A stretch of 64,000 bases of DNA from Monocercomonoides exilis PA203 (taxonomy: Eukaryota > Protista > Preaxostyla). The notes under the pieces were generated by a model that made no database searches, was not told the origin of the DNA, and saw nothing but the letters and a program-made list of their open reading frames with translations. Of the stretch, positions 1 to 64,000 are shown in pieces. The translations under genes were made by a program, and so were the position numbers. Every line of letters begins with the position of its first letter. Within the stretch, counting starts at the first letter, position 1. The stretch is from NCBI GenBank assembly GCA_001643675.2, contig LSRY02000044.1, positions 558,001 to 622,000 on the forward strand, read 5' to 3'.

Positions 1-3000
1 GAAGATGCTTAGACAATCCACTGACGATGCGACGAGATAACTTCACTTGCAAAAACTGTTTTTTCTGCTGCATTTTTCTGTATCTCTTTTCTTCAGCTGT
101 TTCATTCTGCAGCAATAACTTTTCTTGCTCTTCTTCGAACTTCAAATATTCTTTGTCTCCTTTCTCTTTCTTTGATTTAACCTTCATCATTCGCTCACTC
201 TCCTTCTGCTCAGCATACTCAATGCCACTCACCACGTGGAAGTGCCACGCATCCAGCCATCCAGAGATGATCTTCAGGAGAATCCGTTCGCTTCTTGGCT
301 GCCTCTTCACAAGAATCAAAAAGCGTGACAGAAGAGATGAATAACTCTGCCACGAAATTGTGTAGGCGATTGCTTTTAATGTCAGTTGTGCTTGGAATGA
401 TACTTTTTCGTATGTGAATGAATCGCTCAGTTCGATGGCTTGGTGGATGAAAAGTGGAAGGAAATACGAAATGAGATGATTCTCAGAAAATGGAATTAGT
501 TGATACGTTTTGTCTGCTGGACTTGCTTTGACAATTGATATATCTGCTTGCAAAGGAGCAACGTTAGCAGATGCTCCTGTCGAATTATCAGATTCAATAT
601 CCATCTTGTTTTGATCAGAAGAAGAGGCTTTCTCATTAGAATTCCTTTTCTGTTGGGCTTTTGCCAACATTGCTTCCGTTTTCTTCTTTGCTTCAAGTTC
701 GATTCTTTTCTTCTCATCTTCACATCTTTTCAATGCTTCTCTGAACAGAATGTGCGCTCTTATCTGTTTCGTTGGATGCGATTGAGACATATTTGAGAAG
801 AAGTCTTCATCACGTGTGGTTCTGCAATGTGCAAAGAGTGAAATTTGATTTGGCTTTGAAGAACTTTTAATCGCTTTTATCTCCTGTTGTATTTGTTCTT
901 GCGGTCTGTAAATAAGCTGCTGCAAGTCAGGGAAGAGACGAGGCATATATCGCACAAAGAGAGAGAAGAGAGAAAGAGCATCTCTTTGAACAGACTCATT
1001 TTCAGACACAATTAGCTGCTTGACTTCGGGAATAAGCACAACACGAAGCATCTTCGACAGAACATCTGTGGATATTACTGCTTTCGTAAGCGAAACAGCT
1101 GCAGGCTCAACACGCTTTGAAGTTAGTTGAATAGAAACTGATGGAGCAGACGTCTCGTTTTCTGTCTGTTTTAAAGGATGTTCCAGTAACTCTGAAGCGA
1201 CAATCGAGCTTTTGAGTGCAGAACAAGCAGACGAGCGAAGAGTGACGATTGAACAGCGCATGTCAACACACAATTGGCTTAAGAGGATCATCCACACTCC
1301 CCTCAAATGTGGATGTGCAATGAGATATGGAGTTGTTGGAGGTATGCTCGATTTTTGAGGAGATGAGATTGAGCCACTCATTTTTTGAGATTCAATCTTT
1401 CGAAGCTTCTTGGCTGAAGAGGTGGATGAATTTGCTTGCTGCTTCATAATTTGACTTTCTGCAACATCTTCCTCCATCCTGTTCTCATCCGATTTTTCAT
1501 CACCAAGTGTCTTAACATTCTTTTCATCGATACTGTTTTGTTCTCCTTCCTCTGCTAACTGTTCCAACACTCCACCAGCTTGTTCGAAAAACTGTGCAGC
1601 CTCCCGATGGGCAGCCACTCTTCTGTCAACATCTGGTTCATTTGCAACAACACGCGAATCGACAGAGTTCATCTCCTGAATCATCTTTGCGACCCATTTG
1701 ATCGCATTCACTTCATCACTTGTCAACATAAACTTTATAGAAGTATGATAACTCCTTTCTTTTTGTGATGCTCCATAATTCTGTTGACTCAATTTTTCTT
1801 GTTCGGATTCTTTGAAGTGGTTGTCAACTAATACGGATACAGTTTCTATTGTTGCACACAGCTGCTGTCGAGTTGAGAGGCACAGAGGAGGAACAATGGA
1901 TGGATTCGAAGATGTTCTGAGTGAATAATGTTGGATAAGCGATCGGACGAATGGAAGTCTGGCATCACCAATGTCTTCTGCATCATCCATGAAATCCTGC
2001 TCTTCTTCGCTTGCTTCATCATCATCAGTGAGCTCATCATCATCATCTTCCTCATCTTCTCCATCACTCAGACCAGCAGCCCTTCGCTTCTTCTTTTCAT
2101 TCTCCTTCTTCTTCTTCAGTGCAGCAAGATGTGCCTTCTTCTCTTTCTTACTCTTCAGCTTTCCTGCTGATCCTCCTTTCACTCTCGACATCTCAATCTT
2201 TTTCTGATCTGTTTCACCAAACAATGGAGGAACAACAAGCAGAAGCTGGGCAAGACGGCGAGTGTGAGATTTCAGAAGAACTGAAATAGGAACAGAAGCA
2301 ACGCAACACCCATATGCTAGAAGGAGAGTGTGGTGCTGGGAAAGAGGAGAGAAAGGAAGGAGCGACAAAGACAGACTCGCCAGTTGAGAGCGGATGGAGG
2401 TTAAGTCAGTGGAGCTCAGAACGAATGGAAGAAGAGAACAAGGAAATGGAACAGAACGTATCATTGTTGTAGGCTGTACGTCGCTTTCAGCGACAGATGA
2501 AATATTCTGTTTAACAAGAGAAGTGCCAGCATCAGCCATTGGAGCAACAACAGCAAGAAGAGAGAGGACACGATTGGCGAGTGGAGTGAACTTCACTTTC
2601 CTTTTTGATTTGAGATCGAAAGAGAACGAAGAAGAAGATGAAGAAGAAGCTGTTGAGAAGAATGTGTCTGGATTAGCAGACACATCAATCTGGAGAAGAC
2701 GGCAGATCAACAGCTGAAGCGAGGAAAGAAGCATCGAAAGAGACGAATGGAGAGATGGAACAATCAACTGCCCATTAATGAGCCTCAGCATGTTGCTAGT
2801 CAAAACACCAGTTTTTCTGACTGATCCGCTTTTGGTTTGAGAAGAAATTTCTGTGGCATTTTGATTTTCTTTTGAGTTATCGTTGAAGTTCGACGAAACA
2901 GATGATGAAGATGCTGTCAAAGCAGGTGTGGCAAGCTCAAAGACAGACTCAACGAAAGAAAGAACTGTTTCAATAGATTTAATCTGTTGGGCACTTAATG

Positions 3001-6000
3001 GAATGCGGCTTGCAGATGATGCAGTTGAAGAAGAATACGAACGAGGTGGCTGAACATAATTTGGTTTGGATGCTGTTTTTGATGATTTCTTTGGAATTGA
3101 TAGAGAAGTTTGTGAAGGTGATGAAGACAAAGTTATGTTTGATGCTATTGTTGAAGTCTCAGTTTGCTCAGCGTTCTTTGATTCCTCATTCTCTTCAATG
3201 AGGTTTTCTGGCTCTTCGACAATTGAAGCAATATCTTCTTGATCCCCTTCAACAGGTCCTTCAACCAATTCATCGCCTTCTTCTTCATTTTCATCTTTAT
3301 TTTGTTCATCTATTGCTTCTTTTTCTTCGATTTCCAAGACGTCTTTTTCTTCTTCATCTTCAACTTCTATTCCGCTTTTATCGGAATCCATCTTATTCTC
3401 TTCATCTTCTTTATCCTTTATGTCCATTTCCTTTTCTTTTATGCCTTTCTCCTTTGCCTTATTTGCGACAGCTGCTTCTTTAATGATATCTTCTATCTTT
3501 CTTCCATTTCCTCCTCCAATGAATGCAGTCAGCATGGAAACAGCAGAAGGCATCAGAGGAGCAAAGAAGGGGGTGTCCAATGCAACAAGAGTAGAAGATA
3601 AAACAGGCGAAGCAGAAAGAGTGGAGATGAGGGTGATGATTGATGGCGGAAGAGGGTTGACAAGAAGAGAAGGAAGCTCAGAATGTCTGAGTGTTGACAT
3701 CGAATATGAAGACAAGGAAGATGCCATCATATCATCTTGTGACACTTTCATAGGAGCAAGATATCCTGCTTGAAGCGAAGCAAATATGCAATGATATGCA
3801 AACACACTCTCAGGTGCATAATCCTTCACCAACAAACTGCTTTCAGATGTTGTTGCATTAGTGCTGCTATTCTTTGTCTCTTTTGATGGAGCCACGGCAA
3901 ATGGGAAGCATTGAGTGAAGCCAGACAGCAACGTGTTGATGAGTTTGATGCTCAGCTGCCTCAGCTCATTCCACTTCACTTTCTCTTTGCTGTACATTGA
4001 AAGCAACCGCTTGCGCTTTTTGTCTCGCTTCATCGATGCAATTGCTTCTGAATCAGACACTTCATCATCATCTTCCTCTTCTTCTATTTCCTCCTCTTCT
4101 TCCTCTTCTTCGTCTTCATCATCTTCTTTTTCTTTCTCGCTTTCATCGTCTTCTTCCTTTTCTTCATCCTTCTCCTCTTCCTCTTTCACAGATTCGTTTT
4201 CTTCCTTCATTCGTTCCAACTCCATTTCAAACATTTGCTCTTCTTCTTCTTTTCCTTCTCTTTTAATCTCGCTGTTGATTCGTTTAATGCGCTCATCACA
4301 CGAGACAGCACGGCCAGTGGACATGAACAGCATCAATGCAGCGACAGAAGAGAGAAGTGGAATGAATGGATGCAGAAGAGAGGACATCGATGTCAAGAGT
4401 GCCTCAAAAGTATTCAGAATTCCTAAGCAAAGCTTTGTGGCTGAGCTTGTTATGAGCGTTGAATTGAACACATTGATGATTGTTGACAGATACTGAAACG
4501 CAGAAGTTGAATCAAAAATTGCATTTGCAGCAGCTTCTGATGTTGCGGTGTTGGATGAATTTGATGCATCAGATAACAATTCTGGCTGTGTATTCTGAGG
4601 ATATCGATGCTTTGAATATATTTCTGGTGTGGGCACATAAGTTGGATGCAGAACAGACAGAAACAGCTGCTGTCTCTGTTGGTAGAGTTCATATTGAGAC
4701 AGCCCACTTTCTGATTTGTGTGAAGGAAGGCAGAAACCAGACTGCTGATTGAATGAGAGAGAAGATGGAACAGAAGGATCCAAAGAGGAAGAGGAAGAGG
4801 AAGAGAAGAATACAATCCTCTGCAGAAGACGAGTGAACATGTCTTCTTCTGTTATCAGCTTCAGATTTATTCCACTCTTCTGCTTCTTTTTCTTCTTCCC
4901 TTGCTTTCCGTCTTCTCCTTCATCTTCTTCCTCCTCATTCTGTTCATTCCCCTGCTGTGCTTGCATGAGCTCCTTCACTGCCTTCTCATTCGCTGCCAGC
5001 AGAAGAGGCTGCAGCGGGTTCAGCATCAGCGCCATCGACGTCAGAAGCTCAAAAGGCGACTCCAACGTCGACAGAAACGTGAACACGGCTGCTCTCCTCG
5101 TTTGCATCCATCCTTTCCCTTTGCTTTTGTGCTGCCTCACAAACTTCCTTCTGAATGCTGCCCCAAACAAGACACGAGAAATAACTCCAATCAATAGCTG
5201 TCTTTCGTTCGATGGTTGAAGAGTTGGCATTTTAGATATTGTTTCTTTGACTTTCCGAGCAGAAGCATCAGATCTTTTTGTGATTGCTGTTTCTTTGCCT
5301 TCTTCTCCTTCTCCTTCTCCTTCCTCCTCCTCTCTTTCCTCTTCTTCCTCATCCATTTGTCCCTTTCCGCTGATAGAAAGAGTAGTCAATGCATTTCTGA
5401 ACAGTCTGTCATCAGTCAGATTCAACAGCTTCTCCTTCTGTGCAATCAGAGCAGGGCTGTTGAAGAGGAATATGCACTCCAAACACAACTTCTGCACATC
5501 TGCATCAGAAGAAGGCAGCAGACGCTGCAAGATCAGCCACAAAAGCCTCGAATGTGTTGCCAGAAGTGGATGATGCAGCGCTCGGAATGAAGAAAGCAGC
5601 TTGAGAAATGAGAGAAGAACGGTATTGGCCAGTTTTGGAGGCACAGAACGCACATGCAAAGCAGGCGGCGAGCGAGATTTATTCTTCGGACGAGAAAGAG
5701 TCAGAGCAGTTGAAGCATCAAAGCTTGCCATTTGAATGCTCTGTTCTTTTCTTTCAGAAGTTGTATCAATTCCCTCTTTGTCTTTGATCTTTTCTGTGTC
5801 TTGTTGGATTTCTTCAATCACAGGAGCTCCGATTGCCTTTCTGTTAGATTGCTTCTTCTGCCTCTGCAGCTCTCTCAACACAGCCAGTGCAGAGGGAGAC
5901 AAAGCAGAGCTGTCGAAGCTCATAGCTGTTCTGTTTGAAGATGAAGTGAATGAATGATAGGCAGACACGCACTGCAGAAACAGACAGAACCACTCAATCA

Positions 6001-9000
6001 CCCAACAGCCATACCATTCCACACAACCAGCAGACATCGTGCCAGAAATCATGGGCTGAGACACAAAGAGAGAGGAAGAGAAAGAAGAGAAGGTGATCGG
6101 CGCTCTCTTCGAAGACAGGACTGATGGATGGATGCGGATAGAGCGATGCAAACGAAGAGCAATATATGAAGATGGAATAAGATAAAAAGAAGAAGAAGAT
6201 GATGACAATGGAGAAGTTGAAGAAGATAACAATCTTCCCAGTAGTATGGAAAACAGATTCAGTGTATCAATACGAGAAATAGGAGCAACTTCCTTTGACT
6301 GCAGCTGTCTTCCAGCAGTGTCTTGTGTCTCCTTCAAGTCATTCGTGACGATCACTCTGTTCACCTCAGTCAGTGCAATCATCGCCTGCTCTATTCTGAG
6401 TGGAACACTCGTCACTCTGTCATCCATCACCCACGACGAATACGAATAAGTTGCTGTAAACAGGGGAGACAGACTCCACAGCATCTGCACAGCTATCCTC
6501 TCTCCTTCTCTCTGCTGCTGCAGACGTGTCTCCCGCTCCATCGCCTTCTCCTTCAGATACTCTGCCTTCGTCTTCTTCACTCGCCCTATCTCTTTTTCAG
6601 GAACAAGCCCATATTTCTTCATGATCCACAGCTTCCTCCTCTCTTTTGCCTGCTCTATTCGTCTTCTCTTCGCTATCTTCTGTGCACGCAGTCTTTTTGC
6701 TCTTTCTTTGTCTTCATCTGGTGCCAGACCCATCCACTGCCTCCAACTTCTTGCATTCTCTTTCCTCTTCTTGCTCTCTTCATCATCTTCATCTTCATCA
6801 TCTTCCTCTTCTTCCTCATCCTCGTTGTAGTTATCCTCCTCATCTTCATAGTCATTCTCTCCATCCACATCGAGAACAGGCAGATATCTTGTGATTGGCT
6901 GTATCTGCGGTCTGAACAGCGCATAGAACGAGGCTTCTGCAAACAGAGCAAGCACTCTGAAGCCCAAAGAAGGCGGTGCATTTGGTGGAGTGAACAGAAT
7001 GAGTGAAATGGGAGCATTTTCATCCAAAGGAGATTGAGATTGCGGCTTCTTCACACGAGACAGAAGCTCCTCTGCTGTTTGCTTGGACTGTTGGACTGTC
7101 TTCTGCCCAATAAGATAGAGTGAATGATCTTTAAATGAATCATTTGCCAGACTGAAAGGAATCAGCTTAAATGAACTGGATGAATTGATAGAAAGAACAA
7201 TTGACTTAATTTCTTTATCTTCTGATGCATTTCCATCAATTCTATCTTCATTCTCAGATATTTCACTCGAACTGTCTTCATCGCTGTCACCTTCATCATC
7301 TTTCCCAACAAAACTGTCTTGCAATGCCTTCATCATTATCATGAACTGCCTTTCGCAAATTGCTTCTCTTTCTATCAGAACAGACCGTCTGATCCAACCA
7401 GCACCTCTCAGAGGCATCGCCGAAAGCAGAGCATCACTCACATCTCTCTCAGGCACATCAGCCAAGACAACATTCTGTTCCATCACAGTTCTGATTGAAG
7501 AGCCAGATTTCTGCTGAATTGAAGGAGCAATCACAGAAATAGCAGCATTTGCAGCGGCTGTCTGAGTGCTGCTCCATTCTCTCCGCAGCCTCTCTTCTGC
7601 TGCCACGATTGTCTGCAGCAGAGTAATTGCTGGCTTCCACACAGTCTGCATTGGAAGAGACAGGAGAGCTGTGCAGAATGCAGAGATCACAGCAGAATAG
7701 CCTGAAGTGAAGAGCGTTGGATGGCAAGCAGAGGAAGAGGAAGATGTGCGAGAGGGAATCTTCTTCAGTATCGAGTTGAGTGACTGCATGATTGAGTGAT
7801 GAGAGAAATGGCACTCGTCCTTTGTTGTTCCAAGAGAATTGACAATTTCCTCTCCTGTTTTCTTCTTTTGTTCAGCACTTTGACTTTTCTTCTGCTTCAA
7901 TTGCCCATTCTCATATGTCTCATTCATGTCGATGACATCCTCACACACTTGCAATGGCACCATCAGTGCTTCTATTTTGGATGCAACAGACAGAAGCAGC
8001 TGCTGTATTCTCTGAGAGGCATCATATGCATTGGACACATCCTCCATCACTCTGTGGATGGGTGCTTGGATCAGGGCAGATGAGAGAACAAGAGACTCCA
8101 TTGAAGAAGAAGAAGAAGATGTCGATGAAGGAGGTGGCAAAGAAGAAGAATTTGTTGTTGAAGATGAAGTAGTAGAAGAAGAAGATGATGATGATGAAGA
8201 TGATGAAGTGTCTGATGGAGTGAAGTGGAAGAGGGAGTGTGGAAGTGGCAGTGGAATTGTGTGATATGTGTAGTTGTATCGAGAGGGAGACCATTTCGCC
8301 TGGTTAACCAAACCACGTGGTTGAATCACAACTACAGTTGACTCTGCTCTTCTGCTAAATTCATCTTCTTCCTCTTCCTCTTCCTCCTCTTCTCCAGCAT
8401 CTTCTTCATTTTCCTCTTCTTCTTCTTCTTTGTTCTCAACCCCTTCTTCCTCACTCTGCTCCATTTTGTTTTCATCCTCGTCTTTCTTCGTCGAACTGTC
8501 ATTTTCCGTCTTCTTCTTCTTCTTCTTCTTCTTCTCATTTCTCTGTCTTCTCAATCTTGCTCTCCTCTGAATGGCTCTTCTGTCTCTCACTCTTTCTCTC
8601 TGTGTCTTCTCTCTCTCTTCCAGCAGAGGCAGTCCTTTCTCCCTCAAATCTGCATAGTCGCCAGTTGTGTGGAGGATAATCTCGCTCATCAGAGATACCT
8701 CCAGCAGATCATGAAGAACAGAACAGCAGGCAGAGGATGAGTAGGAGGAGGAGGAGGAGGAAACCTTAGATAAAGAAGAAGAAGAGGAGGAGGAAGTGAT
8801 TGAAAGAGCAGCATTCATCGCAGCCTCTTCCACTTTCTTCTTCTCCTTCAGCTTCATCCTTTTTCGCCATCGTTGGAGTCGCTTTTTCCGCTGTTCAGGT
8901 GCTTCACCTGGTATTTCTTTGAATGTTCCACTTTCTTCTTTAGTTTCTTTCCCTTCCTCTTCTTCTTTGATATCTTCTTTCTCTTCTTTCATTTCAGTCA

Positions 9001-11350
9001 AGATCTTCTTTCCATCTTCTGATGATTGAATATCCATTGTTCCATCTTTTCCCTCTATTTTGTCTGTATCAGAAGCAGTCTGCTCTCTGAAGAGCATGTC
9101 GAGTGAAGGCAGAGGAGCAAACAGACAGAGCAGTCTCAGTGCAGCTGAACGGGCGAGTGTGTCTTCGGAAGAGATGAGCGGAGTGAGCATTGTGAGAATG
9201 CCAATGGAAGGAGTGCTGGGGATGAATGGCAATGAGGATGAGATGGAAGAGGAGGAGGAGGAGGAGGAGGAAGAGGAAGAGGAAGAAGAAGAAGACTGAG
9301 TCGTAGAATTGAGTGTGGAGCGTGTAATCAACTCTGATGTGCTATTGGAAGGGAAAGGAACGGGAACTGCATCCAAAAGAGCAGAAGTGGAGAAAAAGGA
9401 AAAGAGAAGATGAAGCACATCAGCAGAAACAAGGCGATGTCTGTTTTGCTTGGCGAAAGTTTTCATTTCTGTGAGTGTTGAGCAGAATGGTTGATTTTGA
9501 ATAATCATATATGTATTTGACAGAAACATAGAAATTGCATGTCAGAAAATTCGGAAATTCAAAATAATTTCATTACGAAAAAAAAGTAAAAATAAAAAAA
9601 TAAAATAAAAAAATAAATGAAAACGTTCAAATATTAACAACATTAGTTATAAAAGCATAATTCCAAGAAAATGAAATAAATTTACAATTTGACATTCTTT
9701 CAACAATTTCAAACAAATCAATGTTCATTTTCAGTTATTCAAATAAAAGTATACATTTCAAACAGAGTCATACCATCATTCCCCTTCATCTGATCCAAAG
9801 ACGAGGCAGAAGTGAAGAGCGGGTCGCAGCAGAAGCGGTAGACATCGCGAAGGACAGAATATGTCTCAGCTGCCCAGCCGACGACAGTTGTGTTGGAAGG
9901 ACACAAACACAGCAGTGAATGCATCCTCCGCAGCACATCAGCAACCGAACGGGACAAGTCAGAAAAGGAAGGAAGAAGTGAATACAGAGAATAGTTAAGT
10001 GCATTTTGTGAGGATGATGATGATGATGATGATGATGAATTCACAGAGGAAGATCTCCAACGTGTGATTAGTGTTGGTGGAAGAAAAGAGAGGCAAACAA
10101 GCAACGAAAGCAGAAGGCTGGCTGATGTGTACAGCGATTGGCAGTACAATCCGATAAACAGAGGATGAACGTCAAATGGAGAAGACTCATAAAAGCTATA
10201 TTGCTCTTTTGAGGCAGCTCCGGCAGAATTCCCCTGACTGCCAATGCTTTTGCCTTTCTCTGCTGCAATTTGAGAAGCGAAATGAAACATGAACGAGTGG
10301 CAGAGCTGAGTGAATTGCAGAGATGCATTGGCAAAGTCTGTGCACAGGCGAATCACACTCATAATCTCTATTTCTGCTTGTGTGAAGAGCGTCTCCTTTC
10401 CATTCTGTTCTTCTGCTTGTCTTGCAGCAAATACTCGTTCAGCCAATCTGAATTTTTGATCATTCTCTTCTCTATCATTTTCATCATTAACTTCATTGGA
10501 GTCTGCCGTTGAGAGAAATTCCATTGAAGGGTCAATAATCCGATCCCGTTCTGTTGCATCAATAGAACCAAAAATGCTGCTCAGCAAATAAAATGCTCCA
10601 CTTGTACAGATTGAAGAATATCCGCTTGTTTCTGTTTTATCGCTTTTCCATGATTCTCCTCCATTTTTATCATCATCAAATTGCACAGTTTGCGATTCCT
10701 TAATGGATTCCAACGCTAAAATAGGCGTAAAGCTTCGCTGCAAAATTGTATGCGCTTGTATTGGAAGCAACGAAAACGAAGGAAATGGCTGAAATCGCAC
10801 ATCGCTTGAAAACATCATGTGAAATCCGAAAGATGATATCAGCGATTCAAATAACTTATTTACAGAAGTTGTAGCAAAACCAAATATCGCTATAATTTTA
10901 TCATTTGAAGCAAATGTTGTAATACTACCGAGATCTGTAAATTTTGAAAGATCTCCAAAAGTCATGAACGATTTGATCGAAAAAACCAGTTCTGATGGGT
11001 GCAATTCTAACTTCTTATTACCTTCTTGAATAGTTCCATTCTTTTTTGTCAATGCCATATGAAGAATATTTCGTAACGAAAACAACGAACTTCCCAAAAG
11101 AGTGTTCCTTTTGTTCAAAGCATTGAAAAATGTTGATATAGAATTTGACACAGCCAATACGGAACCATCCTCCATTGCATTATATAAATCTTAGAAAAAA
11201 TTAAAAACATTTGCGAAACAGTTTGCAATAGTAAAAGTGAAAAAATAAAATATTTAAGATTTTTCAATTCATACTTTTAATGTCATCTTGGAATGTATCC
11301 CAAAGCAGCGAATCATCTTTAAAGAATAAAGAATCAGGAACATTGTTGAT
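1..11350 (-). CDS. Giant hypothetical protein (>3,650 aa, Ser/Glu-rich, probably helical repeats); partial at both ends
   Basis: Exons 11350-11275, 11189-9774 and 9468-<1 join in frame through GTATGA...AG introns (11274-11190, 9773-9469), reading ...DDIK/NLYNAMEDGS... and ...KGND/EMKTFAK.... The frame entered at 9468 matches the open frame at position 1 (KLSRRIVSGLSKHL). The ORF track lists no stop-terminated ORF in that frame, consistent with a 9.4-kb exon running off the window. Start codon not resolved. Confidence 0.8.
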
Positions 11351-13439
11351 CTTTTAATTTGAAAAATTTAAAGTATTTGGGGAAGCAATATTTGAACATT
11401 TATACAAAGAAACTTAACGGAAAATTATATCCTAAAATAATTCAAACAATTCTATGTATCATATCCTTGCTATCATTATTACCCTGTTGACGAATTTTTG
11501 TTTGCTGCTTATTCAAAGTTTTTGAATGTTTATACATAAATGCTTAACCATACTTTTGTTTAAGCAATTTTTATTCGTTCATCAATTTTTGAAATAAAGT
11601 TGCAAATAACACACAAATTTTTATTAAGTTGAAATAGTCCTCAATCTGATTTAAATGAACCAAAGTTTGTTCTTTATATGAATTATGAAAATATTTTCTA
11701 TTATTTAAAGTTCATCTTGCAGAAAAAAAAAAGAATGAAATTTACGTGCTTCTTAAGTGTTCATAATTATATATTTCATTCTTAACATTTTAGTATTCAT
11801 TGTTTTGCCTGTATCATTGAGGAATGGTAGTTTTCAATGAATTTTTATTTCTCATTCTAAATGAAAATCAAAAAACATTATCAATATATTAGATGAATTG
11901 CACAATTTTTGTGTAATTGTGAAATTTTCGAAAAATTTTGAAATTCGTATATGTTATTTTGAAATAATCAAGAAATTTTGAAATTTTTCAGAAAAATTGA
12001 AAATAAGGCAGTGATTTTAAGTTCCACACACAAATTTCAAGTTAAAAAAAAATTGGAGGAAGATCTTCATTTTTTGCATAAAAATTGTGATTTGCAAAAA
12101 ATTATTGGAAATTTGTTGAAAATATACTCATTTATTGTCTACGCACTTTTCATAACGTTCACCAATCAATAATGTGAAACAAATCGTTAATAATAATTTT
12201 ATTCCAACCTCAAAAATTAAAATTTATTAAATATTATATCACAAGTTTTTTGTGATTGTTGATATATTTTTGTGACAACAAATGATTGTCAATATTTAAA
12301 ACATCAAATATTTCAATGGAAAAAAATAATTTGAAAATGTTTTGTGATTTTCATTGACTGTAAAACGATGAACGCAATCATTGAAAACAATCATTAATAA
12401 ATCGAAGCAGTTCCTTTAATGAAACAAATGACATTCAATGCCTTTTAATGTTTGAAAAATTGACAAAAACAGATGATTGAGAGGAATAAATCTGCATTGT
12501 TGTCCGATTCATAAAGTTGGTTTCCATTTAACCACAACAAATTTGAGCCGAAAATGAACAGAACAATTCATAGAAATGATTTTCCACTGGAAAAAAAGAA
12601 AAGAAGCAAATATTCACAAACGATTAACTGTTTTTTTGTTTCTTTTTGAATAAATGACTTTCTTCTACTGTTATATCTCTTCACGTGGCAATCAAATCAC
12701 TATTGGTGGATCGTACGGTCGCTTGAATAATCTGAGCTAAATGTGAAAATTTGTTCAAAGTCTTATTAGACAAAATGTTGATTAAAAAGGAAATACAACA
12801 AATTTTTGAATCGTTCTATCAGTAATTAGACGCAAGATATAGGGTTTTGAGCTTTTCGCAGACTGAAAAAAAACAATTCGTTGTTTTGTTTAACAATATT
12901 ATCCATGGAGAACGAGCATTTAAACCTTTTGCCTTATGATTTTATTGACATCAACTTTATCCATCACGGCTCGAATCCTTCAAAAAACATCCAGAAATAA
13001 TTTGAAATTACATATTTTGCATTTAGAAAAGATTCTGAAATAACTTTCATATCTTTTTTTGTTCATGCTGAATGCATATCAGCCTTGCCATTCCGAAGGC
13101 AATGAAGCGAAGATTAGAAAGTGACATGGGTGTTTGATCTGTGCATTCCGTTGTTTCCATGTGCACTGCGGAAACTGTGGGGGGTATGTTGCAGCGCTCT
13201 CTGCGACACTTTCAGTTTCGCTGGTGAAACTGCATCTTTCACTTGTAGTGTTGGTGGGTTCGTTGTAAAGGAGAAAGAAAATCTTTATATCGAACGGCGT
13301 GAACGCGTTCCATTTGATCTGCATTCTGTTCAATCCTTCTTAGTTACAACCTTCCACAGCGCAACTGGTGTTCCGATCTGCGCAGTCGAGGAGTGTGACT
13401 GTGAAGACGGACGACGAAGTGATAAGATGAGGAGTTGTA

Positions 13440-14240
13440 GAGAATGAGGTGTGGAAGATTGAGGAGATAGTGGTGAAACTGGCAAGGAAGATTCTGGGCC
13501 TGAGCGATAAGAACAACGCAGAGGAGAAGGAGCTGATGGAGCAGCTTGTGGAGATGGAGAAGAAGATAGAGCTTAGCAAGGAGGAGTTGTGAGTGTGGTT
13601 AGCAAACAGATACTAATGGTTTGGCGATGCATGGTGCCATGCTTTTTTCACTGGCCTCTGCAGAGTGTGGGATGGTTCAATCTTTAGCATTGTTGATTCT
13701 GCAGTTGGGGCTGTGTGAAAAGTACCAGGAGAAGATTGTAGTAATTATTAAATATGGAAGTGCTGTTGTCCTTGTGGAATACATAAGCGGAAAAGGAGTT
13801 GTTGTGAAGTTGGGCGTTGGGTGAGTTTCTATGGAGAAGTTAACTGATGAGGAGGAGAAGATGAAAGGATGGGATCAAAATCTTGGATCAGCGAAAGATC
13901 GGAGAAGAGCGAAGCTGTGGTTAATGGTGGAAGCATTGATGATACTGGTGGTAGTTGTGAAGGAGGAGTGAATGCAACGTTGCGGCAGAAGATAAACAAG
14001 ATGGAGAAGGAAATGAAGATGCTGATGGAGCTGTCGAAAGTGCAGGAGCAGACGATAATTGAACAGAAGGCGCAATTCAAGAATTTGATTGAGAAGCAAC
14101 AGGCAGCACTTGCGCAAAAGAAGAATGTACAGAATAAAATGAAGGTGTTATATGAAGAAATTATGGGGAGGCAGGTTAAGCAGGTGAAGGAGCAGGAGGA
14201 GCTTGTGTTGCGGGGAAACTTTGACATGGAAAGTGTTTGA
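13440..14240 (+). pseudogene. Fragmented coiled-coil protein coding sequence
   Basis: Purine-rich coding-like pieces EVWKIEEIVVKLARK...SKEEL* and the 123-aa ORF 13869-14240 (LRQKINKMEKEMK...), with no convincing splice model. Confidence 0.3.
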
Positions 14241-14474
14241 GTGGCAGAGAAGAAAGGGGCGAGAGAGTGTCACAGTACGAATAGGAGATGGATGAACAGA
14301 AGAGGAGGCGATGAAAACGAAGAAGAAGAAGAAGAAGGAGAAGGAGAAGAGAACGAAGAAGATGTTGATGATGAAGTCCAATTATTTTCTTCCTCTATTT
14401 CATTCAAAACAACAAGCAGAACTGTTTCTGCTCCATTTCTCAGCAAATAATCCGCAGAAAGAATGTTCTTACGA

Positions 14475-14510
14475 GAAGAAGAAGAAGAAGAAGAAGAAGA
14501 AGAAGAAGAA

Positions 14511-14543
<33 letters not shown>
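14475..14543 (+). repeat. Compound microsatellite (GAA)12(GAT)11
   Basis: Read directly from the sequence. Confidence 0.9.
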
Positions 14544-14544
<1 letters not shown>

Positions 14545-15249
14545 GTTGTTTGAAAATTGGTTTTCTGTCAGATTGACAGGAATTTGATTTATCATTCAAT
14601 TTTCACAAAAAGAGATCAGGAGAAGAGATGGTATCATTAGTCATGGAACTGAAAGGGAAGAAAAGACAAATGCTAGAGAAAACAGACCCAGATGATGTGA
14701 AATTATAAAAATGGCAGTTATCCGAAGTAATTCAATCTGCAACGAATCGCACATAATTGGCGTTTAACTGGAGAACATGAGTAGATGATAATGGAGCTGT
14801 AGCTAATGGAACTTTCATGGAGTGTTCACAGAAAACTGTAGACTTAGTGAGAAAAGAGTTGTGCAGCCTCCTGCTCCAACATTATAAGTTCCATTCTCCT
14901 CAAATATTCGTGAGTCATTAAAATTCTCTTCTTCTAAGCAATGCACAAGAGCAAGTTCCTGTTAAGACTTAAATATGAGAAACATTATCTGCTTCAATTT
15001 TTGTTTGGACAGTCTCGCTCACATTTCTTTGTCCATATTTCACATAAATATTGTCATCGAAGTCTTCACTTCTTATTTCTGTCATTTTTTTGCAAATATC
15101 TGGACTTCATTTGCACAACCTGGATTAAGTTGAGTAAAACAATGGCTGATAGAATAACACGGATTGCTTTCATTGATCTGACATGAAAAAGCACCTTTGG
15201 AATTTGGTTGAGCAGCAGTTGAAAAAACAAATCTGATTCGTCCGCCAAC

Positions 15250-16060
15250 TTTATCAAGCTATTCACTTTTATCAACAACAGAGTTGTATTTTGAGCTAAC
15301 TCTGTTTGGTGTTTGTCTGTTTGAATAACATCTAATGTGAATGTTGATTAGCGAAAAGTCTTTAAAAAGAATGTCATGTCTTCCTTTCACACATGAGCTT
15401 TTGTGGAAAAAACAGTAGAAAAATAAAATTCCATAATTCACTGCATTGATTTGTGAGCCAACAGCACCTCCTGCTGTCATCGAAAAGCAGTTGCAGAATA
15501 GGCAGTTATACAATTAGACTTTATCCATTGAAAGCCAATGCTCAATTGCACCACCTCCAGAACCTGAAGAGTTCAGCGCACTGCTGTTGAAAAATAAACT
15601 GATTAATAACACATATCTTCTGCCTCTCGGTTCTCTTTGCACGCAGATCAATTGCCCCTCCGTCGTTGCAGAAAGAGTAATTTTGAAAGGAACAATCATC
15701 GGTCATTGACGTGAATAAGCGTTTTCAAACTGAATTCCTCCACCACCGTTTCCATCTGAACTTGCTTTTTCTGTAGAACATTGCGTTAATGTGGTCTGGA
15801 GCAAAACACATTCAGAGATGTTCAATACATATATTCTTCCACATCTTGCGGAAGAAGCATTTCACATAGAAAAAGACGAATTTTCAACTCTCAGGATGGC
15901 TTTTTCATTGTCATACACATAAAGAGCACTTCCTTGTTGCTATGAACAACCAATCCATTTCCATAATGAGATGGACAAACTTTCTGTTGCATCCATTTTG
16001 TTTTCCCTTGTATTTGAATATGATTCAACTTAACATTGATGAGAAGAATTTTTCATTTGA
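15250..16060 (-). pseudogene. Degraded fragment of the GGA(I/V)-repeat beta-helix surface-protein family
   Basis: Pieces SDGNGGGGIQF, SGSGGGAIEHW and CFSMTAGGAVG...FFYCFFHKSSCVKGRHDILF are interrupted by stops and frameshifts. They mirror the N-terminal module of the 20381-33565 protein (GGG...YFFFFHDCSC...GHDVYF). Confidence 0.6.
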
Positions 16061-16714
16061 ATTGCTTTAACCAAGATAAACAGTGAAAAAGAATGAATAA
16101 GTTTTTTCAAATCTGAATAATTTTTCAACGTTCATACTTGTGAAACACATTGTCCCTCATATATCTTGTTCAGAAACTTTCGTGATAAAAGGCAACAAGT
16201 TTTATGTCACCAGAAAACAAATATTCTAATTGATCAAACAATAACATTAAAAATTAATATATCGAACAGGATTTTTTGGATGTTGAAGTTTATCATTGAT
16301 AATCTTTCTCGTTTGTGAAATTTTGAATATTGATGATAAATAATTTTAACAGAGTGTTTCATAACATTCTCCAATCGGTAAATATTTAGATCCTTGGAAA
16401 CTTTTTAAAAAATTTGACGCATATCATTCATCTGTCAAAAAAAAGCAAAGAAAACGTACAAACGATAATAACAATAACTTTGAAAAGAACAAAATTGTAT
16501 TCCAAAGCTTGCTTCGAAAAATCATTCATTATTTCATAATAATTTTGCATAAAAAATTTTTTCTTTAATTAATAATTATAAGAAACAACAGAATATTTTT
16601 CGATAAAATGCTTTGAAAAACTTCATATATATGCATAATATATTTTTTCACAGAAAAATTTTGTCAACCCGAGTTATTGCAAAATTCCCCAAAAATTTCA
16701 AAATTTCCATAGAC

Positions 16715-16764
16715 AATTTCAAAATTATTGGGTTATTTCAAAATAACCCAATAATTTTGAAATT
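16715..16764. repeat. Perfect hairpin with 24-bp arms and a 2-nt loop
   Basis: AATTTCAAAATTATTGGGTTATTT-CA-AAATAACCCAATAATTTTGAAATT. Confidence 0.85.
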
Positions 16765-17152
16765 TTTATTTATTTCACAATTCATCTATTATACATAAAT
16801 TAAGAACAGATTTTTGAAAAACAATTGCATTGCAGTATGATTTTAGTTATAATCAATCATCCGTAGGACTTCAATGCAACTCAACAAAATAACCATCTAT
16901 TCAATTATTGTTCATCACACGAAAATTTTCAGTGGAAAAGAACAACAAAAATGCAAAGTTTGGGGAGTTGAAATTTAGAGAAAATAACAAGAAGAGAAAT
17001 GGAGGAGTTTAAAAAAAGAAGGAAAGAAAAGAAACTCACAATTCATCGATTGATGTTGAAAAAAAAGATGATTTCTCAGAATCATTTCCAACAAGTTCAC
17101 ATCTGAAAAGCCAACAACCAGGTTTGCAATTTATGAAGGTTTTTGTTGAAAA

Positions 17153-19350
17153 GTGATAGCTGGTGGAGTTATGCTTGGAGGAAGTTGGGTGCTGGGATAT
17201 ACGAAAGGAGCATGGCTGGCGCGCCACAGCCAGCAGGGGAGGAGCGAGGGATGTGGGGATGGACAAGGAGGCAAGATTGACAAGGGCAAAACAAAAACAG
17301 AAGGAGCAAACAGCGACAGATCAGTGCAGACAACGGCAGAGTGTGCTCCTCAGCCTGCGCAGGCACATCCAGCAGGCAGGATGCAAGAAGTGGGAGATGG
17401 GTTGGAGCAGAAGGGACAGAGCAGCGGAGGAGCTTCTCAACCGGATGAACCATCTTCATCTTCAGAGAATTCGGAGATATCATCAACAACAACAATGGGA
17501 ATGGCAGACAATGCAGAGGGGAATGAAGGGAAAGGAAGGGGTGGAGAGGGTTTGTTGGGGGCAGAAGCAGAGAAGGTGTGTGTGGGAGAGGTGGTGGTGG
17601 AGGTGGGGAGAGAGTGTAGGAGCTTTGCGGATGTGGCGAAGGCGGTGCTGGGGCTGAGCCCGCAGATCCGGTTTCTGGAGAAGAGCGGGGGAGCAGAGGG
17701 GGAGAGCGAGGAGAGGATGGGGGAAGGGAGGCGGGAGAGCAGGGCGGGGCGTGGAAATGGGATGTGGGAGGATGTGGTGAAGGTGCGCTTCCCGGCCACA
17801 GGAATCGCTCTGCGGCTGCGATTGGGGCTGCACTGTGGCGGGGCAGGGAGGGGAGGAGCGGAGGGAGCGGAGGGGTTGGGGAAGGAAAGCAGCGGGGAGG
17901 GAGGGCCTGGGGTGGTTGTGTGTGTGCTGTCGTGTGCTGTGGTATCTGCACCGCTGGTGGGCCTTTGGAGGGTTCCGGTGGAATGGTATGGCGGGTGGCG
18001 GGGCACTGGATGGGCGAGCTGCCTGGGTGGGGTGGCTTCAGCACCAGAAGAAACAGAGGCAGAGGCAGAGGCAGATTTGGGGAAAGAAGGGAGCAAAAGT
18101 GTCTGTTGCAGGATTGGCAGTTGGGGGATTGGCAGTTGGGGGAGGAAGGGGAGCGTGCTTCCTGTGCTGCCGCCATTCTATGTGGCAGCGAACTCGGAGG
18201 TGGCGTGTGTGGTGACGCCGGAGGGTGGGAGGCGGAGAGCGGGAGGGAAGGATGGGAGGCGGAGTGCTTGGGCGAGTGGTCTGGAGGGGGAGATGGGGGT
18301 GGGGAGCTGGAGGGGGAGCTGGGGGAGGGGGAGGAGCGTGGTGCACGTGGTGTCGACGTGGAGCGGGTGCCGTGTTTGTGTTCCGTTTGTGATGGGCCGG
18401 CTGTGCTGGGTGTCTGTGCAGACAATGGAAGCGGAGGAAGAGGAGGAAAACGAGGAAGAGGAGGAAGAGGGAGGCGATGTGTGGTGATTGGGGTTGACTC
18501 GTCGCTGGAGGTGTGGGTGTGGTCGGTGGATGCGAGGTCTGCGATAGCGAAGGCAGTGGAGCGAGAAAGGAAAGGGTTGGCAGAGGAGGAGGAGGATGAG
18601 GAGGAGGCAGCACAAGGCTCGGCAGTGCTTGTGTTTCGGGCATCGCTGAGGCCGTGCTTCGGTCTGGAAGCAGAGGCGCAGGACTTGGCATCCGCGCCTT
18701 CTTCTGAGCCGCCATCGGATGTGCTGAGCCGGATTCAGGGGAAGTGGCAGGGGCTGTTTGGGGTGGGCGGGTGCTGTGCGGGAGAGAGGAGGGAAGGGCT
18801 GGGGAAGGGAGGGGAGAAGAGGAAGGGGAGGTATCGGCTTGTGGATGTGAAGGTGGTGAGAAAGAGGAAGAAGAAGGGAGGAGGAGGAGGAAGAGGAGGG
18901 GTTGTGCCAGTGGTGGTGGCTGAGTGCGAGGGTGTGTGTGGCGGGGAGGGTTGGCGGAGGGTGCTGCGGTGTGTGTATTCGGAGGAGTGCGGGGCGTGGC
19001 AGCCGTTTTCGGGCAGCAGGGGGTGCCTTTGGGAGGCAGTGGCGAGGGAGGGAGGAAGCCGCATGGCGCATGGGAGGGACGGAGGCAGGGAGAGGCGGGG
19101 AGGAGGCGGAGGGGCGAGGATGGCAGGGATGGTGAAGGTGCTGGACGGGGCAGACGCAGATGTGGCGCGGGCAGAGGAGCTGGAGCGGGAGATCCTGGGG
19201 CTGCTGCAGGCAGGGGCGTGCAGAGGAGGGAAGGAGGGGGAGGAGAATGCAGCGGTGCTGGGGCGTGTGCGGGAGCTGCAGACCCAGCTGGGGCAGATGG
19301 GCAGGGCATCTGCTGCTGCGCGTGCCTTCCACTTCGGATGGCCAGACTGA
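17153..19350 (+). CDS. GC-rich gene with a HIRA C-terminal-domain-like region, split by one frameshift near 18440-18485 (pseudogene or sequencing error)
   Basis: Frame A gives YVAANSEVACVVT...VVHVVSTWSGCRVCVPFVMG. Frame B then gives CVVIGVDSSLEVWVWSV...FRASLRP...GVVPVVV...CVYSEECGAW. This order follows my recollection of the Hira (PF07569) pattern. No WD40 N-terminus is visible. Confidence 0.4.
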
Positions 19351-20380
19351 GGATGAATGAACGTGGCGTTGCACACACTCACACACATGCACAGAAGGAG
19401 GGAATGCCAGAGCGTGTGGCGATGCTTGCTCTCTGGCTCTTGCATGCACCCCTTCCGAAGCATGGCCTTTCTGAAGTGTCACCAGCCATTCGCTGGACGA
19501 AGAGAGGGAGAGAGAGGGAGAGGAGCAGATGCGTCATTGCGTGCTGATTCCTCTGGAACTTGTTCAAAGGCAGCCATCCGCCAAGTTGAAAAAAAAAAAA
19601 ACAAAGTTATTGTACGTGTTTTTTCTTTTGCTTGTTTTTTCAGCTTCAAAAATACATATAAACAAAAAAAAACACTTCCTGACATGCTCAGCTGTGCATT
19701 TTCTTCCTCGCTGCAGATGCTTTTCTTTCTTTTCCTTTTTTCTGAAGGAGTTCGCATCAAAAAACACGAAAAAAGCTGCTTTTTCTGCACTGCTGCATGT
19801 GCACCTTTTGGAAAGGCTCCTCCTGTTCAGAAGGGCCAGGGATGAGTAAAAACATAAAATACGACCAAACACGCCAATGTCAACCAAAAACGCTGTCCAA
19901 CATCCCTATGCAATTGATAAATCGAAATATAGGAATCAAAAAAAGACTCATTCTTCCAGCTCGGTTTGCGAGGCACAAGGCTTCAAATCCTTTCAGATGA
20001 ATAAAACTCGCAAAAGCGCTGACAATAAGCATTCATTCGCCCTTTCATAAGCTGCATTGCACTCGCACTGCAATTTCCCTCCATTGCGCTGTTTCCCCTA
20101 TCTTCAGCAAAATTGAAGTCATTTCTTGATTTCGTTTGAACAATTATCATTCCCTCTGTTTTCCTCAAAAACATGAAAAATAACAATCCTGCCTGGAGTG
20201 CAGCATTCATCTTTTATTCCTCCATCTCATCAGCTGAACTCTTGCTCCTCCATATTTGCCTCGATATTCGCGTTTTAAATGATGGACAGCCCATAAGGGC
20301 AATAATGACGATCCACATTCGCATAATAACCAAAAAAAGATCGCGAAAACAAAAACCGGGGAATTGACGCTGATACAGCG

Positions 20381-23300
20381 ATGAGCATCATAGCATTGGG
20401 TATTGCGGCGCTAGCAGCTGAATTGTGCTTGCAGGAAGGAGGATGGGGTGCATGGGGAGAGGAGTGGAAGATGGGCAAAGAGAGGGAAAAGACTGAAATG
20501 GTTCCTGCAGGGGCAGGCAAGGGAGAGAGCGGAATTATTAATGGACGGAAAGTGAACAATATATATGTGGATGCGAGGGGAGCGAGAGAAAATGAAGAAG
20601 AAAATGAAAAAGCGAATGGATTGAAAGATTTGGACGAAGAAAAGCCCAATGAAGAGAAAGAAACTGACGAAAAAGAAAATGGAAGGAAACGCGAGATAAA
20701 TAATAACTCTGCACATGCAACCAGAGGAAGGGGCAGAAATGGTGTTTTTGGGGCAGAGGGGAGCGAAATAGAAGGAAGTTGGAGATTGAAGAATTCTTCG
20801 GCAACATGGAGTGGATTGGGGCTGCAAACGAGCGGGAACAGAAATGTTATTTTGGCTGAAAAGGGGAGCGAGGTGGTGATTTGCGGGTGCTCGGTTGCTG
20901 TGCTCGATGAGATTTCACCATTTAATTTTGATGGGAGCTGTGGATTGTTCGCCAACATTTCCCTCAGATCGTCTTCAACCTCAACCTTAACCTCGACTGA
21001 ACAGATATTCCCTCCACTTTTCTCTTCAAAAGCAGTGGAAGGAGAGATTTGTGAGAAATGCCACATTTCTGTTTGCTCTTCTCATTTCTCATCTTTTTGT
21101 GTGTCTTCAGCCCCATTCATCTCATCTCATTTTGTGTGCCTTTCCCAATTAGAATTCTTCAACATCTCCACAAATCCATCGAAAACAACATATCTGGCTG
21201 AAGGGCAGATCCAAACATCATTTCTGATGAGTGGATGCACATTTTTATCGGTATGGGATGTTTATGATGGGGGCATTGTCCCTTCACTTAACAGCCCCTC
21301 ATCATCCTTGTCTGCCTCGAACACCTCGTTTGTTGGATGCTATCGCACTCAGAATGTTGCAGTCAATGGGAGTGAAGGGAATCCATCGAAACCAGGGAGA
21401 CAGCAGATTACAGACAGTGGGGCGAATTCATTCACCTGGTGTGTGTGGAATGGGTCAAAAACCACTGGGTCAGGAACTTCTTATTCAGATGGAGCTTCAA
21501 ATGGTGGAGCAATTTACATGTATAACAAGGCATCTGGGACACTTTCAGTGAAATTTTGTTCATTCAATGACTGCTATGCGTATTATGGTGGGGGAGCAAT
21601 AACAGCATATGAAATACGTTCCATTACGGTCGATAACACTTCGTTCAACGCTTGCACAGCACAGAACTACGAAGGCGGAGGAATTGACATTTATTCGATT
21701 TCTTTGTGTGTCAGGATCAGTGGTTGCGAGTTACAGAAATGCAATGCAATTAATCGTGGAGGAGGACTTTATCTTTCAACTTTTCAGGTTTCTGGATCTT
21801 CATGCATTGGAACAGATAATGGCAAAGGAGAAAGTGCTTGCGTGTTTGAGTGTTCATTCACTTCGTGCTCAGTTACAAAAGCGAATGGCGGAGGGATGTT
21901 TTGCCAAAATGTTCCAGCTGCATTCAAAATGAGGAGCCTCCAGTTCATTTCGTGCTCAGCTGTATCATATGGCGGAGGGTTTTGGTTTAATCCATGGCAA
22001 CAAGCAGCTCCAACCAAAAACATTTATTGTTATTTTTTTTTCTTCCACGATTGCAGTTGCAACGCCTCCACTCCATATGGCCACGATGTGTATTTTCGAG
22101 ATGCTGACAATATCTTTTCGTCATACAACCCTTTCTACGAATCTTATACAACGAATAGCAATGACAAGAGAGTGTGCTATGCTTATTATTCTGGCGGTTG
22201 GTATTATCAGCACACAGAAAAGAAGGATTGGCTGAAGGACAAAACAATATATGTTGGAGTGAGTGGAGATGACACGAGCAATCTGTGTGGGATGAGCGAG
22301 GCAGCACCTTGCAAGACAGTGGGGCATGCAGTGGGGTCGAGCATGGCGCAGCTGAGCTCGGCAATCACTTTGCTGAGTGGAAGGCATGTGAGCGAAAATT
22401 CAACAATCAGTGTTGGGGAAAAGACGATTTCTGTTGTTGGAAGAGGGAAGACAGTGAGTGTGATTGGGACGAATTCTCTTTCGACCTCTTCAACAACGTT
22501 GTTTAGCGTATCTTCTGGCCAACTGGAGGTGGGGCATGTGGAGATCGATCACAACTCGATGAGAAGTCCATCGCCGAGTGTGTTTGTGGTGTCTGTGGGG
22601 AGCGGGACTCTTTCGCTGGAGGATGTGGTGATCGACTCTTCCACATCAGGAGGAAGTGTAATATCTTCATCTGTGTTTGAAGTGGCTCTGAAGCAATTAA
22701 AAATGGTTGATGTTGAGATCAAAAATATGAAAATGAGTCAATCGCTATTTGCAGAACCTTCATCAGCAGGATCTTCATCTGGAGAGAGTGTTTTGGCGAA
22801 TGTGACAATTCGAAATGTGAATCGGACAGAAGGAGATGGAGTGGTGATGGCAAAGAGTGTGAAGGGAGGAGAGACATTTGTGGCATGGAATACAACAATA
22901 GAAGGGTGCGAGTGTTTGAATGGAGATGGAGGAGGGATAAAGGTTGTATTGGAGGATTCAACAAGCAAGGTTCTTATTGGAGGTTCAACATCACAAAGTG
23001 AAGGAACAACAACATTTAATCAATGCAAGAGCAGTGGATATGGAGGAGGGGTGATGCTGTATCTGGCAGATAACTCATTCGATTTTACAATAACATCGGT
23101 GAGTTTTATTGGTTGCAGTACAACGCTGGGAGGGAAAGATGTGTTTGTGAATGGGAGCAGGCTGGTGAGTGGGACAATAACAGCCACAAAGCTGAATATC
23201 TCACGAAATGTTTCTATTAATGATGAGCTGATGGGATATGATCGGAATGAGGAAGAGATGGGAATATTCCCATTGAATATGTTTTTGGAAGCATTTTCAG

Positions 23301-26300
23301 GAGCAGCACATGTGGGGAACGCTGTGAATGGGTATGGAGGATATGACTGGTGGTTTTGTGGGTTTGGGTATTTTCCATGCAAAACGATCACAAAGGTAGC
23401 AGAGAACAGATTCGGTTCGTCAAAGAAGAATATTGTGTTGGATTCAGGGTTTGAGTTGGGAGAAGTTGTTTCGATGGCAGGGTCATATGAATGGGAGGTG
23501 TATTGTGGGATTAACAAGACGAATGTGAATGTGAGAGTGCCTGGTGGAATGACATCTTCGTGTTTGATAAATGTTGAGAGTGCGAGTTCAATCAAGAACA
23601 TTGGGTTCCAAATTCCATTTTCGCTATCGAGTGCAACATCGCTCATTTGTTTGACCAGCTCATCACTCACACTCACAGACTGCTCAGTTGCTCATTCATC
23701 AGAGAGCACATCGAGTGTGGCCTTTGGATACAGCATTGTGAATGCGCAGAGTGGGAGTCTGAAAATGGAACGATTTGTGATGGAGGAAGGGCTGGCATTC
23801 AATGATCATTCAGCGATTGAATTTTGTGAAGGAATGACGAGTGTGATTTGTTCAGGATGCAATATCAGTGGGGTCAAAAGGAATGGTGGAGACGGAGGAT
23901 GGATGAAAGGAACAGTTGGAGGGAGTGGAACGTTGACAGTTGATGGATGCAATGTGAATGGGTGCAGTTGTGGTGGTGGAAATGGGGGAGGAATATATGT
24001 TGGATTGAAGGGAAATGGGAAAGTGGTTGTGAGTGGAACGAGTGTGATTGATGGGAATAAGGCAGAGAATAATGGAGGGAATGGAGGGAGAGGAGGAGGG
24101 ATGTTTGTATTGATGGAGAGTGGAGAGTGTGGATTGACAATTGGGAAGAATGTTCAGTTTTCGAAAGATCATGGGAATGTGGCAACATATGGGAAGGATG
24201 TGTTTGTTGATTGTGGAAGTGGTGTGTTTTTGGAGTCAAAAGTGAACACCAGCTCATTTTCATTTTTTGACACAAGCACCATTCCATCAGATGTGTTTCA
24301 GCTGAGTGGGAGTGAAAATGGGGAAGAAAGTGGAGTGATTCCACTGTTTGTGTATTTGTGCTCAATGGGAACAAAAGTGCTTGTTGATGGGAGTGGAGGA
24401 AATGGGAAGGACCACAACCATTGTGGATTTGATGCATTCAGGTGTTTAACAGTTGATTATTGTGCGAACTCGAGATTGAGTGAAAGTTCAAAAGAAATAG
24501 AGGTTGTCTCATCTTCGTCAATAACGAAGGAAATAACAGTACCATCATTTGGTGTGATAATTTCAGGCAGAATAACATCAGAGGAAGGAGAGAGGATGGG
24601 AGTGAATGTGAGTGATGGAGGATCAGCCACACAAGACTGGCTTGTTGGATGTTCGAGTTTACTGACAATGAGTCGACTTTCATTTGTTGTGAAAGGTCAG
24701 TTGAATTCAAGGAGAAGTGCATTCATTCATTCAACAACAACACTCAGTGTGACGAACTGTTCAATCTCATTTGAGAGTGGGGCATTAACAGATGGAAAGA
24801 TCAAATACAGCATCATTGAGATGGCAGGAGGGAATCTGATTGTTGATGGATTTGTGATGGAAAGTGGAGTGACACTGACAATGAATGGGAAATCGCCAAT
24901 CACAATGACAAGTGGAGCTCGATTGGAGATATTGAACAGCAGAATGAGTGGAGTGGAGGTGAATGTGGCAGGTGGAAGTGGAGGAGGGGGATGTTTGAAT
25001 GTTGGGATGGGGGTTAATGGGAATGTGAAAATTGAAGAATCTAATTTGTCCTCGACATGCTCAGGTGGAAGTGGAATGAAAGGGGGAGGGATGATGATAT
25101 CATTTGGAAGCAGAGGAACATTGAAAGTAAAAGGAGTGAAATTATCGGGATGTGCTGTGCCATCAGAGGATATTGAGAATGGAGGGAGAGGAATGGGAGG
25201 AGGGATGTTTGCTGAACTTGCCAATCAAATGGGAACGTTTTCATTGGAGAGCATGACATTTGAGGGATGCAACGCATGGAAAGGGAAGAATTTGTTTGTG
25301 GAAGCACAGGATTTGACAACTGTTATCAACAGCACATCAATTGGATTCGATCCAGAAATTGGAATTAAAGTTGCAGACTTGAATGAACTTTGTGGAAGAG
25401 AAAGAGATGAGGCAGAACTGATTGTTCCACTTGTTGTATTTCTTCGGACATTTTCATCACCAGCATATGTGAGTGGGAGAGAACAAGGAAGTGAATTCAA
25501 ATTGTGTGGATATGAAGATTACCCATGCAAAGGAATTGGGAATGTTGGAGAAGTTCAGTTTCCGAGTTCAGAGAGAACGATCAGACTGACAAGCACATTT
25601 TCATTTGATGAAGAAGTGAATTTGGATGAACAATCATATGAGATTGATTCGAGCAACAAAGATGTTGGAATAAAAATTGGAGGAACAGGAACAAAAACAC
25701 AAGAAGCACTTGTGATGAACAGTGTTTTATCAACATTGACAGGGATATTGTTTGAATTTGGAGGATCAATTGGGGAACGATCATCATTTGTTCATTCTTC
25801 AGGAGGGACATTGAGATTTGGTAATTGTGGGATAAAGATGGGAAATGGAGTGGATTCTGCGAATTATGTGTTTGTGAGTGCAAGTGGAGGGACATTATCC
25901 ATTTCAGGTTTCAGCATGACTTATGTGAGATTTGGAATGAATCCATTCATTGTTGTTGATGGGAGCGGAGAGGCTTCGATTGAGGATTCGTTGCTTGAGA
26001 GTGTGGAAACAACAAATATGAAGGGATTGATTGATTATTCATCACCATCGAGTTCATTGACGATCGGGAATGTGACAGCACAAGAGTGTGTGATGGGAGG
26101 GAAAGGACTGATATGGGATGATAATGGAAAGAAGCTGGGGATGAGGAATTGCACGATTATGAAAATGAGCAGTTTGGAGGGAAATGGGAGTGTTGTGAGT
26201 GGAGAAGTTGGGGATGGATGTGCTGTTGAGGTGAATGATGTTGTGATTGAAGAATGTGGAACATTGAAGGGATGTGGAGGAGGGATGAGTGTGATATTGA

Positions 26301-29300
26301 AGGGAACAGGAGAAATGCGTTTGGGGAAGAGTGGAGTGGTGACATCGTTTGAGAAATGTTCGGCTGGTGGTGAGGGATCAGTTGGGGGATATGGAGGAGG
26401 AGTGTTGTTGAGATGCGAGGAAGGAGGAAGGGACTTTGTGATGAGTGGATTGACATTTGGAAGAGGTGAGGGAGCAAACACAGCGGCACATGGAGGAAAC
26501 AATGTGTTTGTTGAAGGAACTAATTTGTATCAATTGGTGAATAATGTTTCATTTGACTTCTTGTTTGAGATTGAAGGTGAAGGATTCAACATAAAAGATC
26601 TTATGGGAGCAGAAAATGGGAATGAGTTGAAATTGATTCCAATTGTGGTGTTCTTTCGAGAGAAGCCGAGTGTTGGGTATGTGAATGGGGGAAATGGAGG
26701 GATGGACTATCATAAGTGCGGATATCCTGACTTTCCATGCTCCACATTGCCATATGCAGGAACAAGTGTTTTTGGCACATCGCCAGCAACACTGAAACTT
26801 GTTGATGGAAGTTCTATTTCTGATGAAATGATACTCAACACTCAAGAAATGAACATTGATGGAGATGTTGAAAAGGCAAATATTGGAATTAGCGAAGGAG
26901 GAGAAAATGAATTTTTGATAAAGAGCGAACGAGCAATATCGTTTTCATCATTGGCATTTTCGATAACAACATTTGCCGAATCAAGAAAGGAGTGTGTTTT
27001 TTTGTGCAGTGCAAGCACATTGAGATTTGAAGGATGCTCATTTGGAGCAGAATCAGAAAAGATTGGAATTGGATTGATTTGCGGGAAAGGAGGGAAAGTG
27101 GAGCTGGCGAAATGTGAATTTGGAGATTTTGCAATGACCAAATTAGGGATGGTGACTTTTGATGGAGCAGGGGTTGGAGGATTGATTGATGAGGTGATTG
27201 TGAGGAATGTGACAAGAGAATATGAGGGGAGAAGCTTATTTGAGCTGAGAAACGGAGGAGATGTTGAGATTAAGAACACGACGATGAATGAATCGAGCTT
27301 TGATGATGGAAATGAGATTGAGATTGGAGAAGGGATTAATGCGAAAATCTGGAACTGCACATTCAAATCGATTCAGAGAGTGAATGGGAATGGAGGGGTG
27401 TTGAATGGGAGACTGGGGAGTGGGAAGTGTGTGGATATTAACAAATGCGTGTTTGAGGAATGCAGATGCAATTCAGCGAGCGCAATTGGGGGAGGAATTG
27501 TTATGATTGTGGGAGATGGAGGAAAACTGTTGTTTGATGATAACAAGATGAATGGATGCACAGTTTCAGATAGGAGTGGAAAAGGAGGAGGGATGCATCT
27601 GACATTTGAAACAACGAATATTGACTATTCTATGAAGAATGATGATTTTGCGAACAATGTTGCACAAAAAGGAGAAGATGTGTATTTGGTGTGTGGATCA
27701 CCATGGACGATGCTTCTTCCAGCGTTGTGGGAAGGGACAGCCACAAGAGTCACAGCAGAAAATAGGATGTGGGTGCTTGAGTCATCTGAAGCAAGAAAAG
27801 AAGACTCGCTGATCAATTATCTGTTTCCAAGGTTGGGAACGGATTTGTTTGTAAGCAATGCTGGAAACGGATTATCAAGTTGTGGAGCGAAAGAAAATCC
27901 TTGCTCGTCTGTTGATATTGGGTTTGATCGGTTGAAGGATGAGATAGAGAGGATTATGCTTGTTGGTGCTGCTTCAGTGAGCAAGACGATCAACAGAGGT
28001 GGGAAAGGACTGACAATCAAAGGGAATGAAGTTACAAAAAAACTGGTTGTTGAAGAGGGAGGGAAATTTGAATTGACAGAAGGAGATGGGCAAACACATT
28101 TGACTTTGTCACTTCTTCAGATTTCGCTTCAATGCTCCTCCTCTGCAAGCGCAAGTGGTGATGAATCGATTGTGGAAGTGAGGATTGGGGAATGCTTCAT
28201 TTTGGATTGTTTGTTTTCAGGAGGAGAAGGGAATTCAAATGTGAATGAGTGTGGGAAGTGGATCGTGATTGGGAATGGAGGGGTCATTCGAATGGAGAGA
28301 ACAGAATTGAATGGGATAAAGTTCGAAGGATGTGGAGTTGCAAGATTTGGAGGAGGGAGTGTGATATTTGAGAACTGTTCATTTGATGGGATTGAGACTA
28401 GTGGAGGAGGAGTGATAGTGGGGCATAGTGGATCGGAAGTGACATTGAGGAACATGACAGGATTGGGGTGTGTTGTGGGAGCTGGATCGCTGATAACATC
28501 TAATGAAGGATCGAGTTTGAGGGTTGATGGAGGAAGCAGATTTGAGGATATTGAGACAGAAAGTGTGAGTGGAGGGTGTGTGAAGAGCGAGATGAAGCTG
28601 AATGATTTGCTTGAAATTGGATCAACATCCATATTGAGATGCTCGGCGAATGGAAATGGAGGAAGAGGAGGAGGAATATATCTGGATTTGAGTGACAATT
28701 GTGTGAATAACTTTTCGTTGACAACATTGACATTCAGAGAGAATGTTGCAGCTGAGGGAAGGGATTTATTCATTTCTTGCAAGAAACTGAATGAAACAGT
28801 GACGAAGGAGAGGTTTGGATTTGAATACAAATATGAAAATGGAGAAGGAGAAGGTCAGGCAGTTGATATGAAAGGGATTGACAGAGACTATTTTGCAGAG
28901 AGTGTTGATCTTGGGCTGTTTCTTGTTGAAATGAAGAGAATGGATGTGTGTGTGTCGAGAGAGGGTTATGACACATTGGGATGTGGGAGCGATGGATATC
29001 CATGTGAATCGATGTGGAGTGGAATAAGCCACATTGACATGAATGGAACGGAAGGAGAAAGGAAAGTGAAAGTGAGGGATGAAGGGACAATTGAAGATGT
29101 TTATTCATTCACAGATGCACTTGCGATTGATGGTTGTGTGAATGAGGGAGATGAAACAAAATACAAGCCTGTTCATTTTGAGGAGACAATCAAAGGGAAT
29201 TCTGCAACAACTTCATCTGTTATTTCATCAACTGTCTCACTCAGCTTGTTATCTTTGAAATTGCAGTTTCCAAGTCAATTTGAGCCAAATATGAATTCGT

Positions 29301-32300
29301 TGATCTCATCGGGTGGTGTTCTTCAACTTGAAAGCTGTTTATTTGAGATTCGATCATCAACAGATATTGTTCAATACTCATTGATATCCACAACCAGTGG
29401 AAGTTGCACATTGAAAGGATGCAGTTTAGCAGATTGTTCGTTTGTCAAATCTCCATTGGTAATGGCTTCTTCTGTTTTATTTGAAAACAGCAACTTTTCA
29501 AACATTGTGAATACTGGTAGAGGTGAAGGAGGCATTGCAAAAGTGACATTGAAAGGGAATGAAAAACTGGAAATAAAATCAACAAATGTGTCATCTTGTT
29601 CGCTTTCATCAAGAAATGGAAAAGGAGGATTCTTGTATTTGGATTGTCAAAACTGTTTAAATGAAAAGCCATTTCTTTTTGATGCTTTCATAACTTTAAA
29701 GAATAACAATGCAGCCATTGGAAAGAATATGTTCATTTTGGGAAAGGATTTTAATTCTTCTGTGACAAATGAGTCATTCAAGTTCGATTACTCATCAATG
29801 ATCAATGATAAAACTCTGTTTGTGGGGAGTGACAACTTTCATTCAAACAAGGATTTATTCATGTTCCTCGTTCCATACAGCTCATTTGAGATATTTATCT
29901 CATCAGGAGGATTTGATGTTGCACGTTGTGGAAGTGAGGAAGAGCCATGCTTCACAATGTGGAAAGGGATGGAAAACATGAAAGATGAAGAAGGAAATAA
30001 AACAATTCAGATTGAAGGATCAACCGTTATTCTAGATTCTTTCAATGTTTCCAATTATTTGATCAAAAAGGGTGTGAAGATGGGAGAGGAAGATACAAAA
30101 GCAAATTTGAAATTTGAAAAGACAATTGGAAATAAATTGGAATATTTCATGGTGAATAACGTTCATCTTGAATTGACAAATATCCAACTCCAATTAACAT
30201 CGGGATTCGACAACTCAGCCAAAACAATTATTTCAAACAAAGGAGGAGATTTGGTGATTACTGGATGTTCATTCCATTCAGAGGCTGGAGTGAACAATGG
30301 ATTTGATTGTGCATTTGTGGATGTGATTGGAGGCAGTGTGGAAGTGAATGATTTGTCATTGGAATCATGCAATGTTGGAAACAGTATTTTTGTCATTCAC
30401 GATGCTGGAATAACTTGCCATTTTGTGAATGTTCGAGTGGAATCGTTGAATGAAAGTGGAGGGTGCATTTTATCAATCAAGAAATCTGAACCAGGATTGA
30501 AGATAAATGAAGGAGTAAATGAAGAATGTGTAAATCTTGAGATTGATAATTCATCATTTTCAGGAGTAAAGAGAAGTGACAATGGACCAAGCATTTTGGA
30601 TTCAAAGAGTGAGAATAAGATTTGTTTTGTTGTAAAGGAGAGCAACATCACAGAAGATAAGGCAGAATATAGTGAAAAAGGAGGGGCGATATTCTTCACA
30701 TTGGGATCGTTTGGATCAATGAATATGATTGACTCAAAAATCACTAATTGCAATTGCAGTATTAGTGAAGGGAAAGGAGGAGGAGTGTATTTGGCCACAA
30801 AGGAAAGAGGAGATTTGAATTTTTCATTTGTGGGGATGAAATTCAGTGACAACGGTGCAAGTGTTGGAAAAGATGTTTTCATTCATTGCTTTAACATATC
30901 TTCGCAGATCAATGAAACCCAATTTCAATTTGATCTTCGAGAAGGTCATTATTCACGAATTAATGCAATATATGGAATGGATAGTTGCGATTATCCAAGC
31001 GATACTGATCTGATTGAATTTGTGACGATTCATCAGAGTGATACGATCATTGTGAACAGCTTGAATGGATCAAACGAAAAACAATGTGGAACGAACATTC
31101 TTCCTTGTTATTCAATTAATCATGGGCTGGTGCATCTGACTTCGGAATATGTGAGTCTGTTGCACATTGACACCAAGAGCGCAATTGAGGAAGAGATTAA
31201 TTTGAAGGAAATGAGTCTGAGTTCAAAGAGCAGAGAGATGTGTGAAGTTGAAGTGAAATCAAGCATTGAAAAAACAAGAGAGGCATTGATGGCAATAACA
31301 GGAACAGTCTCATTGTTGAGAGTGAATTTTGTGTTTGATTCAAATTTCATCTCTTCACATGAATCACTGATATCACCAGAGGGAGGAATTCTTGAGATAA
31401 TAAATTGCTCATTTGACTCAAAACAATCCAATGAAGAAGGAAATGCTGAATTTGCAATCATTCCATTTCACATAATAAACATGGAAAAAGGAGAATTACA
31501 ACTTGATGGATGCTCAATATCAAATCTCATTATTCATGAATCAGCATTGTTTCTTTCTTCTCAACTTCCATCAGTGATTTATTTGTTTGAGATCAGCAAT
31601 TCAACAATGAAAACATCTCTGATAGATATAAAGGAATGTGGACAATTAACAATTAAAGATTTCAAAACAGAAAATATCACAGTTGAAGGAAATGAAGAAT
31701 CATTGATATCTTGCTTTTCAATGAAAAAAACGATGCAGTTGGCAAATTGCACAATAGGTGGAGTCAGTTCAAACAATACAAAAGGGAAATTGATGAAATT
31801 GGAGAATTGTTTGGATGTGAAAATGGACAGTTGCATTTTTGATGGGAATTCAAAGGAAAGAAATGAAAAGAATCTGAATGCAGAAGAAGAGATGTGCAGA
31901 TGGGAAGGTTCTGTTGTGGATGTTGTGAAGAGTTCTGTGATGATGAAAGATACAACAATATCGAATTCACCAGAAGGTGGAATAGCAATGAGTGGAGGAA
32001 ATGTGATAATTAAGAAAGGAGAGTTTTTGAATAACAATCCATCAATTGAAGGATATCCATCATTGAGAAGAAACATCATCTGCTCAGACTCAGGGGCATT
32101 GAATGTGATGAGTTTGAAAGGAGGAGATGGAGTAAAAGATAGCTCCTCACTTTGGATGTTGAATGAAGGGTGCAATTTTGAAGGGATTGCTTCAGAGAGG
32201 GATACATCATTCTTTATTCCAGTTCTGGAAAGCGTTGAAGCAAAAGAAGAGACAAACAGAATGAAGCTGACATTCAAAGGAATGCTTCTTGTTCCATGTA

Positions 32301-33565
32301 ATTTGTCATTCTCAGTTGTAAAGAGAAAAGGAGATGAGAAAGAGATTGAAAAACATGATTTTGATTCAAATGGATTCTTATCGGAAAGAGAAGTTGAAGG
32401 AAGTGTGGGAAAAGATTTTATAAGCGGTTGTGGAGATGAAATAGAAGTGAGTGTGCACATTTTGTTTGGGAATGCAGAATCTCCATTATCAACAGATTCA
32501 TTCATTCTGAAGAACAAAAGTGAAACTGAACCAAAAGGAGATGAAATAATATCAAAAGGAGAGGATAAAATTGAATGGAGTTTATTTGCATTTATTGGCT
32601 GTGTTGTTGTTGTAATAATTCTATTGTTTGTAATTGTTGTGGTTGTTGTATTTCTGAGAAAGAAACTGAGGAAAGCCGAAAAGAGAGTTGAGAAAGAGAG
32701 ATTGGAAAATGAGCAGATTTTGGAGAAGATGGAGAGGAGAAGAAGGGAAAACAATGGAGAGAGCTTTGAGATGAGTGAAATGCCATCGACGTTGCTGGAA
32801 GGGATGACGAGCCAAATTCCACTTTTCATTGACAGCGATGAAGATCTTCCAGAGCCTCCACCAATGACTGATGGAGAGCTGAATGAGAATGATCTTCCAG
32901 ATTTGGAATCTCCATTGCTATTTACTGATGATGTGTCTATTTCTGAAGTTCATCAGAACAATTCATTCAATGTGATATCAGCAAAGAAGCCATTCAGAGA
33001 GAAGGAAAAAAAGAACCTGGAAACATTGCATTCAGTGATTCATTCCGTTCAAGGTGATTTCGCACTGGGAACGAGAGCAATGGATGTTTTTGATGGGAAG
33101 GAAGTGGTTTTGGCAGTGGCAGAGCTGTTTGAGCATTTGATTTCTGTTGGAGATGAAAGGGTGGTAATGATGGGGAGGCAACTGTGTCCGTATATGATCT
33201 TTGTTGAGGAAGGAAACAATGAAATATTTGTTTTGACAGAGGAATTGGAGGAAGAGAAGCAGAAGGAAGAAATGAAGCGATGGAAGGCTCCTGAAGAGAG
33301 AGATGAGGAAATAGAAAAGGCAGTTGTTTTTACACTTGGACTGATTCTCCATGAAGTGACAACAGGGGAAGTGCCTTTGAGCGAATGTGGTGCGGAGGAA
33401 GCGCAGGAGATGATAAGGGATGGGGTGCGACCGCTGACAGAAGGAATCGAAGGAGAAGATCTGGTTGAGCTGATGGAGAAGATGTGGGCAGATGAGCCAA
33501 AGGAAAGGCCCACATTGATAGAGGTGAAAGAATCGTTGAGAGAATTGATAGAAAACGATGTGTAG
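20381..33565 (+). CDS. 4,394-aa type I membrane receptor-like protein: signal peptide, 9 tandem beta-helix (pectin-lyase/Pmp-like) modules, one TM helix and a degenerate TKL-type kinase C-lobe
   Basis: Intronless ORF with a hydrophobic N-terminus. Nine modules open with V..G.D...CG....(P/R)C and mostly close with GGG(I/V/M)...GK(D/N)(V/L)F-type motifs. TM segment LFAFIGCVVVVIILLFVIVVVVVFL is followed by RKK. The tail RWKAPEE...VFTLGLILHEVTTGEVPL...RP...LMEKMWADEPKERPT matches kinase subdomains VIII-XI. Confidence 0.9.
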   Translation: MSIIALGIAALAAELCLQEGGWGAWGEEWKMGKEREKTEMVPAGAGKGESGIINGRKVNNIYVDARGARENEEENEKANGLKDLDEEKPNEEKETDEKENGRKREINNNSAHATRGRGRNGVFGAEGSEIEGSWRLKNSSATWSGLGLQTSGNRNVILAEKGSEVVICGCSVAVLDEISPFNFDGSCGLFANISLRSSSTSTLTSTEQIFPPLFSSKAVEGEICEKCHISVCSSHFSSFCVSSAPFISSHFVCLSQLEFFNISTNPSKTTYLAEGQIQTSFLMSGCTFLSVWDVYDGGIVPSLNSPSSSLSASNTSFVGCYRTQNVAVNGSEGNPSKPGRQQITDSGANSFTWCVWNGSKTTGSGTSYSDGASNGGAIYMYNKASGTLSVKFCSFNDCYAYYGGGAITAYEIRSITVDNTSFNACTAQNYEGGGIDIYSISLCVRISGCELQKCNAINRGGGLYLSTFQVSGSSCIGTDNGKGESACVFECSFTSCSVTKANGGGMFCQNVPAAFKMRSLQFISCSAVSYGGGFWFNPWQQAAPTKNIYCYFFFFHDCSCNASTPYGHDVYFRDADNIFSSYNPFYESYTTNSNDKRVCYAYYSGGWYYQHTEKKDWLKDKTIYVGVSGDDTSNLCGMSEAAPCKTVGHAVGSSMAQLSSAITLLSGRHVSENSTISVGEKTISVVGRGKTVSVIGTNSLSTSSTTLFSVSSGQLEVGHVEIDHNSMRSPSPSVFVVSVGSGTLSLEDVVIDSSTSGGSVISSSVFEVALKQLKMVDVEIKNMKMSQSLFAEPSSAGSSSGESVLANVTIRNVNRTEGDGVVMAKSVKGGETFVAWNTTIEGCECLNGDGGGIKVVLEDSTSKVLIGGSTSQSEGTTTFNQCKSSGYGGGVMLYLADNSFDFTITSVSFIGCSTTLGGKDVFVNGSRLVSGTITATKLNISRNVSINDELMGYDRNEEEMGIFPLNMFLEAFSGAAHVGNAVNGYGGYDWWFCGFGYFPCKTITKVAENRFGSSKKNIVLDSGFELGEVVSMAGSYEWEVYCGINKTNVNVRVPGGMTSSCLINVESASSIKNIGFQIPFSLSSATSLICLTSSSLTLTDCSVAHSSESTSSVAFGYSIVNAQSGSLKMERFVMEEGLAFNDHSAIEFCEGMTSVICSGCNISGVKRNGGDGGWMKGTVGGSGTLTVDGCNVNGCSCGGGNGGGIYVGLKGNGKVVVSGTSVIDGNKAENNGGNGGRGGGMFVLMESGECGLTIGKNVQFSKDHGNVATYGKDVFVDCGSGVFLESKVNTSSFSFFDTSTIPSDVFQLSGSENGEESGVIPLFVYLCSMGTKVLVDGSGGNGKDHNHCGFDAFRCLTVDYCANSRLSESSKEIEVVSSSSITKEITVPSFGVIISGRITSEEGERMGVNVSDGGSATQDWLVGCSSLLTMSRLSFVVKGQLNSRRSAFIHSTTTLSVTNCSISFESGALTDGKIKYSIIEMAGGNLIVDGFVMESGVTLTMNGKSPITMTSGARLEILNSRMSGVEVNVAGGSGGGGCLNVGMGVNGNVKIEESNLSSTCSGGSGMKGGGMMISFGSRGTLKVKGVKLSGCAVPSEDIENGGRGMGGGMFAELANQMGTFSLESMTFEGCNAWKGKNLFVEAQDLTTVINSTSIGFDPEIGIKVADLNELCGRERDEAELIVPLVVFLRTFSSPAYVSGREQGSEFKLCGYEDYPCKGIGNVGEVQFPSSERTIRLTSTFSFDEEVNLDEQSYEIDSSNKDVGIKIGGTGTKTQEALVMNSVLSTLTGILFEFGGSIGERSSFVHSSGGTLRFGNCGIKMGNGVDSANYVFVSASGGTLSISGFSMTYVRFGMNPFIVVDGSGEASIEDSLLESVETTNMKGLIDYSSPSSSLTIGNVTAQECVMGGKGLIWDDNGKKLGMRNCTIMKMSSLEGNGSVVSGEVGDGCAVEVNDVVIEECGTLKGCGGGMSVILKGTGEMRLGKSGVVTSFEKCSAGGEGSVGGYGGGVLLRCEEGGRDFVMSGLTFGRGEGANTAAHGGNNVFVEGTNLYQLVNNVSFDFLFEIEGEGFNIKDLMGAENGNELKLIPIVVFFREKPSVGYVNGGNGGMDYHKCGYPDFPCSTLPYAGTSVFGTSPATLKLVDGSSISDEMILNTQEMNIDGDVEKANIGISEGGENEFLIKSERAISFSSLAFSITTFAESRKECVFLCSASTLRFEGCSFGAESEKIGIGLICGKGGKVELAKCEFGDFAMTKLGMVTFDGAGVGGLIDEVIVRNVTREYEGRSLFELRNGGDVEIKNTTMNESSFDDGNEIEIGEGINAKIWNCTFKSIQRVNGNGGVLNGRLGSGKCVDINKCVFEECRCNSASAIGGGIVMIVGDGGKLLFDDNKMNGCTVSDRSGKGGGMHLTFETTNIDYSMKNDDFANNVAQKGEDVYLVCGSPWTMLLPALWEGTATRVTAENRMWVLESSEARKEDSLINYLFPRLGTDLFVSNAGNGLSSCGAKENPCSSVDIGFDRLKDEIERIMLVGAASVSKTINRGGKGLTIKGNEVTKKLVVEEGGKFELTEGDGQTHLTLSLLQISLQCSSSASASGDESIVEVRIGECFILDCLFSGGEGNSNVNECGKWIVIGNGGVIRMERTELNGIKFEGCGVARFGGGSVIFENCSFDGIETSGGGVIVGHSGSEVTLRNMTGLGCVVGAGSLITSNEGSSLRVDGGSRFEDIETESVSGGCVKSEMKLNDLLEIGSTSILRCSANGNGGRGGGIYLDLSDNCVNNFSLTTLTFRENVAAEGRDLFISCKKLNETVTKERFGFEYKYENGEGEGQAVDMKGIDRDYFAESVDLGLFLVEMKRMDVCVSREGYDTLGCGSDGYPCESMWSGISHIDMNGTEGERKVKVRDEGTIEDVYSFTDALAIDGCVNEGDETKYKPVHFEETIKGNSATTSSVISSTVSLSLLSLKLQFPSQFEPNMNSLISSGGVLQLESCLFEIRSSTDIVQYSLISTTSGSCTLKGCSLADCSFVKSPLVMASSVLFENSNFSNIVNTGRGEGGIAKVTLKGNEKLEIKSTNVSSCSLSSRNGKGGFLYLDCQNCLNEKPFLFDAFITLKNNNAAIGKNMFILGKDFNSSVTNESFKFDYSSMINDKTLFVGSDNFHSNKDLFMFLVPYSSFEIFISSGGFDVARCGSEEEPCFTMWKGMENMKDEEGNKTIQIEGSTVILDSFNVSNYLIKKGVKMGEEDTKANLKFEKTIGNKLEYFMVNNVHLELTNIQLQLTSGFDNSAKTIISNKGGDLVITGCSFHSEAGVNNGFDCAFVDVIGGSVEVNDLSLESCNVGNSIFVIHDAGITCHFVNVRVESLNESGGCILSIKKSEPGLKINEGVNEECVNLEIDNSSFSGVKRSDNGPSILDSKSENKICFVVKESNITEDKAEYSEKGGAIFFTLGSFGSMNMIDSKITNCNCSISEGKGGGVYLATKERGDLNFSFVGMKFSDNGASVGKDVFIHCFNISSQINETQFQFDLREGHYSRINAIYGMDSCDYPSDTDLIEFVTIHQSDTIIVNSLNGSNEKQCGTNILPCYSINHGLVHLTSEYVSLLHIDTKSAIEEEINLKEMSLSSKSREMCEVEVKSSIEKTREALMAITGTVSLLRVNFVFDSNFISSHESLISPEGGILEIINCSFDSKQSNEEGNAEFAIIPFHIINMEKGELQLDGCSISNLIIHESALFLSSQLPSVIYLFEISNSTMKTSLIDIKECGQLTIKDFKTENITVEGNEESLISCFSMKKTMQLANCTIGGVSSNNTKGKLMKLENCLDVKMDSCIFDGNSKERNEKNLNAEEEMCRWEGSVVDVVKSSVMMKDTTISNSPEGGIAMSGGNVIIKKGEFLNNNPSIEGYPSLRRNIICSDSGALNVMSLKGGDGVKDSSSLWMLNEGCNFEGIASERDTSFFIPVLESVEAKEETNRMKLTFKGMLLVPCNLSFSVVKRKGDEKEIEKHDFDSNGFLSEREVEGSVGKDFISGCGDEIEVSVHILFGNAESPLSTDSFILKNKSETEPKGDEIISKGEDKIEWSLFAFIGCVVVVIILLFVIVVVVVFLRKKLRKAEKRVEKERLENEQILEKMERRRRENNGESFEMSEMPSTLLEGMTSQIPLFIDSDEDLPEPPPMTDGELNENDLPDLESPLLFTDDVSISEVHQNNSFNVISAKKPFREKEKKNLETLHSVIHSVQGDFALGTRAMDVFDGKEVVLAVAELFEHLISVGDERVVMMGRQLCPYMIFVEEGNNEIFVLTEELEEEKQKEEMKRWKAPEERDEEIEKAVVFTLGLILHEVTTGEVPLSECGAEEAQEMIRDGVRPLTEGIEGEDLVELMEKMWADEPKERPTLIEVKESLRELIENDV

Positions 33566-33743
33566 CCACAATTAACAAGAGAAATAAGATGCATTCTGAT
33601 CAAAATAGTACGTTTTCATATCACTTCAATTTCATAACATTTCACATTCATTATTTCGCATTCATTATCTCTTTTCATCCATTTTCATTTCATTCATTTC
33701 AATTTTTGTCTCATTTTTTTTTTATCGTTTTTATTTCTTTTTC

Positions 33744-34068
33744 ATTCGTTAGAGAACTAATTAAAATACAACTCCTCTTTCTATTTGGGATAGAGCTTCG
33801 TTTTATGGGCTCAGCCGATCAATGTGACGTGAAATTTGTGGTGTTTGCTGATGTGATGAAAAAGTTAAAAAGAATTAAAATGTTAGCATCGAAAAAAAGA
33901 CTGTGCAAGTTTGCACTGAGGAGTTATATCTTTCATTTTAAACGATAAAACACGAAGGCTATCAACCTGCAAGAAAAAGTTTTATTAACTGTAAGTTCCA
34001 TGGGTGGGAAAAGCTTCGCTTTGTGGAGGGAAAAGAGGAGTTGTATATTAATTAGTTCTCTAACGAAT
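33744..34068. mobile_element. MITE-like element (family B), ~325 bp; a truncated second copy lies at 34095-34135
   Basis: 37-bp inverted repeats ATTCGTTAGAGAACTAATTAAAATACAACTCCTCTTT at 33744-33780 and 34032-34068, one mismatch. The left end recurs as a direct copy at 34095-34135. Confidence 0.7.
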
Positions 34069-34132
34069 TAAAAAGCATTAGCTTCTTAATTCTCGAGAAC
34101 TAATGAAAATACAACTCCTCTTTCTATTTGGG

Positions 34133-34394
34133 ATATGGGTGATTATTTTCGAAATCATAACTTTTTTGGGGTATCAATTTTTCAAACGTTGTTAATCATT
34201 GGGAAGAGACATTGTGCTTATATTGTTAAATTATCACAACTGCTTTCAAAACAAATGATAAAGCTGAAATAAAGATGATAATGTTTCTAATTGGTCTTTT
34301 CCCTATGCAGTGATCATTAATTCATATTCAAAGGAAATTCTTGAACCGTAAATTTTTAATGAAAAAATATGACTTCAAAAATAATCACCCATAT
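34133..34394. mobile_element. MITE (family A, ATATGGGTGATT ends)
   Basis: Ends ATATGGGTGATTATTTTCGAAATCATA and TATGACTTCAAAAATAATCACCCATAT. The interior is homologous to 52271-52535. It sits at a TA inside the second family-B copy. Confidence 0.75.
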
Positions 34395-34396
34395 CA

Positions 34397-35888
34397 TTAA
34401 TTGGGCATGTTTTGTGTCTCCTCTTCCATTAATATTGCGTAGGCTCTTGTTACCACTCTCTCTGTTCGTGTGCATATATTTCTTGATTTCTTGACAGTTG
34501 CATGGGAACATGATCGCTTCGAATCCTCTTCCTGATCCACACCAATATTTTCCTTATTATGCAGTTTATCTTCAACTTCTTTGACTTCTTCATTTTCCTT
34601 ATTGCTATCCTTCTCCTCTCCAACTGTCTGCGATGATTGCGACTCTTCGATGTCCATGTCAATGCTGTGTTCTGTGAGAGAGGGAAGCTGTTGTGTTGGA
34701 ATGGAACAATTTGTCTGTAAAGATAGTTGTGGAGAATTGAAAGTTTGTGGTTGCGCCAGCGATAATCCAATTGAATTTGAAGGTTGAAGGCTATGAAAAT
34801 ACTGAGAGGAGGGCTGATGATTAAACGTCTGAGGTTGTTGTTGATACAGTTGTGAAGGATGTGGTCGAGGTGAAAGGACAATATCATGTTGAACAGGAAA
34901 CACGTTTATTGCAGATTGGATTGGAGTCTGGATGTTTGCGAAAGCAGATCCTTGAATTATTTGAGCACTCCAAGGTTGTATTTGAGATCCTGTTTGTGGG
35001 AATGGTTCGTGTTCTGTCAGAACCTGGGCCATCGCTTGAGCAGTGTTTGTTTTGAAGAAAGAATTAGTTGATGTGTGAGCTGTGGGAGACAATCGAGCAA
35101 AGTGTGCTTCCATAACCTCCGGAACTCCAGCGGCAAGGAGAGCAGACAAAGTTGCATGCTTTATTGTGTAAGGCCAAAACGAGGGGTTGATTCCTGCCTG
35201 CTTCAATGCCTCCTTTGCAAGTTTACGAATTCCATCCTTTGACATTCTTGATCCATTTCTCGTGTTTTTAATGAACGTGTCTCTACCTGGATACAAAACT
35301 TTAATTTGGTTCCAAAGTTCCAATATTGTTCGCACTGGACAAACATCTGACTGGATCTCCTTCAGTTTAGGGACTGTGATGAACGATCTTGCGAGTCTTT
35401 TTTACAATTGGACTGAAAGATGAATTGCATTCTCAGAGATTATCGAATCGTTCATTGAAATGCTCGCCAGTTCTGAAAACCTGCATGCAGTGAATAATAT
35501 ACACAGAGTTATTGATTTCAATGTCAGAGAGAATACGCTCAAAGTCTCGTTGGGCCACAGAGTTCTGAGATAATTGTAAAGGACCTGTGGATCTCATATT
35601 TCCTCGTACGGAGCTCTTTTCTTTTCCTTTCTCATGATAGAGCGAAAGAATGTCTTTATTATCGGAACTGTTCCAAAATCGAAAGAGAAAGCACTTCTTG
35701 TGAATAGCGACACTGCGGACCTTGTTTGCTTTAAGCACTGAGGAGGAAAACCCTCATTATCTAAGCATATGAAAGTGTCCAAGCACTTCCTCACCCAAAT
35801 CACAGGATCTGACGGTAGCTCCCCCATATTCCCCTTGATCCAAGATTTTGCAAAATGTGCGAATCCAAATGTGTATGTTGTCCATGTT
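34397..35888 (-). pseudogene. Tyrosine recombinase of DIRS/Crypton type, with two nonsense codons and a truncated 5' end
   Basis: One frame: TWTTYTFGFAHF...PYEEI*DP...FTACRFSEL (box I Arg)...VQL*KR...VCPVRTI...WPYTIKHATLSALLAAGV...ARLS..AHT..SFF (degenerate box II, catalytic Tyr apparently replaced by Phe). Stops at 35594-35596 (TGA) and 35402-35404 (TAA). Coding is cut at the TIR at 35889. Confidence 0.8.
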
Positions 35889-36535
35889 AGAGATATGGTA
35901 TACCCGCTATGGATCCATCTCGATGAGGTCAATCAATATTATCGATTCATGAATATCTGGTAGTTATTATCATCTTGTATAATAAGCTGGAATAGGCAAT
36001 GATAATGAGATAGAGATAGAGGGTTATTGATGAGACTCTTAGGGGTTTCTCATGATTAGATAATCAGTGATGTTCTATAAAGATGGAGTAATTGAAAGGT
36101 GTAATCGAGATATATCCATAGCGGGTATACCATATCTCCAAGGAGAAGAATTAGCTAAAAGATTAACTGGAAGTGTTCAAGTTGGTAAATTAGTGGTGAA
36201 ATTGTGTGAAAATTGATGTTTTCGTTGATGAAATACATGAGTTGAACATGTGTCGAACGTTGATGAAATAGCAAATAAAAATAATTGATTTTGTTTTTTT
36301 GTTTTATCGTAAATGGGTCGGAAGAAGATATTCTCGACTGTGGAAGAAGCGAAAGAGGCTCAACAGAAACAAATTAAACAGTTTCAGGAAAAACGTAAAG
36401 AAGAAATTAAGTATTACAACGAACATGTATCTGAAAAACAGAAGAAAATGATTAAGATATTGAGGAGAAAGGTTATCGAAAGTGATGAGCTGTTAGATGA
36501 GTTGATGGAAAAAGTTAGTGGTTATTGCCTGCACA
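35889..36535 (+). repeat. Left TIR (647 bp)
   Basis: Reverse complement of 39647-40293. It appears identical over 35917-36522, with mismatches only at the outer ~28 bp and inner ~13 bp. Confidence 0.9.
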
Positions 36536-36594
36536 GGGTGGATAGGTTAAGCTGGACAGAAAATGCAAATGATGCTGTGTTGTGGAAATATTGA
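36313..36594 (+). CDS. Small charged helical protein (93 aa) starting in the left TIR
   Basis: MGRKKIFSTVEEAKEAQQKQ...; the first 70 aa are identical to the right-TIR copy. Start context TCGTAAATG. Confidence 0.6.
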   Translation: MGRKKIFSTVEEAKEAQQKQIKQFQEKRKEEIKYYNEHVSEKQKKMIKILRRKVIESDELLDELMEKVSGYCLHRVDRLSWTENANDAVLWKY

Positions 36595-36839
36595 GTAAAA
36601 TCTCCATGCTGGAAGTGTGGACAGGTGGACAGGACTGGGCAGGATAATTTAAATTCTTCAAAGAATGTGTGCAAACGGGCAAACTGAGCAAATTGGGCAA
36701 AATAAAATTTATGTTTTAATTAACTGTTTCCCTTCAAAGTTCGACATCAACCTCAACATCATCTTCCTCGTAAATGTTCGTTTCAAAAATAAATCTGTTT
36801 CATTTTAAAAAAAAATTTGTTTTTTTTAATTTTAATAAA

Positions 36840-39182
36840 ATGACAAACCGCCAAGCAGACACTGACAACGTAATCCAACAACTAATTGATTCAATTTCAA
36901 CAGAACAGCAAACGCTGGGAGAACGAATGAAAGATCACATCGTTGACTTGTTCGACTACAAGAAATACTCTGACAAGAAGCAGGTTCAACGACACACTGG
37001 AACAGCTGTTGATATCAGCAAATGTGAGGATCTCTGTGTCGTTGATGTTGACATTAACAAATCCCTTCAAGCTGAACAAACGAAAACCATCAGGAATTCC
37101 ATTCTCGACAAACTCCCCCGAAACGTCGGACTTGTGCAAACAGCTCATGGTGGTCTTCATATTTATTGTGAGCTGTGTGGTTATCCCCTCAAATGTTCGT
37201 CACAAACCAAAGTGTTCACGAGTCCAGAATACGATATCGACATTTTTGCAGGTATTGGGGATGGAAAACAGAGACTTGTTGTTCAAGCTGACTCTTCATA
37301 CAGAGAGATGAAAGATGGCAAGAGAATCATCACCAAATTCACTCCACTTAACAATCACAGAGAGCTCACAGATCTTTCATCACTCGAAAGTGTTCTTGAC
37401 GTATTCGGTATTGATCTCAAAACAGAGAATACATCAGCGACAATGGCGGCTGAACCACATAATTTTCTCACACAAGATGGTGTTGTTGATATGTCTCCAA
37501 CTGTCGCTCTTGCTTTTGTCAATAAAATCAAAGATGTTGAAATACATAAAGACACAGGTTCTCTGTCACTTGATTCTGAGTTAACTCTTTTACCGTTATT
37601 TGCAGCTCTCAACTCACTCGTTAACATTAACGGTTTCGAAAACGAATCAATTGATTTTCTTTACAATCAAATCAGAGAGACAGCTGCTCTTACAGCAAAT
37701 GCAATTACTCACTTTGAAGAGAAAAGAAACAGATACAGAGACAACAAGTCACATCCATTTGTTCTTCAAAAGATTGTCAAGAGATGGAATCCAACATATT
37801 AAAACGATGTTATCATTCCACTCCTCAGAAAAGAGAATGAGCAAAAGGAAGAACACCCACGAGAGATTACTGTTCATGAAATTGATCTCAACTCATCGTT
37901 CTCGTTCTCTGAAATCAGGGATAAAGCTTGTCGAAAACAATACTCCACACTGTCGGAAGTCGCCGAAGATCTCACAAAAGTTCTGAGGTTTGTTGAAGCA
38001 AGGATGGAATTCATTGTGAAAGAGTTTGACATTCACACCTCTTGTTATTCAATTACATTCAAGATAAAATCATCAATGAACGAACTGTTCAAAACAATAA
38101 AACTGTGGCATGATGACAAAAAGACTCTCACAGTTGAGACAGCTTTCGAACAATACTCTCATGTTCTATCGATTGATGGGGTGAAGTTCTTCTCAGATAA
38201 CCCTCGAATATTCTCTTTGTTCCATGGGTTCAAATACCAAATGGCAAACGAACAAAATGACGAAATCATCAAGCCATTCCTTGATTTCACACGAGAAGTT
38301 ATTGCCAACAACAACGAAGAACTCTATCAATACATCCTCTGTTGGATTTCATCAATTGTTCAAAATCCTGGTAGAAAAGCAGAAACATCACTTGTTCTCA
38401 AAGGCTTGCAAGGTATTGGAAAGAATGTCTGGACAAATGTTTTTGCTGAACTGTTGGCAGGATATTCATGTCCGAATGTCACAGAGATTGCAAAACTGAC
38501 AGGACAGTTCAACTCCATCGTCGAAGGGAAAATGCTGATTGTACTGAACGAATTGAAAAATGTTGGAGATGATCGAACAGCTAACTTTGATGCATTGAAG
38601 AGTATAATCACAGATTCAACAATCAGAATCAATGAGAAGAATCAGCCAAGAAGAACAGCTGAGAATGCAGCTAACTTCATATTTGTGACAAATCACACAT
38701 ACCCAGTAAAAATTGAGATTGGTGACAGAAGATATGTTGTTTGTGATTGCAACTCAAAATATAAGAACAGTCTCACATTCTTCAAAAATTTCACAAGCTC
38801 TTTCGACAATGAATTCTATGAACAACTTCTCTGTTATTTCCTCAGCAAAGATCTCACCAATTTCTCCACAAGGGCTATTCCAACAACGGAGGCAAAAGAA
38901 GATATCATTGCAGCATCACTCTCTGTCATCGATGTGTTCTGTCAGGAGCATTACAATAAACTCAAAGAAGGGTGGAGATGTTCTGATGCACTTTGTTGCA
39001 GACTAGTTGAATACAAGAACGATCGCTCATTCCAACTAGCAATTAAAGACAGATGTGAGCACAAGAAAATGGGTGGAAGAGGAAATTAAGTGTGGTGTTA
39101 TAAACTTAAACCAGAGTATGAACAACTCCTCAAACAACGAGAAGATGAAGATGACATTGACTGTTCTGTGGAAATTAACTAA
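36840..39182 (+). pseudogene. Primase-polymerase (AEP/PrimPol) fused to a D5-like/DUF5906-type SF3 helicase, ~780 aa, with two in-frame TAA codons
   Basis: AEP motifs VVDVD, QTAHGGLHIY and DIDIF. Helicase Walker A GLQGIGKN, Walker B LIVLNE, motif C FIFVTN and Arg finger DRRY. ORFs 36774-37802 and 38004-39089 share one frame, and reading continues through TAA at 37800 and 39087 to TAA at 39180-39182. An alternative in-frame ATG lies at 36774. Confidence 0.85.
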
Positions 39183-39617
39183 ACATATTCGTTTTTTTGG
39201 AAATCATTAATACAAAAATTATACAACTTGTGTGCCACATGTTATATACCACCAACGATACCATGTGGCAATGTGGCAGAATGACAACACAATCGAAAAA
39301 CAAAATACACCTCAAAATCATGGTAAATTAGGGGTAAATTGCTCATGTTGGCAGAAATGGCATGCTGGCAGCTCTTTTCAGATGAAATAAAACTGTTTTG
39401 GACACCTGGATACCTGGACACGCTTCCAGCACGGAGATTATAGTTAATATATCCCTTCTGCTGAGTCTTCGATATTGCCACAATCCGGTATCCAGTATAC
39501 CGATTTACTACTTTTCCGAGTAAAAATATAGATGTTGGCAATCAACCCGAACATCAACGTGTCCACTGTTCTTAACAATCAACAGTACAACAAACGTGTT
39601 CCCCTTGTTATGTTTCA

Positions 39618-39869
39618 TCAATTAACACATTTATCCCAATCAAGCTTGTGCAGACAATGACCACTAACTTTTTCCATCAACTCATCTAACAGCTCATCAC
39701 TTTCGATAACCTTTCTCCTCAATATCTTAATCATTTTCTTCTGTTTTTCAGATACATGTTCGTTGTAATACTTAATTTCTTCTTTACGTTTTTCCTGAAA
39801 CTGTTTAATTTGTTTCTGTTGAGCCTCTTTCGCTTCTTCCACAGTCGAGAATATCTTCTTCCGACCCAT
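39618..39869 (-). CDS. Second copy of the TIR-encoded small protein (83 aa)
   Basis: Identical N-terminal 70 aa to 36313-36594; the C-terminus differs. Confidence 0.6.
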   Translation of the reverse strand: MGRKKIFSTVEEAKEAQQKQIKQFQEKRKEEIKYYNEHVSEKQKKMIKILRRKVIESDELLDELMEKVSGHCLHKLDWDKCVN

Positions 39870-40293
39870 TTACGATAAAACAAAAAAACAAAATCAATTA
39901 TTTTTATTTGCTATTTCATCAACGTTCGACACATGTTCAACTCATGTATTTCATCAACGAAAACATCAATTTTCACACAATTTCACCACTAATTTACCAA
40001 CTTGAACACTTCCAGTTAATCTTTTAGCTAATTCTTCTCCTTGGAGATATGGTATACCCGCTATGGATATATCTCGATTACACCTTTCAATTACTCCATC
40101 TTTATAGAACATCACTGATTATCTAATCATGAGAAACCCCTAAGAGTCTCATCAATAACCCTCTATCTCTATCTCATTATCATTGCCTATTCCAGCTTAT
40201 TATACAAGATGATAATAACTACCAGATATTCATGAATCGATAATATTGATTGACCTCATCGAGATTGATCCATAGCTGATATATCATATTTCT
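39647..40293 (-). repeat. Right TIR (647 bp)
   Basis: Reverse complement of 35889-36535. Confidence 0.9.
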
Positions 40294-40394
40294 TCCATTT
40301 AACTTTTCAGTTATCATTAATTTATATGCAATTGATATTTTTGAACAAAAAAATTAAAATGAAAAAATATTATTTCAAAAATAATCATCCATAT
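40290..40394. mobile_element. 3' fragment of a family A MITE
   Basis: Aligns to the last ~100 bp of 34133-34394 and 52271-52535, ending TTCAAAAATAATCATCCATAT. Confidence 0.65.
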
Positions 40395-40585
40395 GTAGAA
40401 TTTTCTTTTTCAAATTTTTATCTTTAAACAAAGCCGTTTTTGTTTCTTTGTTCTGTGTTTCTTCATTTTTAGACTCTTTTCTTTCATCCTTGTCTTTTTT
40501 TTCATTCATTCATAAATTCTTCATCAATTATTTATTTTCAGAATTGGTAAAACGTTTGTGTTATTGTATTTATAATGATTGACCG

Positions 40586-41446
40586 TTATTTTGGAAGCTT
40601 GGCTAACAGTTCGCTCCACTGATGTGACAGTACTCCGCTCTTCGCAAATGAAGAGTTGATTGTTGAAGGCAACAAAGAAGTTTGCAAAGCTTGTGAAAGA
40701 ACATCAGCCAGTGCTTTACATCGCAAAATAACAGTAGTAGAAGAAGAAGCTTTATAATTGGCATTTATTGTTTTTTTAAAAACAGCAAATACGCCACGAT
40801 CCAACGGCTGTGCGATATGAGTGGTGTGGTGCACGAAGGTGACGAAATCCATTGAAGAATCGGCATACTTCTTCCATAAGTCAGGCTGCGCTCTCGAAGA
40901 ATGCTAATCAAGAAAATAAAGGCAATGTTCTTCACTCTTCCTCAACATTACTATTCAATATTTGATACCTGAATGCAACACTTCTTCATCATATTTGAGG
41001 AATAGCGCTTCAGTCATCCAGCCTTCATTTTCACCCCAAACATCCAACTGCGAACTCAAAACAAGGAGCAGTTCATCAGGTAATTAGTGGCAAGTCCACA
41101 GAACGACGCTTTTAAGAGAGAAGCCATCAGCTGCTGCTGCAACGACGAGAGTTGCTTTAAGCATATTCATCGGTGTTTTGGAGAAACCGGCTGGCATGTC
41201 GGAAGGATGGAAAACAAGAGTAGAGAAAGAATCAGAGAGTCAAAGAGAAGATTCATCAATATTGAAGATGAGAGAGTTAGAAAAATGATGTTGATTATGA
41301 AGGTTTTGTAGAAGAGTGAAAAATGGAAGAAGAGTTTGTTGATTTGATGCAGAGAGTCGTTGGATGTCGACATTTCGAGGATGAGAAGCTTTAAGTTCGG
41401 GGTTCCCTTTGGTGTATTGATAGGGATATGCTTTAGAAATGTTCAT
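40586..41446 (-). pseudogene. pogo/CENP-B-like DDE_1 transposase remnant
   Basis: Motifs in the expected order across broken frames: LIFNIDESS, NEGWMTEALF, FLD*HSSR and HTTHIAQPLDRGVFAVFK. Confidence 0.8.
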
Positions 41447-41903
41447 TTCTTTATCTTCTTTGTCGAAGTCATCTTTTTCCTTTCATTGATAACAGCATTC
41501 ATCAAAATTTTTAAAAAATAGACAAACACAACAAATAAAAAATTTCAATGAATAAATTTACTCATAAGCTCAGCGTTGTGAATTATTCCAGTTTCAAATT
41601 CTATTTTCAGCACTTCAAATATGGTTTCATTTTCTTCCTGCCTAAATAATACGGGTCTTCCATATTTTCCTGCCTTTTTTCTTTTTTTGCACATGCCACA
41701 GCACTTACAATTACCGAGCGAGAAAACTCCTTCATGTTAGCATCATCAGCAACAAGAGCTTCTCCATTAGCAATAATTGTTGTATCACGTTCTTTTCGAT
41801 ATATAATTCAACGATAGTGGAAATATTTCATTATATCTCTCAATTCCATCAATCCACTTTCTTTTCTTTGTTTCGCTATCCTTATAATAAAAAAAAAAAT
41901 TTA

Positions 41904-42151
41904 ATATGGGTAATTCTTTTTGAAAAGTCGCGAATGTTTAATTTTCAAATAAATCAAAATATTTTAATTTTGCTCAAATTTTTGTTTGCACCCACGAAAC
42001 TTCACCAAAGTGGAAGAAATAATTTGACAATGCTATTTAACGCATTCCTGTGAAGTGACATGAGTCGGAACCGAAATATGATCAAGATATGAAATTTTTG
42101 ATTTATTTGAAAATTAAACATTTGCGACTATTCAAAATGAATTACCCATAT
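41904..42151 (+). mobile_element. MITE (family C, 248 bp, ~55-bp TIRs)
   Basis: ATATGGGTAATTCTTTTTGAAAAGTCGCGAATGTTTAATTTTCAAATAAATCAAAA is inverted at the other end (...TTTGCGACTATTCAAAATGAATTACCCATAT). Confidence 0.8.
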
Positions 42152-42876
42152 AAATCTGTTTTCTTTTTTTTAAGATATTTTTATTGAAATGAAAAATAAA
42201 TAAATAAATAAATAATTCAATAAAATTCTTTCTTAGAAAACCTTGTTGCTATTTCCTAATCTCCTTTGGAGAGGCACTAATTAGAGATAGAGGAGCTAAC
42301 CACTTCAATTTCTCCAGGGCTATCAGAGATAAGGCATTCTATTTTTTGACATAAATTCTGATTACCGATTTTTCCTTTTATACTGATGACAACTAAAATA
42401 ATTAAAAAAGTGAGTTGAAAAAACCGATGAAAAAAATGTTCGGGTTGAAAAGAATGTTCAAGAAATAAAATCACACTATTTGATTTTATGTGTTTTCAAA
42501 AATTTCAAAAGTTCACATTGCAATGAAATAGTATTGAAAAAAAATGTTTCTGAAAGTATTTTTCGCAAATATTGTGTTATTTTATTTAATTAATCATTCG
42601 TTTCATCACTGAAATGAAAGAATTTTGAATTTGAGTTATTATCATATACTGACGGGAATTCTCAATTGCAAAAGAATGTGACAAATAAAATTTGTTTCAT
42701 ATAACATGTTTTCTGAATAACAAAAATGGGCATAAAAGAACAATATTGCATTTTGAAAATTTTTCTAATAACACTATACTTTGATAATATATGTTGTTTT
42801 AAGCATGTACTGCATGATAAAAGTTTGAGGAAATGTGTATTTGACAAATATAAAAAATAAATCATTTCTACACCAT

Positions 42877-43590
42877 TTATTATTCGATTTTGGTAATCTT
42901 CTTATTCAAAATTAAAAAAATTGAGTATTTTTTTTCAAAAAATTATTTGTGAAAAATTGGTTTTTTGCTGAGTATCAAAAAGTGATAAAAATATAATATT
43001 TTTTCATTATTAATAAAAAGGATGAGAAAACGAACCTCTAACATTACTATTTGTGAAAAAAACATAAAAATTTCAAATTTTTTAGAAAAAAATCTTCTTC
43101 ATAGAAATTGGATTATTTTCGAATCATTCCACCTCACATTGTTAGATTAAACATTATTCAATCAAGAAAAGTTTTTTGCATCATTATTATAAACTGATTA
43201 CAAATATTTTTCTCAACTGAATAAATTTGTAAATGCACTTTAAAAATTCTTCATTAGTTTTTTATTGATCTTCTGAATATATTTCGAAAAAAAAACTTTT
43301 CTTGATTGAATTATGCTTAATCTAACAATGTGAGGTGGAATGATTCGAAAATAATCCAATTTCTATGAAGAAGATTTTTTTCTAAAAAATTTGAAATTTT
43401 TATGTTTTTTTCACAAATAGTAATGTTAGAGGTTCGTTTTCTCATCCTTTTTATTAATAATGAAAAAATATTATATTTTTATCACTTTTTGATACTCAGC
43501 AAAAAACCAATTTTTCACAAATAATTTTTTGAAAAAAAATACTCAATTTTTTTAATTTTGAATAAGAAGATTACCAAAATCGAATAATAA
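42877..43590. repeat. Fold-back inverted repeat with 301-bp arms and a 112-bp spacer
   Basis: 42877-43177 is the reverse complement of 43290-43590, with two visible mismatches near the inner edge. Confidence 0.9.
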
Positions 43591-43610
43591 GTTTGCCAAA
43601 TTTGAATAAT

Positions 43611-43858
43611 AAATGTGTGATTATTTTTGAAAAGTCGCAAATGTTTAATTTTCAAATAAATCAAAAAATTCATATTTTGCTCAGATTACTGTTTCTTCTT
43701 ACGAATATACTTAAGAATGTTTGAAATAGCATTATCAAAATATTGATTCCATGTTTGTGAAGTTTGGTTGATGTTAACAAAAATTTGAGCAAAATATGAA
43801 ATTTTTGATTTATTTGAAAAATAAACATTTGCGACTTTTCATAAAGAATTACCCAAAT
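43611..43858 (-). mobile_element. MITE family C, second copy in opposite orientation
   Basis: Same 248-bp length and TIRs as 41904-42151, with a homologous interior on the minus strand. Confidence 0.75.
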
Positions 43859-44024
43859 GGTGAATTTTTTCATAATTCGAATTTCAACAAAAGAATGCAT
43901 TCCAAAGCAATTTTCACCATCTCAATTTCCTTAATAAACATCTCAATCATTAAAAACGTTATTTTGAGCCTGGGTGACGTGAAAAAAAAGTTTGTCACGT
44001 CCGTCACCAATTTTCCACTTCAAA

Positions 44025-44055
<31 letters not shown>

Positions 44056-44299
44056 CAAGATATTTTATTCAAAAAAACACATTTCGGTGAATATACAGAT
44101 TATTTGATTTTTATTTTTATTTTCTTTTTTCGATGATATTTTTTGATCAATTCGTCCTATCATAACATAATTAATGATACAAACAAAACGCTCTAACACT
44201 TTGAAGGCAATAATAGCATAATGAGAATGTGTTACAGGTACTAATGTATTTATTTATATTAAAAATTTTTTATTTAAACCATTTTCTTTCATCTAAGTG

Positions 44300-45790
44300 T
44301 TCGCAAATTCCTCATTTATATTCTTCCACCGCTGCTTCTGGATGCAATGTTTTTCTAATTTGCATGCAATTGAAAACGATAAACGCTATGATATGCAATT
44401 GCTAATTGAACTAATTTTTGTTTGTATCATTTTCTTCTTCAAAAGGAATTATTTCATTAATTTATAGAAGGCAATGAGGAAGTGCAAATCCAAAAAAACT
44501 TTGAAATAAACAAGTGAGCAGACGAAATGAATTTCCAAGAATATGAATCAATTTTTTTTTATAAAATCGGTCAATTATGCTACAAATATGATTGGAAAAA
44601 GCTAAAATCTTTGGATAAATATATTGTGTTGTTACAGCATTTTAAACATTCTATGCATTTGAGAGAATATAGATTCGGAAGTTTTCTCCATTCTTCGCGG
44701 TGGAAATAAATTGCGGAAGCAAATGTTGGTGAAAATGGGAAGCAGAAAGCAAAGGATGAAAGACTCTTGGTTGATCTTTACAAATGCTTTACGAAGCTAA
44801 TTGAATGATTCATTTTTGAGGAATTGCTTTCGATAATTGTGATTTTCCTTCTGAAGATTGAGTCAAAGAAAGAAAAACGTAAAGAGTCACAAAAAAGGTT
44901 TTCATTTTTTTTTGGATCACTTTTAACGGAATTAACCATAGGGGAATGTAATTTATTATTTGATTGATTTTTAGAATTTTTTGTTTCATTTATTTATGTC
45001 TTTCTTTTTTATTAGAAAAATGAGTCAGAATTTCATAACATAAATGAAATTCAAGAAATCTTTAAATATCATCAGAATCATAACGATCTTACTCATCTTG
45101 TTTTTCAGCGCTTTTGGGTGTTTGCAATGGGGAGGATTGTCACTGAACGAGGCTTGAAAGAACTTGTGCATGATGGGTAGCATTTAATCAGTGAGGCAAT
45201 AAAGGAAATGGAAAAGTTTGCAAAAATTGAAAATAGGGAAAGAAACGAAGATGAAAATGGAGAAGAAGAAGGGAGAAATAGTGAACATAATTAGAAGATA
45301 GCTTCAAGAAAATTCTTAAGAAGTTATTTTTTTGCAAACTTAGGAACAAATAATACGCCAAATTTTTTTATCAGCATTATTTGTGTATTTGGAATGGAAG
45401 ACAATTAACAAAGAGGAATAAGTGATCAATGCATCATATTGTTTCGAAATGCAACAGAAAATGAATTTGTGGAAATGGATGACTTATTGCAAAATGGAAC
45501 AGTTGAAGCTAATTTGAAACAGGTCAGTCAATAAACAATAGATGTTGAAATTACATTCAAAAGCATTTCATTTTTTTGATTTTTTTTACAAGGTCATTGA
45601 AAGAAGAGGAGACTGGAGAAACGAAAAAAGTGAAAAGAAAGATAATTGAACGACATGTTCTTGAAAAGATAAAAGAAGCAGAATACGAAAAGGAAATCGC
45701 AAACTTTTGTTGAATATTGGATTTCCAAAAAAGGAAACGCAATCTTTTTGTGTTCTCGTTGAATATTTCTGATAATTACGTGAAAGCTTG
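44300..45790 (+). pseudogene. Decayed member of an expanded helical-repeat gene family
   Basis: Fragments EMNFQEYESIF, KDERLLVDLYKCF and NEIQEIFKYHQNHNDLTHLVFQRFW with many stops. Related to 54100-54750. I recall this pattern from Monocercomonoides proteins but have not verified it. Confidence 0.55.
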
Positions 45791-46142
45791 AGAAATAGTT
45801 TAAATTTTTTCAGTAATTTTGGATATTTGGTCTTTCTTTTTTAATCGTTTAACAAAATAAGTGACAAACATTCGCTAAATAAACGAAAGCATATCTTTTA
45901 TTATGAAAATGTTTCGAAATGAAACAAAGCGATGAAAGAAAAGTTTTTATTTCCTGTTCGATTAATATCTTTTTTCTTCTTTCAAATAAAGAACAAATTG
46001 GATTATTCAAAAAAAACACTCCACAAAGCCGGTATGCCCTTTTTGAAAATAATCGTCATTAGATGCTGTTTGGAAATTATTAAAGAATTTAAAAATCTTT
46101 AAGTCTCTTTCAGTTCTTTCTAAAAATATGCTCGATAATATT

Positions 46143-49100
46143 TGGGTGATTTTTTTTGATATCATAAAAAATTCCGACGTTTGATCATAAAAAATTTTCA
46201 TTAAGGGTGGGGTTGATGTGATATTCTTTATATGAAAATACATAAAATTATAGTTAAATATATTGTTGTTATTTATTGTTTGTTGAAATAAATTTGTTTC
46301 CAATCGTTTTTCTAACAAATTTTGAAAAAAACATAAAAAATTTATACAAAAATATCGAAAATTCGAAATACATTATAAAACTTTAGTTAACTGATTTCAA
46401 AAACATGATAACAATAATTACGATAATGGAATATAACAATTGCAAATTAAAAAATGTGTTTCATATTGTTATTGAAAAAGAAAAAAAAATTGATTCGTTG
46501 ATATTGAAAATTGTGAATTGAATCAATAAATTTACACAGATCTTGCGCTGACTAACATATCGTCCTTTCTTATATCCTTTTCTCCTTTAAATGTTTCTTC
46601 TTTTCTCGAAAAGAAGAGGTTTTTGTTTGTTTTATAAATCCAACTGCTTCAAAAGAAATTAACATCTCTAATTTCCTTCTCAATCCCTCTGTCCTGTGGA
46701 CTTTCTATGAATTCTCTCTCCCAATTCGATGTCAATTCTGCATAACACGATATCCAGCTTTTTCTCATTTTCATTCATTTCCACCTCCTGCCCTGAAAGA
46801 AACACAAAAACATCAACAGATAAATATTCATATAAAGAAAAATAAATAAAGACCAAACTGCGCTTCGACTGTTTTTCGCCAAACAGCCTCATCTCCACAG
46901 CCATCATCATTCCAAAAATAAATCAATCTCTTCATTTCAGTCTTAGAATGGTCAAATACAGCATTGCATCCTTCTCCACAAAATACATCGTGTATTTAAC
47001 TGGAGGGTCTTTTCAGCCCGTACACATTGTGGTGGATGTCCAGAGGGGTTTTTTCTGTTTTTGTCATGATCATCTCCTTTAATAATATTCTCAACAATAC
47101 AAAAAAGTATTTGATGTTTATCTCATCAACACCTTGCACATGAGGGATAAGGTGCATACAAGTGATGGAAGAATATTTTTTGTGGCAGGGGATGGGAGTT
47201 GAGAGTTTTATGGAATGTTAATATTTCGAGAGGGATTTTTGAATGAAAGAAATTCTGAGACAAAAAGGTGGAGAAGAGCAGGTGGAAATTTGTAGAGGAA
47301 AATGAAGAAAATATGTAGAGAAGTGGCTGAGGATGGTGGGGAAGGTTTATTGTTGAAAGGAGAAATGGATTCTGAAAAAAAGGAAAAGAGGGCAAAGGCG
47401 GGAAAGAAGATGAATATTCTGAAATGTTTAGATGAAAGAGGGATATTTTTTGAGAAGAGAAAAAAGGAGAGAAGATTTTTTGAAGATGGAAATGGAAAAG
47501 AAAGGAAATTGAGAGTTATTAACATTTTTTGTTTTTGAAGAAAAAGGAGAGGAAATTAAAAAAAGAAGGCAAATGACTTTGAAGAAATGCAGCTTAATTG
47601 ATTAATAACAGAATATTTGCCAAAATAATTGTAATTAGGGTTTATTGTCTTCTTGTGGAGTCATCTTGCCTTATACGATCTTGCATCAATCGCCAACATC
47701 ACATGAAACATATCAACTTCTTCACTAAATTTATTGGAATATAAATGGATTTCTCAATCACCATAAATATTTATTTTCATCATCATCTCATCTTCTTCAC
47801 CTTATTTCTCATCTTCCTCATAATTTCCTTCTTCTTCACCTTCTCCAAATTCTTCACCTTCTTGACCTTCTTTTTTGGTTCCTCTTTTCACTTTGTGTTG
47901 CATCACATTCAACCTTCAGATGTTTGTAAGCTGTTCAATCAGCATCACCAGTTTGCCTTCCAAAATGAAATCTCAATAACTATTCTTCCTCTCTACAGTA
48001 TCTTCGTCGCTGTATAAGCCTTCTGTGAGATAACGAAATGTGCTTTTGAACTATTTTCTTCTTCCGAAGAGGAACATTCAGCTCTGCTTCAGCGATTCGA
48101 ATAGCATCAATTCGCAAGCTGTACAGAATGAGATGAAAGGAGTGAATGGACATCGAATGAGAAATGGCAGTGGGAGATGGAAGGAGCTTTAAGGCACATT
48201 GCGTTCATCCGCTCGCTTTATGACATCGCCAAGAAGCGAAGAGAAAGGAGAGTGCGAGTTCAAATGGAAGAAGCAAAGAAGGTGGATATCAGAAGCAAAT
48301 TGAGCGCAGAGCAGAGGAAAGGAAGACAGCAGGAAGAGCCAAAAGCGAAGAAGAAGACGAACGAGAAAGACGAGATTTTTTTATTGCAAATTGACATTTT
48401 TGACACAAGAGTTTCACAGGAAGCAAAAGAAAGGAGGAGGAGGTTCAATGGAAGAGAAAAAGGAGGTGATGAGGAAGATGAACAGAAGCGGACATTTTTC
48501 TCGTTTGACAGCACATTCTCATCTTCCCAGTTGCACACTCAAAACATCACAGCCTCCTCGTCAATTTCCACTCATCCTTTTTCTCCCTTGCCACACACAC
48601 AATTGTCTGCCCCTTCTGTTCTTGTTGGAACTTCTCCAGAGCCACTCGCTCATTTATCTCCTGCTACATACTCCTCTTCACTCACACTAAAGTCCATTTG
48701 AGCATCCGGCCAAATCTCTTCCTCTCACTCTCATTCATCTATTTCTTCAGTTTCGCTGCATATCTCTTTTATGATTCTCCGGAAGAGCAGATTGGGCAAT
48801 GCTGGTGTGTTTGCAAGCATCAGCGCGTCAGCGACGAGGGATGTGTTTGAGCCACAGAGTATCCTTCTGAACTATGCAGCGTATGTGGCTAGCCAGGGGA
48901 TTCGTGTGCGTTGTGGCGAGAAGGAAGTGAAGGAAGGGAAGGGAGAGAAGAAGGATGAGAAGAGGAGTGAAAATGAGTTTGTGAGTGATAAAGACGAAAA
49001 GGGATCGTTGTGTCTGACAGATAAATGCATAGATAATGAGAAAAATGAAGGGGAAGAAGAGGAAGAAGAAGATGGATTTGACAAACACATTAAAAAGGCT

Positions 49101-52100
49101 CAGAAAGAAAGAGGAGCAAAAGAAAAGAAGAAAACAACAAATGAGAAGAATAAGCCTGTAACGATTCTAACCACTCTTGGCTCAGATTTTCTGCCTGAAA
49201 TCAAAAATCGAAGAATGATGCAGCAACAAATATCGGAATACAATTCACTCTCTCAACATTTTCATCTGCTAACGCATCATCTTCATTCTCAACTTCTTCG
49301 TTTCCAACTTCATCACCATCCTTTTTTGCTTCAACTACTTAATCATGTTCTTATTTTTTCTTTTATTCAAGTTTTTTCATCAATTCATCATTTCTTTCTC
49401 TTCTTCTTCACCTGATTCATTTGCTAACATAGAAGAAATTCCTCAAAATCATCATCCACTTCCACAAGTGACGCCAATCAATCCTCCTCTTCCAACGGCC
49501 AATTAGATACAGGCAAATCAATCCAAACTGTTCAAGATTCCTCGTTCAGGTATTCATCCTTCACCTGTATCATTGTCATTGGGAATATATGGAACTTATT
49601 CTTCTTCTTCCTCTTACTCTTCTTCTTCTCATTTAAATTCTTCTTCCTCTTCTTCTTCTTCTTCCAATCAACCAAATGAAATTCCAGCTGTTTTTCAGCG
49701 TTGAACCGAAGACAAACAGAAAAGAGTAGTCGAAATGGCAATTTTGTGGGGGAAAAGAGAAAAAGAAAAAGAGGAAAAGAAGAGAAAAGAAGAAGAAAGA
49801 AAAAATGTGATTTGAAACGACAAATCGGAAGAATTGGCAGAAAGAAAGAGAATATGAGACGAAGAAGAAATGATAAAATGGATAGAGAAGAAGAAGGAGA
49901 AGGAGAAGAGAGAGAATGAAAAAGAGAAGGAGAGGAAGAATAAGGAGAGGAAGGATTTGGTAGTGAAAAAAGGAAAAGAAGGAGAAAAAGGAGGAAAGGG
50001 AAGAAAGGGAAGGAAAACAAGAAGAAGAAGAAAGAAGAAAAGAAGAAGAAGAAAATACAGATGAAGACTATCAAGATGAACTTTTGCTTTTGAAGCTAAC
50101 TTCTCTTTTCACTCAGCGAAGACTGAAAGAAATCGAAGAGAAGAAGCAATTGACAAAAATGTTGGCTTTGAGAAAAGAAGAAGAAGAAGATGATGTTGTT
50201 GGGTTTTATTTTGCTGGCAAAAATAATTCGAAAAAACAAGGCGAAAAAGGGAATTTAAAAGGAGAAAATAAAATTAAAAATAAAAATGATGAAAAGAAAG
50301 ACAAAAAGAAAGAAGAAATGAAAAAGAAGTGGGAAACCCAAAATAAAAAAGAAATTTCTCCGTCGCCGCTAATTCTCCAACTGTATTTTCACGATATAAA
50401 CACACAAGCGGAATGGTTAGCAGCCGAAGAAGCGAAAAAGACGAAGGAAAACGAAAAAGAATTGACGTTTCATCCGATTATTTACAAAGGGACAGATTGG
50501 ATTGAAAGAGAGAAGAAAAAGAAAACGAAAAAAAGACATAAAAAAATAAAGAAAAAATAGAAAAAAGAAAACATTAAAACATTATCTTCTAAGCCAACAC
50601 ACCATCAACCAATCTTTTCCAATCTTCTGGGAACAAATAAGGCATTCCATCTTTTGTCATTCTTTTCTTCCAAAACAAAAAGAAGTTGATTTTTTCATTG
50701 GACTTGTTGTGAATGGAGCTGATGGAAGAGATGGATTTGGTGGGAGGATAAAGAAGAAGAAGAAGAAGAAGAAGAAGAAGAAGAAGAGGGATCGGAAGAG
50801 GAAGAGGAAGAAAAAGAAAAAGAAAAAGAAAAAGAAAAAGAAGAAGCAAAAGCAGAACTTCTCTTTAAAGTGAGTGTTTCGCTTCCGAGCGGTCCAGCTT
50901 CTTTTCGTGTTTTTGAAGGGGACTGTTTGGAAGAGGATGTGAAACCGTTTTGCGAGAGGTATTTTTTGAGAGAAGAGAAAGAGAGGAGGATAAAATAGGT
51001 GGTGGAGAACGCATTGGAAGGGAGAGAGAGAGGGAAGAGAAGAAGGAAGAGAAGAAGGAAGAATGGAAGAAAGAGAAAGAGAAAAGAAAGAAAACTGTGC
51101 TGTGAGAGACAAACATTCTAATCAATCACTTCATCCTTCGTCTTCATCATCGTCATCGTCGTCATTTTCTTCTTCTCATTCTTCTTCATTTTTTAATTTT
51201 AATTTTTATTTTAATTTCTTCTTCTTCATCATCTTCTTCTTTTTATTTTTCTTCTTCTTCTTCTTCTTCTTCTTCTTCTTCTTCTTCCCACTCGAATTAT
51301 GGATCAACCTCTTCTTCTTCATCCTCCTCCTTTGCTCACCTCGTCGCTCACACAGCGGCCAATGAACTTTGTGTAAAGGAAAATTTGTTTCCATAAGAGT
51401 TTCACAAGCAATTGTAGTTATTGAGGAATTCAACGAGAAGAATGACGCAGAAAGAACCGGAGAGGAAGCCAACAACACCACAGGTATTTTCGAAGGGAGA
51501 ATTTTGATTGGGCAGAGTGGAAATGGAAGGAAGATGAGAGAGGATGGAGAAGGAAGAGGGAAGGACAAGTGATGAGAAGAATAAAGAGTAAAAAGACTAG
51601 TTCGAATAAGTTTTATTCATTGATTATCGATTTCATTGTATTTCATTCAACGTTTGATGAAGAAACTGAATCGAAAAGAAAGGACTGATATATTGTGATG
51701 ATATTTCCGTCGAAGAAATAGATAAAGTCAAGAAAACAAATTGGTTTCAAAAGTTTGAAGTTAAATAATTTTTAATTGAAACAAATTTATAGCAAACTAC
51801 TTCAATTGTGTTTTTCAAAGTATTTTTTATTTATTAGGATAGTTTTAGCAAGTTGAGAAACTTGATATTTTTATCCAACAGTTTTATTTTTTATTTTTCA
51901 CATTATTTTTCTTTGATCAAAAAAATTCTTTTCCACAAAAACCTCAAAAATGTATGTTTTTTTTATATAACAATAAAACAAATATATATTACAGATATTT
52001 TAGCTAAATGCTGAAGAAAAATCAATTTGATTTTTTGATCAGTAATACCGCAATAGTATTTATTTTTTCGATTTTTGATCTTTTTATATGATATCAAAAA

Positions 52101-52110
52101 AAATCACCCA
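46143..52110. mobile_element. Putative ~6-kb nested element with TGGGTGATT-type TIRs
   Basis: 24-bp perfect inverted repeat TGGGTGATTTTTTTTGATATCATA (46143-46166) and TATGATATCAAAAAAAATCACCCA (52087-52110), the same end type as MITE families A and C. No clean TA duplication. Confidence 0.5.
47600..51600 (+). pseudogene. Heavily decayed low-complexity (K/E/S-rich) host-like gene
   Basis: A chain of short frame-shifted ORFs (48177-48701, 48771-49415, 50084-50560 with KELTFHPII) and long GAA/CTT tracts. Confidence 0.45.
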
Positions 52111-52270
52111 TTTGAAATGAGATGGAAAATAAGAGCAGTTTTTTGAAGACAATCACATCCAGAAGTTGAAGAAGAGTGAACAAATCTTTTTGAAGGAACT
52201 TTTTTATTTGAAAAAATGCATGATCAATTATGAAAATATCAATTCAGCAAATATCGTTGAAAAAATATAT

Positions 52271-52535
52271 ATATGGGCGATTATTTTTGAAATCATAATT
52301 TTTTTCGGGGTGCTATTTTTTTTTTAACGTTGTTTGTAATTGTAAAGAGCTTTTGAATTCAAATGCAAAATCTGTCGCAACTGTTTCAAGAATTAATGAA
52401 TCAGCTGAAATAATGAAGAAAATGTCTTTATTCATCCTTTTCACTTTTCTGTGATCATTATTTTATGTTTATGGGAAATTTTTGAACCGAAATTTTTGAA
52501 TGAAAAAATTTGATTTCAAAAATAAACACCCATAT
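52271..52535. mobile_element. MITE family A copy
   Basis: ATATGGGCGATTATTTTTGAAATCA...TGATTTCAAAAATAAACACCCATAT; collinear with 34133-34394. Confidence 0.75.
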
Positions 52536-53316
52536 TCAAAATTGTTAAAACACTGTTTCACTTCAATTTGAAATTTGATCGTTTCACATTTAAAACAAAC
52601 ATTTGTAAACTTATTTAATAACAAACCACTGAAATTGCTATTCTTTTTAAATTGCATTTAATTCTCATCATCTATGGGTTAACATCTGAATGTTTCAAAT
52701 CAAACATGAACGAAAATATTCTTTTCATTTCTACGAAGGAAAAAAATGCAAAATTCATTTTTGTAAATGTCATTTCATCCGGCAACCATGTTGAACATCA
52801 ATGAATCAACAAATCCTATAAAGGATATCATTTCGAATGTTCGTTCAATTAACGAAGCAAATATATGTTTAACATAAAAACTATAATTGAACATTATTAA
52901 CAAAAATTGAATAATTTAAAAACAATTCAGACTTTGCACTAAGTCTCATTGCATTTATTCAACGACAGAAAACAACAATGCAAGTTCTCATTCTTTTCAA
53001 ATTGCTTTTATTTTTATCTTTAAAGAAAAAAAGGCAAATGTATCAACTGAAGAATGAATAGTTATGGTTGTTGAATAAAAAAATGATAAAATAACAAAGT
53101 TAAGATTTGGGTCGTATGTCTTGTTGTATTGTTTTTTCTTTTGCATTTTTCGAATAATTGACGGGAAGTGACGTCAATGACGTCAGTGAAGTCAGTGACG
53201 AATGAAAAATCCGATTTCCGCTTTTGCGTCAGTCATAACTGAAAAATGGTAATTTTGATAAATAATTTTCAATTTTTTTCTTTTTCTTTTTCTTTTTCTT
53301 TTTCTTTTTTTTTTCT

Positions 53317-53348
<32 letters not shown>

Positions 53349-54099
53349 TTTCTGTGACGTGGAAAAAATGTCACGTCCGTCAAAAATCGAAAAGGTCACG
53401 TCAGAAGTCAGTACGTCACCCAGGCTTACGTTTTTTTATCTTTTGCACAACCGGATCTCGGTTTAATAGATAAAATGTGAAATAAATCGGTCATTTCAAA
53501 TTATTAGTGTTATTTCAAGTTTCAGCCACGAATTTTAAATTAACCCAGTTTTTTCGAAATAACCTAGGAAAATTTAAATTTACTGAACGTTTTTTAAAAA
53601 CTCTGAAAATGTTATTTATTAAAAAAAAGATGGTTTCTAATTTGTTCTGAATTGTTTTTGTTTATTTTATTTCGTCTTCGATTCTTAAATTAACTGTTTT
53701 TGGTTCACAAAAAATAATGTTAAAACATTTTTTTCTAATTTTCTTATATATATATAAGCGTATTATCATCGTTCTTATACTTTAAAATATTTTATGTTTC
53801 TCTTATTATATAATGTGAATTAGATTTCTTTGGATAAAAATCTTTGTTAAAAGATTTCACAAATTTAGTAACTAACAATTCATTGAATAAAAATAGAAAA
53901 ACTGAAGAAGTATTGCAATAACATCTTTATTATTTCATTTTCGAATATTAGGTTTATCAAAAACTGCCAAAAAGATTGATAAGCAAGCTGTGTTAAATTT
54001 CAATGCTCCTGATCATGTCGGATAATCAATTTGACTTTATTCTAATGCGATTTTTGATTAAATTTTAACAAAAATAAAAAAGAAACAGAAATAATTCGA

Positions 54100-54750
54100 T
54101 AATGTTAAATATGAATAAGAATCGCAAACACATAATCTCCAGCATTGTTCATAGTCAGCAAAGCCATTTCCACTTCTTTTGGATTTTCTTCGCTTTCCTC
54201 TTTGTTAAATGCAACTTTCAGAAGACAGTGCGTACAAATCGACGACAATTCAGGTGTAAAGTTGTTATGTTAAGATGTCTGTCATTCTCAATGATCAACA
54301 AAAAGCTTTTTATTCTTTTTTTTCTTTTCTTCATCATCAATCATATTCTCTTATTTTTCGTTCAGTGAAGATTCTTTAAAGCGAAAAAGCCAAATACTTT
54401 TTAGTGTATTCCAAAATAAAACATGCTTCATCAACAAAACTGCACTTCCCGCTTAAATTTTTTTTCTTCTATCATTTTGCATATTTTGTCAAACAATTCA
54501 ATTGTGAAAGCAGATTTGTATTCTTCTTTATTCATTTCATCAATCACTCCATATGCTTCAAGGATTATCTGCTTTTGCAACCCTCATTTCAATCTTCTAA
54601 GCAAGAATACAAATCTGTTCAAAAACAATGAAATAAATTTGATCATCATTAATTCATATTCAATGACAATTTCACACTTGTGGTCTTTATTGTTCTTTCA
54701 CTCTGCAGTATTTTCACAAAAGCATTTCAACCAGAAAGTATCTTTATAAT
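54100..54750 (-). pseudogene. Truncated, decayed copy of the same helical-repeat family as 44300-45790
   Basis: IDEMNKEEYKSAFTIELFDKICKMIEEKK and, after frameshifts, NKEESEENPKEVEMA. Confidence 0.55.
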
Positions 54751-55383
54751 ATTTTTCGAACTTCATTCAAGAAAGCTTTTGAAATGAAAATAAAATAACA
54801 AGAAAACATATAAAACAAACAAAAGAATTTGCTCTCAAACTTGTTTTAACTGTATTTTTGTTTTCAACAAGCAAACTTCAAAATGAAAAGAAAATGAATT
54901 GATCATTTACATAAATAAATATCAATCAATACAAAAATTTCAAAATCAAATTAATATTTTTATAATATTGTTAAATATAGTATGTTGATTAAGAATGAAC
55001 AAATCGTTTTTGATTATTTCATTGTTTAACTTAAAAACGGAAAGTTCTCGATATCAAAAAAGCGAAACTCAACAGATATAAGAAAAACCTATCTTATAGA
55101 TGGATGCAAATGTTCAATAAGCATTTGCGTTTATTTTAAAATTCATTATTTTGGAAAAATTATTCATTTTCCTGTTCGAAGGAAAATGATCAAAATTTTG
55201 GAAAAACTTACAAAAAAAATGCTTTTTATTTGAAAGACATAACATAAAATTAAATGTTGATATGTTTTTGTCTCCGACCTGCAAAAAAATGTTTTATCGA
55301 TAAATGCAAGACTTTCAGGTCACAATTGAAAAAAACTGGTTTTTCTTAAAAACATTGCATTTTATTTAAAATTAGTGGGGAAT

Positions 55384-58300
55384 TAAACCTGTGTGACGTA
55401 CTGACCACTGACGTGAAAATTTTCGATTCTGACGGACTTGACCGAAACTTTCACGTCAGTGAAAATTCACTCTAATTTTCTGAAGCAGATTTTTTTTTGA
55501 GAGGAATTGTTATCTATTTACATTTCGTTATGTATAAATATTTTTATTATAATTTATGTTCTTTTTTTTAGTTTTTTTTTCCTAGAAAAAAAAACTAAAA
55601 GTTATTTATTTTTATGGGATACTGACAAAAAGGCAAAAAAGGAATTTGAGATCGTCAGTGACAGTCATGCCCGTCAGGTCAAGTCAGAGTCTTGAGGAAT
55701 TGATCAAAAAATGAAATAAATGCACATTTTATAAATGAGTTGCATTTATTTATGAATCCAATAAAATGGTTTGAGATTGATAGGTTTTTTTGAGCTTTTC
55801 ACGTTTATTGAAAAATAAATATAAATTGTACGTATATCACCAAGAATACGATTTGAAAACTTCTCTGTGAATTTATTCTATAATTCTTTCGCTACGAAAT
55901 GTTATCGGAAAATGGCTTGTTTGCATAAGAAGAAAAATTTGAGTGAACTTTTCATAATTTCCAAATTCAAAAAGTCACTTTATTATTCAAAGCCAATCAT
56001 CAGAAAATTCACTTCTCATTGTCCGTCTTCACCTTGGAATTCCTTTATAAAGTTTTCTGAAGACTCAACTCTGAGAAATTTCTCAATTGAGAAATATTAT
56101 TTCAGATTTTTCCATTCATCTATCTCTTTTGATAATGAAAATAAGCATTTATCCATTTCATCATATGATGTGGAACACAAATCTTCTTCAACTTTGCTTC
56201 TTGAAAAATATTCATTATTTTCTATGAAATTCCAACTGAACAGCCTTCTTATCAATTTTTCACTGGAAATATTATGATAGAAGCAATTTATTTGAATGAT
56301 TATAACACTCATTCAAATGTTGTTGAAAATGAACATAGTGAAATGGAATAATAGAAGTATTTCTGAGATTTTTTTTTTAATCGTTCGTATCGAATGAAGA
56401 TATGCAAAATATTGTTTCATGAATTCTACGAACACTTATTCATTCTCTTTGCACAGAGTCCAGCTGGAGGTTAATAATCACTTGCATTCATAGAATATTT
56501 GTAGATGAAAGATACTCAACGATTGCTAAGACAGTTGATTAATTATCAAGAAAGAATTTTTCCAAATATTCAAACAATACTTGTGATAATTTTTATTTTT
56601 TGATCCATATCACAAATTATAAAGAAAGAAAATATTATAAGAAATAAATGGAGCCTTTAAATTTTTGTTATTATTAAGGAAAAATGAAACGAATGTAGAA
56701 TTAATTTCAAAAATTGTAAACAAATCAATATTTTCGTTTTGTTGCTTTTCTAAATTACGAAATCGTTGAGAGTTGGAGGAGTTGAGGGTGAGGGGGTTTG
56801 TGAGGGAGGTGAGGTGAAAGATGCTTTGGCTGTTGAGGGTGAGACTGGTGATTGCTGTGTGGTTGAGGGCGAGGGAGCCAGCAGTGAGGAAGAAGAGGGT
56901 GGTTGTGATTGATGATGAAGATGGGGTTGTTCCGGTGATGGTGGTTGTGTTGAGGTTGAGGGAAGGGGAGTTATCGGAGAGGTGGAAAAGGATGGGGGTG
57001 ATTTGGTTTGAGGAGTTGTTGGCGATGGCGAGGGCAGAGGCTGTGAGGGAGCCCTGGGTCTGTTGGAAGAGGGCAGAAGTGGCAGATGGATCTGGTGAAG
57101 AAGACATTGATGACGATGAAAATGATGATGTTGATTGTGATGACTGCGAAAATGAGTTTGATGGTTGGGGAATGCCACTGGAGGCGATGGTGGTGGCATC
57201 TGTTCCGTTTCCAGTGATTTTTGTATCAACTGCATTGAAAGTAAGTGTTTGAGTGGGGACAAATATTGAGGAAAGGAGGGTGAGAGAGGCGTCTTGGAGG
57301 AGGGAAATGAAGCCAGTGAGAGCATACTCGATGGTGGCACATGGGGTCTGTTGGGGTCTGCCACAGGCATCAACATCAGTTCCATTGCTGGTAACGATTT
57401 TGTTCTGGGCAACGAGGGGGAGCCAGCCATTGAAAGTATCATTATCTGCAGTTCCTTGATTCCAGACTCTTTTTGTTGGGGTTGTTGATCCACAATTCTC
57501 GAATGGAGATTGGACAATAGAACTGCTATTGAAGAACACATCATTCCCTCTGCCATTTGTTGCTGTGTTGCCATCGAAGAAACAAAATGTGATGAATTTG
57601 AACCCGCTCATCCAATCATATGTTCTGGTGCAACAAAACGCAGCACCTCCATATGCAGTTGGATATTCTACTTTATTGTTTTTAAAATTGAAATCATTGA
57701 CCAAAAATTGATTTGGTTTGTTGCTTGGAGGGTAATGAAATGTGAGAGAACCAGAAGAATCACCACCAGAATTTGCGATACATTTACATTTCGAAAATAA
57801 GAATTGGCAATCTGAAGTCATATTTTCGAGCCAGAAATACCAGCCAGTTCCACACCAACCTGATATTGAACAATTTTCCACTTTGTTTTCCGAAATGTGA
57901 TAGATGGAATAAGATTGTGGATGATAAGTGTGCACTGCTCCTCCATGCCTGGCTGAGCATCCTGTGAAATTGGATTTTGCAGTGTTGATATTTAACAAAT
58001 TTCCACAACATAACGCACCACCTTGACCATCTCCAGTGCAGTAACATTCGTTGGATGAGCAAGAAGTGATTGTGAGATTTGCATTTGTGCAAGCAACAGA
58101 AAGTGCACCACCAGATGAAGAACCACCATTTGAATCGTTCCATTTTCACCATTCAAAGAGATAGCCATTCAAACCAGTAAAGGACAATCGACTTAATTTC
58201 TCTCTGTGAGTTTCAGTTCCTCCAAGCACGAAATGAGCATTTTGTGAAGAGTCTGTTTGCAACATGAAGTTTTTTGTTCCGAAAAGGAGGTAGAATCGAT

Positions 58301-58467
58301 TAAGAGGTGAGGGAACACGGACATAAAAGCATTTCAATTTAAATACGAAATTGAAATCAATTAATGGGACATGTTTTAAAAAAAAGACTGAAAACTTTAA
58401 AAAAATTATAATCACAAAATCTCAATTATTTATTAAAAAATAAGTGCATATTGTTAAGAATTTATTC

Positions 58468-58501
<34 letters not shown>

Positions 58502-58557
58502 ACTGGAAAATAACTGACGGACGTGAAAAATTTTTTTCTGCACGTCAGACAGGTTTA
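55384..58557. mobile_element. Non-autonomous hAT-like element (3.17 kb) with a captured surface-protein gene fragment
   Basis: TIRs TAAACCTGTGTGACGT and ACGTCAGACAGGTTTA. Perfect 8-bp TSD TGGGGAAT at 55376-55383 and 58558-58565. Inverted relative to 43965-53428. Confidence 0.85.
56750..58265 (-). pseudogene. Captured 5' part of a beta-helix surface-protein gene
   Basis: One frame from ATG 58265 with a single TGA (FEW*KWN, compare FTWCVWN in the 4,394-aa protein). It contains GGAL/GGAV/GGAA repeats, CFFDGNTATNGRGNDVFF and one CG...PC module start. Coding composition ends abruptly near 56770, with no TM or kinase region. Confidence 0.75.
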
Positions 58558-59246
58558 TGGGGAATCTTGAAATTAACGGTTTATTTTGAAATATTTTTTT
58601 ATTTCACAATTTATCTAATGATTTTAATAAAAAAATTATCATTTTTGATCTTATCCCATTAATAATTTGAAAAAATTGATTTTTCTAATTATTTCGATTT
58701 CATGAGAAAACGTTTCCGCACAAAATCATTAGCATAAATAACAATTATATAATAAATGAAATCATGCCATATAAATATTATTCTATTTCAGTGAATACCA
58801 ATAAGTATCATTATTCCCAAAAATGATTCAAAAATGTTAATTGAAATAAAATTCTGAAAATAAACTTATTTCGTTCCATAAAATTTAAGAAATTCAGTTG
58901 AGAAAAAAAAATTACTTACTTTGTAAATTTGTTGGAGTCATTCTTGAGCTTAAAATAACCTTACGCGAAATGCTTTCAATTAAATTGGGATAGTTAATTA
59001 TTTTCTTCCTTTATTAATCAAAAATAGAATATTTTTGACAAATAAAAAAATGGTACTTAATATTCATCATATGATATGAATCAATAATGCCAAAATAAAA
59101 CATGATAAAAAGAAGTGACATTTTGCAAAATGTTTGTGTGACAAATAATAATTTTTAACATATTTACCTTTTACAAAGTCTTTGCGTTGAATATATTTCT
59201 ACAATTATATTTCCAAAACTTTGAACTTTTTTGTAACATTTATCTC

Positions 59247-60591
59247 TTAGCCAAGTTTTGCTATTAGAGGAAGCAAATGATGCGGTCCCAGAGGAGCATG
59301 CTTGCGAGCAATAAACGGATGTTCGAGAAGAACTGGAATATCGGCTCTGAAATAACAATAATTCAAAAATTCAAGATATATAAAAAATTTTTGTATTATA
59401 TTTATTAAAATCCAAAATAGATAAAAATAAATAATCCATCATTTCACAAAATATCAATCTTCACAAAAAAATTTAAATCGAAAAATTTCTTCAAGCAAAA
59501 GCAAATAAATTGCTTTCATGCAACCTAATCAACGTATAAATTTTCTCAAACCTTTCTTTTGGATTCATCTTCAAGCACAATGTCAGAAAATCTCTGAACT
59601 CTGGAGACCATTTTGTTGGCTCCTTTAATGTTGGGGGAGGAAGAGAAGGAATCTTTCTTATAGCATCTTGCCATTTGTATTGAGACAGAGGAGGCTTTCC
59701 TTCTGCCAGCTCAATTGCAGTGATTCCAGTTGCCCAAATATCAACCATTTTATCATAAGAATCAGCAGTCAGCATTTCAGGTGCCATCCTGAAGTGAATA
59801 GTTTATTATTCATTAAATGCATTTTTATCAGATGGAATTATATTAAAAATTTGGAAAAACTCTCCAAAAATAATTGATCAAACCAATAAGGGGATCCAAT
59901 GAAAGTGTTTCTTCTTCCCCAAGTGGCATTCAGCATGGCAGTCTAATAACAACATTAAATAATACATGATAACGTACAATTAAAGTTAAATATTCAAAAC
60001 TATTCCGAAATCTGCAAGTTTAACTTCTCCTTTTTTGTTGACAAGTACATTACCGCCTTTTATATCTCTATGCATTTTATGCCTGTCATAAATAATTATT
60101 AACAATGTTTCCACAAACAACGAAGAGCATACTGTCCATGCAAATATCTTAAACCTTGTAAAGTGCCCATTATGACATATGCAATTGTTGGTTCTGGAAG
60201 GCCCGGAAGAGATAATTTGGACATCAGCGATGTGATACTTCCGATTTCACACAGCTCCATCACTACATATAATTTATCAAAGCCTTGCCGATAGCAATTC
60301 AGATATCTTGTTACATAAGGACTATCGCAATCTCTGAGGACTTGGATCTCTGTAAGAGCATCATCCATTGATTCACCTTCTTCCATTTCTATTGTTTTCA
60401 ATGCTGCAAGCTCTCCAGTGGATTTAACTCTCACCTATATCGTACGTCAGAGGTTAAATAAAAAGTTCCAAAAGAACTTTTAAAAATTCTGATCAATCAA
60501 TAACTTCAACCTTATATACGGATCCATATGAGCCAGAGCCCATTTTGTCAACAACTTCATAAAGTGAAGGATTGTATTCTGGAATATCCAT
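59247..60591 (-). CDS. STE20-family (GCK/MST-like) Ser/Thr kinase, 286 aa, 6 exons
   Basis: Exons 60591-60511, 60434-60133, 60082-60001, 59942-59884, 59788-59552 and 59346-59247 (861 nt), all introns GT-AG. Motifs GSGSYG, AALK, HRDIKGGN, DFG, RRNTFIGSPYWMAPE and DIWATGITAIELAEGKPP. Confidence 0.93.
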
Positions 60592-60997
60592 CTGAAAAGT
60601 CAAAACAACTTTGTGAAAATTACAAAGGTATCAAAACTGGGTTACGATCAAAATAAAAATGGCGCAGTATGGTTTGTGAATAATGATCAGATAAAAAAAA
60701 AGAGATTCGTTTAAATATTTAATTTTTATTTTCAATAAAAAATATCAATAAAAAATCAAATATTTCATGTGTACACACTAAAAATTAAAAGCAATTAAAG
60801 TTCAGCCGTCAAAAAAAATTTTTTTTCAAACTCGTGAATTGCATATTCTCAAATATTCTTTGAGTACGCAAAGCAAATTGAAACATCTAATTTCGTAAAT
60901 ATATAAATTTCAAAAAATATTAAAAAAAATTCGCATTGAATAACTTTGAAAAATACCACAAAATAAAACAATATTATTGAAACTTTTATTTTCAAAT

Positions 60998-63884
60998 TCA
61001 TTTGTCCTTTGCAAGTTCCATACGGCAATAAGGGCATACGCCACTCTTAAGGATCCAATCAACGGAACATCCTGTGTGGAAATAATGCCCGCCTATTGAA
61101 TCAATCAACAAAATAAATAAATAAATAAATAAATTAGAATATTAATATAAAAAATACAAAAAAAGATTAATTTGTTTCAATGAATATTTTGAAAAACAAC
61201 ATTTTCATTAAAATAACATAAAATAAAATAAAATAAAATAAAATAAAATAAAAACAAAATAGATAAATAAATAAATAATACATCTTTCTATTTAATAGCA
61301 CACATTTATTCAAATACGTGACAGCATCGCCAACTCCAAATGGAAGCAGGCAAATTGGACAATCTGTGGCCACAATTGTCTTCGTTGTTTGCTTCGATTC
61401 ATGTCTCTCATCAGATTCATTCATTGTTTTTTCTTTCTCTTGTTTCTCGCTCTCAGAACAGCTTTCCTTTGAAGAAGAGGATAAAGAAGAAGAAGAAGAT
61501 GATGATGATGAGGAGGTGGTGGTGGAGGAAGATGAAATTGAAGATAATTCTTCGCTTTTACTTTTACCTCCCTCATCCATACACCCTTTCCACTCCTCAC
61601 TCTCAAACACCATAAACCTTATCCCCATCGTCAATATCCTCTTCTTCTTCCTCTCTTCCTCCTCTTCCTCTTCTTTCCTCCTCCTCTCCGCCTCTTCAAA
61701 CGCCTTCCTCTGCCTCCTCTCCTCGTCTTCTGACAGAGCTGCCAATGAAAGTGCCATCGCCTGCCTCATCTGCTCCTCAAACAATCTTTCGCTCTCTTCT
61801 TCTTCTGTTTCTCCTCCTCCTCCTTCTGCTTCTTTTGCTGTTACTGGCAGAGAAGAATGTCCCATTGTCTGCCCCATCTCCAGCGGAATGGCTAAAAACG
61901 GCGCTTCTTTCAGTGCAAAATATGGATGCATTTTGTTCTCTCTTTCTCCTCTTTCTCTTTCTCTTTCTTCTTCCATTTCTTCTCTTAAATAGATATCAAT
62001 TAATCGTGGTTTAATCATTTGTTGTTTGATATAATTAACCTTTGCCTTTTTCATATTGCTTCTGTTTGAATTGACTTTTCTTTCTTTGCTTTTTCTTTTG
62101 TTTTTATTTCCTTCTTCAATTTTCTTTTCTTCATCACTTATTCCATTCCCAAATTCATCATCATCATCTTCTTCTTCATCGTCATCGTCATCGTCGTCAT
62201 CATCATCAAATATAACTCTTTCTCTTCCAGGTGAATTATCCTTAATCTTAATTGCTTCTTTTCCTCTCCTCAAGTTCCCTCTTTTGTTTCCTTCTTCTTT
62301 TATTCCTCTTCCTCTTCCTCTTCCTCTCAACTCCACTCCAACACTTCTGCCTCTTCCTCCTCCTCTTCCTCCTCCTCCCCTTCCTCTCCCTCTTCCTCTT
62401 CCCCTTCCCCTTCCTCTCCCTCTTTGCCCTTGTATTTCTTCCGCTCCTTCTCCTTCTCCTTCTCCTTCTCCTTCTTCCTCTTCCTCTTCCACATCCATCA
62501 TCAGCATTTTCAATTCTTTCTTCAATTCTTCATCAATATCTTCTTCTTCATCTTCTTCTTCATATTCTTCTTTCCTTCTCCTTAGTTCTTCTTCTTCTCC
62601 TCCTTCTTCTAAGTCTTCATCATCCTCATCAAGCAACAAATCTAACAGTTCATCATCATCTTCTTCTCCTTCTACTTCTTCCGTTTCTTCTTCTTCTTCC
62701 TCTTTTCTCCATTTCGCTGGCCTTTCAAGCATTTCCTTCAATTTTTTCCCTTTCCCCTTCAAATTTTCTCTTTCATTCTTCTTCTCTTTCTTCACAGCCA
62801 ATTTCACCTCTTCCTTTTTCGTTCCTCTTCTCGTCGCAGAAGTCGCTTTGCTCTTCGGCTTTGGTTGTTTCTTCATTTTATTGCTTTCTTTTCTCTGTGT
62901 CTGTTTTTTGTTCAACTTTGCTTTTAATTCACTGATCGGCTCTTGCTCTTTAAAACTCTCTTCAGAAGAGTCTAAATTGGACTTTTCTATTTTCATTGAT
63001 GAAGTGATGGGAATGTGTGATGAAGAAGAAGCAGGCAGATCATGGAATAGAACAGGTGATATTGGTGGAGAGGAAAAAGGAGATGGGAAGGAAGGAGATA
63101 AAGAAAGAGAAGGTTCTTGAAGTGATAATGTTGAATCCAGAGGCTGGGGGTGAATGTCTTTTGAAATTAAAGGAGGGCATGAAATGTCTGATGAAATTGC
63201 AGAAGAAGAAGAAGAAGAAGAAGAAGAAGGTGGAATTGAAGAGGAAGTATAAAACAATGAAGAAAGAGAATTCATTAATGAGTTAATAAAATTCGACGGT
63301 TTTGATCGAGAACTTGAAGTGTTAGATAAATCAGAAGGCAACGATGAAGTAGGAGTAGAAGACGAAGAACGAGGATTTGGAGAAGAAGAAAGAGGCAAAG
63401 ATGAAGGTTCTGAAATGGATGTTGAATTGGATTTTTCACTTAGGGAAATGGAATTGATGTGTGATGGAACAGATTGATTCATATTTTTTGATTCACGCTC
63501 CGTTAGATCTCCAGATAAAATGCTTGAAGTGAATTTCACTTGTTTGAAGGCCTTTTCCTTTTCAGGAGGATAATAATCACCATCTTTATCTGTGTTATCT
63601 TCATTTTCAGAAACGTTTGCTGGATCTGAATTCGGTAAATTCACAAAGGAAGAAGAAGATTTTATTCTTTTTTGTTCGTAGGGAGCATTTTCTTCTTCTT
63701 TTACACTGAAATCCCAAAATGACTCCTCATCATCATTCCTGCTCATATTTTCAGGACTTACAGATGAATACATAAACTTATAATCTTGATATCTCTTAGG
63801 AATTGTATGATTACGTCGTGAATTGCGTGTTGCATTCGCCGGCAATGACGTTATGTTTTCATTAACAGCATTATCAGAAATCAT
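60998..63884 (-). CDS. RING-H2 E3 ubiquitin ligase with a UIM-like motif, RG/RGG tract and acidic/Ser-rich regions
   Basis: Exons 63884-61304 and 61092-60998 (intron 61303-61093, GT-AG) complete CPIC-x13-CGHYFHTGC-x10-CPYC. UIM-like EEQMRQAMALSL. Start taken at the first ATG; an upstream exon is possible. Confidence 0.85.
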
Positions 63885-64000
63885 GCTTTTTTGCCTCGAT
63901 ATTATTTTTAAAAGTAAGATAAATCGTTGTTTTTTCTTTAAAAATATGGAAGATAAATTAAACAATGATCAAAAAATGCGCTAATGAAACTTGTTATTCA

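Follow-up and report, generated by a model that had tools for sequence, protein, structure and literature searches.

A long-TIR primase-helicase element in Monocercomonoides exilis and its links to metamonad Maverick-type viruses

Results and Discussion

Analysis of a 64,000-nucleotide window of the Monocercomonoides exilis PA203 genome (contig LSRY02000044.1) identified a 4.4-kb repeat-bounded unit that we interpret, with moderate confidence, as a dead chromosomal copy of a capsid-less and integrase-less replicase module that split from metamonad Maverick/Polinton-like viruses and spread as a family of its own. Sequence similarity ties three parts of the element to metamonad Mavericks: the helicase, the AEP domain and the small ORF carried in the TIRs. 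These Maverick-type relatives speak against the initial annotation, which had considered the unit to match none of the known groups, and that view is also countered by a preprint proposing mobile AEP-SF3 modules (10.64898/2026.10.13.758929).

Structure and termini of the element

The unit (35889..40293) is bounded by a left TIR at 35889..36535 and a right TIR at 39647..40293 that pair without gaps over 647 bp at 98.9% identity and end in AG...CT, as initially annotated. Five of the seven arm mismatches occur in the outer 28 bp and two in the inner 13 bp, leaving a 606-bp core (35917-36522) with no mismatches. Mavericks and Polintons also have AG...CT ends, and long TIRs such as these are characteristic of the group. 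Polintons and Mavericks generate a 6-bp target-site duplication, whereas no clean duplication was found at the called ends, where the 6-mers differ and only 6/8 positions match, and the left and right flanks derive from two different repeats. An ATAT target duplication was considered and rejected since the AGAG outside ATAT is still element sequence; a left-flank repeat contig matches the window through 35888 and then diverges, and a joint connects another locus to position 35889. The right junction is bridged by an exact 307-bp contig (40236-40542). No contig spanned the whole unit among those from four runs, which represent one sample that is possibly the source of the window itself. The ratio of summed contig depth in the outer TIR to that in the gene, which is not a measure of copy number and comes from one sample, was 1.5-1.8 in three of the four runs and 1.05 in the fourth.

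The outer ~250 bp of either TIR is itself an inverted-repeat unit, a feature missed by the initial annotation. The left terminal fold-back unit (35889..36141) consists of a 35-bp, 94% inverted repeat around a loop of ~180 nt (z -7.3; 0/200 shuffles), and the right unit (40041..40293), with five substitutions in its outer end, folds more weakly (z -2.3; 6/200 shuffles). The left unit is predicted to serve as an origin or telomere. In the contigs, one joint runs from 40289 to 36150, a hint of copies elsewhere in which the terminal unit may have the opposite orientation. Further inward, 36584..36659 and 39381..39454 show 71% inverted similarity (54/76 identical to 39454-39381; E 4e-9) and are the left and right remnants of an older inverted repeat that was once longer.

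A decayed primase-helicase gene

Sequence and structure comparisons assigned the forward-strand gene at 36840..39182 (780 codons plus stop), now a pseudogene, to an AEP domain, a helical bundle and an SF3 helicase, and both the AEP catalytic motifs and the helicase Walker motifs are present. The top five Foldseek PDB hits for the AEP fold were the pRN1 ORF904 and NrS-1 primase-polymerases (E 1e-4 to 8e-4). The SF3 ATPase core (residues 499-646; 38334..38777, forward strand) matched the NrS-1 helicase (E 1.3e-16) and DUF5906 (E 6e-22), and this assignment rests on sequence because the modelled helicase core is of low confidence (pLDDT <50 for residues 486-686). The predicted product combines a primase-polymerase of the pRN1/NrS-1 type with an SF3 helicase in one chain; the ~780-codon AEP-helicase gene of the initial annotation is retained, while its D5-like helicase is reassigned to the NrS-1/DUF5906 type.

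Two forward-strand TAA codons interrupt the reading frame, one at codon 321 (37800..37802), which leaves a truncated protein of 320 aa listed in four sources, and one at codon 750 (39087..39089). Paralogs covering these sites encode Tyr and Gln, respectively, in agreement with the earlier suggestion that two nonsense codons inactivated this copy. A genetic code reading stop as Gln was rejected as unlikely because the gene uses 31 CAR codons and a neighbouring host ORF of 4411 codons has no internal TAA or TAG. The 14 near-fixed gene differences among the 40 of about 1000 rows listed comprise five synonymous and nine non-synonymous changes, a pattern compatible with neutral decay and too small for a test. 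From the decay of the gene, about 21 arm mismatches would be predicted in comparison to none seen in 606 bp. So close a match between the arms, well beyond what gene decay predicts, means that they were homogenised late, after the onset of that decay, by a route that may have been in-place gene conversion or re-replication in trans. Arm identity could also be inflated where a long-read assembly has polished its repeats unevenly (PMC8767320).

Gene content of the arms and missing gene classes

The initial proposal that only a PrimPol-SF3 helicase lies between the TIRs does not hold, as each arm carries a small basic ORF. The left ORF (36313..36594, forward strand; 93 aa) has a GRKK motif and extends beyond the left TIR, and the right ORF (39618..39869, reverse strand; 83 aa) is convergent with the replicase. 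The same arrangement occurs in Maverick-type contigs L014, which encodes pPolB (Pfam E 5e-32), and L016, where a similar GRK-motif ORF is convergent with a related helicase. This similarity, between short and lysine/glutamate-rich sequences, gave scores of 69-74 that were reached by 0-3/2000 shuffles and were the best of 286 ORFs. Pfam and PHROG returned only sub-cutoff matches to the small ORF, with Atlas scores <0.9; its basic product probably binds the TIR.

When 17 ORFs from Maverick-type contigs were used as queries, only helicase and AEP matches were obtained in the window, all within the gene, and no match to pPolB, the packaging ATPase, integrase-like sequences, or capsid-like sequences including the major capsid protein. 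Between the TIRs there is no space for a pPolB, no rve/DDE integrase is present and no remnants of other viral genes were found. Together with the multi-copy nature of the family, this negative search bears out the earlier description of a mobile unit devoid of pPolB, integrase and capsid.

Copies in M. exilis and relatives in other metamonads

The protein matches 24 further M. exilis gene models located on 15 or more additional contigs, such that the family is dispersed over at least 16 contigs including its own locus. One paralog, P0019, has kept a naturally open reading frame. Each of nine aligned copies differed by 3.9-10.4% from the column majority, consistent with star-like decay. A second copy is evident from the consecutive accessions of a replicase (P0006) and a small ORF (P0059) on one 978,991-bp contig. 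P0059 is 84% identical to the left-arm ORF, and its C-terminal residues are encoded only by inner sequence of the left arm, identifying the pair at the sequence level as a left-arm ORF beside its replicase. The TIR-gene-TIR layout was thus seen at one locus and half-seen at one more, with the other copies known from protein records.

In Trichomonas vaginalis, the homologs, of 770 aa, form a cluster of 198 near-identical records that is likely a younger sister family; their gene identifiers had no match in the searched portion of the supplements of the T. vaginalis Maverick paper (PMC12289875). Many gut-metagenome relatives reside on contigs of ~3 kb. A metagenome pattern scan yielded two loci from 191 pattern matches, both distant, and overlapping GTDB sweeps (401, 401, 401 and 135 genomes) added only L018 and L019, the latter a 2405-bp contig with little besides the gene. 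Exact-pattern scans of viral_contigs, an insensitive approach, returned no relative.

Comparison with Maverick-type viruses and other replicons

Related helicases in metamonad Maverick-type contigs adjoin pPolB or A32 ATPase genes and are accompanied by a similar convergent small ORF. Additionally, the AEP region is 29% identical (E 5e-20) to a domain of L004 that is fused behind a pPolB-like C-terminus. The Maverick-embedded helicases that were found fall outside the 73-row clade of our protein in a quick, unrooted tree restricted to rows that cover the helicase core and cleared of near-duplicates from the same clusters, and the link is therefore to cousins. Metamonad Mavericks (TvMav1-3 and the Streblomastix group) share with the element TIRs of 500-700 bp, related SF3 helicases, an AEP domain and a small GRK-motif ORF, but are 10-28 kb in length and encode pPolB, rve integrase, ATPase and capsid, all absent here (PMC12289875, PMC10120064). 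An AEP-SF3 replicase is also found in some Polinton-like viruses, which use either AEP-SF3 or PolA-SF3.

By analogy, transpovirons are the closest functional counterpart: these small replicons carry TIRs, lack a capsid and arose from Polinton-like viruses that lost the structural module. In that account, every transpoviron is a parasite of giant viruses and has a pPolB-SF1 helicase fusion, in contrast to an AEP-SF3 element in a nuclear genome (PMC11161782). The end modules of entomopoxvirus-associated PLVs are similar in having a primase-helicase adjoining inverted repeats that have been proposed as the origin, and a mobile helicase linked to TIRs has been modelled for them, but they differ in their tyrosine recombinase, morphogenesis genes and D5-type AEP (PMC11296320). 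The predicted replicase has the AEP, helical bundle and SF3 order of the pRN1 ORF904 and phage NrS-1 enzymes, their conserved catalytic motifs and their single-protein organization (PMC8718748), whereas those enzymes belong to a prokaryotic plasmid and a phage and share only 13-18% identity in structural alignment.

Mobile AEP-SF3 replicase modules were proposed from single cases in a bioRxiv preprint of October 2026 (10.64898/2026.10.13.758929), and our element has the expected composition of an AEP-SF3 gene bracketed by repeats without integration or morphogenesis genes. The cases presented there lie inside or beside viruses, with the Bodo saltans virus copies lacking flanking repeats, whereas here a nuclear family of more than 20 records has 647-bp TIRs, a nested fold-back and a small ORF per arm. 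No nuclear, TIR-bound AEP-SF3 family was found in the literature searched.

Proposed mechanism and significance

We propose that a hexameric helicase would load at the terminal fold-back unit and unwind the DNA, and that the AEP would prime de novo and extend by strand displacement, as the pRN1 and NrS-1 enzymes can, so that neither pPolB nor a terminal protein would be needed. The 647-bp TIRs of the displaced strand could then pair into a panhandle, recreating the origin and making the arms identical. As the element has no integrase, linear copies would enter chromosomes via repair at breaks or a helper Maverick integrase. The module may have descended from a virus, or a virus may have captured the module. 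More tentatively, and in our judgement possible rather than probable, the family may represent an undescribed class of eukaryotic selfish replicons, widespread in metamonads, that requires no more than a self-priming AEP-SF3 enzyme and fold-back TIRs, is without nuclease or integrase, copies itself into DNA breaks and may be a source of Maverick replicases rather than a descendant of Mavericks.

To account for the exchange of replicases between Polintons, Polinton-like viruses and virophages, a freely moving primase-helicase module has been hypothesised, with isolated cases so far. The family described here is nuclear and has defined ends, its host is in culture with a long-read assembly, and a younger sister family probably exists in T. 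vaginalis, all of which makes this idea directly testable. If correct, our interpretation would add a way for DNA to move that needs no transposase, pPolB or HUH nuclease, and would name part of the unclassified repeats reported to make up 35% in M. exilis (PMC8767320).

Alternative origins of the element

Unlikely as an origin, albeit the best of the alternatives, is an internal deletion in a resident Maverick/Polinton-like virus; the parent would carry the same TIRs with capsid, ATPase and integrase, and its shortened form would have multiplied in trans as a defective passenger. The AG...CT ends and the co-occurrence of helicase and convergent small ORF in Maverick-type contigs fit such a parent, whereas the 6-bp target duplication and any other viral gene remnants are absent. 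Contigs of 10.7-11.6 kb for one cluster of close relatives, and of 15.8 and 56.9 kb for Streblomastix relatives, weigh against the replicase-module interpretation. Of 29 full-length relatives tallied in metagenomes, 23 are on contigs no longer than 3.7 kb, which is weak evidence against deletion as such contigs are short anyway. A potential parent is indicated by the metamonad-type capsid genes of M. exilis (six MCP hits, which Tables S1/S4 of Bellas 2023 place in one column with Streblomastix and trichomonad Mavericks; PMC10120064), but replicase records outnumber these hits by ~4:1. TIR length agrees with the 500-700 bp of TvMav1, and 91.8% of TvMav3 copies have a primase-domain gene (PMC12289875), but none of the 15 names listed for the 198-member T. 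vaginalis cluster says Maverick.

It is improbable that the element is a composite DNA transposon, in which a host DDE transposase would act on the 250-bp terminal units as MITE-like ends and carry the replicase along purely as cargo. These units resemble the ~250-bp MITEs of the window in size and in their ATATGG...CCATAT end motif, and composite-like Kolobok elements exist (PMC9587614). Nevertheless, sequence similarity to the MITEs is limited to chance words, the depth of the unit tracks that of the gene (1.05-1.8x) far below that of the MITEs, the AGAG outside ATAT belongs to the element, and arm identity continues for 400 bp past the unit, ORF included.

Even more doubtful is the view that the copies are remnants left in chromosomes by an extrachromosomal element, either a plasmid or a virus satellite, that had fold-back telomeres; no transposition step would ever have occurred, and integrations would have been DNA-repair accidents. 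The missing integrase and clean target duplication, the two different flanking repeats, the star-like decay, the strong terminal fold-back and the joint hinting at inverted terminal units would all suit it. Against it, relatives with readable gene context sit in Maverick-type contigs, plasmid-database matches are just 24-30% identical and cover only the helicase region, and no site of many molecule ends was reported, though contigs cannot show ends. Apart from the helper step, this scenario overlaps the replicase-module interpretation that we favour.

Finally, the assembly artefact or one-off local inverted duplication raised by the initial annotation is very improbable, for despite the 606 bp of perfect identity next to a decayed gene and the lack of a spanning contig, the arms differ at seven edge positions, the right junction is covered by an exactly matching contig, there is an older 71% inverted repeat deeper inside the unit and the left-arm ORF is present in another copy.

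Structure and boundaries of the element

The 4.4-kb unit at 35889-40293 is a real, multi-copy and undescribed element that lies within the Polinton network. Its left and right arms (35889-36535 and 39647-40293) paired without gaps over 647 bp, with seven mismatches, all near the edges, and 606 bp identical, and the termini were AG at one end and CT at the other, confirming the indel-free terminal inverted repeats (TIRs) and AG...CT ends of the initial annotation. That annotation's description of a sole gene held for the one replicase gene, but missed a small ORF and, over the outer 250 bp, a fold-back unit in each arm, as well as a relic inverted repeat (71%) inward of the TIRs. Given the 4.2% private divergence of the gene, approximately 21 arm mismatches would be expected from neutral decay while none was observed in the 606 bp. 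Unless polishing made the arms alike (a caveat from PMC8767320), they were therefore homogenised at a late stage, through either conversion or re-replication. In run X2, a joint of 40289 to 36150 suggested that the right-outer terminal-repeat variant occupies the inner position in another copy, which hints that the terminal unit of 250 bp can invert.

The boundaries were checked by comparing contigs from four runs, all of one sample, with the window. The left-flank repeat is represented by a 705-bp contig, which matched 35470-35888 and diverged beyond. An exact contig covered the right junction (40236-40542), and in two runs a joint led in at 35889 from another locus; no contig among those listed for these runs crossed the whole element. 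A tyrosine-recombinase fragment flanks the element on the left and half a MITE on the right, and these unlike flanks leave no simple empty site; the sole duplication-like match between them was 6/8 bases. The left fragment (34397-35888, minus strand; Phage_integrase, E 0.005) belongs to a multi-copy element that we read as DIRS-like, and is truncated at 35888 by the element studied.

The replicase and its copies

The replicase gene (36840-39182) spans 780 codons when read through two TAA stops, codons 321 and 750, in agreement with the roughly 780-codon gene and two nonsense codons annotated initially. Because paralogs have Tyr and Gln at these sites and a long host ORF in the window requires no stop read-through, sequence comparison identifies both as nonsense mutations. 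The helicase core matched NrS-1 (E 1.3e-16) and also DUF5906, while for the N-terminal region neither Pfam nor PHROG gave a family at cutoff. The predicted structure of a paralog (P0002) was confident across this region, and its five best PDB matches were all pRN1 and NrS-1 primase-polymerases. The protein has the DxD, His and third acidic motifs of an AEP domain, with Walker A, Walker B, motif C and an arginine finger, and these were conserved in 35 aligned relatives. NrS-1-type enzymes both prime and polymerise (PMC8718748).

A further 24 M. exilis records, on contigs of 15 other lengths, matched the replicase, an approximate count from limited searches in which two pairs are possibly the same gene or pieces of one. 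Nine aligned copies each differed from the column majority by 3.9-10.4%, and one (P0019) has an open frame of full length. Summed depth over the gene was 18, 21, 34 and 99x exact single-copy contigs in the four runs, a depth that does not equal copy number. At a second locus a small ORF and replicase (P0059 and P0006) occupy consecutive accessions, and the last residues of the ORF are specific to the left arm, so the window is not alone in having the upstream arm.

Among the close relatives (43-44% identity) were a T. vaginalis cluster of 198 members and a metagenomic one of 35; relatives from Streblomastix shared 34-36% identity, and a profile search returned many more full-length relatives among its best 150. 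The sole content of one metagenome contig (L001:1-2880) was an 854-aa PriCT-2 and DUF5906 primase-helicase. Close to the contig ends lies a weak inverted repeat of 57 nt (72%), and the contig is possibly another minimal replicon.

Relation to Mavericks and known systems

The element failed the defining tests of Polintons, of Polinton-like viruses (PLVs) and of transpovirons; the last are nearest in working, yet the element's replicase differs. The initial view that it matches none of these groups was not supported as stated: Maverick-type contigs carry related replicases and small ORFs. Eight matching contigs came from a GTDB bin. A related AEP-helicase adjoins a Pox A32 ATPase (L013), and a helicase adjoins pPolB (L014) or lies near an ORF judged capsid-like by eye, without a Pfam match (L016). 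In L014 and L016 the helicase faces a small convergent GRK-motif ORF, an arrangement shared with the element's right arm, and the similarity of this ORF to the element's was modest, yet above shuffles. In L004:1-1710 an element-type AEP and helical domain is fused behind an apparent pPolB C-terminus, read from motifs only, beside an integrase-like ORF; this Maverick-like contig would thus carry a fusion of polymerase and primase.

A quick tree of helicases (138 rows) placed the element family together with the T. vaginalis and Streblomastix proteins on a branch of 73 rows, with support 96, and the three Maverick-embedded helicases outside it. Bellas 2023 gives six capsid hits for M. exilis in its metamonad column, fewer than the replicase records of this species. 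Maverick-type or related replicase contigs occurred in bacterial bins (G001 C26, C52, C85, C92, C105, C112, C123; G002 C69; G504 C136) and are probably eukaryotic contamination.

The likeliest reading is a replicase end-module that departed from a Maverick/PLV lineage and then spread in capsid-less form. The helicase would load at the fold-back ends, the replicase would self-prime and proceed by strand displacement, the displaced strand could form a panhandle through the TIRs, and integration may follow via break repair or a helper integrase. The missing arm mismatches described above bear on these proposed steps. Against this end-module origin, a full copy was seen at one locus only, viruses that could be its parents are present in the host, and the contigs of some relatives measure 10-57 kb.

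Earlier proposals concern mobile AEP-SF3 insertion sequences, each known from a single example (bioRxiv 10.64898/2026.10.13.758929), and a mobile helicase-TIR module (PMC11296320); nothing closer came from PMC13215967 or PMC6431247. The literature searched (outside Repbase and most subscription papers, with the T. vaginalis consensus file in part) contained no description of the family. The element would become a new class if the M. exilis and T. vaginalis paralogs are stand-alone TIR units.

Other features of the window

Two related high-copy MITE families of about 250 bp with ATATGGG...CCCATAT ends occur at 34133-34394, 41906-42151, 43613-43858 and 52271-52535, with the half copy at 40294-40394; a joint that omits 34133-34390 and leaves four letters ambiguous points to target duplication of 4 bp. 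A MITE abuts a 714-bp near-palindrome (42877-43590; 301-bp arms at 99%, 112-bp spacer), and a decayed DDE_1 (pogo-like) transposase remnant lies at 40500-41700 on the minus strand. Long frames include a single 4411-codon open frame (20330-33565, plus strand) encoding a repetitive membrane protein whose C-terminal domain is kinase-like, and one of >3180 codons matching UTP20 (2-9541, minus strand). In the region 17000-20000, a GC-rich island (53-63% versus about 40%), G skew is strong and long frames overlap.
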